Source of the DNA: Octopus sinensis
Taxonomy: Eukaryota
DNA: 64,000 nucleotides
Assembly: GCF_006345805.1 (NCBI RefSeq)
Contig: NC_043005.1
Coordinates: 42,532,001 to 42,596,000 of the forward strand
Direction of reading: 5' to 3'
Both the position numbers and the translations under genes were made by a program. The notes beneath the pieces are model-generated. The model ran no database searches, was not told the origin of the DNA, and saw only the letters and a list, made by a program, of their open reading frames with translations. Below, piece by piece: positions 1 to 64,000 of this stretch; position 1 is the stretch's first letter; the number at the start of each line of letters is the position of its first letter.

Positions 1-265
1 GTAATATCCAAAAAGTTGGCTTTATTTAGATCGTCGAAAACAATGCTTAAGCTCATGTTTCGAAAAATTTAACCAACCTATTTTTAACCCGTTGTAATTA
101 TTGGTTAGAAGCATTTTGAAGGTAGAGTAGACAATCATCACGGTATAGACCTCCATTGATGTTTGTGAATTGGTCAGCCGCCTCATAAAGGATATATATA
201 GCGACAAAATCAGCCAATGGTGCTGAGTCAGAACTTCCCATCGTGACTCCCACACGAGTCTTCAC
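1..265 (-). mobile_element. Penelope-like element reverse transcriptase remnant (frameshifted, runs off window start)
   Basis: Manual translation gives VKTRVGVTMGSSDSAPLADFVAIYILY...GGLYRDDCLLYL, then after a stop and frameshifts ...DDLNKANFLDIT. This matches the PLE RT motif order xTMGS / GLYRDD / FLD(V/I)T. The frame is not in the supplied ORF track. Confidence 0.8.
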
Positions 266-364
266 AGCAAGAAACTATTTGTCGTTCATACGTTTATACT
301 GTGTACATTAAATGATATGTGTGTGTATATATATACATATATTTATACATATGTCTTTTATATT

Positions 365-906
<542 letters not shown>

Positions 907-1334
907 ATAAATACACACACGCACACACGCATACACACACACACACACACGCATCCTATTGATATCATTATTATAGTATTTATGTTTTACTCTTCTATCT
1001 GTATTGAGTATTTTCCATAGTCTGCGGGTAATTTATTCCGAGAATAACCAAAAAGTGTTCGTATGTGTGCATAAGTATAGGTATTTGAATATATATATAT
1101 ATGCGTGCGTGTGCGTGCATATGATGTTAGTAGGAGACAGGGTGAGTAACGTGTGAGAAAATGAGACACATAAAGAGTGTGGTAGAAGAAATGATATACT
1201 GATACACTGACAGAAGTATTATATCAGTAAATGAAACAACGAGACAGTTAGAGGAAGAGGGAGCGGGGAAGCAATAAAGTTGATATACAGACTGGTAGAG
1301 AAACAGTTATTGCGATGTGTTAGACTGATACAGT

Positions 1335-1335
<1 letters not shown>

Positions 1336-1394
<59 letters not shown>

Positions 1395-1400
1395 AGAGAA
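1336..1400. repeat. (GA)n microsatellite
   Basis: Direct inspection. Confidence 0.95.
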
Positions 1401-2043
1401 AGAGCAATATCTAATCAAGCTATGGAGACTACTCTCTACTGTAGAATTAGTTGTCAAACTGCGTCGACTTGAAATATGCCTCACAATTGACAGAAGCTTA
1501 TTTCAAATGAAATTTCAATGAGTCTGCTCAACAGAGCAAGACAACTTCCAAAGGTGAGACCGTTCACCGAAGAATAGCGTCGTATGGTATTCTCGAATAT
1601 ATTCTATCTTATTATGTTCTCTACATCTTTCAATTTATTGAAGGGAAAACATTAAAAGGCCACCACATTGACCGCTACTTTATATGGTCGTTTAATATTA
1701 AAAAGTCACCATGAAGTCATGTGCTGAGAGGGTGAAGTAATTTGGTGGCTGTCAATGAGGTGGTTAAGACGTTGTTGGGGTTTGGCAGTCGTGTTGTTAT
1801 TTTTACTGTTCTTGTTTAGCCCCAGGTCAACCCTGATTGAACAGACCAGTGATCAAAGACATTCTAACCATGAAATTTTGACTTTTTCTCATTTGCAGAG
1901 ACCCCCATTAATACATTATCCAGCGTGTCTCCTTTTATATGTCAGTTGGGTGTGGGTGAAGAAGATTTGGCTGCTATTTCTAGCATATCAGTAAACTACA
2001 TAGAAGCTTTCTAGCTGGCTAGTTGCTGGTACTAATGTAGCTG

Positions 2044-2075
<32 letters not shown>

Positions 2076-2490
2076 GGTTCTAGTGGTATTGTTGTTCTTG
2101 GTCGTCGTTGTAGTAGTAGTAATCGACTGCAATTTTAGTGTTGGCGGTGAGAATCTGGAGCGAGATGTTATTGTGGTGATTCTTGTGGCTGTGGAAGAAT
2201 TGGTAAAATCTACGATATTTTTAACGACAGTCATTGAAGATTGTTGAGGTTTTAGCTCCATTATTTAAAAGTATCGGTGGCAGTAGTAATGTGCTAAAAT
2301 AAGTAGGATAAATTTGATGACAGTGTATAGTGTTGTATACGCTTTTCATATTGTAATATATGAGGTTTCAGTATGCAAAGTATTAGTATAATAGTAATAG
2401 TAGTAATAGCATCTTGTTTTAAGAATAACGTTACTGTTGTTGGGGACACTAATAATTTTGTCGTTGCTTATTACTATTGTATAGCAAATA

Positions 2491-3660
2491 CACTGGGAAA
2501 CAGAGAATTTAGTGCTTGAGATATTAAATTGTTTTTAGTTAAATTTTGGTCGCTGATTCTAAGTATGTCATCAGTAATTCTGGTTATCGAGATATGTAAC
2601 ACTCCTTATTGCCATGCGTACAGCCGATCTGATACAAGGATCGTGACTACAAATCATTGCCTTTTGGATAAGAAAAGGGTTTCATACAAGAGGAATATGT
2701 TTGTTTATGATTCAGTTATATCCATTCAATCAGATATTAATTAAACAAGCGTAGAAAGTTACCACTGATACAATGTTCATTACTAAAACGTCGCACGAAA
2801 GTGGTGTGTCAGAGACTTCCTGTGGTCAGCTGCCTCAGTACAATTACGTAGAATGCTCCAGCTGTAATCCGTCATCATATAAGTATCCTAGTACCCACAG
2901 TATATTTCTTCCACAGATTTTAAATCTTGGTGGAATCGTTCGCCCTGTTCATCACTTAAGTCAGCAAGGTCGTCTGAGGACGATCCAAGCGACTGTGGAG
3001 CTAATGTACTTTGACACTCATTTTACAGACGATTTGACTGAAAGAAGAGAGCATGTTCTCAACCAGATCAGAGTAGTTATCTGCTTTATAGTTGCCAAGA
3101 AAATTTTTTACAACCAGATTGAAAGAAGGCCATTCATCTGTTTCAGTATTGTTCATTGAATCTTGAAAATATGGATCTTTCATGAGTTCCTTGATATGTG
3201 ACCCGTTGGAAATACTTACCTTCAGCATCTCCATGATCAGTGCTGGAAATTTTTTATATACGTAGTCAAATGAGTCCCCTTCTTTATTCAAAACCTTTTC
3301 AGACTGTTTCACTAAATCAAGTCTGAGATGCAGATGTAGAAAAATGATCATTTCTCTGTCCACCACTTTTGCGATTATATTCTTTTCTTCAACGACCATG
3401 TTTACTCTCAGAGGCCATTGCTTTCTCACCTAGTGCTCATCCACAGGAATATTATGCCAGAAACAGGCAAAGCAAGGATACTTGGTTTATCAACTCTACT
3501 GGTCCAGAGGAAAATTTACTATCATAAGATCCATGCTGATTAGTCATTGGTGATCGTGGTATGATACCGTGTGTAAAGCCAGGACGACTGTTTCTTGCTG
3601 TTCATCTATCTTAATTGAGTGACTATTTGGGCTTGTTCTGTATTTGTTGCAGTTTTGATA
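2491..3660 (-). mobile_element. Decayed DNA transposase, probably Chapaev3/CMC-like
   Basis: ORF 3001-3429 (LHLRLDLVKQ, KNFLGNYKADNY, CKMSVKVH) continues out of frame into SDEQGERFHQDL...MMTDYSW and upstream into TKYPCFACFW...KQWPLR. CACTGGGAAACA at 2491 may be a terminus. The family name is from recalled motif similarity. Confidence 0.7.
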
Positions 3661-4083
3661 AGTTAATTATTTAAAGAACTAGAGCTGCTAGAAACAAATG
3701 AAGGTCATATTTTTGCTCAGAAACATGAATCGCGTCTAAAATCTAAGGCACAAAAAAAAAAAAAAGAAAGATTTCATTTGTTCCCCAGCGTTGTTATTAC
3801 AGGTAAGTATGATTTATCAGCCTTCGCACTTTACACGTTACAATCGTACATGTCAGTAATGAGAAAAATGCTATTATTAACACGAGAATAGAAGGGGAGA
3901 AATTGTGAAGCGCAAGAAATACTGGTAGAATATCGGAGAGGGATTTAAAGATGGACTAGTTGGCACGCAAAGGACAAATGACGTAAAGGAATGAAAACAT
4001 GATTGGGAGTAATGTGATGAAGATATGAGATAAATATGAAGCAGGTGTTCCTAAGTTCAGTGGTGATATTCTGTATTGCTATA

Positions 4084-4470
4084 ATATAGGAGCACTCCGT
4101 CGGTTACGACGATGAGGGTCCCAGCTGATACGATCAACGGAACAGCTTGCTCGTGGAATTAACGTGCAAGTGGTTGAGCATTCCACAGACACGTGTACCC
4201 TTAACGTAGTTCTCGAGGAGATTCAGCGTGACACAGGGTGTGACAAGGCTGGCCCTTTGAAATACAGGTACAACAGAAACAGGAAGAAAGAGTGAGAGAA
4301 AGTTGTGGTGAAAGAGTACAGCAGGGTTCACCACCACCCCCTGCAGGAGTCTTGTGAAGCTTTAGGGGTTTTCGCTCAATAAATACTCACAATGCCCGGT
4401 ATGGGAATCGAAACCGCGATCCTATGACCGCGAGTCCGCTGCCCTAACCACTGGGCCATTGCGCCTCCAC
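4084..4470 (-). mobile_element. tRNA-derived SINE family B, full length with TSD
   Basis: A-box TGGCCCAGTGG and B-box GGTTTCGATTCC on the minus strand. CTGTATTGCTATA is repeated at 4071-4083 and 4470-4482. Confidence 0.9.
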
Positions 4471-4600
4471 TGTATTGCTATATACCTATATCTTCAGAAA
4501 TTAAGAAAATGTTAGTGACACAAAACTAATCATCCGTTTATAGTTGTCAGAGGTCAGAAGTCCAGTAGAATACCTTACGATATTCTTCTTTTAAGAAGAA

Positions 4601-5020
4601 GGCGGCGAGCTGGCAGAAACGTTAGCACACCGGGTAAAATGCTTAGCGGTATTTCGTCTGCCGCTACGTTCTGAGTTCAAATTCCGCCGAGGTCGACTTT
4701 GCCTTTCATCTTTTCGGGGTCGATTAAATAAGTACCAGTTACGCACTGGCGTCGATGTAATCGATTTAATCCGTTTGTCTGTCCTTGTTTGCCCTCTCTT
4801 TGTTTAGCCCCCTGTGGGTAGTAAAGAAATGGGTATTTCGTCTGCCGCTACGTTCTGAGTTCAAATTCCACCGAGGTCGACTTTGCCTTTCATCTTTTCG
4901 GGGTCGATTAAATAAGTACCAGTTACGCACTGGGGGTCTATATAATCGACTTAATCCGTTTGTCTGTCCTTGTTTGTCCTCTCTGTGTTTAGCCCCTTGT
5001 GGGTAGTAAAGAAATATATA
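4601..5020 (+). mobile_element. SINE family C (C1 tail), partial dimer inside one TSD
   Basis: Head GGCGGCGAGCTGGCAGAAACG with B-box GAGTTCAAATTCC. A second, 5'-truncated unit starts near 4831. The 15-bp TSD TTCTTTTAAGAAGAA lies at 4586-4600 and 5021-5035. Confidence 0.9.
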
Positions 5021-5047
5021 TTCTTTTAAGAAGAAAGAAAAAACGAG

Positions 5048-5236
5048 GCAAGCTGACAGTATCGTTAGCACGCCAAACAAAACATTTAGCGACACTTCTT
5101 CTGTGTTTTGAGTTTCAAATACCACCGAGGTCGACTTTGCCTTTCAGCCTTTCATCAGTACGGGCTATGCACTGGGGTCGATGTCAACGACTAGGCCCCT
5201 CTCGCAAAAATTTCAAGCCATGTTCCTATTCTAGAG
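5048..5236 (+). mobile_element. Degenerate SINE family C (C2 tail)
   Basis: Similar to the family C head and the GAGGTCGACTTTGCCTTTCA core. Confidence 0.65.
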
Positions 5237-6369
5237 AGTATCTATTGTATAGAATCAGGAAGCAAAGACGTCTTCGGTATAGAATTTACTTTGCTCACAG
5301 TGATGAAACCGAAGTAGAACTGATAATTGTGAACAGGAGTGTAAATTAATGTAGATTTCTTTTTTTAAAGATATTAAAATTAGCTGGTTATTTAAAAAAG
5401 GAAATAGAAATAGCATCAAAATGTAACTAAAAATGATGCCCTATCCAGTAATAATGATTGGGTGGGGTGGAATTAATACACCAACTAGAATATACGAGGG
5501 GTGTAGGGATGGCATAGATATTTTGAATACTCTAATTTCCACCGAGAAGGTGAACGAGAGAAAAATTAAGAGGAAATGTTTGTGTCCATGATTAAATTAA
5601 TGTATGTATGACATCTTTGATGTATTTATATGTATCTATCTGTGCCAAAAAGTCCCGTCGAGATTTCTCTCTACAATCAACAATTATTTCTTTTTTTTTT
5701 TTTTTGTACTTGGAAACTATTATCAACAATGGCCATCGCACAACTGGTGGCCTTGTTCATTTGGATAATAATTCTCTTGTGAGACGCAGCCCGTGAGAGA
5801 GATTCGATGATAGTTTCATCCACTTATCAATGTGTGTGTGTCTGTGTGTGTGTATATGATCAAAGATTGCTACATTAAGGGTGAAGTGAAATAGATGATG
5901 TGGTATTTAAAGTCATAATCAATGTATGAAGGAATAGCAAATGATGTCGACCGAATTAAACGATAAAATCACTCTATAATGTCAGTGTATTAGGGTAAAG
6001 AGAAACGCCGTCGATCATACAACTGGGGCTTTACATATTCTCATCTCGAGTATAAAGCTTTTTTTGTTTCTTTCTTAATAATGTGCGTTATATACTTTGA
6101 AATACAAGCTTACAGCCGCCTATTTATAATATGGCGACGGTTTGCAGGTTTGTGGTTGTGTACGTTTGTGCCTTTGTGTGCCTGTGCCCGTATGTGCATA
6201 CATATGCTCGTGCACATATAGATACATACATACGTATACATACGTGAAATAAATACATGTCAGGTATATATACACACAGGAAAGAGTACTCAAAATAAGA
6301 AAAATTCAAGTATTTCGTGTGTTTGTGTGTGCGTGACACGTAATTATATTTATATACGTTCACACATAT

Positions 6370-6638
6370 CTGTATGTATGAATGTATGTATGTATGTATG
6401 TATGTATGTATGTATGTATGTATGTATGTATGTATGTATGTTGTATGTATGTATGTATGTATGTATGTATGTATGTATGTATGTATGTATGTTTGTATGT
6501 ATGTATGTATATATGTATGTATGTACGTATATATGCATGTATGTATGTATGTATGTATGTATGTATGTATGTATGTATGTATGTATGTATGTTTGTATGT
6601 ATGTGTATGTATGTATGTACGTATGTATGCATGTATCA

Positions 6639-6676
<38 letters not shown>

Positions 6677-6680
6677 TTAT
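6370..6680. repeat. (TATG)n followed by (TATC)n microsatellite
   Basis: Direct inspection. Explains the MYVC/HTYI ORFs. Confidence 0.95.
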
Positions 6681-6713
6681 CACCAACAACCACCAGTCAA
6701 ATTTCCCACTTAT

Positions 6714-6747
<34 letters not shown>

Positions 6748-7301
6748 ATATATATATAGCAGAGGAGAAACACGTACGCACACACACGTGCACATTATAT
6801 ATATATATATATATTATATATATATATACACACATACGTGAGCGAGCGTGCGTCCTTTTAATGTGTACGTGTGTGTGTGTGTGTGTGCGTGCGCGCGTAC
6901 GTGCTCTCCTCTGCTATTTGGAGACCTTTACCATTTGGGTAATAAAAGTCATGTTGCTATGCCCTTGGGTGCCAAGGATGTTATCAACAAAGTGGGAAAT
7001 CTCAATAATTCATCCCTGACTTTACCAAATTCTAATACACAGGAGACAATGAAAAGTGTTTAATATTACTTCTTTCGCAAAGGGTATAGAGTGTACATGC
7101 GTGTACGCGCGCACGTACATGTGCGTAACTACCTATCTATCTGTCTGTCTGTCTACACGCACACTCACACATATTTATTCGCTCATGTATATATGCACAC
7201 ACATATGTATCCTTTATCTGTATATATATATATATACATGTATGCATATCTGCATTCATACACACACACATACATGCATACATACATACATACATAATAC
7301 G

Positions 7302-7333
<32 letters not shown>

Positions 7334-7422
7334 CATATCTGCATTCATACACACACACATACATACACACATACATACATACATACATACATACATACAT
7401 ACATACATACATACATAATACG

Positions 7423-7490
<68 letters not shown>

Positions 7491-7681
7491 TACACATATA
7501 GGTACATACAGTGTTGGATCTCCGTCTTTCGATCATGAGGTTTTCCGTTATTTGACGAAACAAATGACCTGATCGTTGAATTAACGTGTAAGTGGTTAAA
7601 TATTCCACTGACTCCTGTACTTTAATGCAATATTCATACAAAACTACTGCGACCCAGTGTGCCACAAGGCTGTTAAAAACC

Positions 7682-7990
7682 GTCACTCCATCGGTTACGA
7701 CGACAAGGGTTCTAGCTGATCCGATCAACGATACAGCCTGCTCGTGGAATTAACGTGCAAGTGGCTGAGCCCTCCACAGACACGTGTACCCTTAACGTAG
7801 TTCTCGGGGAGATTCAGCGTGACATGGCTGGTTCTTTGAAATACAAGTACTACTTCCTCATTTATGTCAGCTGAGTGGACTGGATCAACATAAAATGAAG
7901 TGTCTTGCTGAAGAGACACAACGCGCCGCCTTACGGTCGTGAGCCGAATGCCTTAACCACTCGTACATGCCTTGACCACTCAGCCATGCA
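7682..7990 (-). mobile_element. SINE with tRNA head, CORE-like middle and family-B tail
   Basis: Tail identical in type to family B (GTCACGCTGAATCTCCCCGAGAACTACG...). The middle resembles TTGTGTC...AGCAAGACACTT...CCAGTCCACTCAGCTG. Confidence 0.7.
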
Positions 7991-8272
7991 CTATATATTT
8001 CAATTAAAGGCACAAACACTCGACGAGCTTTTATACAATTTATGTCTATTCATTTCCACTCACTAGATATAGGATAACTTAAAGCAGTAGAAAATGACAT
8101 TTCTCCAAGATGCCGTCCAATTGATGAGAACCCGAGAATTCTTGGTTGCGAAGCACATCACTAAACAAGTCAACCATTCTGCAAAAGGCTAATGTCTTTA
8201 CTTTGGAGCCATCAAGTTCCAGGTTCGATTAAATAGTGTGACATCTTGGGTAAATGCTGTTAGTATATAACT

Positions 8273-8658
8273 GGGAAGCACTCCGTCGGTTACGACGACG
8301 CGGGTTCCGGTTGATCCGAATCAACGGAACAGCCTGCTCGTGAAATTAACGTGTAAGTGGCTGAGCACTCCACAGACACGTGTACCCTTAACATAGTTCT
8401 CGGGGATATTCAGCGTGACACAGAGAGTGACAAGGCCGGCCCTTTGAAATACAGGTACAACAGAAACAGGAAGTAAGAATGAGAGAAAGTTGTGGTGAGA
8501 GAGTACAGCAGGGATCACCACCATCCCCTGCCGGAGCCTCGTGGAGCTTCGGGTGTTTTCGCTCAATAAACACTCACAACACCCGGTCTGAGAATAGAAA
8601 CCGCGATCCTATGACCGCGAGTCCGCTGCCCTAACCACTGGGCCATTGCGCCTCCACT
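8273..8658 (-). mobile_element. SINE family B, full length with TSD
   Basis: 10-bp TSD GTATATAACT at 8263-8272 and 8659-8668. Highly similar to the copies at 4084 and 48975. Confidence 0.9.
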
Positions 8659-10390
8659 GTATATAACTACAGGTCTATTCATAACTTGTCAGTGAAATTA
8701 AGAACCCGAAACCTCTTGGTTGCGAAGCAAATCTCTAAACCAGTCGACGATACTGCAAATGACTAATAAGCTTGTTTTTCAACCACCAGATTCCGAGTTC
8801 GATCACATTGTGTGACATCTTGAGTAAATGCCATTTTTATACAGCTTCAGATTTCCTCATGTTTTGTTAGTGAAATTGAGCACACGGAAACTGTATAGAA
8901 GACGATCCCCCCACTTGACACAATAAAGTTCTCGCCCACCAGTTTTTGCGACAGCATTAGTCAATATGACCCCGCATTACAAGACAACATGACACCTTAT
9001 ATATAAGCATAGTAATTCAGAATACGAACACTTAAGGCGCAGTCGCGGCTGTGTACTACGAAGTCCCACTGGATGAGAACTTGGGCGAGTGTCCTCTACT
9101 ATAACCGCGGAGTGAATAAAGCCATGTCAGTTGATTTGATAGACGGAAACTGAAAGATGCTCGTCGTATATTTGTGTGTGTGTTTATACTCTACCACCGA
9201 TTGATAACCGGTTTTGATGTGTTTACGTACGCGTAAACTAGCGGTTCGGCATCTTCTGCCAGCCCCTTCTCCCTGATGATGGGCAGGGCATGTTAGAACT
9301 ACTGAATCGCAGTTACATTCTCAGGTTGCACCGCGTACTGAAATTCTTGCCCGGTGAACGACTGTGGTCGCCGTTCGGGACATATCTTTCCACACCTCGT
9401 CACTTCAATTAGGACTGCAGTCCTGGTAAAAACAGAGAAACCGAGATAGGGCGCTTGAGATATGAAATGTGATCAGGAACATAACCACCTTCTGCCACTT
9501 AGCCATGTTGCCTGGCTTGAGTTATGAGTTGTATGTCGCTCTAAATAACTCTCAGACATTTTCTACTTGGATACGTGTGGTATTAAAAGCTCGTCGGTTT
9601 TTAATGGGATGCACACTGCTTTCTAACGGCTATTCTGGCAGTCCCTTTCACCAGTTGTCAAAGAACTACCAGCTGAGCTCTTCTGCTCTATATGCTGAAG
9701 ACCTTAACTGCATCATTGACTCCCCTGTGTTAGTCTACCATTGAAACTTGTTCAATGAGCCTTGACATTTTCTCTAAAGGCCTCCAACCCACTACCTTTT
9801 ATAGTTAGTTTGATGGTATCGTTTGTTTTGTTATTTTTGGTGGCGGAGAAGTTTCCAGAACCCACAAAATTGCAATTTCTATGGTAGTGGGAGCAGTGGC
9901 AGGGGTTGTAAAGGCGGTGTTTTTGTTGTTGATCGGCATGGTTGGTAAATCTTCGTTGCTGTTATTGCTGTTGTATGTATTCTTAAATCTGTTCTTCGTG
10001 CTGTTGTTGCTGTTGCTGTTGTAGGTGGTAGGGTGGTGATGATGGGTATTGGTGTTCCTTTTCCTTTTGTTCTTGTCACCATAGCTCTGTTGTTGCTGTG
10101 AATGATTTTGTTTTAATTTTTTTATGGCTACTTTTGCTGCCAAGCTAATGACATTGCTTTCAAAATCAAGAGTTACACGACATTAGCCAAACTTTCAAAA
10201 AGAAATCAGGTTCTCTCTCTTTCTCTCTTTCTCTCTCTCTCTTTCTCTCTCCCTCTCTCTCTCGCTCTCTCTCTATTTTAAGGGGTCTTCCAAGCTTGTA
10301 GAAATTCTTATTATTATTATTCTTCTTATTCTTCTTCTCCTCCTCCTCCTCCTCCTCCTCCTCCTCCTCCTCCTTCTTCTTCTTCTTCTT

Positions 10391-10420
<30 letters not shown>

Positions 10421-10450
<30 letters not shown>

Positions 10451-11232
10451 TCGATTTCACTTCTCAGATCTCACGATTTTACTTGCTCCGGTTAATTTTG
10501 TAAGAGCGGAGAGTAACATGTATTTAATGGTACCACGGGGTCTCTTTTTCCCCGTTACTTAACACCCAAGTAATCCTCGCTCTCCCAAATAGTGCAGTTT
10601 TCTGTGTGTGTGTTCTACGCTCAAGTCAATTCCAATAATATCTCCAAATATTAGGTTGTCCCAAAAGTTCGTAAACACTTGCGAAAATTGAATTTTTACT
10701 CGCCAAGTACTAACAAAAACAACAAAAATTATTCCTCAAAATAAAGACCATTATTTTCCAAGACTTTCTACGAACTTTTGGGACAACCTTATATTTTCTC
10801 AAACCTGTTTGTTAGTGAACCCGGTGCCCCAACAACTATTGGGTTTACAGTTTCTTTCTTCATTACCCACATTCGTGTAATTTCGTCATTTTGTAGCTTA
10901 TACTTTTCAATCTTTTCCAGCTCTTGGTCCCCAACACGGGCGTCCCCATGTATAGTAATATTTATTATCTTGGCTTCCTTCTTACAATCATCCACTGCAA
11001 AAATGTTTGGTTTCCGAGAATCATTTAGTAAATCCAGTTCGGTTGTAAAATCCCACAAGACCTTATACTTGTTATTCGCGTTGATGCCTTCTGATTTATG
11101 CTCGTACCATTTCTGTGTTCTTTCAAGACCATACTTCTCACACAACCTCCAGTGAACAATCTTAGTTACATTATCATGTCCCCTCTTGTATGGCGATTGG
11201 GCCAGTTTGATACACTCACTCACTATACGTCT
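10421..11232 (-). mobile_element. 3' end of an R4/Dong-type (restriction-like endonuclease) non-LTR retrotransposon
   Basis: ORF 10789-11250 has IVSECIKLAQSPYKRGHD (knuckle/RHD region), RKPNI (decayed PD motif) and ELEKIEKY. It resumes after a MITE as QKTALFGRARI, then a 3'UTR ending in an (AAT)n tail at ~10420-10450. Confidence 0.85.
10651..10791. mobile_element. 141-bp mariner-type MITE inserted in the LINE
   Basis: TIRs TTAGGTTGTCCCAAAAGTTCGTA and TACGAACTTTTGGGACAACCTTA, with TA on both sides (10649-50, 10792-93). Confidence 0.85.
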
Positions 11233-11852
11233 GTACATACATACATACATACATACAATCCATCGCTGGAATTGTAAAAATCTGAGAAACTTTCCAGAAG
11301 TTTGTCATTTAAATATATATGAGCATGTCTAGATATGTAACTCTATGCATAACAATACATACATAAAACATATGAATCTGCACATACATACATACATACA
11401 TACATACATACATACATACATACATACATACATACATACATACATACATACAATCCATCGCTGGAATTGTAAAAATCTGAAAAACTTTCCAGAAGTTTAT
11501 CATTTAAATATATATGAGCATGCCTAGGTATGTAACACTATGCATGAGAATACATACATAAAGCATACAAATCTTCACATACATACATACATACATACAA
11601 CATACATACATACATACATACATACATACATACATACATACACACATACACACATACACACATACACACATGCATACATACATACATACATACATACATA
11701 CATACATACATACATACATACATACATACATACATACATACAAACAAAATCACCCTGTTGTTGATATTGAAATTCCAATGAAGGAACCTTGGATCTAGGT
11801 TAAAAACCGGTTCTTTCTTTATTGGCAAGAAATCTTGAAATAAACTGAATAA

Positions 11853-11883
<31 letters not shown>

Positions 11884-12310
11884 CATACATACATACATAC
11901 ATACATACATACATACATACATACATACATACATGCATGCATACATACATACATACATACATACATACATACATACATACATACATACATACAATCCATC
12001 GCTGGAATTGTACAAATCTGAAAAACTTTCCAGAAGTTTATCATTTAAATATATATGAGCATGTCTAGATATATAACTCTATGCATGAGAATACATACAT
12101 AAAACATACGAATCTGCACATACATACATACATACATACATACATACATACATACATACATACATACATACATACATACATACATACATACATACAAAAA
12201 CACCCTGTTGCTGATGTTTAAATTCCAACGAAGGAACCTTAGATCTAGGTCATAAACCGGTTTTTCTCTATTGGCAAGAAATCTTGAAATAAACTGAATA
12301 ATGACATACA
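11232..12310 (+). repeat. Composite tandem array A,A-B,A-B with (TACA)n spacers
   Basis: Unit A (ATCCATCGCTGGAATTGT...) at ~11257, 11452 and 11993. Unit B (CACCCTGTTG...GGAACCTT.GATCTAGGT...) at ~11742 and 12195. Confidence 0.9.
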
Positions 12311-12317
12311 TACAGTG

Positions 12318-12630
12318 AAGGCGCGTGGTTTAGTGGTTAGGCTAATCGACTCATTATCGTAAGGTCATGTGTTCGATTCCCGGCGGCGCGTTGTGTCCTT
12401 TAGCAAGACACTTTATTTCACGTTGCTCCAGTTCACTCAGCTGACAAAAATGATTTGTACTTGCAATACAAAACGACTGGCCTCTTCACATTTTCTGTCA
12501 CGCTGAATCTCCCTGAGAACTGCGGTAAGGGTACGCGTGTCTGTGAATGCTCAGCCACTTGCACGTTAATTTCACGAGCAGGCTGTTCCGTTCATCGGAC
12601 CAACTGGCAGCCTCCACGTCGTAAGCGATG
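12318..12630 (+). mobile_element. SINE: tRNA head, CORE-like domain, family-B tail
   Basis: GGCGCGTGGTTTAGTGGTTAGG...GTTCGATTCCC, then TTGTGTCCTTTAGCAAGACACTTTATTTCACGTTGCTCCAGTTCACTCAGCTG, then the B tail. Confidence 0.75.
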
Positions 12631-14620
12631 GAGAGCCAGTTAACATACATAGATGCATGCATACATACATACATACATACATACATACATACATACATGC
12701 ATGCATGCGTGCGTGCATGCATACATACATACATACATACATACATACATACATACATACATACATACATACATACATGCATACATGCATGCAAGCATAC
12801 ATACATACGTACGTACGTACGTGCGTACATACATACATACATACATACATACATACATACATACATACATACATACATACATTTCACGTTGCTCCAGTCC
12901 ACTCAGTTGTAAATGGGTGTCCCTGCGATGAACTGGCATTCCGTTCAGGAGGAATGTTGGTCTACCAGCCTACCCAGTGAAGTGGCATCATTCGTAAGCT
13001 ACAACAATATGAGAAAGCGTATTGTGATCAGCGATAAATAACAACATGTAGTTGTTTGATCTCTCTTTAGTTCATGAGCATTTTCAATTAAAAACCCCAA
13101 ATTCACTAAAACTGCTCGACATTTCAATCGGTGATATCTCCTACCGATTCAAAGCAAAGAAAAATCTACCTCTTGATGCTGGACCTTCTCTTCAGTCAGA
13201 AATTATTTTGGCCCAAATATGCTCAAGTGGGGCTCACATTGACATACTGTACTCACGGTTGGAACTACGCAGGTCTTTTAGATAAGAAAGCAACCTATCC
13301 AGGAAAATCAAGTATGTGATCCAACTGACTGTCACCAATACACTCAAGTCTTTAACCCACAGTTGCCCTGCTTCTTTTCTCTGTCAATTCTCTTTGTTTA
13401 TTACCACCTTCATCGAAGCCCACGCCGTCTTCCATCGACACCCACGCGACTCCTTCATCGACGTCCACGCGACTCCTCCATCGAAGCCCACGCGGCTTCT
13501 CCATCTCCCTTTCTTCGCTCACCCAATCTGATTCTCTCCTTTTAGACCAATGCAAACCACTGTGCTAAATCCTATCTCCACTCCCCACGGTTTCGTTACT
13601 GCCGTTAATTTGCTCGTGTTTGACGCTGAACATCGACCTCAGCAATAATCACAAGTCCCCGAGGGCATTAAAACATCTATTGAGAACCACTTTCATTCCA
13701 ATCACCACATCTATTAATCATCGTTCAGTGAATTGAGCTGTCATCATCTTGCATCTGGGAGTTAACAGCCGGAGAGGCGCCATTTTTCAGTAGATAGAAC
13801 ATATTTTCAACTGAATACACTGAAGTCCATGAAATGGTCATGCCGAAAGATACAATATCTCTCCAAAACCATGAATCGAACATATGAATCTACGATCTTG
13901 AAGGTAATAGTCGAACGACTTGGTGTTCTTTTATTAATATTTTCAATGAGTATTGAGTATTCAATGTGACCTGTTCAGACTTGTACTGCTTCCTGCTCTC
14001 CCTAATCAAAAGGCTGCTACAAGGCTATAAAATAAGTAACAGTCAAGTACTGGAATCAATGTAACCGACTTCTACCTTCCCTCAAAAACTGCTGGTCCCG
14101 TGCCAAAATTTCAAACCATTATAGAAGGTTCATATTTGGTAGAAATATAAACTAATTACTTCAGAAAAATAAAAAAATGTTCAAACTCCAGTGTTAAAAG
14201 AACTTTCCTTAACCACCTCTTAATATTTTTTAAAGAAAAATAATTGAAATAAATTTTATACGTAGAATAATATGTTTAAACTTATACAACTGCTTTCCTC
14301 TTTCCCGATGCTTCAACAATGTGATTTTTTAAGTACATTTTAAAACTGCTTTAATTAGTTAGAATTTAATATTTATATTTGCCATCATTGTAAATCAAAT
14401 ACTTTGGAAAAAAATTTTAAGATCAGACCAGCTGTACCATAATTATTTCTCTAAGTTCCTCTAAACCACAATGCAGTGTAATTAGCGAATGGAAAATAAT
14501 ACTACCATAAAGAGAAACATCAGTCCTGTGAGTTACTTGCGTGATATCCAGGTGCTAGAATATCTACTTCCTATTTCAGGAGTCAGTAATCATTATTGTC
14601 ATCGGCTTCCTTCATAGAGA

Positions 14621-14692
14621 CCCTCGGCAGAATAGTGGTAAGTATCCCCGCCTGTCACGCGGAAGACCGGGGTTCGATTCTCCGCCGGAGAG
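14621..14692 (+). pseudogene. tRNA-Asp(GUC) pseudogene or divergent copy
   Basis: 72 nt colinear with eukaryotic tRNA-Asp, with an intact anticodon arm CCCGCCTGTCACGCGG and TTCGATT T-loop. There are about 9 substitutions versus the recalled canonical sequence, including U8C and acceptor-stem mismatches, and no T4 terminator directly downstream. Confidence 0.85.
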
Positions 14693-14705
14693 CCTCAAAT
14701 ATTTA

Positions 14706-14873
14706 GGCTCAGGCGTGGCTGTATGGTAAGAAGCTTGTTTCCCAACCACATGGTTCCGAATTCAGTCCCCTTGCGTGACACCTAGGGCAAAGTGTCTTCT
14801 ACTATATAGCCTCGAGCCGACTAAAGCCTTGTGAGTGGATTTGGTAGACGGAAACTGAAAGAAGCCTGTCGCG

Positions 14874-14907
<34 letters not shown>

Positions 14908-15074
14908 ATATATAGATGAGAAATTTGAAAAGCTAAACGTGAAACCGGTCATTTCTTCTAAACTATGTCATTGTAAGAAAAAAATGTATAATATTCTTCA
15001 GACATATTGACTCAAATATATATTTTTTAACCTTTTAAAACAAGCCTTCTGTAGTCTTTTCACTTTTTACTATT

Positions 15075-15151
<77 letters not shown>

Positions 15152-15368
15152 TGTGTCTGTGTGTGTGTCCCTCCCACCACCGCTTGACAATCGATGCTGG
15201 TGTGTTTATGTCCCCGTAACCTTAGCGGTTCGGCAAAAAGAGACCGATAGATTAAGTACTAGGCTTACAAAGAATGAATAAGTCCTGGGGTCGATTTGTT
15301 CGACTAAATGCGATGCTCCAGCATGACCGCAGTCAGATGACTGAAACCAATTGAAGAATAAAAGAATA
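14706..15368 (+). mobile_element. SINE family A, split by an AT-rich/(TA)n block (head 14706-14878, tail 15148-15368)
   Basis: Matches both halves of the 17462 copy. Confidence 0.75.
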
Positions 15369-16849
15369 TAACGCCAGCAGTTTAGAGTCACTGCAGGCCT
15401 TATATTTCCAATGCTTCTCTATATATTCACCTGCTTCTTTTTATAATTTCTGGATTAAAATTTATAAATATATTAATATTGCATAGCATGATTTTTTTCC
15501 TAAAATGATGTATTTATTCATTTTATTTGAAGGATTGCTATGTTTTTCTATTTTGTATTTTCTTTTTTTTTTTTTCTCATCATTTTATCTCATTAATTCA
15601 CCATCTGTCCCTCATCTTTTCTTTCTCTATCCCACCCTCCCTATCTATCATTCCCCCTCTCATGATTTACTCAACACTCCAATCACCACCTTTTCACTGC
15701 CTCTCTCTCTCTCTCTTTTGTGTGTGTGTGTGGTGTGTGTGTGTGTGTATGTGTGTGTGTGTGTGTGTGCGTGCGTGTGTGAATCTATAACTATATTTCT
15801 ATGTATTTGAATACAAACCTCTTTGTCTGCCTATGTGTAAGTATATTTGTCAGATAACTAAATTGTAAGACTTAGAGAATCAATTTTCTTTCATTATGCC
15901 TAGAACAATGCACTGCTGTGTTCGATTATTTCGTGTAATCTTCAACAAGAAAGATCACTGATCATTTCTCAGAATCAATATTAATCAGCGGTTGCTACTG
16001 TAATCTTAGGTACAGATTGATGTCATTGTGCTAGTCTGATTACCTAGTTTTAGAAACAGATTTGCAGCTTATCCTATAATCCAATGATTTAGAAAACAAC
16101 ATTCCATTGATTTTTACCGGGCGTGAATACAGTATTATGCGGACTTGACAAGAATTATAACTTCTTAATCCTTGATCCCTTAACCGGATATACATACAAA
16201 GATGGCCCCATCCTAGTACGGTAGGAAGAATCTGTGATACTTATCTGTTTAGCAGTAATAAATTCTCTAGGACAATTACCTACTTGAGGATAAAAGCCAG
16301 TGATTTGGACTATATTATAATCTGATGCTTACGTATATCTTTGCTGATGTTCGGCTCATCAGCCGACCTTAGGTATTTAAGTAGATTTTTTTTTTCCAGT
16401 TAAGTATTCGTATTTATATAGTTTGCACTCTAATAAATCTTGGTGGATGTTTCGCTTTAATAAAATATTTTCAAATGAAATCACGAGATAGCAATACAAG
16501 TAACTCTCTGCTTAACTCAGTTCAGGAGAATTTAACTTAATGATAAATTATTTTGACAGCTGAATGAATTTACCCAACAATATTACTGTGTATAAATTTG
16601 TTTAAAAATGTATAAATTTTAAATTTTGTTTATAATTTTATAATTTTTTATAATCTTTTTTTTTTTTTTTTGATAAGTTTATTTTCATTCCTGTTGGATC
16701 TCACTTATGTGTCCATGACAGGTTTTTTTTTTTTTTTTCAATTTAGTTACAATTATTTTCTCTACTCCCATCCCCGCGACAGAACAATAGTTTTTGCTGA
16801 ACATAAAAAATGCATTCAGTTTGCAGTGCAGGTGATAACTCCTGAAATA

Positions 16850-17363
16850 TTGGGTTGTGCGGAAAGTTTGTGCCGATTCTTAAAGGAAAGTAAAAGGTCA
16901 ATAAATATTTGCCATTACCCAAGCTTTACCAAGTACTCATGAGCGACGGATTATGATAGGTTGAGGCTTTCTGCCAATTCTCGGGTTGTGCAATGTGGGT
17001 TATTTTCAATTAATGATTTGATTTGGTCATCATCAGTAGTGGATGGTCTGCGTGATCACTCTTTATCAATAAGGCTACAATCTCCAGCTCGGAACTTTGT
17101 GAACCACTTCCGTACAGTTCTTTCGGATAAAGAAACATCACCGTAACCTGCGCATATTTCTTTGGTTGCTTGTGAGGCATTTTTAAAGGGTTACAGAATT
17201 AACACAGGTAATAGGAACATAAACCTTCTTCGACGAAAAGATAGCTTAAACTGTGCTCTAAATGGACGTGTAGTCAAATCCCATTTTATGGTCTCAAACA
17301 TGTTCTAAAATAAGTCGAAATGTAAGCTACTATAAATCAGCACGAACTTTCCGGACAACCCAA
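16850..17363 (-). mobile_element. Internally deleted mariner element (514 bp)
   Basis: TIRs TTGGGTTGTGCGGAAAGTTTGTG and CACGAACTTTCCGGACAACCCAA, with TA flanks. The minus strand encodes an N-terminal HTH, SERTVRKWFTKFRAGDCSLIDKE*SRRPS...ENNPHCTTRELAE. Confidence 0.9.
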
Positions 17364-17461
17364 TACTTCAAAATGTGTTTCGCAATGCTAAGGAAAGATT
17401 TGCATTTTGCAGAGATACAGATAAAGCACATTTAGAAAATATTCTATAAAGTTTTGACATA

Positions 17462-17880
17462 GGCGTAGGAGTGGCTGTGTTGTAAGTAGCTTGCTTACGA
17501 ACCACATGGTTCCGGGTTCAGTCCCATTGCGTAGGACCTTGGGCAAGTGTCTTCTACTATAGCCTCGGACCGACCAAAGCCTTGTGAGTGAATTTGGTAG
17601 ACGGAAACTGAAAGAAGCTCGTCGTATATATGTATATATATATATTGCATGTGTGCGTGTGTATGTTTGTGTGTCTGTGTTTGTCCCCCACCCAACATTG
17701 CTTGACAACCGATGCTGGTATGTTTACGTCCCCATAACTTAGCGGTTCGGCAAAAAGAGACCGATTAGAATAAGTACTAGGCTTACAAAGAATAAGTCCT
17801 GGGGTCGATTTGCTCGACTAAAGGCGGTGCTCCAGCATGGCCACAGTCAAATGACTGAAACATGTAAAAGAGTAAAAGAG
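17462..17880 (+). mobile_element. SINE family A, full-length reference copy
   Basis: A-box-like TGGCTGTGTTG, B-box GGTTCAGTCCC, internal (TA)/(TG) tract and (AAAGAGT)n-type tail. Confidence 0.85.
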
Positions 17881-18038
17881 AGAGAGAATAAGGTTTATAA
17901 ATGTATTTCTTCTGGTGTCATAATAAATATAAAATACTGTTTTTTTTTTGTTTTTTTTAATTTTCCCGGGTTCACTGAAATCGATAGTTAAAAATTACTT
18001 CATCTTAAAATTTAAAACAGAAAACTACATTAAGTGCC

Positions 18039-18274
18039 CCATTTCTTTACTACCCACAAGGGGCTAAACACAGAGGGGATAAACAAGGACAGACAAACGG
18101 ATTAAGTCGATTATATCGACCCCAGTGCATAACTGGTACTTAATTTATCGACCCCAAAAGGATGAAAGGCAAAGTCGACCTCGGCGGAATTTGAACTCAG
18201 AACGTAACGGCAGACGAAATACGCCAACGCATTTCGCCCGGCGTGCTAACGTTTCTGCCAGCTCACCGCCTTAT
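18039..18274 (-). mobile_element. SINE family C1 with TSD
   Basis: TSD ATTAAGTGCC at 18029-18038 and 18275-18284. Confidence 0.9.
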
Positions 18275-18533
18275 ATTAAGTGCCGTTTAGTATGATGTTC
18301 TAGCGCGGTGCAATGACATCAGTCTCTCTATCTCTCTAAAAATGTGAACAAAATAATACAGGGTTAAGTCGTTATCATTGCTGCTTTTGTTGTTGATGTT
18401 GTTTTTTCTTGCTCTTGATTAAAGCTGGGGCAACCGTGACATAGCAAAGCTATAATCAAAGATATTGCAGCCTTGGCAATCCCATCAATTATTCATGTAA
18501 ACTGTATCCCGGACTGTATTAGTTAATATACCT

Positions 18534-18760
18534 ATTTCTTTATTACCCACAAGGGGCTAAACACAGAGGGTACAAACAAGGACAGACATAGGCATTAAGT
18601 CGATTACATCGACCCCAGTCCGTAGCTGGTACTTAATTTATCGACCCCGAAAGGATAAAAGGCAAAGTCGACCTTGGCGGAATTTGAACTCACAACGTAA
18701 CGACGGGCGAAATACCACTAAGCATTTCGCCCGGCGTGCTAACGTTTCTGCCAGCTCACC
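18534..18760 (-). mobile_element. SINE family C1
   Basis: Highly similar to 18039-18274. Confidence 0.85.
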
Positions 18761-18939
18761 ATTTCTTCTTTTGAAGGTGGTATGTTTATTGTATAAAAAC
18801 AACTAGGGAGCTATTTCTTGGGAGTCTAAGTAAAGGACCTTTCGTAGGCTCATTATCTTGAACAGCACATTGCTAATTCATTTTAGATAACACTCTTTGG
18901 AGGAAACTCTTTCTTTATCAGAGATACTATACAATGGGA

Positions 18940-19034
18940 CATCTTCTTCTTCTTCTTCTTCTTCTTCTTCTCTTCTTCTTCTTCTTCTTCTTCTTCTTCT
19001 TCTTCTTCTTCTTCTTCTTCTTCTTCTTCTTCTT

Positions 19035-19063
<29 letters not shown>
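18940..19063. repeat. (TTC)n microsatellite
   Basis: Direct inspection. Confidence 0.95.
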
Positions 19064-19065
<2 letters not shown>

Positions 19066-19085
19066 TGACTATTATTACCATTATT

Positions 19086-19800
19086 GAGTGAGAGAGCAGT
19101 GCATGCCTTCAAAGTGACACTGGAGTAAAATACACGAACCTCAGTATATCCATCATGACTGCCCGTCTGATAAGGGTACACCAGGCACATGCATTAAAAC
19201 CATATGTGCGCGACATAGTGATCTCATATTATTATTATTATTATTGAGTGAGAGAGCAGTTCATGCCATCAAAGTGACGCTGGGGTAAAAATATACGAAG
19301 CCCAATATACCCATCATGACTACCCGTCTGATAAGGGTACACCAGACACATGCATCACAACCATATGTGCGCGACATGGTGATCTCGTATCAAGATAAAT
19401 AGCACATGACCTTGCAGGTGGGGCCCAGTTAGAATTTTCTTCAGGTCGAGTAGCCCATCCCGCTCAAAAGGTTCCTGAATAAGGGTTGTTTAAGGATGTT
19501 GAAAGAACCACCCATGTTTCCAGAGGTGAATTATTCAAACCCCAAAGAATCCCTCTCAACACATGGCTATGATGCTCCCCCACTACTTCTGCTCGTGATC
19601 AGAGATGCACATATCGTCAGCCACTAAAGGACATGCTCAACTGGTTAAGGTCAAACAACTGACAAGCAAATCTGTGGTATTGAGCAGAATATTTGCTGTA
19701 GCCCATCTTTTATACCAAGACAAAACAATGTACATGATAACACTTCCAATCAGTTAAGATAAGAAGCCATGAGAGCCACTGCCTGGTACTGCATCAGGGC

Positions 19801-19803
<3 letters not shown>
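19086..19803 (-). mobile_element. (AAT)n-embedded non-coding retroposon (family D): long copy 19246-19803 plus 5'-truncated copy 19086-19228
   Basis: Shared 3' end ...GCACTGCTCTCTCACTC(AAT)n, different 5' ends, and (TTA)n between and around the copies. Confidence 0.8.
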
Positions 19804-19847
<44 letters not shown>

Positions 19848-19848
<1 letters not shown>

Positions 19849-20281
19849 GGCGAGGGGCTAGCAGAATTGTTAGCACATCGTGAAAAATGCTTAGCGACAT
19901 TTCGTCCGTCTGACCTTTCTGGGTTAAATTCCGCCGAATTTAACTTTGCCATTCATCTTTTCGAGGTCGCTAAAATAAATACCAGTCGAGCACTGGAATC
20001 GATGTAATCTCATCGATTACTCAGGTAAATTTTATATTTCCCCCGAAATTGCTGGCCTTATTAAAGCAGCAAGCTGGCAGAATCGTAACCAGTCAAAATG
20101 CTTAGTGGCATTTTTTTCTGACGTTATGTTCTGAGTTCAAATACCTCCGAAGTCGACTTGGCCTTTCTTTCTGATGGGGTCGATAAGACAAGTAAACAAT
20201 TGAGCACCAGGATCGATGTAATCGATTGACCCACTTCCTTCAAAGTTTCAGGCCTTGTGCCTATAGCAGAAAGGACTATTG
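19848..20281 (+). mobile_element. Two degenerate SINE C copies
   Basis: Heads at ~19848 and ~20064, and a C2 tail (TTTCAGGCCTTGTGCCTATAGCAGAAAGG). Confidence 0.7.
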
Positions 20282-21493
20282 TTATTACAGGACTAATCAC
20301 ACCAACAAACTATCTTTTACATTTTCACGTGTACGTGCGCGCGCGCCGTTTGAGTGTGCATTGGAAGACCTTTGATGATCTGTTTCACTCACAGCTGGTC
20401 TGCGACTAAATATCAACAATACTGACAACCATACACTTAGTCGATTCTCACACACGTGTATATGTGTGTGTCTGCATGCGTGAGTTTGATAGGTTTCAAA
20501 TTTAGGCATACGGTCAGCAAGATTAGGGGAGGGTTAAGTCGATTAGATCGACTCAGGTGTGCAACTAGTACTTATTTTATCGACCCCGAAAGTATGAAAA
20601 GTATTTTGTCTGGCGCGGTAACGATTCTGCCACCTCGCCACCTTGAATTCAGATATATATATATATATATATATGTCTATAGGGCGAGAATTCACAAAAA
20701 AGACGAAGAGAAGTGGTGTAGACAAAAAACAGATGTATTAGTATAACGCTCGGAAGTGAAAAAGTCTTTAATATTTTGAGCCTACGCTCTTTCACAGAAA
20801 GGAACACAGAAAGAAACAAAGGAAGGAAATAAAGAATGTGTAGTGGCTAGCGATCTGTCATGGCGAATGCCGGTGCATGCATGAGTATGTGTCTGAGAGA
20901 AAGAGAAAGAGAGAGAAAGTGTGTGTGTGTGTGTGACTGTGTGTACCGATAAATCCTGAGGTTACCCATTCAGAGGGCCATGAGGAAACGACTTCAATTA
21001 TAAACCCGAATACGTTATACTTTACGAGGATGAGAACAGTGTACATAACTGAAAGCTTTGTTTTGTTAAAGAACACTCAGGCAACATCAGATCTACAGAA
21101 GTACTAACCTTTACAGAGAAAGTGCATTATTGCTTATGATAAATTTTAAAGGAAGGTAATAGTGCTGATAGAGAAGTCGTTGAAACTGAATAAAAATTAG
21201 AATAAAATTATAAAAATAGGTTAGACATAAAGATTTGTATAATGATAAACAATACAAAGATATTCTATGTAAGAATTTACTGCTTACGTAGAAACTGGTG
21301 AAGGAAAACCGGTAAGTGACGAAAGACACCGAAATTTTGAGAAACCTTTTTATGAATTTTATCTATTATTTTATTTATATTATTATTTGCAAACATTCAT
21401 GCATACACACTCGCGGGTACATACAGACAGATGTAAACCTATATGTATGTAATTATGCATTATATGTTTCTGCGTGTGTGTGGATCATATACT

Positions 21494-21584
<91 letters not shown>

Positions 21585-23462
21585 CATACATACATACATA
21601 CAACATACATACATACAACATATACACACACACACACACACTTGTGCCTGTATACTAAATATATGTGTGTTATGTTCTTTAGTGACATTACCAAGTTGCA
21701 ACATATTCTAAATCACAGCTGAGAAAGATTAACCCATATTTTGGCAGACGACACATTTCAAATATTCCAAACATCCTCATCATAGGAGGTAATATTACAT
21801 AGCATTTAAAATGATGTCTGAAAGTTCAAAAGTCAATGTGAGTGAATAGAATGATAGAAAAAGAAAGGTGATAATAGGAACAATGGAAAATGGCAAATAT
21901 TGTGTGTATTTGTGTGTGTGTGTGTGTATGAGGGTAAGTGTATATGAGGGAGAGAGGGGACAAGAGAGAGAGAGAGAGAGAGGTGTGACGGAAACGTGGA
22001 AACGATGGTTGAAAAGAAAGGCACAAAGACATTAAGAGAAGAGGAGAAAGTCTGAATGGAAGGAAAGGAAAAGATAAGGTGAAACTGTTATTGTATAAAA
22101 TGGTTATGGTAATTGGCGTGAAAGTGTAAAGAATGAAGAGAAAGAATGGCAAAAGAAAGGAAAGATAAAAAGGAAAAAGGAAAACATGGAAAACTGATGA
22201 ATCAAATAGACGAATGAGAATAAAGGAGACATGTTTGTGTTTGGGGCAGTTAGGTGTTCAGTCGTGACTAGTGATTAATTACACATAAGAATCGTATAAA
22301 ATCTTTGATGGACCGCTGAAACCTGCAGTTTATACCAATTTTGAAACCTTCAAGTTGGCAGACTTCTTACGTTTTTAATTTCCTCGTTAGAAAATTCTAG
22401 ATTTACGAGGAGTGAAATCAAATGAAATTTATCTGTAACAATTTGAGTTTCAGGACTGTGAAACACGAAATGTTTTACTGTTTTATTATTTCTAAATATC
22501 TCAAATGTTTGAGAAATCAAGTTATGACTCTTTTTGGCTTTCACATTCTTTTGCTTGCTTTTTCTGCTCTTTTATAAATTTTAGCAATTGCATCTTTGAT
22601 TGTTTTAAGACAGTTAATTAATCTCTGGTGGTTTCTGTGATTCTTCACTTCATGGTAATTGAAATAAATGAAGCCAGTCAATAGATGTGCAGAGTTAACT
22701 TATTTAAGGTTCGGAGAAGAGCCGTTTATAATAGCTATGGAGTTTGTATACTTAGACTTAGTTAAATACCAGAAGCTAAATTACTTATTATAATACTTGT
22801 CTTTAAGAGAATGACAGTTAGTTGAACGAAGAAGCATCATTATATTAATGGATATTTATTTTCTTCACAAATAACAGAAACCATTCACCTCAGAAGAATT
22901 CAGAGATATTAAGCACCTAATTACATGATTCGTTGGTATGTATCTATATATGTATAGATATGTGTGCGTGAGTTGCATATCATGTCTGTGGGTACATATA
23001 TAAATGTTTATATACATAATAAGTTGGACTTATTGTAGTATCTTAATGTGACTGTTCACAGATTCCATACCCATGACCGGTTATGTAAGTCACTTGCAAA
23101 TTATAATTATTACGTAAATCTTGGCTTCCCGAAACAGCTGTCGAAGTAAGAGATTACGTATTTTCTTTTTATATTTTATATAGTATTTATTGCTTTCCAT
23201 GTATATGTGTGTGCATGTACGTGTGTATTTTTGTATATATATACTGTGTTTATCTACATTACTACCCCTCTCTTCACCTCTCTCCTCCTCTCTCTCTCAC
23301 TCTCTCTTTCTTCCTCTCTCCTCTCTCTTTCTCGTTCTCTCTCTCTCTCTCTATTTGTACATTTATATATGTATATCTATCTATCTATCTATCTATATCT
23401 ATATTTCTCTCTCCTCCTCTCTCTCTCTCTCTCTCTGTATTATATATATATATATATTATAT

Positions 23463-23494
<32 letters not shown>

Positions 23495-23499
23495 ATATA

Positions 23500-23672
23500 A
23501 AATACAAAAATGGGACAAAAGAACGCAAAACATCCAGACAGTTAGGTGATACAAAAAAGGACAGCAAATCATCCAGACAGACGATTCAAAGAAAACAACG
23601 ACGGGTCATTCAGAGTTTTCTTTCCTCAGTCGAGTTCCAGATTATTCTTGCAATTTCGGCTGCGGTGTACGT
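23500..23672 (-). repeat. Interspersed repeat related to the 59.0 and 61.0 kb copies, abutting (TA)n
   Basis: Reverse complement CAGCCGAAATTGCAAGAATAATCTGG...GAATGACCCGTC aligns with CAGCCGAAATTGCGAGGATGATCCGG...GAATGTCCCGTC. Confidence 0.65.
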
Positions 23673-23680
23673 ACACTTTG

Positions 23681-23783
<103 letters not shown>

Positions 23784-23800
23784 GTTTGTCTGTCTGCCTG

Positions 23801-23843
<43 letters not shown>

Positions 23844-24200
23844 GATTAAATACATATGCATATAATTAATTATGTGTTTAAATACCAACAACTTATGACA
23901 GCACCAACTACTATATATTGTTTTGTCAAAACAAATAAGTGATTTACTTTAACGGTGACTGAGGTGGTGAACACACATTCATAGATGACACACGAGGTAA
24001 CTTTTGGCAAGTATAAGTTTAATACTCTAATCTTGTATTATATTAGAAATATAATCTTGCCATCATTTTAATTCACATTGAAATAGTTATATCACTATCT
24101 ACTGGGTCGTGATCCACCCTTATCGAGAAAATATTTTTGTTTTAATGAACAAAAGTTATGCTTTTTAGATTCGTGTTTGTCTATTGTGTGTGTGTGCATG

Positions 24201-24242
<42 letters not shown>

Positions 24243-25775
24243 TGTGTGTGTGTGTGTGCGCGCGCATGTATGTGTGTGCGCGCGCGTATGTGTATTCAGA
24301 AACTGTTATGCTCGAAGCCTGAAATTTCATTGAAGTAACTAAGAAAAATAATACCAGCAGCACAAAAGGAGAAGCGAATTTTCTTTAGTCAGAACCCGTT
24401 CCAGATGTAAGGATGTAAAGATGAAAAATAAATTGATGAAATTATAGAAATGAAGCTAAAAATGGATAAAAGGAAATGCACATTGAATTATTAAAGATTT
24501 TATTTTAATCAGTTAATTTCACATTGGCATATTTCTACGCAACAACTCTCCATCATTATGCGCTATGTATTACAGGCTTCGAAATCTACAAATCTCACAT
24601 TGATAGTTACTATAAAACACTGAATTTCCATTCTTTTCCATTCTTTTCCTTGGGCTGTATTTTGTTGTAAACATATCCAATGCATGTGTTTTGCTTGTTC
24701 ACCGGTTTGCTGCTGCACAGCGCTTTGAGGATGACTCCCTCATAACACTGGGTGTCAAAATACCTGGAAGTCATAGACAGACAATACAATTGCCTCCAAT
24801 CCCATTTAGGAGTGATGGATACCGATATTTCGCCATTTTTGTGGCTTATCAACATCACGGAAAAGAACGGAACCGGTGCAAACTCAAGATTAAATTCAGT
24901 TACGAATTAAAAGCAGAACTAATGTTCTAAACATTATCGAGCGCACATACTGAACGTATGCGTTTTGATCGTTCGCCGGTTTGTTGCACATAGCGTTTTA
25001 GGGCGACTCATGATCATGCACCCACACACACGCACATACACATAAACACACATATGTAAGTACTTATTTATCTTTCTAGCATGGATATCAATCGGTGAAA
25101 TAAACTAGGAGCCCAACATTCTCACCCTAGTCCTAAACTGATTCATTCATCATTTCCAGAGTCTATATGTCCTCGCTCAAATATGAACTATACTAGACTA
25201 GTAGGACTCTTTCTCTGTCGATTAAAGTTAACGTTCATTTCAGTGCTGAGCGAACAAAACTATAACCAAATGCATGAAATCTATGAGCACCTCGTGGGGT
25301 ATTTTGAAGAACAATGTTTCCAGTTTTAAAAGAATTATGGGTGTATTTTGAGACATATTTTGTTCTGTTCTCAGAAAGTCGACTGACTGCGTTCAGTAGT
25401 TGTTTCCAAGACAATAGTTGAAAGCCGTGATGTTTATTCTGCAGATAAATCTGCTTAATCGCGTCTATAGAGTTTAAGATAGAAAAAAAGAGTATTTCAA
25501 CAAACATGAGCGGATAGTGAGCCATGCACTTAATGCAGCCATCATGCAAGCTTAAAAATGAGATCCCACCGTAGGTTGTTATTTGCATTGGGGAAGTACA
25601 GCTGTTCCACTGACGTAACAATAGACCAGTCGGAATACAATTAAAATACTCGTCGTTTCCTCATGAGTAGACACTGAATGCAAAGTAATTAACGTCTGCA
25701 TGTGAACAAGTGTATGTATGTATGTATGTGTATTTTTGTAGGTGCGCGTGTATTCGTGCTTCTGCGTGACTGTTT

Positions 25776-25806
<31 letters not shown>

Positions 25807-26619
25807 TATGTATATGTGCTTGTATGTGAGTGCACATGTGTATATTTCATTGCACATGTGAGAGTGTATTTCATTGAGGGGTGTGTATGTGTGTGTGAGA
25901 GTATGTGATTATGTGTTTGAGAGTATGGGTATGATTGTGTACGTGTATGTGAGAGAGAGAGAGACTGTGTATGTTTGCGGTAGTGCTTATGAGTATACGT
26001 GATAATGTGTATGTGAGCGTATGGGTATGATTGTGTACGTGTATGTGAGAATGAGAGAGAGACTGTGTATGTTTGCGGTAGTGCTTATGAGTATACGTGA
26101 TAATGTGTGTGAGCGTATGCGCATGCGTGTATTTATGGTTGTGCGCATGTGTGTAGTTTTGCGTTAACATTTAATTGAGTGTTTGTTTTTTGTATGTATG
26201 TATGTATGTGTTGATTGAACGTGAGTTTATATGAGTGACTGTATGTATTTAATTATCCGCGTCTGTGTATCTCAATGTGTATGTGAGTGTGTGTGTGTGT
26301 GAGTGTGTGTGTGTGTGTCATTGCGCGTGTGTGTATGTGTGTGTGAATGTACGTATTTTCTTGAGTGTGAGATTGTATTATGTTATTGTATGGGTTTATA
26401 ACTGTTTAAGTGTATGTGTGTGCTGGTACGTGTGAGTGAGTGTATGTGAATGTGCGTAGACGTTAATGTGGCTGCATGCATTTTATTGTGTGCGCGCGTG
26501 TATTCATATGATCGTACGTATATGTACATGCATGTGGGTGCATGTGTGTGTATGAGTCTGGGTGGATGTATTTCACAGTGTGTCTGTGCGTGCTCGAGCA
26601 CGCGCGTGTATGTTTGTGT

Positions 26620-26620
26620 A

Positions 26621-26700
<80 letters not shown>
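26620..26700. repeat. (TG)n microsatellite
   Basis: Direct inspection. Confidence 0.95.
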
Positions 26701-26703
<3 letters not shown>

Positions 26704-27506
26704 TTGTCTCGCTGCCGTCTTTATATTGTTAAGGACAATCGGAAGTATTCACAATGATGCCAAACAATTCAACCGTCATCGAGCCAGAACATTATTTGCC
26801 GCCTCGGTTGTATAGAACATACTGAAATAACTAACAAACAACGGTGGGTTGATGTCAAGGTAAAAGATTTGTCTAGTGAAACAACCAACAACAACAACCA
26901 ACAACCAAACAGCCAACAATGAAGATTTCATAAGAGAGGGAAAAATAATCTATTTCGCCCATCTCCACCTCTTGTCAACAATCCGTTCTGCTTACTTGCC
27001 GATGATGGATTTATCATTCGAGGGTTTTAGCCTAAGGCTGTCAACCGCCACTGGGGTTTGACGGTGCGAGGCAGCAGTGAACTGAGTGGTGGTGGTGATG
27101 GTGGTGGTGGTAGGTGGTGGTGGGCTCGGCAATGAAAGCAGGGAAAGAATGTGGGTGGGGTGGGAGGGGGGTAAGAGTGTGAATGAGACGTGATGTTGTC
27201 AATCTTATTAGTTGCTGTTTCAAGTGAGTTGTTTAATAGACACCGAGAACGTGGTAAAGACGTTTGCTTAATGACCGGAAGCCATTGTAGTTGTAGTGAT
27301 ATATCATTTAAATCACCCATCCCTGTTAGTTGTACATGCTGAACCAACTGCTGCTGCTGCTGTTGCTGCTACTATTACCACCACTACCACCACCACCATC
27401 GCCACCACCACTACTGCTGCTACTACTACTACTAATAACAATACTAATATTACAACTATCACTGCTATAACTGCTACTACTCTTACTGCAGTTGCTGCTG
27501 CTGCTG

Positions 27507-27539
<33 letters not shown>

Positions 27540-28009
27540 ACTGCATCTAATACTAATGCTATTGCAGCTGCTGTTGCTGCTGTTGTTGCTGCTGCTTATG
27601 TCTCCTGATAATGTGGAAAATGCTTTTGCTGTTGTCACTGTTTTTCTTGTTACCATCAAGGTTTCATGAAACGCCAAAAACGTATTATCGTTGTTTAAGC
27701 ACAGGCCAACCCTGATTGACTAGAACATAATAACTAAAGCGTTCCAGCTGTGACCATCCTGCATGTTTCCTCCATTCATGGAACAACTCTGGTACTACGC
27801 ATTCAACTTTTGTCATTTCATTACGATTATATGCTGATTTAAAGGAGACATGATTGCTATTTCTAGCAAATGGAGTGACTACATCGTTACGTCTTCTTAG
27901 TGCATCAGACAACTCTGTTGCTTCTGCTCTTAATGCCGCAGTTGTTAGTGTTTCACCTATTATCTCGCGCTCATTTTTCATTCTTGATGATTTAGCTGCT
28001 GTGTCAAAA

Positions 28010-28300
<291 letters not shown>

Positions 28301-28361
28301 TATTGGGCTTCGTATATTTTACCCCAGTGTCACTTTGATGGCATGCACTGCTCTTTCACTC

Positions 28362-28405
<44 letters not shown>

Positions 28406-28891
28406 TAATAATATTTGTCTTGGTATAAAAGATGGGCCGCAGCAAATATTCTGCTGAATACCACAGATTTGCTTGTCAGTTGTTTGACCATAACCAGTTG
28501 AGCATGTCGCTTAGTGGCTGACGATACGTGCATTTCTGATCACGAACAGATGTAGTGGGGGAGCATCATAGCCATGTGTTGCGAGGGATTGTTTGGGGTT
28601 GAATATTTCCCCTCTGGAAACATGGGTGTTTCATTCAACATCCTTAAACAATCCTTATTCAGGTACTTTTTGAGCGGGATGGGTTACTCGACTAGAAGAA
28701 AATTCTAACTGGGCCCTCACCTGCAAGGTCATGTGCTGTTTATCTTGATATGAGATTACTATGTCGAGCACATATGGTTGTGATGCATGTGCCTAGTGTA
28801 CCCTTATCAGACGGGTAGTCATGATGGGTATACTGGACTTCGTATATTTTACCCCAGTGTCACTTTGATGGTGTGCACTGCTCTTTCATTC
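28301..28891 (+). mobile_element. Family D: 61-nt 3' stub (28301-28361) plus 5'-truncated copy (28414-28891) in (AAT)n
   Basis: Reverse complement of the 19.1-19.8 kb element, with the same 3' end followed by (AAT)n. Confidence 0.8.
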
Positions 28892-28903
28892 ATTATTATT
28901 ATT

Positions 28904-28978
<75 letters not shown>

Positions 28979-29307
28979 GCTACTATACTGCGAATCTTGA
29001 GCCGCACGATATAACGTTATCTTGTTTATTTATTCATTTTCTTATTTTTTCCTGTGACTTTAGTAAAATTTTACTACTACTACTCAGAGGTCGAGCGATT
29101 GCGTAGGAGACACTTTGTTAGCTGGTGGTGTTATAGTGAAAATAGTGCTGGTGAAATTATTGTTACAAACTCGTTCCTAGGGCTAGTGGTAATAGCAATT
29201 GCGGTGTCGAATCCGTTGATTATGTAAGACGTGGCTTTTATTCAGGAACTTCAACGATGCTGAGGTAATCATTTTTATTTCATCACTGTTTAATCAAAAT
29301 ACTGAAG

Positions 29308-29603
29308 GTGCAAAGCTCAGTGTTTAGACCGTCGGGCTCACAATCATGAGGTAGTTAGTGGATTCGAATCACGGACCGGGCTGTATGCTGTGTTCTTGAG
29401 CAAGACACTTTATTTCACATTACTCTAGTTCACTCAGCTGTGGAAATGAGTTCCGACGTCACTGGTGCCAAGCTGTATTGGCCTTTGCTTTTCACTTGGA
29501 TAACATCGGTGGAGTGCAGAGGGGAGGCTGGTATGCATGGGTGACTGCTGGTTTTCCATAAACAAATTGCCTGGACTTTAGCCTCGGAGGGCAACTTTCT
29601 AGG
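29308..29603 (+). mobile_element. SINE with tRNA head, CORE-like domain and a different tail
   Basis: GGTGCAAAGCTCAGTG...GATTCGAATCAC, then TGTGTTCTTGAGCAAGACACTTTATTTCAC...CACTCAGCTG, then a tail unlike family B. Confidence 0.65.
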
Positions 29604-31496
29604 TGCAATCCCATGGTAATCCATGACCGAAGGGGGTCTTTACTCTTTACCATTTTTTAATCATATTGCTGTCTTTAGCTAAAACACGACTACAATTAAC
29701 CCACTTTTAGTTAATGAACCACACCAGGAAATTAGTCCACAATGGGTTCAGAATAGGTTCTATAATAACAGTTTGTATCAACGCCTTCTACAACGACTCT
29801 TGTGACGCAGTAAAACCATCGTCTCCACAGATCAATAATTCTCAAAAAACTTTTTTTTTTCACCTATGGAGTCTTTTGATTCCTTTTTTTTTTTTTTACC
29901 TATGGAGTCATTTGACTCCTATTTTGCTCAGGCAGACTTCCATAGTCATTCAGTGACTTTAAAAAATCCTATTATGTTATAATTATATTAGCCCGACGCA
30001 TATACACACACACACACACACACACGTGTGTGTGTATTTGTACATTTGTTTGTACTCCACCACCACTTAATAACCAGTGTTGGTGTGTTTACGCCCCATA
30101 ACTTAGCGGTTCGTCAAACGACAACCAGTAGACTAAAATACCAGGCTTAAAAAATGAATGCACAAGGATAAAATTTGTATTTTTTAAAACTGTTTTTCTT
30201 CTTCCGTTATGTAGCCCGTCAGTAACGATTTCATGCGACTAGCTGAAGGGAAAGACGAAAGAAAAAGAGCGAAAGAAAGAGGAGAGAGAAAAAGAGGATA
30301 AGGTGACGCGTGAGAGAAAAAGAGAGAGTGTGTTGTGTATCAAGTCTATAAAATTATGCATAAAGTATATAAAGTGTATATATAAAATGCAATTAGTAAT
30401 CATCGTATTCCAATTTCTTTCACCTTTCAATGATTAGCAGATGAGCGACTATCTTTTGATACTGACACAACACAGGTTACGACTTCAGGTTGTTGAATAT
30501 AGTTTTCAGAAATAACCCAAGAAGTTTACCATTAATTCCGTGAAAATATTCGTGAGTCCTGCTAGTAAGTATTATTACATGAAAAAGGTAGGTTTGCTTC
30601 GTAAGAAAACACTTGAAGCTTAGCAACAAACAACAAATTCACCCAAAGAGAATTTTTCAACGCTAAACGTTTTTTTGCGATATTCTTACACATTTTGTAG
30701 TTATTATTGGCGCTGATGTTGTTTTTTTTTTTATTACACGTCAACCTTGAAGTAGCAGACTTACGAGTAAGCAAGAGATTCAATCGTAACCATCTCGCTT
30801 TTTCTTTAATATATTACATACAGGCGTTGATACAAACAGCTATTATAGAACCTATTAACGGCGGTGCATCAGCCGCAGCTTAGAGCTGAAACTACAGAAA
30901 GAAAAAAAATAAAGATAATTAGCTGCTATTTTTACCAGTTGAACGGACCATGCTATGGTTACTACATTCGGTTGTTGATGTTTTATATTGTCATTTGCTG
31001 TTACAGACTATTCTCAGACATGCTTATTATTTAGTGAACTGTGATGTGTGCGAAGTTACATGTACGCCAATGGAGGCTACTCGAACCTGCATCTCCTGGT
31101 CCAAAGCAATCTTTTAAATTTTTCTGTCCATTTTAGAAACTTCGTTCTTAACCGCCTTCGATTTTTTTCTGCCCCAAAGGGATTTTCAACCCAATATTTT
31201 CATACTATTATTTACAGCATTATGTGCTTCGAGATCCACTCTTCCAAAAGTAGAAATATTTCACGATTTCTTCAAAGTTTTAAAGTTCTTATAACGTCAA
31301 CAACATACAACTCGCTGTATTCCTAAAATGAATACAGACCTTCAAAGAATTGCTTTCGTCCGATGATAGGAAAGCGTGCCATGTTTACAAGAGATGCAAG
31401 TTCAAGTCTCACGGACAAGCTTTGACTTTTCTTGTCTAAAAGGGAATTTTCAGTTCAATATTCTATTATCTGTGTTATTTATATGAAGTAATATTC

Positions 31497-31531
<35 letters not shown>

Positions 31532-31646
31532 AAGTTTATATACCAACAGAATATGGTAGTCCTATAAAGGACGATGTTACTATTGTTTTAGCCCCAGGAA
31601 AACATTCTTTCCAGTTGGCTATCGGCACATAGCTTGTATCCGTATA

Positions 31647-31718
<72 letters not shown>

Positions 31719-32045
31719 TGTGAACATGTAAAAATAAACAGTTACCACCCCTCAGGTATTAGGAAACTATTTCGGCCGGCTTGGAATTTTGCCCCGTTTT
31801 TTCGGAAATTTAGAAAAGAAATAAAGAAAGAAAGAAACAAGAGAGATGCAAACATACATATAAATATGTATCGGAGAGTACTTGTAACTGCGCAAAATTG
31901 TGTTTGAACCTCTGCTGAAGAGTTAGTGAACTTCTGTGCCTGTTTTCCGTTTATTATGCTTTTTAACTTATATATACATACCAACCTACCTACCTACATA
32001 CATACATACATACATATATACATACATATATATATATATACATAC

Positions 32046-32093
<48 letters not shown>

Positions 32094-32132
32094 GTATATA
32101 TATATGTATATATATATACATATATCTATATC

Positions 32133-32185
<53 letters not shown>

Positions 32186-32186
32186 T

Positions 32187-32187
<1 letters not shown>

Positions 32188-32279
<92 letters not shown>

Positions 32280-32280
32280 C
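32188..32280. repeat. (GATA)n microsatellite
   Basis: Direct inspection. Confidence 0.95.
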
Positions 32281-32737
32281 AGATGGATGGATGGATAGAT
32301 GTGAAAATTATTCTGTCGAAGTGTACGTTCATGAATTGTCTCCTCCTCACCTTTAGGTCAACTCAGACAAAGCAGATGAATGATCGAAGTTATGTAGCCG
32401 TGTCTATCGATGTCTTTTTTTTTTTTTGCTTTTTGCTTTTTACCTATGATAACTGTAAAGATATTAGGCTGCCATTTCTAATATGGCAAGCAGCAATGTA
32501 GCAGCTTCCTCGCTGACATGAAACTAAATATCTATGATCAGGCGCATATACATAACTGATTCATATATTTGCGTGAAATTCTTCAAGGCGGTGCCCCAGC
32601 ATTGCTGCGGTCGAACAACTGAAAAAAAGATAAAAGATTTGGCGGGTATATGTCTGTATGTAACGTTGAATGAGTGTGTGCAGGCTTAGATCTGAAAGTG
32701 TTTATAGGTATGTGTACATATATATATATATATACAT

Positions 32738-32774
<37 letters not shown>

Positions 32775-32814
32775 CTTATAAATAAATAAATAAATATATA
32801 CATACATCATATAC

Positions 32815-32864
<50 letters not shown>

Positions 32865-32867
32865 TTT

Positions 32868-33606
32868 CACGGGGGTTGGACAAAATAATGGAAACACCTT
32901 AAAATTTCAAACAAATTTATTTTAATATGGGGTAGGTCCGCCTTTAGCAGTAATTACAGCTTGAATTCTACGAGGTATGGACTTATACAAAGTTCGAATT
33001 GCTTCCAAAGGGATTTTTGTCCATTCTTCAGCTAAAACAGTCTCCAGTTCTTCTAGTGATGGTGGAGGAAATCGACTCCTTACTTGTTTTTCTAAAATGC
33101 ACCATAAATGTTCAATAATATTAAGATCTCGGGACTTTGGTGGCCAGAAAAGATATTCAACTTTACCAGAATGTTCCTCGTACCATTCAGTAACAACTTT
33201 AGCTGTGTGAATTGGTGCATTATTATCCTGAATGATAGCGTTTCCCACCGAAAATAGTTCCACAACCACATGATGAACTTGATCAGATAAAATATGAAAG
33301 GAAACCATTGGGCCGACAGATTTCCAAGATATAGTCACCCCACCCCAGATCATCACAGATCCTCCTCCATGTTAAACAGTTAGAAGAAGGCAGTATGGGT
33401 CAAATGCTTCTTTTGGCTCTCTGTCCACACGTATACTCGGCCGGTGGTCGGAAATAAGGTAAAAGGTGACTCGTCCGGGAAAATAACATTATTCCACTGC
33501 TCTGGGGACCAATTCTGTAGGTTTTTACTCCACTCTAAACACTTTGCAACGTTTGTTTTTGAAAGCAGTGGTTTTCTGATTGCAGCCTTCTCGTGAAATC
33601 CGGTTT
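32868..33606 (-). mobile_element. Tc1-family transposase remnant with 3' TIR
   Basis: IFPDES (first D), HGGGSVMIWG, QDNNAPIH and WPPKSRDLNIIEHLW ... AKGGPTPY. A TIR-like CACGGGGGTTGGACAAAATAATGGAAACACC lies at 32868 next to (TA)n. Confidence 0.9.
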
Positions 33607-33954
33607 TGTGCCAAATTTTAAAGCTAATATGTATATCTAATATAAGGCGGGGAGCTGGCAGAGCCGTAATCTTTCCGGCATTTCGTTACAACTTTACGTT
33701 CTGAATTCAAATTCTGCCGAGGTCAACTTTCCTTTATGGGGTCGATGAAAGAAATACCAGCTTAGCACTGGGGCCATGTAATTGGCTTGCCTCTTCCTCT
33801 AAGATTTCAGACTTAATGTATATCTATTACAGAAGAGAAAAAAGATTTCAGACTTAATGTATATCTATTACAGAAGAGAAAAAAGAATTGCATGATTCAA
33901 ACGCTATGTCTCTCCTAAACTGTATTGCCGTATTGCGCGCGTGTGTGTGTGTCT

Positions 33955-34165
33955 GTGTCTGTCTGTGTCTGTCCCCACCACCATCGCTTAACAACCAATG
34001 CTGGTGAGTTTACTTCCCCGTAACTAAGCAGTTCGGATAAAGAGACCGTTAGAATAAGTACTAGGCTTACAAAGAATAAGTCCTGAGGTCGATTTGTTCG
34101 ACTAAACACGCTGCTCCAGCATGGCAGCAGTCAAATGACTGAAACAAATAAAAGAATAAAAGAAT
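33955..34165 (+). mobile_element. SINE A 3' half
   Basis: Matches the tail of the 17462 copy. Confidence 0.75.
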
Positions 34166-34190
34166 ATATATATACATACATATATGTATA

Positions 34191-34245
<55 letters not shown>

Positions 34246-34252
34246 AATAATT

Positions 34253-34336
<84 letters not shown>

Positions 34337-34559
34337 TATATATATATGCATATGTACACACACACACACACACACATGTAATATGCATATATGAGTACAG
34401 GACGTCACAGACCGAAAACAACATGAAATATGAAAACAAAGGAGTTAAATACATAAAGAACGACAGAAATAAATGAAAAATAGGACAAGTAACATCAAGA
34501 AAGACCCTTCATCAGTTGTCGACTGTCCATCTACTCTTCATTTCCACTTACCAACAACA

Positions 34560-35105
34560 TCGTTCCGGGTTCAGTCCCACAGCGTAGCGCCTTGGGCAAG
34601 TGAATTCTGCTATTGCCTCGGGTAGACCAATGGATTTGGTAGACAGAAGCTGAAAGAATCTCGTCGTGTATATACATATATGTGTCTCTGTTTGTCCCTC
34701 ATCACCACTGCTTGAAAACCGATGTTGGTGTGTTTACGTCCCCGTAACTTAGTGGTCCGGCAAAAGAGACCGATAGAATAAGTACTAGGTTTACGAAGAA
34801 TAAATCCTGAGGTCAATTTGTTCCACTACAAAAAAAAAAAACAGACGTTCTCCAGCATGGCCGCAAGCAAATGACTGAATCAAATAAAAGAATATATTTC
34901 TGTTTTGCCCACATGGGGCTAAACATAAAGTGGATAAACAAAGGGATTTAGTCGATTACATCGACCCCAGTGCGTAACTGGTACTTATTTAATCGATCCC
35001 GAAAGGCGAAGTCGAATTCGGCAGAACTTGAACTCAGAACGTAACAAGTGACGAAATACCACTAAGCATTTCACCCGGTGTGCTAACGATTCTGCCAGCT
35101 CACTG
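34560..35105. mobile_element. SINE A (34560-34893, +) tail-to-tail with SINE C1 (34893-35105, -)
   Basis: Family similarity. Confidence 0.75.
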
Positions 35106-35107
35106 CA

Positions 35108-35192
<85 letters not shown>

Positions 35193-35211
35193 CATACATG
35201 TATCTATCTGT

Positions 35212-35624
35212 CTCTGCACGCAATCGTGCAGTGTCCAGCAATTTCCCACCTGTGGGCTTATGTCGAACGACTGCTGTCACGTGTGGGACGAGTCGGTTTA
35301 TCAGCCGAGTCTATCGTTAATATCGTCACGCCTCCTTCCTTCAAACGGGAAGGAAGAGCTATTTTTATCATACTTGTGGCTATGGCGAAAGAATGTATCT
35401 GGTAGACGCGCCTGAAAGGATTAGAGACAAACACTTTCCTCTCTGGTCAATCTCTCATCAACTTCTTCAAGTATCACTTGAAGAAAAAAGTGAGAGTAGA
35501 GAGGCAAGTTTTGTCTAGTGAATGTTTTAAAAAAAGATGGGTGAATGTAGCAAGGATGGCACGTATGAATGACGAAGCCACCTTGACTATGATTCTATGA
35601 ACCGTAAAAATTAATACAGAGAGT
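35212..35624 (+). mobile_element. L1/Tx1-clade LINE ORF2 C-terminus, cut by a MITE at the left inversion breakpoint
   Basis: Frame 35214-35600 reads LHAIVQCPAISHLWAYVERLL...AMAKECIW*TRLK...FFKYHLKKKVRVERQVLSSECFKKRW...MIL*, with one internal stop. It fits the HxxxxC / AKxxIW / FxxRW pattern. Confidence 0.75.
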
Positions 35625-36511
35625 GGATCTTTTCAATTCTGAAGCCAGTTTTTTCAAATTTTTCCTACTGAACCAAACAATTTGAAACTTCGTATACTGG
35701 TAGAATGTGTCAAAAGTAAACTTAATTGTAAACCAGAATGAAAACGGAATTGTAACTTCTAAGTTTAACGTTGTTTAATAATTAGAATTTTAACCAATGA
35801 TATTCCGTCATTCGGCTTTATTTTATTTACTCCGTCTCGACCACCAATTTCGTGACGTATTAAACATCTTAAATGTAAACAAGCCGCATGTCTCCGTGAA
35901 ATCTCCTTCTAATTATTTAACGTACTCATGTTTCCAGGATCCTATAGTCAGCCACCTTCTAATAACAATATTTAAAACTAGTTAATAAGCCACATGTATT
36001 AAATTGAAAATGTTTCCATTCTGTTAGTACTTGCTTTCGTTTGCTTTTAAGAAGTGGCATCTCAGTGACGAGGCTTCTAACAAGATTTCGTTTTTAAGCT
36101 AATGCGTTTCATTTCACTTATTGTATTTATTTGTGCAAAAGGCAAGAATTTAATATTAAAAAAGCAAAGAGCTGGCAGAAACGTTAGCACGCCGGGCGAA
36201 ATGCGTAGCCGTATTTCGTCTGCCGTTACGTTCTGTGTTTGTTTACAGTTTTCCGAACGTTAGTACGTCACAAAAGCGCTTTCTACGTCACACTAATAGA
36301 ATGCAGTCAAGTTTTACACATGAAAACAAACAATCTGATTGGTTAAAATTCGCAGTTTTAATCTACGATTAAAGTCATAAAATAGATTTTTCTCAAATAA
36401 ACTAGTTCCAACCTGTGTCTTGTTTTGCTAGACTCTATCAGCATACGAAGTTTCAGAATATTTAGTTAAGTAGAAAGATCTGTGGTCCTGGCTTCAGAAT
36501 TGAAAAGATCC
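35625..36511 (+). mobile_element. MITE copy A (887 bp, 24-bp TIRs)
   Basis: TIRs GGATCTTTTCAATTCTGAAGCCAG and CTGGCTTCAGAATTGAAAAGATCC. Near-identical to the inverted copy at 47696-48574. Confidence 0.95.
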
Positions 36512-36596
36512 GTAATTCGTAATTATATGTGCGCATGTTCATGTATGTATGTATGTATGTATGTATGTATGTATGTATGTATGTATGTATGTATGT

Positions 36597-36643
<47 letters not shown>

Positions 36644-36930
36644 ACACATATATGTATGTGTATACAGTCAGAGAGAGAAGGAGAGAGAGAAGAGCCGAGA
36701 TGGTTGAGAACGTTTTTAGGCCTCGAAAGGATACAGAAAAGGCAAAGAAGAATTAAGCATTATTTTTGTCTTCGCTACTATATGGATGTGAGAGCTGTAT
36801 TACTTATAGTAGTCATATGAAAGGACTAAACCGATTTCACCAACATTTTCTCTTCCTTATACTGGTTATCCGATGGCAAATATAAGTGACGCCAAGTCCT
36901 CGAACGCAGCCAGTTTACCAATACAGAGTA

Positions 36931-37417
36931 AAGTGATCCCTCGCTACTTCGCGGTTCAACTATCACGGATTCATGACTTCACAGATTTTAAATATATATA
37001 TATATATGTATGAACGCCTAAAATTTTTTATTGAATCCATTAAAATATTAATAATAAATATTATTTCCTAGTCTAGGAAAATAACAAAAAAGCATATTCA
37101 GGGGTATTCAAACTTAAAACAGGCTGTGATTGGTGCAATGGAGAGAGACGACGAATCACATCTCTCTATTTTGTAATCTGACCCGTGTAACAGTAACAAT
37201 CTTTATTTTTTTAAAATTTAAAGTGTTATTGCTTAACAGTTGTCCTTGTTATTAATAGACGACTGTAATGGATGGGTTGTTAACAGAACAGGGAGTGTTT
37301 TAAAAGTCCAAGTACACGTTAAATAAATACTGTAAATATAGTGTCCCTACTTCGCAGAAATTCAGTTATCGCGGCCGGTCTCGGAACCTTTCTACCGCGG
37401 TAAAAGAGGGATCACTG
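36931..37417. mobile_element. pogo/Tigger-type MITE
   Basis: TA-(A)AGTGATCCCTCGCTACTTCGCGG ... CCGCGGTAAAAGAGGGATCACTG-TA. Confidence 0.8.
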
Positions 37418-37439
37418 TATGTAGTACTTAATCAACAAT

Positions 37440-37905
37440 TACTACCGAATGGTCAGGATAGAAGACGACCTGATCCCCAAGCAATTTCTGATTGGCGAGT
37501 TAGCCCAGATTAAAAGACCTGTACACAAATCAAAATTAAAGTGTTAGGTCAAAATTCTACTAAAAGGATGGGAAAGCCTCTCTCTAGATTGTTCATTGTG
37601 GAACAATACAGTAAAGGATGAGTGGCGGGAATTTGAACAAAGATGTAACGAGCATGAAAAGTTTAGGGGAAATCTTTGTAACGGCCTTGATATTAACTTG
37701 CTTGCGTATATTCCTACCTAGTTTGGTTTAACTTGTAACGAGTATGCATGGGTGGGCGGGCCTTGGAAGTCATCAGCGAAACCATAGAAACAGGAAAGTT
37801 GATAACTATACATTGCACGCTAATTCTACGTGCGGGGAGTCTGGAAAAGAATGTGCATCAGAAAGCAGTCTGAAGCGTCATATGAAATTTTCTCAAAACA
37901 ATACA
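37440..37905 (+). mobile_element. RTE-clade LINE C-terminal remnant with decayed C2H2-like fingers
   Basis: RMVRIEDDLIPKQFLIGELAQIKRP (RTE 'RIPKQLLYGEL' motif), then ...AGLGSHQRNH and CGESGKECASESSLKRHMK. Confidence 0.7.
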
Positions 37906-37912
37906 AACAATG

Positions 37913-38205
37913 TGGAAGCGCAATGGCCCAGTGGTTAGGGCAGCGGATTCGCAATTTCGATTCCCCGACCGGGCGTTGTAAGTGTTTATTGAGCGAAAAC
38001 ACCTAAAGCTCCCAGAGGCTCCGGCAGTGGGTGGTGGGCGACCCCTGTTATACTCTTTCGCCCCCAACTTTCTCTCACTCTCTCTTCCTGTTTCTTGAGT
38101 AAAGCTGCGATGGACTGGCGTCCCGTCTAGCTATGGGCAACACATACGCCACAGAAACCGGGAAACCGGGCCCATGAGCCTGGCTAAGCTTGAAAAGGGC
38201 GCATA
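37913..38205 (+). mobile_element. SINE with family-B head and an alternative tail
   Basis: GGAAGCGCAATGGCCCAGTGGTTAGGGCAGCGG head, B body to ~38095, then GATGGACTGGCGTCCCGTC... Confidence 0.7.
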
Positions 38206-38939
38206 TATAACATTTTTTTAATATACAAACAATACTATAACACTCACTTTACGAAGCATTGCCACTTCTATAACAAAAGAGCAGAACTGGAGGGTCACAC
38301 CTGTGCTGATCATGTTTAAGAGAATAACCAAACAATTGCATTAATCTAATTCAAGTTACAACCATCTTGTATACATGTACGTATATATGTATGTGCATAA
38401 GTCAATGTGTTTCTACATGTATGTGTGTGTATGCATCGTTTTGGTTTCCCACACCGCTTGACAAACTGTGCTGGTGTGTTTACCTTCCCTGGGTAACCGG
38501 TCCTATGAAACCTAGGACTCGAGTGAGATGTATATATGTATATATTTTTAGTCAGGAAGAAGGATATTAATCGAGACTTGTGGGAGGGAGTGAGGAAGGA
38601 TAATATCTAAACCGTAGAACTGGCCCGAATGCTTGTGACACAATAGACTTCGCTAAAGGCAACCAAGGGATCGAGTGTTGTTAAAACGGTTGACGAGTTA
38701 AGTATACTGCTCAAGTTGGATATGGCGAGATTTGAACTCAGAATGCTAAGATAAGGCGAGCTTTGAAGTCAGAGAGCTAAGAGCTAGATCAAATACCACG
38801 TGACAACCTGGCCGATGACCTTTCTTGCCTGCAAGCAAAGATGAGATCTTCCCACAAGCATGTAAATTGTTTTAGAGAAACGGATTCTTTTTTTTTTTAA
38901 ATGATTATTTATTTTCTTCGAGTATAACCAACAATTACC

Positions 38940-39292
38940 TTTTTTCTTTATTACCCACAAGGGGCTAAACATAGAGGGGACAAACAAGGACAGACAAAAG
39001 TATTAAGTCGATTACATCGACCCCAGTGCGTAACTGGTACTTAATTTATCGACTCCGAAAGGATGAAAGGCAAAGTCGACCTCGGCGGAATTTGAACTCA
39101 GAACGTAGCGGCAGACGAACTACGTCTACGCATTTCGCCCGGCGTGCTAACGTTTCTGCCAGCTCGCCGCCTTATTTTGTTTTCTTAAAAGGCAAAGTCG
39201 CCATCGGCAGAATTTGAACTCAGAACATAGGGACGGGCGAAATACCGCTAAGCATTTCGTCCAGCGTGCTAACGATTCTGCCAGCTCGCCGC
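38940..39292 (-). mobile_element. SINE C: extra head fragment plus full C1 inside one TSD
   Basis: 16-bp TSD ATAACCAACAATTACC at 38924-38939 and 39293-39308. Confidence 0.85.
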
Positions 39293-40884
39293 ATAACCAA
39301 CAATTACCGCTAAGTAGCAGGAAATTCCAGTTAGGATTTTTAAAATATTTTTCGTGTCATTCAATGACGTATTTAGTATATTGTTATTATTTAACCCTTC
39401 ATTTTTGTCAATTATTCCAACCGTGACCCACCATTCATATTTATTGCAGACGTCTCCTTTCCATTTTAAAGATGGTAGACAGTGGTTTGAGGGATATTTA
39501 AATACTATTTCTCGTACGTTGAGCAACCACCTAGGGTCTTATAAATAAAAGTAGGGTAAAATTTTAGTGGCCAATAAATTTAACTATACTCAGAAATATG
39601 ACAAAGGTACTTTTGTGCAGATAAATACCTTTACTAAATTATAGAATATAAATAAATCAAAACGGAAGTAAACTGACATTTTTTCATTAAGAAGAAACAA
39701 TTATGTTAACTATTATCGAAGCAAACAGTAATATAGTGATAAATCAATCTAAAATGGTTTTTAATGAAATGTTAATATTTTTTTGATTGGCTTAGACGGC
39801 GAGTTGCCAGAATCGTTAGCACGTCGGGCAGGATACTTAGTAGGATTTCGTCCGTCTTTACATCTTGAGTTCAAACTCCGCCGACGTCGACTTTGCCTTT
39901 CATCCTTCAGGGTCGATAAAATAAGTTCCAGATGGGCACGGGGGTCGATGTAATTATCTTGTTGGCCTTGTGAACACGTAAGTTCATTTCCAACAGTTCG
40001 TCATTGCATAGTCAAGTAGACATAGTAACAGATGATCTTACAGTTCAGTCGATCCATCGCCTCGGATTGATATTTTTCTACAGACCCTGAAAAGGTGAAA
40101 AACAAAATTTGAATATACTTAAATATATTTCCAATTAGAAATATATTCCTGTAAATACAGCGTTGTACCGTTTCAGTACATTGTATTAACCTTAGACATT
40201 TTTCTAAAGATAGAGATATCTGCTGAAAATTTAGAGATAGTCTTAAAAGTCTAAGAAAACACTGTTACGAAGAAAGAGATACATTCCTGTACAGTTAGAA
40301 ACAGCGTTGGAAAGTCACTGACATCGACGTTTTATAACATCTAACTAACCTAACTTTTAACCTAATCATTCGAGAAGCTAATTTAGCTGCTAAATCCTGT
40401 CTCGCATACATCTCTTGTGTATTCATATTTGATGTTCTAATTACCACAACCGCCTGCCAAACACAAATATTCAATGCTTTTCGTCAGAATGCCGATAGTA
40501 CGTAAAGCTTAGATGACATAACTTCGATAAATAGAAAAGAAAAAATAACATTGAAAAATATCAGTAAATCAATTATGATTAATTATAATACAGTCGGACT
40601 AAAAGCATTCAATAATAAAATGTTTAGCTATACAAGTTATCCGTAGACTCCTATTTTTCAACTCAAATTCTCTTTTCGCTCACTAAATTATATCTAAGCT
40701 CTTCTAGAATACTCGTAGGACATTATGAGTATTTGGTTAAGGCAAGGACTTCTCTCTTGGCATGCAATGGTTTACTTCCTGTCACAGAGTTCCACCTGAA
40801 CAAAAGTAAAGGGAAAGTATTGCAAAACTACCATTTTAAGCACAAAAATTGTTGTATTTAACACCATTTGTAAAATATGAAGTA

Positions 40885-41404
40885 CCGTAAATTCTCGAGT
40901 ATAGTCCGCCCTTGAGTATAATACGCAGGGGATTTTTAGGGGCCTGTACTTCTGAAAAACCTAAACCTTGTGTATAATACGCACTCCTTCTCTAACTTGA
41001 GTCGTGCGTAATTAAGCCAGCAGCACCTAGTCAAACAAACACTTCCGCGCATGCGCAATACAATAATGGTGATGTTCTTAACTGTTATATGGGAATGTAA
41101 ATATATTTGCAAATTGTTTTTGTTACGTTATTCTGTGTTCTGAATACTTTTATTTTAATAAATGTTGCTTGCTGCAAGTTATGGATGATTCTTTTATGAC
41201 TTCATTGCTTTCAGGCTTTGCTTAAGGTAATTTCGCCCACGATATCACAAAATGCGTCTAAATAAACATTGCCGGACAGCAAATAGAGACTCGGATATTG
41301 CTTAGAAAACATTTTTTATTTTTAACCTCGTATATAGTACGCACTACGGATTTTGACCTTTAAATTTTTGGGGGAAAATGCGGATTATACTCGAGGATTT
41401 ACGG
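40885..41404. mobile_element. pogo-type MITE (520 bp)
   Basis: TA-CCGTAAATTCTCGAGTATAGTCCGC ... GCGGATTATACTCGAGGATTTACGG-TA. Confidence 0.85.
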
Positions 41405-41724
41405 TACATTCATTTCTTGATTACTCCACATATTTCTTCTGTTCACAAATTTTGCTGAAGCACCACCATATTCTGAATTTTAAAGATGATGAAAAATCAA
41501 ATTTATCATTTAGTACTTAACGCTACCCGCCGAGAGGGCCTCTTTATGTTAACTCCTGCAGACAGAAACAACTATCAAATCTCCCTTCAATCAAAATCTA
41601 TCATCTTAAAAAAAAAAGAAAGAAAAAGACAGACAACGCATATTTCATAATGTATACGGGATGTATACTATATCTGAATAAAAAATAGAAATATAAAAAG
41701 ATGGCATTATTATGTTATTGATTA

Positions 41725-42165
41725 AGGCAGTGAGTTGGTAGAATCGTTAGCACGCTTGGCGAAATACTCAGCAGTATTTCACCGTCGCTTTGTTCTGAGT
41801 TCAAATTCCGCCGAGGTCGACTTTGCCTTTCATCCTTTCGGGGTCGATAAATTAAGTACGAGTTGCGTATTGGGGGTCGATCTAATCGACTGGCCCACCT
41901 CCACCAAAATTTCAGACCTTGTGCCTGGAGTAGAAAAGATTATTATGGTTTTGATTATGGCGGTGAGCTGGCACGCCGGGCGAAGTGTTTAACATTATTT
42001 CACCTGTCACTTCGTTCTGAGTTCAAATTCCACCGAGGTCGACTATGCCTTTCATCCTTTCTGGGTCGATAAATTAAGTACCAGTGAAACACTGAGGTCG
42101 ATGTAATCGACTCGTCCCCTCCCCCAAAATTTCAAGCCTTGTGCCTTTATTAGAAAGAATTATTA
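41725..42165 (+). mobile_element. Two tandem SINE C2 copies
   Basis: Heads at ~41725 and ~41960, each ending in a CCAAAATTTCA..CCTTGTGCC tail. Confidence 0.75.
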
Positions 42166-42880
42166 TACCTTTGATCAATGAAGGCTCTTGCTTAATCAGG
42201 AGCTAAAAAAAAAAATTTCTTTTATCAGTTTCTGATAATCCCCGATCCAACTGTGAAAAGAACAGCTTTTAATGATCCAATGGTAGATCTGACTGAGTCC
42301 TTATGTGGCCGTTCAATTTTCTAGAAATAACAGTCAAGTTTCTCTCAAATCTTTCACATCCGTCTCAAAAGAAATAAGTAAACAATGTAGTCTCCGTATA
42401 AAAATAAAGTGGGAGAGGTTTAAGATCAGATTAACCTTTAACCTTAGATCCACTTAGTCTCGGGTTCCCGAGTTTAAAAAGCAACAATCCGAATATTTTT
42501 CTTGTTAAATTAAACAACTGTGTTAATTAAGACTGAGCGCTTTATGAAGTCACTAATACTTTCGATTTGTATTATAATGAGTTAAAAGGTAACTCGGAAA
42601 ATGTTTTCATCATACCTATGTCTTGGATTTTTTTTTCATTCTATGCAAGTATCTCAAACAAGTTATAAATTATCAGTCATCAGAAGCGATTTTTTTTGCA
42701 AATTCTCCCAGCAATCTGTAGAACTCAATGATTTTCGATAACTGATGCATGAATGGGCAGGGCTTCCGTTTAGAGTTAATGCTAAGTTTTGCAACAATAA
42801 TTTTTCTGCGTTTAATCAGATAAGCAACCACACAAAATGTTTCCTGGAACTTGGCGAAGCAAAGATTCGAAATATTAATA

Positions 42881-43090
42881 GGCGGCGAACTGGCAGAATC
42901 GTTAGCACCCTGGATGAGATGCTTGGCGGCATTTCGTCTCTCTTTACATTCTGAGTTCAAATTCCGCTGAGATCAACTTTGCCTTTCATCTTTTCTGGGT
43001 CGATAAATTAAGTACCAGTGAAACACTGGAGTCGATGTAATCGACTATCCCTCCCACCTGCCAAAAAAAAAATTCAGGTCTTGTGCCTGA
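42881..43090 (+). mobile_element. SINE C2
   Basis: Family similarity. Confidence 0.75.
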
Positions 43091-43091
43091 G

Positions 43092-43440
43092 ACATTTCTC
43101 TGACACTTTGACGTGGGTTTTGTTCAACAGTTGCTTTCAATTGTTCATTGTCAAGACTGAATGATCGTCCACTACCTTCATCTTCAAGGCTCTCATCACC
43201 ATCAGCGGAATTTCTGAAACCACCTTCGTACTGTGCGATCACTTGTGGACCCCTCTCCCCATGCTCTGTTGATACTAGCAGCAATTTGGGAGGCATAATG
43301 CCCAAGCTTGAACTCATGCAAGAAAAGTAAGCGAAGGTCCTTTTTTTGTCATGTTCATAATTAAGGGCGCCTATGCTTCAAGAATGTTTTCTGTCTGAAA
43401 TAAGTAGAAAAATCATTAAGTATGTCGAAATTCACCTAAA
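43092..43440 (-). mobile_element. mariner 5' fragment (N-terminal HTH)
   Basis: DLRLLFLHEFKLGHYASQIAASINRAWGEGSTSDRTVRRWFQKFR, then frameshifted GDESLEDE...LKATVEQNPRQSVRE. Confidence 0.85.
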
Positions 43441-43921
43441 ATATAATTAAAACATTATGATAACATTGCGTTTCAAAGCGCAACATTTAGAGAGGCCATT
43501 ATTTTCGGAATAACCTAATGAAAGTGTTGGTTCAATTTGTTTATACCGATCTTGCAACTCACTACAAACATATGCAATGGACGTCGCCAAGTATTATTTC
43601 TAACATTAAAAACAAGACAAAAAACAAACAAACAAACAAAACGAAGATGAGCCACGAAATGATGTAATTTAAATAAACTTCTTTGAAATGTAATTCCACT
43701 GTGATGTGTCGACTCAGGAGCAGAAGAAAAATCAAATTGATTATGCAATAAAGTGTTTGAATTTATTAAATTGTCCCGCCTCTTCATATCAGCAGAACCA
43801 AAACAGGAGCTCTTGTCATGATTCTTTGAATCTTAGAACCCAGATATGGCCATTGCACTGATACTCGATAAATAATTTTCAAACACTATTGAAAATTTAT
43901 TGATCGTTTATTTTTTTATCT

Positions 43922-44365
43922 TTTAGCTTTTATTGCTTCAGTCATTTCACTGTGGCCATGCTGGATCACCGCGTTGAAAACTTTTTTAGCAGAATGAATT
44001 TTTTGTTTAAAGTATTTTTTGTTTAAAGCCGGTACTTATTTTATCAGTCTTTTTGCCGGACTGCTAAGTTACTGAGGCGTAAAGTTGTCAAGTAGAGGTG
44101 GACAAACACAGACACAAAGCCACACACGTCTCTGCGTGTGTGCGCGCGCGCGAATGCACAAACACACACACACTCACACACACACACATAGATATATATA
44201 TATCTTTTACGACGGGCTTCTTTCAGTTACCATCTACCAAATCCATTCACAAGTCTTCATTCAGCTTGGGGCTATTAGAGAAAATACTTGCTCAAGATCC
44301 CACATAATGGGTCTGAGACTGGAACCATGTGGTTTGGAAGCAAACTTCTTACTACACAGCCAAGC
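43922..44365 (-). mobile_element. SINE A
   Basis: Family similarity. Confidence 0.7.
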
Positions 44366-44914
44366 CTGGGCCTATCATCTACAAACTTAGTGGTGTCGAT
44401 CCTGGAAGAGGGCAGATGATTCCTTGAGTTTCTCCTCAATCGTCTGACATTAATATACCATTCGCTTTAAAATGACTGCAGTTTCCTATAATAAATACCC
44501 AATACATTGATATTTACGAGTTAAAGATACAGTTTCCAGAGGAGGTGTTCGTATCTTCCGGCTCTAGTGTGTTCACACGAGCACTTAAACGCTGCTGCTT
44601 TGCAGATGAGCGCTCCAACAGACCTGTGAATATTCGCCGATCAATTACAATTCACTCCCCTAACCAGAAAGACATGTCATAATGATGAAAGCAGTACGCT
44701 AACTAAAGACGAAGCGGTCATCTAAGCAAATGTAAATATGGATTGGAAATGAAATACTTTTAAAGTATATATTCTATTTAAACAATATCAAAAATTTCTC
44801 CGACCATAGAAAGACAAAATGGAATAGGCAGGGCAAGAGGAAATACATAGGACAGAGAGTCGTTGAAGAGGTTACACAATGTTTGACGAAAGAAATCTAA
44901 CGAACAAATAAGCA

Positions 44915-45367
44915 TTGATTTCAAATTTTGGTACAAGGCCTGCAACTTCGAAGTAGCGGGTAAGTCGATTACATTGATCCTAGTGTTATTTTATCGCCAT
45001 TTTATCGCCAACGAAAAGATGAGAAGCAAAAAGTCGACCTCGGCGGAATTTGAACTCAGAACACGAAGACAGACGAAATGCCGCTGAGGATTGGCCGGGC
45101 GTGCTAACAGATCTGTTAGTTCGCCACCTTAACGGAGAAAATAAATATTTGCATCAAATTGTGACAAAAAGGCCAGCACTTTTGGAAGAAGAGGTAAGTC
45201 GATTACATCGACCCCGGTGTTTAACTGGATGGTATTTATTTTATCGACCCTGAAAGGATGAAAGGCCAAGTTGACCTCAGAGGAATTTGAACTCAGAATG
45301 TAAAAACAGACGAAATGCCGCTAAGCATTTTTCGCCCGGCGTGCTAACGATTCTACCAGCTCACCAC
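44915..45367 (-). mobile_element. Two tandem SINE C copies
   Basis: Family similarity. Confidence 0.7.
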
Positions 45368-45403
45368 ATTGACGGACAAAACAAATATTAAAACATTATT
45401 TTG

Positions 45404-45929
45404 TTGTGTCTGGGGAGAGTCATTCTCTTTTAGTACCTTATTATTTAACACACTCACCGTTAAAATTTCCACTTATTTCGTCTTTTTATTTTCCTAAAAT
45501 TTTCGTTGCGTCTTGCAACCTTTTCAATAGTCTTGACTCTCAAGGAAAATAAAAAGACGAAATAAGTGGAAATTTTACCGGTGAGTGTGTTAAATAATAT
45601 AAGGTACTAAAAGAGAATGACTCTCCCCAGACACAATAGAATATGCTTCAACACACGAACTCATATAAAGAATCTTGCAAACCAAATCCAAAAACAAAAC
45701 ATTATTTATTAAACATTAACTGAAACCCCAACCCCTCAATAAGTTTCAATAATTTTCCGAATCATGAATGTGCCTAAACACTGATAACTATCTGAATCTT
45801 ACAGTGATTCTTTGTTATTTGAACTCGGTGTACTTTATGTTATCTTAAATGTAGCATTTGAAATAGACAAACAATTCAAAATTTAAATGCTTGCTTTTGC
45901 CGTCAGCAAAGCGACGGGTAACAGACTAG
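45404..45929 (+). mobile_element. Non-autonomous Helitron-like 3' fragment with an inverted duplication (45404-45636)
   Basis: Subterminal hairpin CCGTC(A)GC-AAA-GCGACGG, then CTAG (45926-29) followed by T. Inverted arms of ~92 bp lie upstream. Confidence 0.6.
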
Positions 45930-46610
45930 TATATATAAAGAAGACGAAAAAAAAAAAAAGAAGAAAAACACGGCGTTAGAGATAAATAGTAAGAAAGCTA
46001 TTAAGATTTTGTCTCAAAGGAAAGGCTCGTTTGTTTTGTTATTCGCGACTGGTTCGCTTATTTTATTATTGTATGTTTGTGCAAATTTAAGTATTTTTTC
46101 TTGTTATCCTATCGTAAATAGTGCGTTTTGACTTATTTAGGCCCCTTTAAGAGAGCACCACAATAGGCGGCGAACTGCTGCTTGAAATAAGAGATAAATA
46201 AGTAAAATCAGATTATAAATCAGATGGACAGTTTGATGTTTAATGGTGAAGGGGAGGACGGAGGTGCGGGGAGGTATACAACAATATTTAGATAAAGATT
46301 ACTTGACACATTCCCCCTCCTCTTTCTCCTGCTGACGCCTCTGCTTGCCTAACGCCACAACCACTACTACCATTACCGCGATCTCCGCCGCTACCACCAC
46401 CACCACCACCACCACCACCACCACCACATTCGCCGCCACCACCACCACCGTCGCCGCTACGGTAATGAAAAGCAGCAAGAGAAAAGGACAAAAAGGAAAA
46501 AAAAAAAAAGGAAAAAGAAGGAAAAAAAAAGTTTACGTTGTTGTAATTCATATTAATTGCGACTACGTAAAACTTAACAACAGGCGCGCGAGTATGCGTA
46601 GCCTTGTACG

Positions 46611-46653
<43 letters not shown>

Positions 46654-46681
46654 CGTGTGTGTGTGTGTGCGTGTGTGTATA

Positions 46682-46880
46682 TTCTCTTATTTGCTTCAAT
46701 CATTTTACTGCAGCCATGCTGGAGCACCACCTTTATTCAAACAAATCGACTCTCAGGACTTATTCTTTATAAGCCTAGTACTTATACAATTGGTTCCTTT
46801 TACCGAACCGCTAAGTCACGGGGACGTAAACACACCAATATCGGTTGCCAAGCGATAGTGGGGGTACAAAACAAGAAACA
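46682..46880 (-). mobile_element. SINE A 3' half
   Basis: Family similarity. Confidence 0.7.
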
Positions 46881-47248
46881 AAATCACACACACATACATA
46901 CATATATTTGGCTCCGCCTCTGTTCTGTTTTTGTTTTTTCCAACGTATTTCCTATTTCTTCCTGAAGAGACAGACACAATATGGTCTCCTTATTCAATCG
47001 GAATTTGGTAAATTGTGCCTTTCGAAACACGTGTAGAATGCAATAAAACGATTTCTGTTCAATCTTCGTTCAACTCCATTTCTTCAATTCACTAATAATA
47101 TTAAAATTCAATTATCCGCACCAACGCACGGTTGCAACACCATATGGTTGTACCTCCAACCGTGCTGTCTTCTGCTGTGATTTTTGCTACCAAGGTAACG
47201 GTTAAACTTTTGATTAATCTGCAACAAGATTATTCATCTTTCTATTTC

Positions 47249-47295
<47 letters not shown>

Positions 47296-47320
47296 ATATA
47301 TATAATATATATACCGTTTA

Positions 47321-47351
<31 letters not shown>

Positions 47352-47354
<3 letters not shown>

Positions 47355-47695
47355 TCTTTATTAGCCACACAGGGCTGCACACAGATAGAACAAATTACAA
47401 GGTAGAGCTTTTCTTTTGGGGTAAAAAAAAGGGGGTGGTGGTTTTCGATCAAAAGGGATCGTAAAAGGAAAGAAAGAGGACAAAAAAAAGGGAGGGGTTA
47501 AAAAGGGGGGGGGGGCAAAAAAAATGAATAATAGGGATCGTTATCACAGGAATGTCAATATGAAGTGTAAAGGGGAGGACAGGTGAGGTTTACCCGTGGA
47601 AAGAAAAGCCTACGGAAAAGACCACGGTAACCTCGGTCAATGAAGTCACATGTTATATTTCTTTTTTTTTTTTTTTGCAAATAAGCAACTCTCTG
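47352..47695 (-). mobile_element. Probable 3'UTR of the Tx1-like LINE, displaced to the right inversion breakpoint
   Basis: On the minus strand it begins with CAGAGAGT, the TSD partner of 35617-35624. It ends ...GTGGCTAATAAAGAAACAT at (TA)n. Confidence 0.65.
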
Positions 47696-48574
47696 GGATC
47701 TTTTCAATTCTGAAGCCAGGACCACAGATCTTTCTACTTAACTAAATATTCTGAAACTTCGTATGCTGAGCAAAACAAGACACAGGTTGGAACTAGTTTA
47801 TTTGAGAAAAATCTATTTTATGACTTTAATCGTAGATTAAAACTGCGAATTTTAACCAATCAGATTGTTTGTTTTCATGTGTAAAACTTGACTGCATTCT
47901 ATTAGTGTGACGTAGAAAGCGCTTTTGTGACGTACTAACGTTCGGAAAACTGTAAACAAACACAGAACGTAACGGCAGACGAAATACGGCTACGCATTTC
48001 GCCCGGCGTGCTAACGTTTCTGCCAGCTCTTTGCTTTTTTAATATTAAATTTCTTGCCTTTTGCACAAATAAATACAATAAGTGAAATGAAACGCATTAG
48101 CTTAAAAACGAAATCTTGTTAGAAGCCTCGTCACTGAGATGCCACTTCTTAAAAGCAAACGAAAGCAAGTACTAACAGAATGGAAACATTTTCAATTTAA
48201 TACATGTGGCTTATTAACTAGTTTTAAATATTGTTATTAGAAGGTGGCTGACTATAGGATCCTGGAAACATGAGTACGTTAAATAATTAGAAGGAGATTT
48301 CACGGAGACATGCGGCTTGTTTACATTTAAGATGTTTAATACGTCACGAAATTGGTGGTCGAGACGGAGTAAATAAAATAAAGCCGAATGACGGAATATC
48401 ATTGGTTAAAATTCTAATTATTAAACAACGTTAAACTTAGAAGTTACAATTCCGTTTTCATTCTGGTTTACAATTAAGTTTACTTTTGACACATTCTACC
48501 AGTATACGAAGTTTCAAATTGTTTGGTTCAGTAGGAAAAATTTGAAAAAACTGGCTTCAGAATTGAAAAGATCC
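47696..48574 (-). mobile_element. MITE copy B (879 bp), inverted relative to copy A
   Basis: Same 24-bp TIRs. The length difference from A is explained by a 9-bp deletion and a 1-bp insertion. An identical 62-aa spurious ORF appears in both copies. Confidence 0.95.
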
Positions 48575-48974
48575 CGAATTACATTGCTTCAATCATGTTG
48601 AAATACGAGTGAAATGCAGAAATAAGATTCTGTAAGAGAATATTTAGAACAATATAAACTCCGCCAATACTAATACAAGATGAAGTTAAAGATAAAGATG
48701 GAAACAAGCAGATTGCTTGGTCGTGAGAAAATAACTTCGGAGTTGGTGGAGCGGAACGGAAATGTAGCGTAGTAAGGTTCGCTGAGGACGTCAGTGGTTC
48801 AGTACTATAATTGTGCCGGAAGTGATTCAATTGTAATATACATGTTAAGGATGTTGTCTGTCAGCATGTGAGTGAGATTTATTATCATTTTTTTTTTTCA
48901 TACGAGAATATATTTGGGTATATGAGTGTATGTGTGTGTATATGAGTGAGTGTAAATATTATAGAAATGGATGG

Positions 48975-49347
48975 ATGGAAGCACTCCGTCGGTTACGACG
49001 ACGAGGGTTCCGGTTGATCCGAATCAACGGAACAGCCTGCTCGTGAAATTAACGTGTAAGTGGCTGAGCACTCCACAGACATGTGTACCCTTAACGTAGT
49101 TCTCGGGGATATTCAGCGTGACACAGAGAGTGACAAGGCCGGCCCTTTGAAATACAGGTACAACAGAAACAGGAAGTAAGAGTGAGAGAAAGTTGTGGTG
49201 AAAGAGTACAGCAGGGATCACCACCATCCCCTGCCGGAGCCTCGAGGAGCTTTAGGTGTTTTCGCTCAATAAACACTCACAACGCCCGGTCTGGGAATCG
49301 AAATCGCGAGACCGCTGCCCTAACCACTGGGCCATTGCGCCTCCACA
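48975..49347 (-). mobile_element. SINE family B with probable TSD
   Basis: Flanks ATTATAGAAAT and ATTACAGAAAT. Confidence 0.85.
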
Positions 49348-49577
49348 TTACAGAAATACAGAAACGGTGAGAAAGTGGAGTGACAAAAACTATGTATTCC
49401 ACTTATGAATAGTGTTGCATTGGGCACTCGTTATTTCTGGCATTACTTTTACTTAAAGCGCAAAGGAATTTAGAGCCTCATTTAGTTAATTAGACTGTTT
49501 AAGGAACATGATAGTAGTTTTACTTACGATGTATAAATTGCACGTTTAATTTAATTTTTGGTTTGTTGATACTGATT

Positions 49578-49980
49578 TCAAATTTTGGCACAAGGCCAAG
49601 TTAGGGGAAGGGAACGAGTCAATTGCATTGACCCCAGTACTTAATTGGTACTTTTTTTTATCGACCCCGGAAGGATGGAAGCCAAAGTCGACTAAGGTGG
49701 AATTTGAACTCCGAACGAAAGGACGGACAAAATGCCACTAAGCATTTTGCCCGGCGTGTTGACGATTCAGCCAGCTCGCCGCTTTCGGGTAACCTAATAT
49801 TCTTTTCCACTCTAGGCACATGGCCCGAAATTTTGGGGGAGGGGCCAGTCGATTACATCGACCCCAGTAAGCAACTGGTACTCAATCTATCGGCCCTGAA
49901 AGGATGAAAAGCAAAGTTGATCTCGGCAGAGGTTAACCTAATATTTTTTCTACTCTAGGCACAAGGCTCGAAATTTGGGG
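49578..49980 (-). mobile_element. Degenerate SINE C2 copies
   Basis: Family similarity. Confidence 0.65.
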
Positions 49981-51619
49981 TTAAATGGTAAATACAGGGT
50001 CTATATTGTAAACATTGAAGGTGATTCCACGATCGACGAAAGGAATTTGTATTTGAAAGGTGAGACAATATTTTGAAGCCCAGCATTTTTTAAATACTCT
50101 AATCCTGCCAATCACACACACACACACATTATCATTAATTAATATATTATTCTCATTTAATTCAAAAGTTTGTATTACTATATCTAAGACTCCAAATAAA
50201 ATTAAGCAAAGCAGTAGCGGAGCTGCTAAGTTGATGGTGAAAAATGAAAAGTTGGAGATAAAATCTTACTCCGATGTACGATTTATAAATTATGTTATGT
50301 TTTGTACAAAAGTTCTTTCGAAGTCTCTATATACTTGAGTAAGCAGTCACATGGGTGAGTGCAAATGCATGGTTGAGAAAATTTGCTTGAGAAACCATTG
50401 TTAAGTTTAATGCAAGTCATATTTGATAAAGATTACGATCGACTCTAAATGATTTCTCTCAACCCACCATTTTCTAGACACACCAATCACATTACTCTCA
50501 ATATTTTAGATTCACCCGTTTTCATTGAACCATCCGATAACAGAATATACATACACACATATATATACACACGCATACATGCACACACACTCACACACAC
50601 ACACACATACAAGCGCGCGCACACACACTCACACACACATACATTATTGAAATGATGAAGAAGTTTCACACGAATAAATTTATATTGTGAAATATAAAAG
50701 GAAGAAAATGCTCTGCGAACTTTATCCTGGAATAAAATGAGAAAATACATTTTTAAATAAATCAGCATCTACCGGTTCCGGTCGCTTTAACAATGCAATC
50801 TAGTCATACTGAAATAAAAGGTAAAAATACATTTAATTAATCTTTCATATCTTCGGTTCTGGATGTTAACATATTTTTCATATAAAAATGAAATGATGTT
50901 ACATTTCGTTTATTTGTGATTGTTGCTGAGTACCAGTTAACTGCAGTAGTAGCCGGTGGTTAGTTAAAGGAGGAGCAGGTAGGGCTGTTTGTGGTAGCAG
51001 CAGGTACAGGAGCTGGGACAACAACAGCTGGTGCTCTCGGAGTTTATAGCAGTTGTCCATCTAACTAGTAGCGGTCGTACGGCAGTGTTTGTGATATTTG
51101 TCTCCATTCCCTGCAACAGAAATTTTATGTGGTTAGAATTTTGTTATGAAAAAATTTCTTTCTTGTTGCATTGCCGTTGAATTATATGTTATCACTTAAT
51201 TGATATAGAGAGAAAATTGTAAAATCTGGTTGTTTCGTACCGTATTTTAATTTGCTATCTATGCAGAGTTATGCGCTGTCGTAAGAAGCCATCTGTCTGA
51301 CCAATGTAATGCTCTTCACATCGTGAGCATGATATTGCTCAGATGCAGAGATGAAATTAGATCTTATAGTAAAGCTTTGTACACGTTTGTAGCTAATCTC
51401 TGATCCTTCTGTCAGATTAAAGTATAAACCAAAGATGGGTCTTCCTCATCATTTTACTGTTGATCTTGTAGTTATTGTATGAAGTTTGACTTTTGTTAGT
51501 ATTTTTCATTGATTTAAGTTGTCTTTTGTTTTTTTTCTGTATGTGTTAGAAGGATTTCGTTTAGCCTGGCTGGGATCGTTTTTCAGTATCGGTGTGTTTT
51601 AGAATATGATGTTGTAAGC

Positions 51620-52020
51620 CTCATTATTTTTGTTCGGAAAAAAGGGTGGAGGGAAACTGGACCCCACCCCATATCCCGGAATCATTGGAATTTTTATTTG
51701 TTGAATGAATTCCGGTGACCTAATATGCTACAAAACCCTTTTGGGTATTCGGAAAACGGGGTGGAATGGAAGCCTCGGAAATTTCAACCCCATCTGCACG
51801 GATCTTTTGCAAGGAATCAAGAACCCTGACCGCCTAATATGCAGTAAACCCCTTATTTTTGTTCGGAAAAAAGTGGGGATCCGGACCCTCCTATCCCGGA
51901 ATCATTGGCATTTTTGAATTTTTTTTCGCTGAGTGAATTCCGGTGATCTCCTAATTTGTTATAAAACCCTTTTTTGTGGTCCGGAAAACGGGATGGGGTG
52001 GGGTAGAACCCTCATAAATT
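51620..52020. repeat. Diverged tandem repeat (about 230-bp dimer of ~115-bp subunits)
   Basis: TTGTTCGGAAAAAAG...ATCCCGGAATCATTGG...GAATTCCGGTGA...AAAACCCTTTT occurs twice. Confidence 0.7.
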
Positions 52021-52409
52021 TCACCTCCACCCCCATTTAAAAATATTTTTTGTTATTTCTTTCTTTTCCCATAATTTTAGATAACATTTTGCAGAAATAC
52101 GTTTGCGAGAGAGCATGGATTATATTGGATTGAAAATTCATAGAAGTTTGAAATGAATAAGTGAAAATGCAGAGGTCATAGAAGTTGGAGTGGTACTGAA
52201 GTCAGTAACGAAATAAAGAATGATAAATAATTAATCTAAAAAAAAACACGTTAGTTTGTGTATGTGTATGAAACAAGTAAAAGTATAATATTAAAGCAAA
52301 AATATATTTTTCATACCTCTTAAAATCACTGGATATAATATATATAATAATCCCGAATACATTTTCCCTTTGCAATTTTTGGCGCCGAAATGTGTTACAT
52401 TTTTGTGTG

Positions 52410-52473
<64 letters not shown>

Positions 52474-52564
52474 AGAGAAAGAAAGATTGAGTGGGTGACG
52501 AAGTTTACCTAAACATTGAATGGCTAACAATCTATCATAATTATATATCATCATTATATATCAT

Positions 52565-52830
52565 CATACATCATCATCATCATCATTTAACGTCTGCTTT
52601 CCATGATGGCATGGGTTGGACGGTTTGACTGAGGACTAACAAGCCAGGAGGTTGCAATGGGATTGCAGTCTGTTCTGGCAAGGTTTCTACAGCTGGATGC
52701 CCTTTCTAACGTCAACCACTCCGAGAGTGTATTGGGTGCTTTTCAAGTGTGACTGGCCCGGGGGACAGTCAGTTGGCACAGGCATCGATCATACTCGAAT
52801 GGTACTTTTTACGTGCCGCTGGCATTGGCA
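52565..52830 (-). mobile_element. Retroposon 3' fragment with (GAT)n tail, RTE-associated type
   Basis: (ATC)n followed by TTTAACGTC...TTTCTACAGCTGGATGCCCTTTCTAACGTCAACCAC. The classification is from recalled motif similarity. Confidence 0.5.
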
Positions 52831-53524
52831 GAATAGCGGGGATTGGTTTCTCCATCCTCTCTTTTTTCCGAAAAACGTAACGAGTTTGCAGCATATTAGG
52901 AGGTCAGGGTACTTGATTTCCGAGTTGTTTTTTTTCTTTTTCTTAGTGAAAATCGTACAGGTGAAAGAATCAAATAATACCAACATTTTTGCTGAAATAA
53001 AAGCGTTTAACTAGATCTCTTGTAATCTCTGGAAGAGACTGGAAACCATCACCTATGTGTTGTATTACTACTTCTCAACACCCACGTCTACTGGGCCACC
53101 GAAGCAGCAATGATAATACGAGGGAATGACCAAGAAATTGAAGCGGCTCGAAGTGTCTATATTGGTCATAGGTAGTATATGCAGTCTCTGCTGAGTGAAG
53201 CAAGTCGCGTGAATAAAAGGTGTGAGTAAGAGAAAGACTAAGAGCCATAAACTACCCTGTGAAGACACAGCTTTTGAAGTGATATTCGGTGACGGAGAGA
53301 CCGATATTTCTTAGTGAAAGACGATGATGACACCCAGATGAGATATGTTTCATAGTTCGAAATAGCAAGAGACGATAAATTCAACGACTGCAAACGTAAG
53401 CCACAGTATCTCCCACCCGGCTTGACAGCAAACGACACTTATGACAAGGAGGACAGGAATCACCAGCATCTCATCATGAAGATATTCGTCATCGTTTATG
53501 AAACTGCTCCTTCTCTTTCCCTCA

Positions 53525-53654
53525 CTATCATCATCGTCATCATCATCATCGTCGTCGTAGTCGTCGTTGTCGTCATCATCATCACCATCGTCATCATCAT
53601 CATCATCATCATCATTATCATCATCACCATCATCATCATCATCACCATCGTCAC

Positions 53655-53689
<35 letters not shown>

Positions 53690-54364
53690 CCATCGTCATC
53701 ATCATCATCATCATCATCACCATCATCATCATCACCATCGTCACCATCGTCGTCATCATCATCATCATCATCATCACCATCGTCATCATCATCATCATCA
53801 TCATCACCATCATCATCATCACCATCGTCACCATCGTCGTCATCATCATCACCATCATCATCATCACCATCGTCACCATCGTCATCATCATCATCATCAT
53901 CATCATTATCCTCAATATCAGTCTCCGCGTCGCGCTCCTCCCCTTCCTCCTTCTCTTCTCCTCATCATCAACATCCCCATCCTCCCCATTATCATCATCA
54001 ACATCCACATCCTCCTCATCCTCATCATCATTCTCCTCGCATTCCTCCTCTTCCTCCTCTTCCTCTTATTCCTCCTCCTCTTCCTCCTCTTCTACCTCCT
54101 CTTCCTCCTCTTTTTCCTCCTCTTCCTCCTCCTCCTTCTCATCTTCCTCCTCCTACTCATTATCATCATAAACATCCACATCCTCCTCATCCTCATCATC
54201 ATTCTCCTCGCATTCCTCCTCTTCCTCCTCTTCCTCTTATTCCTCCTCCTCTTCCTCCTCTTCCTCCTCCTCTTCCTCCTCCACCTCCTCATTATCATCA
54301 CCCTCGTCGTCATCGCCGTTATCATCATGATCATCATCATCAACATCGTCATCGTCATCATCAC

Positions 54365-54396
<32 letters not shown>

Positions 54397-54440
54397 CCAC
54401 CATCATCATCATCATCATCATCATCATCACCGACAGCAAC
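53525..54440. repeat. Long degenerate (ATC)n/(TCC)n low-complexity tract
   Basis: Direct inspection. Source of the 249-, 170- and 295-aa homopolymeric ORFs. Confidence 0.95.
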
Positions 54441-54584
54441 AACATCAACACTAACAGCAACGGCAAAGACTGTTAGAGGGAAGCTATAACAACAGCAACT
54501 TCAAAAATACCCTTTTACAATAACCTCGAAAGTAGCAATAAAAAGTAACAACAATGGCGATATGACTACGATGACAACAGCAGC

Positions 54585-54616
<32 letters not shown>

Positions 54617-55033
54617 AAAGAAGCAAAACAAACGACGACGATGATGATGACGACAACGATGACGACAACGATGACGACAACATTGACGACATCAACAACA
54701 CTGACAGCAACAACTTGATACTTACAACAATGATAATGATTAAGAATAGTGATGTCGGTTCTATGACGACATTAAGCATCAAGAAAAAAGCAACATAAGA
54801 TCCTGTGTATATCACAGTGAGTCATGACAAAATACGTATATTGACAATATCAGTTAAACAAACATAAAACAAGCGGTCATAAATAAAGCATACATCAACG
54901 AAAAACAGCTGTAAACAACAATAACAAAAAGAAATACAAGCGAAAAGTTAAAGTGAAAGTGAAAGCAAATATATATAAATATTGATATGATGAGAAAATA
55001 AGTATTACACACGCACATAAATATATATATATA

Positions 55034-55778
55034 AATGCATACTCTGTGAAGACATACAATTGTAGATTTTTAGGGCATACATATGTATGTAAAGATCAAT
55101 ATATGTCTGCATGTATAAAATATATGTGTATGTGTGTGACTTGAGTGATATGTTGCGCGTTAGAGTGTGTCAGTGGGTGGGTGTGTGCATTCATTTACTT
55201 GTTTCAGTCATTTGACTGTGGTCATGCTGGTGTCGAACAAATCGACTCCAGGACTTATTCTATTGGTCTTTTTGCCGAACCGCTAAATTTAGGGTTGCCA
55301 AGCAATGGTGAAGGTACAAGCACAGACACACACACACAAACATATACACGCGCGCGCGCGCACACACACACACACACATATATATATGTATATATATACA
55401 TACATACATACATACATACATGCATACATATATATATATATATATAATGCATACTCTGTGAAGACATACAATTGTAGATTTTTAGGGCATACATATGTAT
55501 GTAAAGATCAATATATGTCTGCATGTATAAAATATATGTGTATGTGTGTGACTTGAGTGATATGTTGCGCGTTAGAGTGTGTGTCAGTGGGTGGGTGTGT
55601 GCATTCATTTACTTGTTTCAGTCATTTGACTGTGGTCATGCTGGTGTCGAACAAATCGACTCCAGGACTTATTCTATTGGTCTTTTTGCCGAACCGCTAA
55701 ATTTAGGGTTGCCAAGCAATGGTGAAGGTACAAGCACAGACACACACACACAAACATATACACGCGCGCGCACGCGCG

Positions 55779-55811
<33 letters not shown>

Positions 55812-55842
55812 GTATATATATACATACATACATACATACATG

Positions 55843-55860
<18 letters not shown>
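55034..55860. repeat. Direct tandem duplication, period ~412 bp, containing a SINE A 3' half
   Basis: AATGCATACTCTGTGAAGAC starts at 55034 and 55446. The copies differ mainly in microsatellite lengths. Confidence 0.95.
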
Positions 55861-55905
<45 letters not shown>

Positions 55906-56152
55906 GATGGGCTTCTTTCAGTTTCCGTCTACCAAATCCACTCACAAGGCTTTGGTCGGCCCGAGGCTATAGTAGAAGACCCTTGTCGAGGAATTGGACC
56001 TGGAACCATGTGGTTAGGAAGGGAGCTTCTTACCACACAGCCACGCTTCCCCTATATATATATGATGTGGTTGGCGAATATTGCAGATTTACTATGTTTG
56101 TCGTATCTAAAAGAATGGAGGTGTGCGGCATATCGTCGCTTAACATTTTTGG

Positions 56153-56420
56153 TTGATCCTATGTAATTACAACAAACCTAGTAATTCTACAACACTCGCC
56201 AACCACATACATCATCTAAAAAGTACAAATATATCCTACACTCTATCATGGTCCATACTGGATTCAGGGTTTTCCTACCGATGTCAACGCTCACCCTGCA
56301 AGTTTTGCTTGAAGGAGCCACTTCATATATTAAAGTGCAACTCTCCAGCACTGCTAAATAAACATAACGAGGCACTAAGCACATGCAACCACCGCCTTTT
56401 TCAGACATTCAAATTCTACC
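56153..56420 (+). mobile_element. Penelope-like GIY-YIG endonuclease C-terminal remnant
   Basis: TTLANHIHHLKSTNISYTLSWSIL...CKFCLKEPLHIL...LLNKHNEALSTCNH fits the PLE pattern T.L..H...LK...Y...W.IL...C.LCL.E...LLN.R.E....C.H. Confidence 0.8.
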
Positions 56421-57547
56421 ACAAATCCCAATGCCTAAATGACCGTACAGTATATTTCAACAATACCCCTTAAGTATTCCCAATAACCTTACAAATCTAT
56501 ATTTTAACTCCTAAGCTCACTCATACTCGAATATAACAACCATCTAATTATATTTGTGTGTATATGAGTGCTTGCATATGCGCGTGTATATGTATGTGTG
56601 TGTATGTATGTATGTATGTGAGTATGTGTGAATGTATGTATGTATGCTATATATACCTGCGTGTAGAGGGGCGATAATGCCTACAGATACACGTATATAT
56701 GGATGTGCATGTGTACATATACATATGTGTACGAGTTGTATATGTAGATATTGATATGTATAAATATCTGTATAAATATATATATACACATGTCTAATAT
56801 ATGCATCTGTATACATCTTCACATATATATTTTCTTCTACTACTAAACACTGACCTGCCTAACCACCTAATCTATATTCCTAAATTCTTCATTCTTCCAT
56901 ATTACTACCCCTCTCTCTGCCCCATCACTTAGACTCTCACTACATAACTGACACTTCTTTACCTTTTACACTATTATACCTTTCTCTCTATCAACCCCAT
57001 TCCTTTTATCTGACATTCCTTTACTCTTTACCCTATCATCTTTTTACACTCTAATATCTTTCTCTTTGTATCATCCTCATCTCCCCATTCCTATTTCAAG
57101 TTATCTTGACTGACCACTAACTGGTACACTTTCCTTGTCTTCATCTCTTTATTATCTTTCTCGTTTTTTTTCTTTTTTTTCTTTAATTTATTCCACTCTT
57201 CCTGTTTTTTATTTTCTTCTTTTTTCTTCTCTTTTTCTCTTTCTTTATCCCTCTCTTCCTGTTTTCGATTTGACCTTACAAATACATTCCCTACTTTCAG
57301 GTCACTTTAAATAAAACCCTCCATTCAATAGCCTGTGTACAAACTCTATACTTGGAATGACCAATTTTAAATACTATTGGAATTTACGCACAAGGTATTG
57401 GAATCTCATATGCATACCATTCTGCCTAAATAATGGATCTACAAATGCAATATTCCTGTATATCACACATCTATTTTCATTCCTCTACTTCACTCTCTAT
57501 TTCGTGTCTTATCTAAATTAAGCATTGCTTAACCATTTTCTCACACC

Positions 57548-57595
57548 GTCTCCGATGAAGGGATATAATAAATATCCTGGAAACAGCTGTAAGAC
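57548..57595 (+). ncRNA. Minimal type I hammerhead ribozyme (PLE-type), core variant CCGAUGA
   Basis: GTCT-CCGATGA-AG GGATAT aataa ATATCC TG-GAAA-CAGCTG-TA-AGAC. Stem I is GTCT/AGAC, stem II is 6+ bp, and a palindrome replaces stem III. Confidence 0.7.
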
Positions 57596-57660
57596 AGCTA
57601 TTTATAAATGTCCTAAAATCTTCACAGCCTCGGTTTTTTTTTTATCTCATTCTGAAAATG

Positions 57661-57701
<41 letters not shown>

Positions 57702-57709
57702 GTGTGTGC

Positions 57710-57764
<55 letters not shown>

Positions 57765-57908
57765 AAACATGTCCTACAGTTATGGAACAGAGAGAGAAGG
57801 GGTGACAGAGTAGAGAAGGAAAAGGGAGAAAAATAAAGACATAAAGCATGATAGAGAATACATAAGGTCACAGCAATTTAAACAACATAGCAATATACAA
57901 GAAAAGTA

Positions 57909-58128
57909 AGGCGGCAAGATGGCAGAATCGTTAGCACGACGGGTGTAATACTTGAGAGTGTTTCATCCATATTTACGTTTTTTGAGTTCAAAACCTATTG
58001 GGGTCGACTTTGCCATTCATCCTTTCGCATGTCGGAAAAATAAAAACCAGTTGAACGCTGGAGTTTTTGTAATTAATTTAAACCTCCACCGAAATTTCTG
58101 GGCTTGTTCCGAAATTTGAAACCAATAT
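57909..58128 (+). mobile_element. Degenerate SINE C2
   Basis: Family similarity. Confidence 0.65.
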
Positions 58129-58506
58129 GTATGAAAAGTAAGATATTAGCGCTAGTCTCAAACTTTCTCTCTGTCTCCCCATCCTTCTTTCTACTCTGTC
58201 GCATCTATCTTTCTACTGTATTTCCTTACGTTCCAAGCATGCCAAATCTCTTACTTTTGGTCAACTTTCTCATCTCAGTTCATCCAGCAAGCATACCAGT
58301 TTATCATCTCTCCACTATTACCTTGATTTACTCGTGCGCTTTTACAGTGCCTTATTCAAGCGTCACGCATATTTCCTATTGTTTTGTATTATTTAGTTAT
58401 ATTTTGATCGTTAAAGATTAATTTTTTGTGTTTCTTGTCCTTGCAGCCAAAGCTAAACCGTGTGTATGTAAGTGCATGCATACATACAGACAGACATACA
58501 TGTATG

Positions 58507-58598
<92 letters not shown>

Positions 58599-58645
58599 GT
58601 ATAATATATATATATACATATATATGTGTATATATATATATATAC

Positions 58646-58695
<50 letters not shown>

Positions 58696-59015
58696 TACAG
58701 ACAGATGAACACACACATACACATTTCCTCACAGACACATCAATTTCGTTCTATGTAATTTATATACGTATATCAAAATGTCAGTTTGCAAATATTAGGG
58801 AAATTATTGTTTCATATCGCATAAAAGTAATTAAAGATAATAAAATTCAGCTAGAAGAATACTCCAGCACAAGGTCAAGTCCTTGTTGTGGCGTTGTGTG
58901 GTGTGGTGTTGTGTCGTGTTTGACTCAATTACTCTGAGAGCTATTCCAGCTGAGTTTAAGCACCATCATGGTAGGAGTTCAAGCTCCTACCATGCTAGAC
59001 ATTATAGGCTTTTTT

Positions 59016-59205
59016 CCGAGAAATCTAATGCGCTTGGCTTAGATTTTCCTTTGGGGCTGGCCAGATCGGAGCAATCTCAAGATTAATCAGCCGAAATTGC
59101 GAGGATGATCCGGTTCTCGAATGAAGATTGAAGGCTTCGAATGTCCCGTCCGTGTTTTTTGTATCGTCTTCTAAATGTTTTCCGTTCTTGTCCCAGTTTG
59201 TATTT
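59016..59205 (+). repeat. Interspersed repeat, copy 1 of a direct pair
   Basis: About 5 differences from 61035-61220 over ~185 nt. Confidence 0.9.
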
Positions 59206-60751
59206 TTTTACATATATATATATATATATGTAGGAGCCAGTTTAATATGGACCTTCAGTTTTCAGAAGAATAAATGGTTTTTCGTAGGGCCAACTATTAG
59301 AAACAATTAGAAACAAAACACTGTTATAGAAGCATCGATGACATTTCAGAGCTAACAAGATCCAGGAGAGAACAGTGCAGAATAAAGAATAGTGTAGAGA
59401 AGTCGTCAATGGACCATACTCCATAGGAAGCAAACTGCTCGAGTAAGCAGCAAGAATACTGTAAGAACAATGGGCAGCAGCAATATCTATAGTAGATATC
59501 AATGACTGAAATTACTGACAAACAGGATGCTATGCAAAAGCACAAGTGATTGTAAACATGCTTAACCAAGAAGGCTAACTTTCGATTGATTTTAGAGAAA
59601 ATAATGACACCTTTGGTGAGAAACGGGATATGAAAGACAGAAATATCGTATCTGTTTGGTATATACTTTCTATCATATCAAAAGCAGATGTATCAGCGAA
59701 ATCCTCCTCATATCACACCCTACCATTTTTAAACATTGTATAATGTAGAGCGAGGTATATGTTATATCTAAAAATTTAAAAAAATGGCCGACTCAATCTA
59801 GACAGATCTGGTGGTTAAATAATCGCATAAGAAAGAAACTCGTGACACGTTTAGGAGTAGCGATGTACTAATATGCTGAAACTGGTTGATTAGACAATCA
59901 GAAAATATTTCGCTCAAAAAGTAAACGCAGAAAAGAATCCGAATTATAATATTCCCTGTTGTTAACCTAACGAAACCACAAAGCGACCCAATAACTGTAA
60001 ATTATATATATTTTCTGAGAAAATCCGAGTCAATGGGAGAAATAAATTTACAGCTATTTATAAAAAAGATAAATAAAACTAGTGTCTGATATGATGGAAA
60101 GTATGCACAGAAGTAAGATATATGATCCGTGCCAATTACGTATAATAGTACAGATAATATTGTCATAAATAAAAGCAATTTAATCGTTGTTTAATGTATA
60201 TAATTTACTGGAATAAACTCATTTATATTCGATTTGGAAATAATCCCATCATTTTCCTACATGATAATTGAATTTTTGATTTTCGTTTCATCCTACATAT
60301 GAATGATGACAAATACATACACCACTGTTAATCGATATTGTATAGACACGTATAAGAAACATCAAAATGAACAAAAAGTGATGGAAAGCATAAGCCCATT
60401 TTCTACTTTCAAGTTCACTTTTTGTGTCGATTCAAAACTCTGCTTAAAATATAAAAACAAACTCACACTCTTCTATGTTCTATATATATATATATATATA
60501 ATTATTTAAGCATTAGATGTGAACCTAACAGTTATCCGATGAAGCACGTTCATTGCATATGGCTACCTTACGCCATCCACGTTATTTACACTATTGTTAT
60601 TGAATCTACGTTAGGAATTCCTCAGTGTTCGTCGAGTATACACACACACACAGGCACACACACAAGAGTTTAGGAATGGAGTAGATAGGATTCAGGTGAC
60701 ATATGTTTCATAGCGAGCGGAACCTTGGAAGTGGTGTATATCCAAGCTAGG

Positions 60752-60782
<31 letters not shown>

Positions 60783-60924
60783 TGTATGTATGTATGTATG
60801 TATGTATGTATGTATGTATGTTTGTGTGTGCGTGACACCTTGGGCCAGTTTCTTCTACTATAGCCTCGGGCCGACCAAAGTTTGTGAGTGAATTTGGTAG
60901 ATGGAAACTGAAAGAAGCCCATCG

Positions 60925-60956
<32 letters not shown>

Positions 60957-61034
60957 TTTGTTATTTTTGTATTCTTATTCGTGTAACATCGTCCGTTTTT
61001 CCGTCCTTGTTTTGTATACATTCGAGGCTTTCTT

Positions 61035-61220
61035 CCAAGAAATCTAATGCGCTTGGCTTAGATTTTCCTTTGGGGCTGGCCAGATCGGAGCAATCTCAAG
61101 ATTAATCAGCCGAAATTGCGAGGATGATCCGGTTCTTGAAGGAAGATTGAAAGCTTCGAATGTCCCGTCCGTGTTTTTTGTATCGTCTTCTAAATGTTTT
61201 CCGTTCTTGTCTCAGTTTGT
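61035..61220 (+). repeat. Interspersed repeat, copy 2 of a direct pair
   Basis: See 59016-59205. Confidence 0.9.
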
Positions 61221-61355
61221 ATACATATATACGACAGGCTTCTTTCAGTTTCCGTCTACCAAATCCACTCACAAGGCATTGGTCGGCCCGGGGCTATAGC
61301 AGAAGATACTTGCCCAAGATGCCACGCAGTTGGACTGCCCAAGATGCCATGCAAG

Positions 61356-61430
<75 letters not shown>

Positions 61431-61609
61431 CATTATGTGTGCATATGTGTGTGTAGGAGGAGGAGGCGGGGGAGGAGGAGGAGGAGGAGGAGGAGGAGGA
61501 GAAGGAGGAGGAGAGAAAGAGTGAGAGTGATGATGAAATTATGATAAAAGTTTTGATGCTTAAATAGGAAGTATATTATAAATAGCATTACTTATAAACC
61601 AAATTGCTG

Positions 61610-61920
61610 ATGATTTCACTGAGCCTGTGTTTCTAAATTTTCTTATCAAATCCCGCACAATGTCACAATGTGGATCAACAGTATTTGGAAAAGTTTCACT
61701 GAACTTCTGTTTCACAGTATCTGTGTATTTGCTTCCAGCTCAAAACACCCATTCAGCTAAAAGCGTACGTTCTTCAATCCTTAGCATGTCGACACGGTGA
61801 AGGGTACACAATGACTGAGGGACAAGGGCTGACAACAAGCCGCCCACTCATTGATTGTCAAGTTGCGCATGCGCAGGATGAAAAGAATTCACCGCAGAGA
61901 GGCTTTTTGAACATCATGTA
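61610..61920 (-). mobile_element. Tc1/mariner-superfamily 5' fragment with DUF4817-like HTH
   Basis: ATG at 61787: MLRIEERTLLAEWVF*AGSKYTDTVKQKFSETFPNTVDPHCDIVRDLIRKFRNTGSV. Confidence 0.7.
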
Positions 61921-62315
61921 TTTAAACCCTTATTTTTTCTGTAAAACATATTCTCATATTAAATGAGTCATCTTCCGGTACGAATGTTTACGTTTTGTAC
62001 TTCATTTTTCAACAAAAAAAATTCTAAAAAATTACTCATGTAATTTACGCACCTACTAAAGTTTAGTTTTTATTTTTGCGTAGGAAAGTGCATAAATTAC
62101 ATGGGTTTTTACTGTTTAGTCGCTGGCCTGGTTGTACGGTTAGAAAGTTCGTTTCGTAACCAACATATTTACCGGTTCGTTACCACTGAGCGGTACTTTG
62201 GACATGTCTTTTGTATTATAGTTCCGGGACAGCTAATACATTGCGCATGAATTTGGAAGAGGGAAATTACACGAAAACACGAATACACACACACGTATAC
62301 ATACATACATACATA

Positions 62316-62365
<50 letters not shown>

Positions 62366-62611
62366 GTAGGATAAAATTTTTTTCGGAAAAAATTCTTTTC
62401 CCCAAAAATTTTATCAATGGCCAGCATATTAAAAAATACCTTTAAAGGTTAAATTCATAAACAATTCATAAATAAGGGCAAACGAAAAAAATTTCAATGC
62501 CAAATATGCCGAAAAATTGGACATGTTGTCCATAAACCATTAAGTTTTTCACAATCCGCACGCTACTCGAAATAAGGTCGACAGAAATTTCTAAAAAATT
62601 CCATTATTACC

Positions 62612-62666
62612 ATATCGGACCGATTTCAGGGTTAGCTTATAACAGCCCTCCCTTCGTCAGTGATAC
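62612..62666 (-). ncRNA. Type I hammerhead ribozyme (left-arm copy)
   Basis: Exact reverse complement of 62704-62758. Confidence 0.75.
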
Positions 62667-62703
62667 ATGTGGCATAAGAAATAAATGAATTCTTATGCCA
62701 CAT

Positions 62704-62758
62704 GTATCACTGACGAAGGGAGGGCTGTTATAAGCTAACCCTGAAATCGGTCCGATAT
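62704..62758 (+). ncRNA. Type I hammerhead ribozyme (right-arm copy)
   Basis: GTATCA-CTGACGA-AGGG ag GGCT gttata AGCT aa CCCT-GAAA-TCGG-TC-CGATAT. The CUGANGA/GAAA/UH core is canonical, with predicted cleavage after 62752. Confidence 0.75.
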
Positions 62759-62908
62759 GGTAATCATGGAATTTTTTAGAAATTTCTGTCGACCTTTTTT
62801 CGAGTAGCGTGTGGATTGTGAAAAACTTAATGGTTTATGGACAACATGTCCAATTTTTCGGCATATTTGGCATTGAAATTTTTTTCGTTTGCCCTTATTT
62901 ATGAATTG

Positions 62909-62978
<70 letters not shown>

Positions 62979-63059
62979 TATACATACATTCACACGCACA
63001 GTCACACACATATATATATACATACACGCAGATATACACATTGTGTGTACGTATGTGTC

Positions 63060-63265
63060 TTTGTCTTTATCTGTCACTGCTGGACAACCAATGATGGCTT
63101 CCTTACCTCCGTAATTTAGTATTTGGTCCAAAAGAAATTGATAGAATAAGTACAAAGCTTCACAGAATAAATACTGAATAAATTTTATATTGAATAACCG
63201 TTCAAGCTTGTGCCCCAGCACGGCTACAGTCCAGTGGCCGAAAGACAAACGATTAAAAGGATAGA
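63060..63265 (+). mobile_element. Degenerate SINE A 3' half
   Basis: Family similarity. Confidence 0.6.
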
Positions 63266-64000
63266 AGGCAATTTGTCAGCAGCATTTTTTATAAATAAAT
63301 GATACGAACGTAAAATTACCGCTCCATTTTATTGCCTTCCATCTCGCCATGTTGCATGGGATAAAGATCGCAGTTACTTATAAATTATCTGAAACGAATT
63401 TTTTCCATACATGTTAAAAGAAAATACTCGAATTGAGCAAATATTAAGAAAAAGGGAGAGAAATTACTTTCCCAGTCTCGTGGTTTGTTGTTTCTCAATA
63501 AAATTCTTTTGCTTTGAGATGAAATGGTAGTCTCTACTTGGTCGCTAAAAATGTTAGCGATAATAGCCGAATTCTCTGAAATAACACGTTATCATTGATG
63601 GAAGGATATTTTGACCAATGTAGTTCAAGATATGAAATAAAGACGAAACAATTTTAATTGAAATATATCTCTTCATAAGTCTACTCGTCAGGAATCGATC
63701 TGAGGTTAAGTAACAACAAATTTTTATTAGGTTTGGATAGGTTTTATTTTGTTATAATTTTTTAATAATAATTGTTATAATTTATTGACTGGAACAAGAT
63801 CGAAACAACTCCAGTAATCCTTCTCCTACCCTTCATTTTTCACTCACTCTTGCTAGACTTAGAGAAACTGTATTAAGCGGTTATGCATTCGGTCAACTTG
63901 TAGTTTCAAAGTTGATGTTTCTCTTAAGGCCACAATACTTATTCGTGTTATGAGAAGACACCTAGGAATATTTTACAATCCATTGTACTTCAAGCAAGGA

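What the first reader, a model, noticed from the sequence alone, without database searches (positions are those of the whole stretch)
35617..48582. 11,184-bp inversion between two inverted MITE copies, shown by swapped 8-bp TSDs
Copy A is flanked by CAGAGAGT (35617-24) and GTAATTCG (36512-19). Copy B is flanked by ACTCTCTG (47688-95) and CGAATTAC (48575-82). Neither copy has matching flanks, but A-left is the reverse complement of B-left, and A-right is the reverse complement of B-right. This is exactly t1[A]rc(t2)...rc(t1)[B]t2, expected if each MITE made its own 8-bp TSD and 36512-47695 was then flipped, by ectopic recombination or by alternative transposition. Near-identical copies imply a recent and possibly polymorphic or recurrently flipping segment.
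Basis: partly seen in the sequence, partly recalled or inferred. Interest (0 to 1): 0.85.

Follow-up and report, generated by a model that had tools for sequence, protein, structure and literature searches.

The report
Transposon-flanked 11-kb inversion in octopus
Two almost identical copies of a small non-coding DNA transposon sit in opposite orientation 11 kb apart on an Octopus sinensis chromosome with their 8-bp insertion scars swapped, the textbook footprint of a recent transposon-mediated inversion of a gene-free stretch: a clean example of a well-known process, not a new one.

Summary
Copy A (35625-36511, 887 bp) and copy B (47696-48574, 879 bp) are inverted. They have no substitutions and two indels, and perfect 24-bp terminal inverted repeats. 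The flanks are CAGAGAGT[A]GTAATTCG and ACTCTCTG[B]CGAATTAC. Each flank of A is the exact reverse complement of the same-side flank of B, over exactly 8 bp, with a joint chance of about 5e-10. This geometry excludes an inverted duplication, a composite transposon and reversed-ends transposition. It fits an inversion of 36512-47695. Two routes give this pattern: ectopic recombination between two insertions, or one-step hybrid-element insertion from a single donor. The usual test, chimeric versus identical copies, fails because the copies carry no substitutions. The window is O. sinensis CM016867.1:42,532,001-42,596,000, from a gap-free long-read contig. The segment holds only SINEs, microsatellites and transposon debris. 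I found no host gene. Zero substitutions imply an age of about 0.5 My or less, younger than the split from O. vulgaris. No reads or related assembly could be reached, so mis-orientation in the assembly, polymorphism and the ancestral order remain untested. This is a new member of a known kind, of modest interest.

The parts
35617..35624 (+). t1, outer copy of the first target-site duplication (CAGAGAGT), left flank of copy A
35625..36511 (+). Copy A of a non-autonomous TIR DNA transposon (887 bp, 34% GC, longest open frame 70 aa). It carries the ancestral 9 bp TAGACTCTA near element position 806.
35625..35648 (+). 24-bp terminal inverted repeat GGATCTTTTCAATTCTGAAGCCAG (left end of A). The same sequence is present as reverse complement at 36488-36511, as direct sequence at 47696-47719 and as reverse complement at 48551-48574.
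36169..36239 (+). 71-bp fragment of the abundant SINE family, embedded in the element (element positions 545-615). The matching part of copy B is 47959-48029.
36512..36519 (+). rc(t2): inner copy of the second target-site duplication (GTAATTCG), right flank of copy A
36512..47695 (.). 11,184-bp segment inferred to be inverted relative to its ancestral orientation. It contains SINE copies, microsatellites and short protein-like frames with no Pfam match. No Pfam domain, Rfam family or tRNA was found.
47688..47695 (+). rc(t1): inner copy of the first target-site duplication (ACTCTCTG), left flank of copy B
47696..48574 (-). Copy B of the same element (879 bp), inverted relative to A. It has 0 substitutions against A, a 9-bp deletion and a 1-bp longer A-run.
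48575..48582 (+). t2, outer copy of the second target-site duplication (CGAATTAC), right flank of copy B

Best explanation
A genuine, evolutionarily recent inversion of about 11.2 kb on Octopus sinensis chromosome CM016867.1 (about 42,568,512-42,579,695). It was produced by non-allelic (ectopic) homologous recombination between two very young, oppositely oriented insertions of the same 0.88-kb non-autonomous DNA transposon. Shown: the two copies, their inverted orientation, their perfect TIRs, and the exact exchange of two different 8-bp duplications. Inferred: one copy inserted at ...AAAATTAATA-CAGAGAGT-TGCTTATTTGC... and the other at ...CACATATAATTA-CGAATTAC-ATTGCTTCAATC.... The second was possibly a local hop from the first, which would explain the identity. 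Each insertion made its own 8-bp duplication. A crossover inside the 0.88 kb of homology then flipped everything between them. That carried the inner duplication of each copy to the other copy, while all four element/flank junctions stayed intact. The segment carries no detectable gene, so the event is probably neutral.
For: The flanks are exchanged exactly and over exactly 8 bp at both pairs, with a joint chance of about 5e-10. The copies are inverted and 100% identical at substitution level over 878 bp, which makes them an efficient recombination substrate. Exchanged TSDs on inverted copies are the published expectation for ectopic recombination. [quoted passage not shown] Natural precedents (the Galileo inversions) were resolved in favour of ectopic recombination. 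The window is a gap-free stretch of a PacBio long-read assembly, and an 0.88-kb repeat is easily spanned by such reads. TIR superfamilies with 8-9-bp TSDs were recently active in the sister species.
Against: The feature that proves recombination, chimeric copies, cannot be shown, because the copies differ by no substitution. The route needs three recent events (two insertions and a crossover) where the hybrid-element route needs two. No non-inverted chromosome, empty site or read was available. Nothing inside the window records the ancestral orientation: no older repeat spans the rebuilt sites, and strand skew is uninformative.
Confidence: 0.5

Rival explanations
1. One-step hybrid-element insertion (aberrant or sister-chromatid transposition). 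A single element sat at site t1. After replication, transposase paired the left end of one sister copy with the right end of the other and inserted this hybrid element into site t2, 11 kb away on the same chromatid. This creates the second copy, the second 8-bp duplication and the inversion together.
For: Working the reaction through gives X t1[E]rc(t2) rc(Y) rc(t1)[rc E] t2 Z, which is exactly the window pattern (my derivation, noted). [quoted passage not shown] Here there are 0 substitutions in 878 bp. The route needs fewer events. From general knowledge, aberrant transposition targets are typically local for P and Ac/Ds elements.
Against: Identity is equally expected for two very young insertions. 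The copies do differ by two indels, which must then be later mutations or assembly errors. Such events are documented mainly in laboratory P-element and maize Ac/Ds systems, and no natural animal case is established in the papers read. No autonomous partner or transposase of this family was seen.
Confidence: 0.33
2. Assembly artefact. Both elements are ordinary insertions with matching TSDs, and the assembler placed the 11-kb unique segment between the two identical inverted repeats in the wrong orientation. Alternatively, the animal is heterozygous and only one arrangement was reported.
For: Flipping a segment between identical inverted repeats leaves all four junctions intact, and so produces exactly this pattern. 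The assembly is an early PacBio plus Hi-C build, with 20,491 contigs and 86% of the sequence in chromosome-scale scaffolds. The 1-bp A-run difference between the copies looks like a long-read consensus error.
Against: There are no gaps in the 64-kb window. The repeat is only 0.88 kb, far shorter than long reads, so each copy should be spanned by many reads joining its true flanks. Hi-C scaffolding does not reorient sequence inside a contig.
Confidence: 0.1
3. Another origin of the pair: an inverted duplication of copy A with its flanks, a composite (macro)transposon made of both copies plus the 11 kb, reversed-ends transposition between two elements, or chance resemblance of the flanks.
For: Two identical inverted copies close together could suggest a duplication or a composite element.
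Against: An inverted duplication of t1-A-rc(t2) would put CGAATTAC to the left of B and ACTCTCTG to its right, the opposite of what is seen. A composite transposon needs matching outer flanks, but CAGAGAGT and CGAATTAC differ. Reversed-ends transposition leaves a new matching TSD at the junctions. Chance is about 5e-10.
Confidence: 0.02
4. A segment that flips recurrently, in the germline or somatically, between the two identical inverted repeats.
For: There are 0.88 kb of perfect inverted homology 11 kb apart. From general knowledge, recurrent toggling is known for much larger human inverted duplications.
Against: One assembly gives one state only. There is no recombinase, regulatory element or gene in or next to the segment that would suggest selection for switching. 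The homology is short for frequent NAHR.
Confidence: 0.05

Closest known systems
Galileo (P-superfamily) inversions 2j, 2q7 and 2z3 of Drosophila buzzatii (Caceres 1999; Casals 2003; Delprat 2009, PMC2775673)
   Same: Two copies of one cut-and-paste transposon in opposite orientation at the two breakpoints. Each is flanked by non-matching duplications, which are the reverse complements of the partner's. The inference of ectopic recombination is the same.
   Different: The Galileo inversions are megabase-scale, cytologically visible and polymorphic, with 7-bp TSDs and long TIRs. Non-inverted chromosomes with single target copies were sequenced, and the copies were shown to be chimeric. Here the segment is 11 kb, the TSDs are 8 bp and the TIR is 24 bp. 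No standard arrangement is available, and the copies are too alike to test chimerism.
Hybrid-element insertion of P elements, and sister-chromatid or alternative transposition of Ac/Ds
   Same: Ends from two sister copies of one element insert nearby, giving an inversion flanked by identical inverted copies with exchanged TSDs (legend to Figure S1A). The local target and 8-bp TSD also match.
   Different: These were demonstrated in laboratory crosses with a known transposase source. Here neither a transposase nor a progenitor chromosome is known.
Reversed-ends transposition inversions at maize p1/p2 (Sharma et al. 2021, PMC8225341)
   Same: A class II element with an 8-bp TSD generates inversions of tens of kb, with elements at the breakpoints.
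   Different: RET leaves a newly made, matching 8-bp TSD at the inversion junctions, with one element inside and one outside the inversion. The window shows two different duplications, each split between the copies.
Intramolecular replicative transposition of bacterial insertion sequences such as IS26 (from general knowledge; not checked here)
   Same: It gives the identical formal outcome: a second, inverted copy, an inverted intervening segment, and both 8-bp duplications split and reverse-complemented.
   Different: It is a prokaryotic copy-in mechanism, and no such replicative pathway is established for animal TIR transposons.
Human inversions between inverted segmental duplications or Alu/L1 pairs (NAHR)
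   Same: Homologous recombination between inverted repeats flips the intervening DNA. Human-chimpanzee inversions mediated by LINEs and SINEs are cited.
   Different: Those repeats are retroelements or large duplications, some with proven recurrence. Here the repeat is a young DNA transposon and the event is known from a single observation.

Membership tests
Transposon-mediated inversion by ectopic recombination | Homologous TE copies in opposite orientation at both breakpoints | tested here: met
   Copies at 35625-36511 and 47696-48574 are inverted and align over 878 bp with 0 substitutions.
Transposon-mediated inversion by ectopic recombination | Exchanged TSDs: each copy has unlike flanks, and each flank is the reverse complement of the same-side flank of the partner | tested here: met
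   CAGAGAGT/GTAATTCG against ACTCTCTG/CGAATTAC, matching over exactly 8 bp. The criterion is quoted.
Transposon-mediated inversion by ectopic recombination | Both copies are reciprocal chimeras of two parental copies | tested here: inconclusive
   There are no substitution differences and only two indels, with no third family member for comparison.
Transposon-mediated inversion by ectopic recombination | Non-inverted chromosomes carry one copy of each target sequence, or both elements with matching TSDs | not testable with these tools
   No other octopus assembly or reads could be reached.
Hybrid-element insertion (aberrant transposition from one donor site) | Exchanged TSDs with the two flanking copies identical, and no flanking deletion or duplication | tested here: inconclusive
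   There are 0 substitutions but two indels. Absence of a deletion or duplication cannot be judged without the progenitor sequence.
Reversed-ends (alternative) transposition between two elements | A new, matching TSD flanking the element termini at the inversion junctions | tested here: not met
   No pair of termini has matching direct flanks.
MITE (miniature inverted-repeat transposable element) | Terminal inverted repeats and a target-site duplication | tested here: met
   The TIR is a perfect 24 bp, and the subterminal arms are about 78% alike over about 90 bp. Two 8-bp TSDs can be reconstructed.
MITE (miniature inverted-repeat transposable element) | No coding capacity | tested here: met
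   The longest open frame is 70 aa. The 62-aa internal ORF has no homologue among 5.8 billion proteins.
MITE (miniature inverted-repeat transposable element) | Length below about 800 bp and high copy number | tested here: not met
   The copies are 887 and 879 bp, against the <800 bp limit used. Only two copies lie in the 64 kb, and the genome-wide copy number cannot be tested. 'Non-autonomous TIR transposon' is the safer name.
hAT superfamily | 8-bp TSD | tested here: met
   Both duplications are exactly 8 bp. The length is shared with P (7-8 bp) and, from memory, with Merlin (8-9 bp) and some Mutator-like elements.
hAT superfamily | Characteristic termini (YARNG, from memory) and relation to a hAT transposase | tested here: inconclusive
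   The termini read GGATC...GATCC, which does not fit the remembered hAT or P consensus, and a GG start is more like Merlin or MULE. The consensus was recalled, not looked up. No autonomous partner is available. The superfamily is left unassigned.

The most novel reading that the evidence does not exclude
The inversion was made in one step by aberrant (hybrid-element or sister-chromatid) transposition of a currently or very recently mobilised non-autonomous DNA transposon in the octopus germline. That would be a natural, unselected example of alternative transposition reshaping a cephalopod chromosome. It would imply a live transposase source in O. sinensis within the last ~0.5 My.
Probability: 0.33. 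Interest if true: 0.45.

Novelty: new member of a known kind. Interest (0 to 1): 0.3.

Why it matters
Cephalopod genomes are unusually repeat-rich and rearranged, and transposons are often invoked as the cause, yet base-level footprints of individual events are rarely shown. This locus is an unusually clean one: perfect TIRs, two intact 8-bp duplications exchanged exactly, and no later decay. It dates to after the O. sinensis/O. vulgaris split. It therefore gives a concrete marker that can be assayed by PCR for transposon-driven structural variation in octopus populations. It also indicates that a TIR family with 8-bp duplications was mobile very recently. The functional consequence is probably nil, because no host gene was detected in or beside the segment. 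The mechanism class has been known since the Drosophila Galileo work.

Tried and rejected
(1) Internal proof of ancestral contiguity. I rebuilt both empty sites and four control joins and searched the window for any older repeat spanning a junction. None was found for any of them.

(2) Orientation memory. GC and AT skew of the segment lie within the spread of other 11-kb windows. The ~730-bp direct repeats left of A, which have an inverted partner at 46.7 kb, belong to a dispersed family present in both orientations. Inverted pair I5 (37909-38037 / 49221-49349) has a spacing of 11,183 bp that looked suspicious, but it is one of four copies of a SINE.

(3) Host gene spanning a breakpoint. Pfam scans of the 20 most protein-like frames found only a Tc1/mariner remnant at 32.9-33.7 kb. 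There were no Rfam or tRNA hits.

(4) Other copies, empty sites or orthologous loci. Exact look-ups of five window ORFs found nothing. The MITE-internal ORF has no homologue. The Tc1 remnant's best hit is 71% identical and is not from an octopus. The RT-like ORF at 10.8 kb returned only the source chromosome itself. The TIR was absent from the metagenome and prokaryote collections, and empty site 1 from the metagenome collection.

(5) Superfamily assignment from the literature. The papers read give only general rules.

(6) Rejected readings: inverted duplication, composite transposon, reversed-ends transposition and chance. See the rival explanations.
Full report
OBSERVATION

The window carries two copies of one element, A at 35625-36511 (887 bp) and B at 47696-48574 (879 bp), in opposite orientation. 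Aligned, they show no substitution in 878 shared positions and two indels. One indel is a single base in an A-run. The other is a 9-bp block, TAGACTCTA, present in A and absent in B. The version in A aligns without a gap to the element's other arm (family D15), so B carries a deletion.

Each copy ends in the perfect 24-bp inverted repeat GGATCTTTTCAATTCTGAAGCCAG. This sequence occurs nowhere else in the 64 kb, even allowing five mismatches. Beyond the TIR the two arms are about 78% alike for about 90 bp. The element is 34% GC and has no open frame longer than 70 codons. Its 62-aa ORF has no relative among 5.8 billion proteins. At element positions 545-615 it contains a 71-bp piece of the SINE that litters the window. 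It is therefore a non-autonomous TIR transposon, MITE-like but slightly over the usual 800-bp limit.

A-left is the reverse complement of B-left and A-right is the reverse complement of B-right. Both matches stop at exactly 8 bp. GTAATTCG and its complement each occur once in the window, and those two occurrences are the two junction sites. The complement of CAGAGAGT occurs twice. The joint chance expectation is about 5e-10. Even the microsatellite-inflated average for random position pairs gives only about 9e-8. The interval between the copies is 11,184 bp.

WHERE IT IS

A 149-aa ORF at 10.8 kb is on record on a 109.7-Mb contig, namely GCA_006345805.1, CM016867.1. The literature identifies this as the PacBio plus Hi-C assembly of Octopus sinensis. 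The reverse complement of locus L001 matches the window exactly from position 789. The window is therefore CM016867.1:42,532,001-42,596,000. Copy A is at 42,567,625-42,568,511 and copy B at 42,579,696-42,580,574. There is no N in the window, so the whole structure lies inside one long-read contig.

WHAT THE SEGMENT CONTAINS

It contains SINE copies of at least two families, microsatellites and a few short protein-like frames with no Pfam match. Rfam and ARAGORN found nothing. The only recognisable coding remnant nearby is a Tc1/mariner transposase fragment (DDE_3) at 32.9-33.7 kb, left of copy A. No host exon was detected anywhere in the window among the 20 most protein-like frames. The inversion therefore appears to move no gene and to break none.

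WHAT THE GEOMETRY ALLOWS

Write t1 = CAGAGAGT and t2 = CGAATTAC. The window then reads t1[A]rc(t2) ... rc(t1)[B]t2.

- An inverted duplication of A with its flanks would put t2 to the left of B and rc(t1) to its right. This is the opposite of what is seen, so it is excluded.
- A composite transposon would have matching outer flanks, and these do not match. It is excluded.
- Reversed-ends transposition between two elements leaves a new, matching 8-bp duplication at the junctions. It is excluded.

Two routes remain, and both are inversions. In the first, two independent insertions each make a duplication, and a crossover within the inverted homology flips the DNA between them. This is the expectation stated for ectopic recombination. 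In the second, a single element at t1 is replicated. Transposase pairs the left end of one sister copy with the right end of the other and inserts this hybrid element at t2 on the same chromatid. Working the reaction through gives exactly the same string. Delprat et al. note that the outcome is 'strikingly similar' and differs only in that the copies are identical rather than chimeric. From general knowledge, intramolecular replicative transposition of bacterial insertion sequences gives the same formal result, but it has no known counterpart among animal TIR elements.

WHICH ROUTE

The discriminating test, chimerism, fails here because the copies carry no substitution difference. Identity is predicted by hybrid-element insertion. 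It is also expected if B arose as a recent local hop from A, or the reverse, followed by recombination. The 9-bp deletion and the 1-bp run difference could be later mutations, gap-repair errors or consensus errors. They do not discriminate.

Natural precedents that could be resolved favoured recombination. Parsimony, with two events rather than three, favours the one-step route. I put recombination at about 0.5, hybrid-element insertion at about 0.33, an assembly orientation error at about 0.1 and everything else at under 0.1. The combined probability that the sequenced genome really carries a transposon-mediated inversion is about 0.85.

AGE

A repeat study of O. vulgaris equates a Jukes-Cantor distance of 0.09 with 25 My, which is about 0.0036 substitutions per site per My. 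Two copies of 878 bp should then differ by about 6.3 substitutions per My. Observing none bounds their separation at about 0.47 My with 95% confidence, unless gene conversion between the arms has erased differences. That is younger than the split of O. sinensis from O. vulgaris about 2.5 My ago. The sister species should therefore show the non-inverted order and at least one empty site. The same study lists hAT, Mutator, Merlin and MITE families among recently active elements, so recent mobility of an element with an 8-bp TSD is plausible.

SUPERFAMILY

An 8-bp duplication fits hAT and P (7-8 bp) and, from memory, Merlin and some Mutator-like elements. The GGATC...GATCC termini do not match my recollection of the hAT or P terminal consensus. 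No autonomous partner is in the window. I leave the superfamily open.

WHAT COULD NOT BE DONE

No reads and no second octopus assembly were reachable.

- Exact look-ups of five ORFs failed.
- Homology searches returned nothing closer than 71% identity.
- The TIR and empty site 1 were absent from the collections scanned.
- Within the window, no older repeat spans either rebuilt site.
- Strand skew is uninformative.

The inference therefore rests entirely on the flank geometry. That geometry is strong for 'these flanks were once arranged as two ordinary insertion sites'. It is silent on whether the assembly reports the true orientation, and on polymorphism and recurrence.

VERDICT

The finding is real and correctly interpreted. 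It is a clean new instance of a mechanism described in Drosophila, maize, yeast, mammals and bacteria, in a gene-free stretch, and so of modest interest. The most novel reading still open is a natural one-step aberrant transposition in a cephalopod germline.

Noticed in passing
window 32925-33685 (- strand): Remnant of a Tc1/mariner transposase: DDE_3 at E=1e-12, plus a weak HTH_Tnp_Tc3_2 match upstream. The closest proteins in the database are only about 70% identical, and many of the named hits are annotated spider (Trichonephila) Tcb1/Tcb2 transposases.
   Followed up: partly
window 10789-11238 (- strand): 149-aa ORF (P0001), the only gene called in 20 kb of the source record. The best foreign relatives are 42-54% identical unnamed proteins on large ENA contigs, and it has no Pfam domain. 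From its sequence it looks like the C-terminal part of a retroelement protein.
   Followed up: partly
window 36169-36239 and 47959-48029: The transposon carries a 71-bp fragment of the abundant SINE (up to 96% identical to copies at 18194-18264 and 39095-39165). A DNA transposon has therefore captured, or been hit by, a SINE and now spreads that piece.
   Followed up: no
window 37909-38037 and 49221-49349 (also 4275-4470 and 8462-8657): A second SINE family with four copies. The pair at 37.9 and 49.2 kb is 89-92% alike and inverted, with one copy inside and one outside the inverted segment. The spacing of 11,183 bp mimics that of the MITE pair by coincidence.
   Followed up: yes
window 33801-33882: A perfect tandem duplication of a 41-bp unit (100% identity, 2.1 copies), indicating a very recent local duplication.
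   Followed up: no
window 36541-36648: A compound microsatellite, (ATGT)14 followed by (AC)24, starts 29 bp from the right end of copy A. Further long AT, CTAT and TG arrays lie at 34164-34347, 35108-35213, 46612-46678 and 47252-47351. These would complicate primer design at the breakpoints.
   Followed up: no
window 53420-54470 and 27685-28330: Kilobase-scale trinucleotide-type low-complexity tracts that yield long artificial ORFs (poly-Ile/Val/Thr, poly-Ser/Pro, poly-Gln/Asn/Leu) on both strands. They are not genes.
   Followed up: no
window 3004-3429 (- strand): A 142-aa high-complexity frame with no Pfam hit. From memory it resembles the conserved C-terminal region of transposase-derived proteins common in invertebrate genomes. 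This was not verified.
   Followed up: partly
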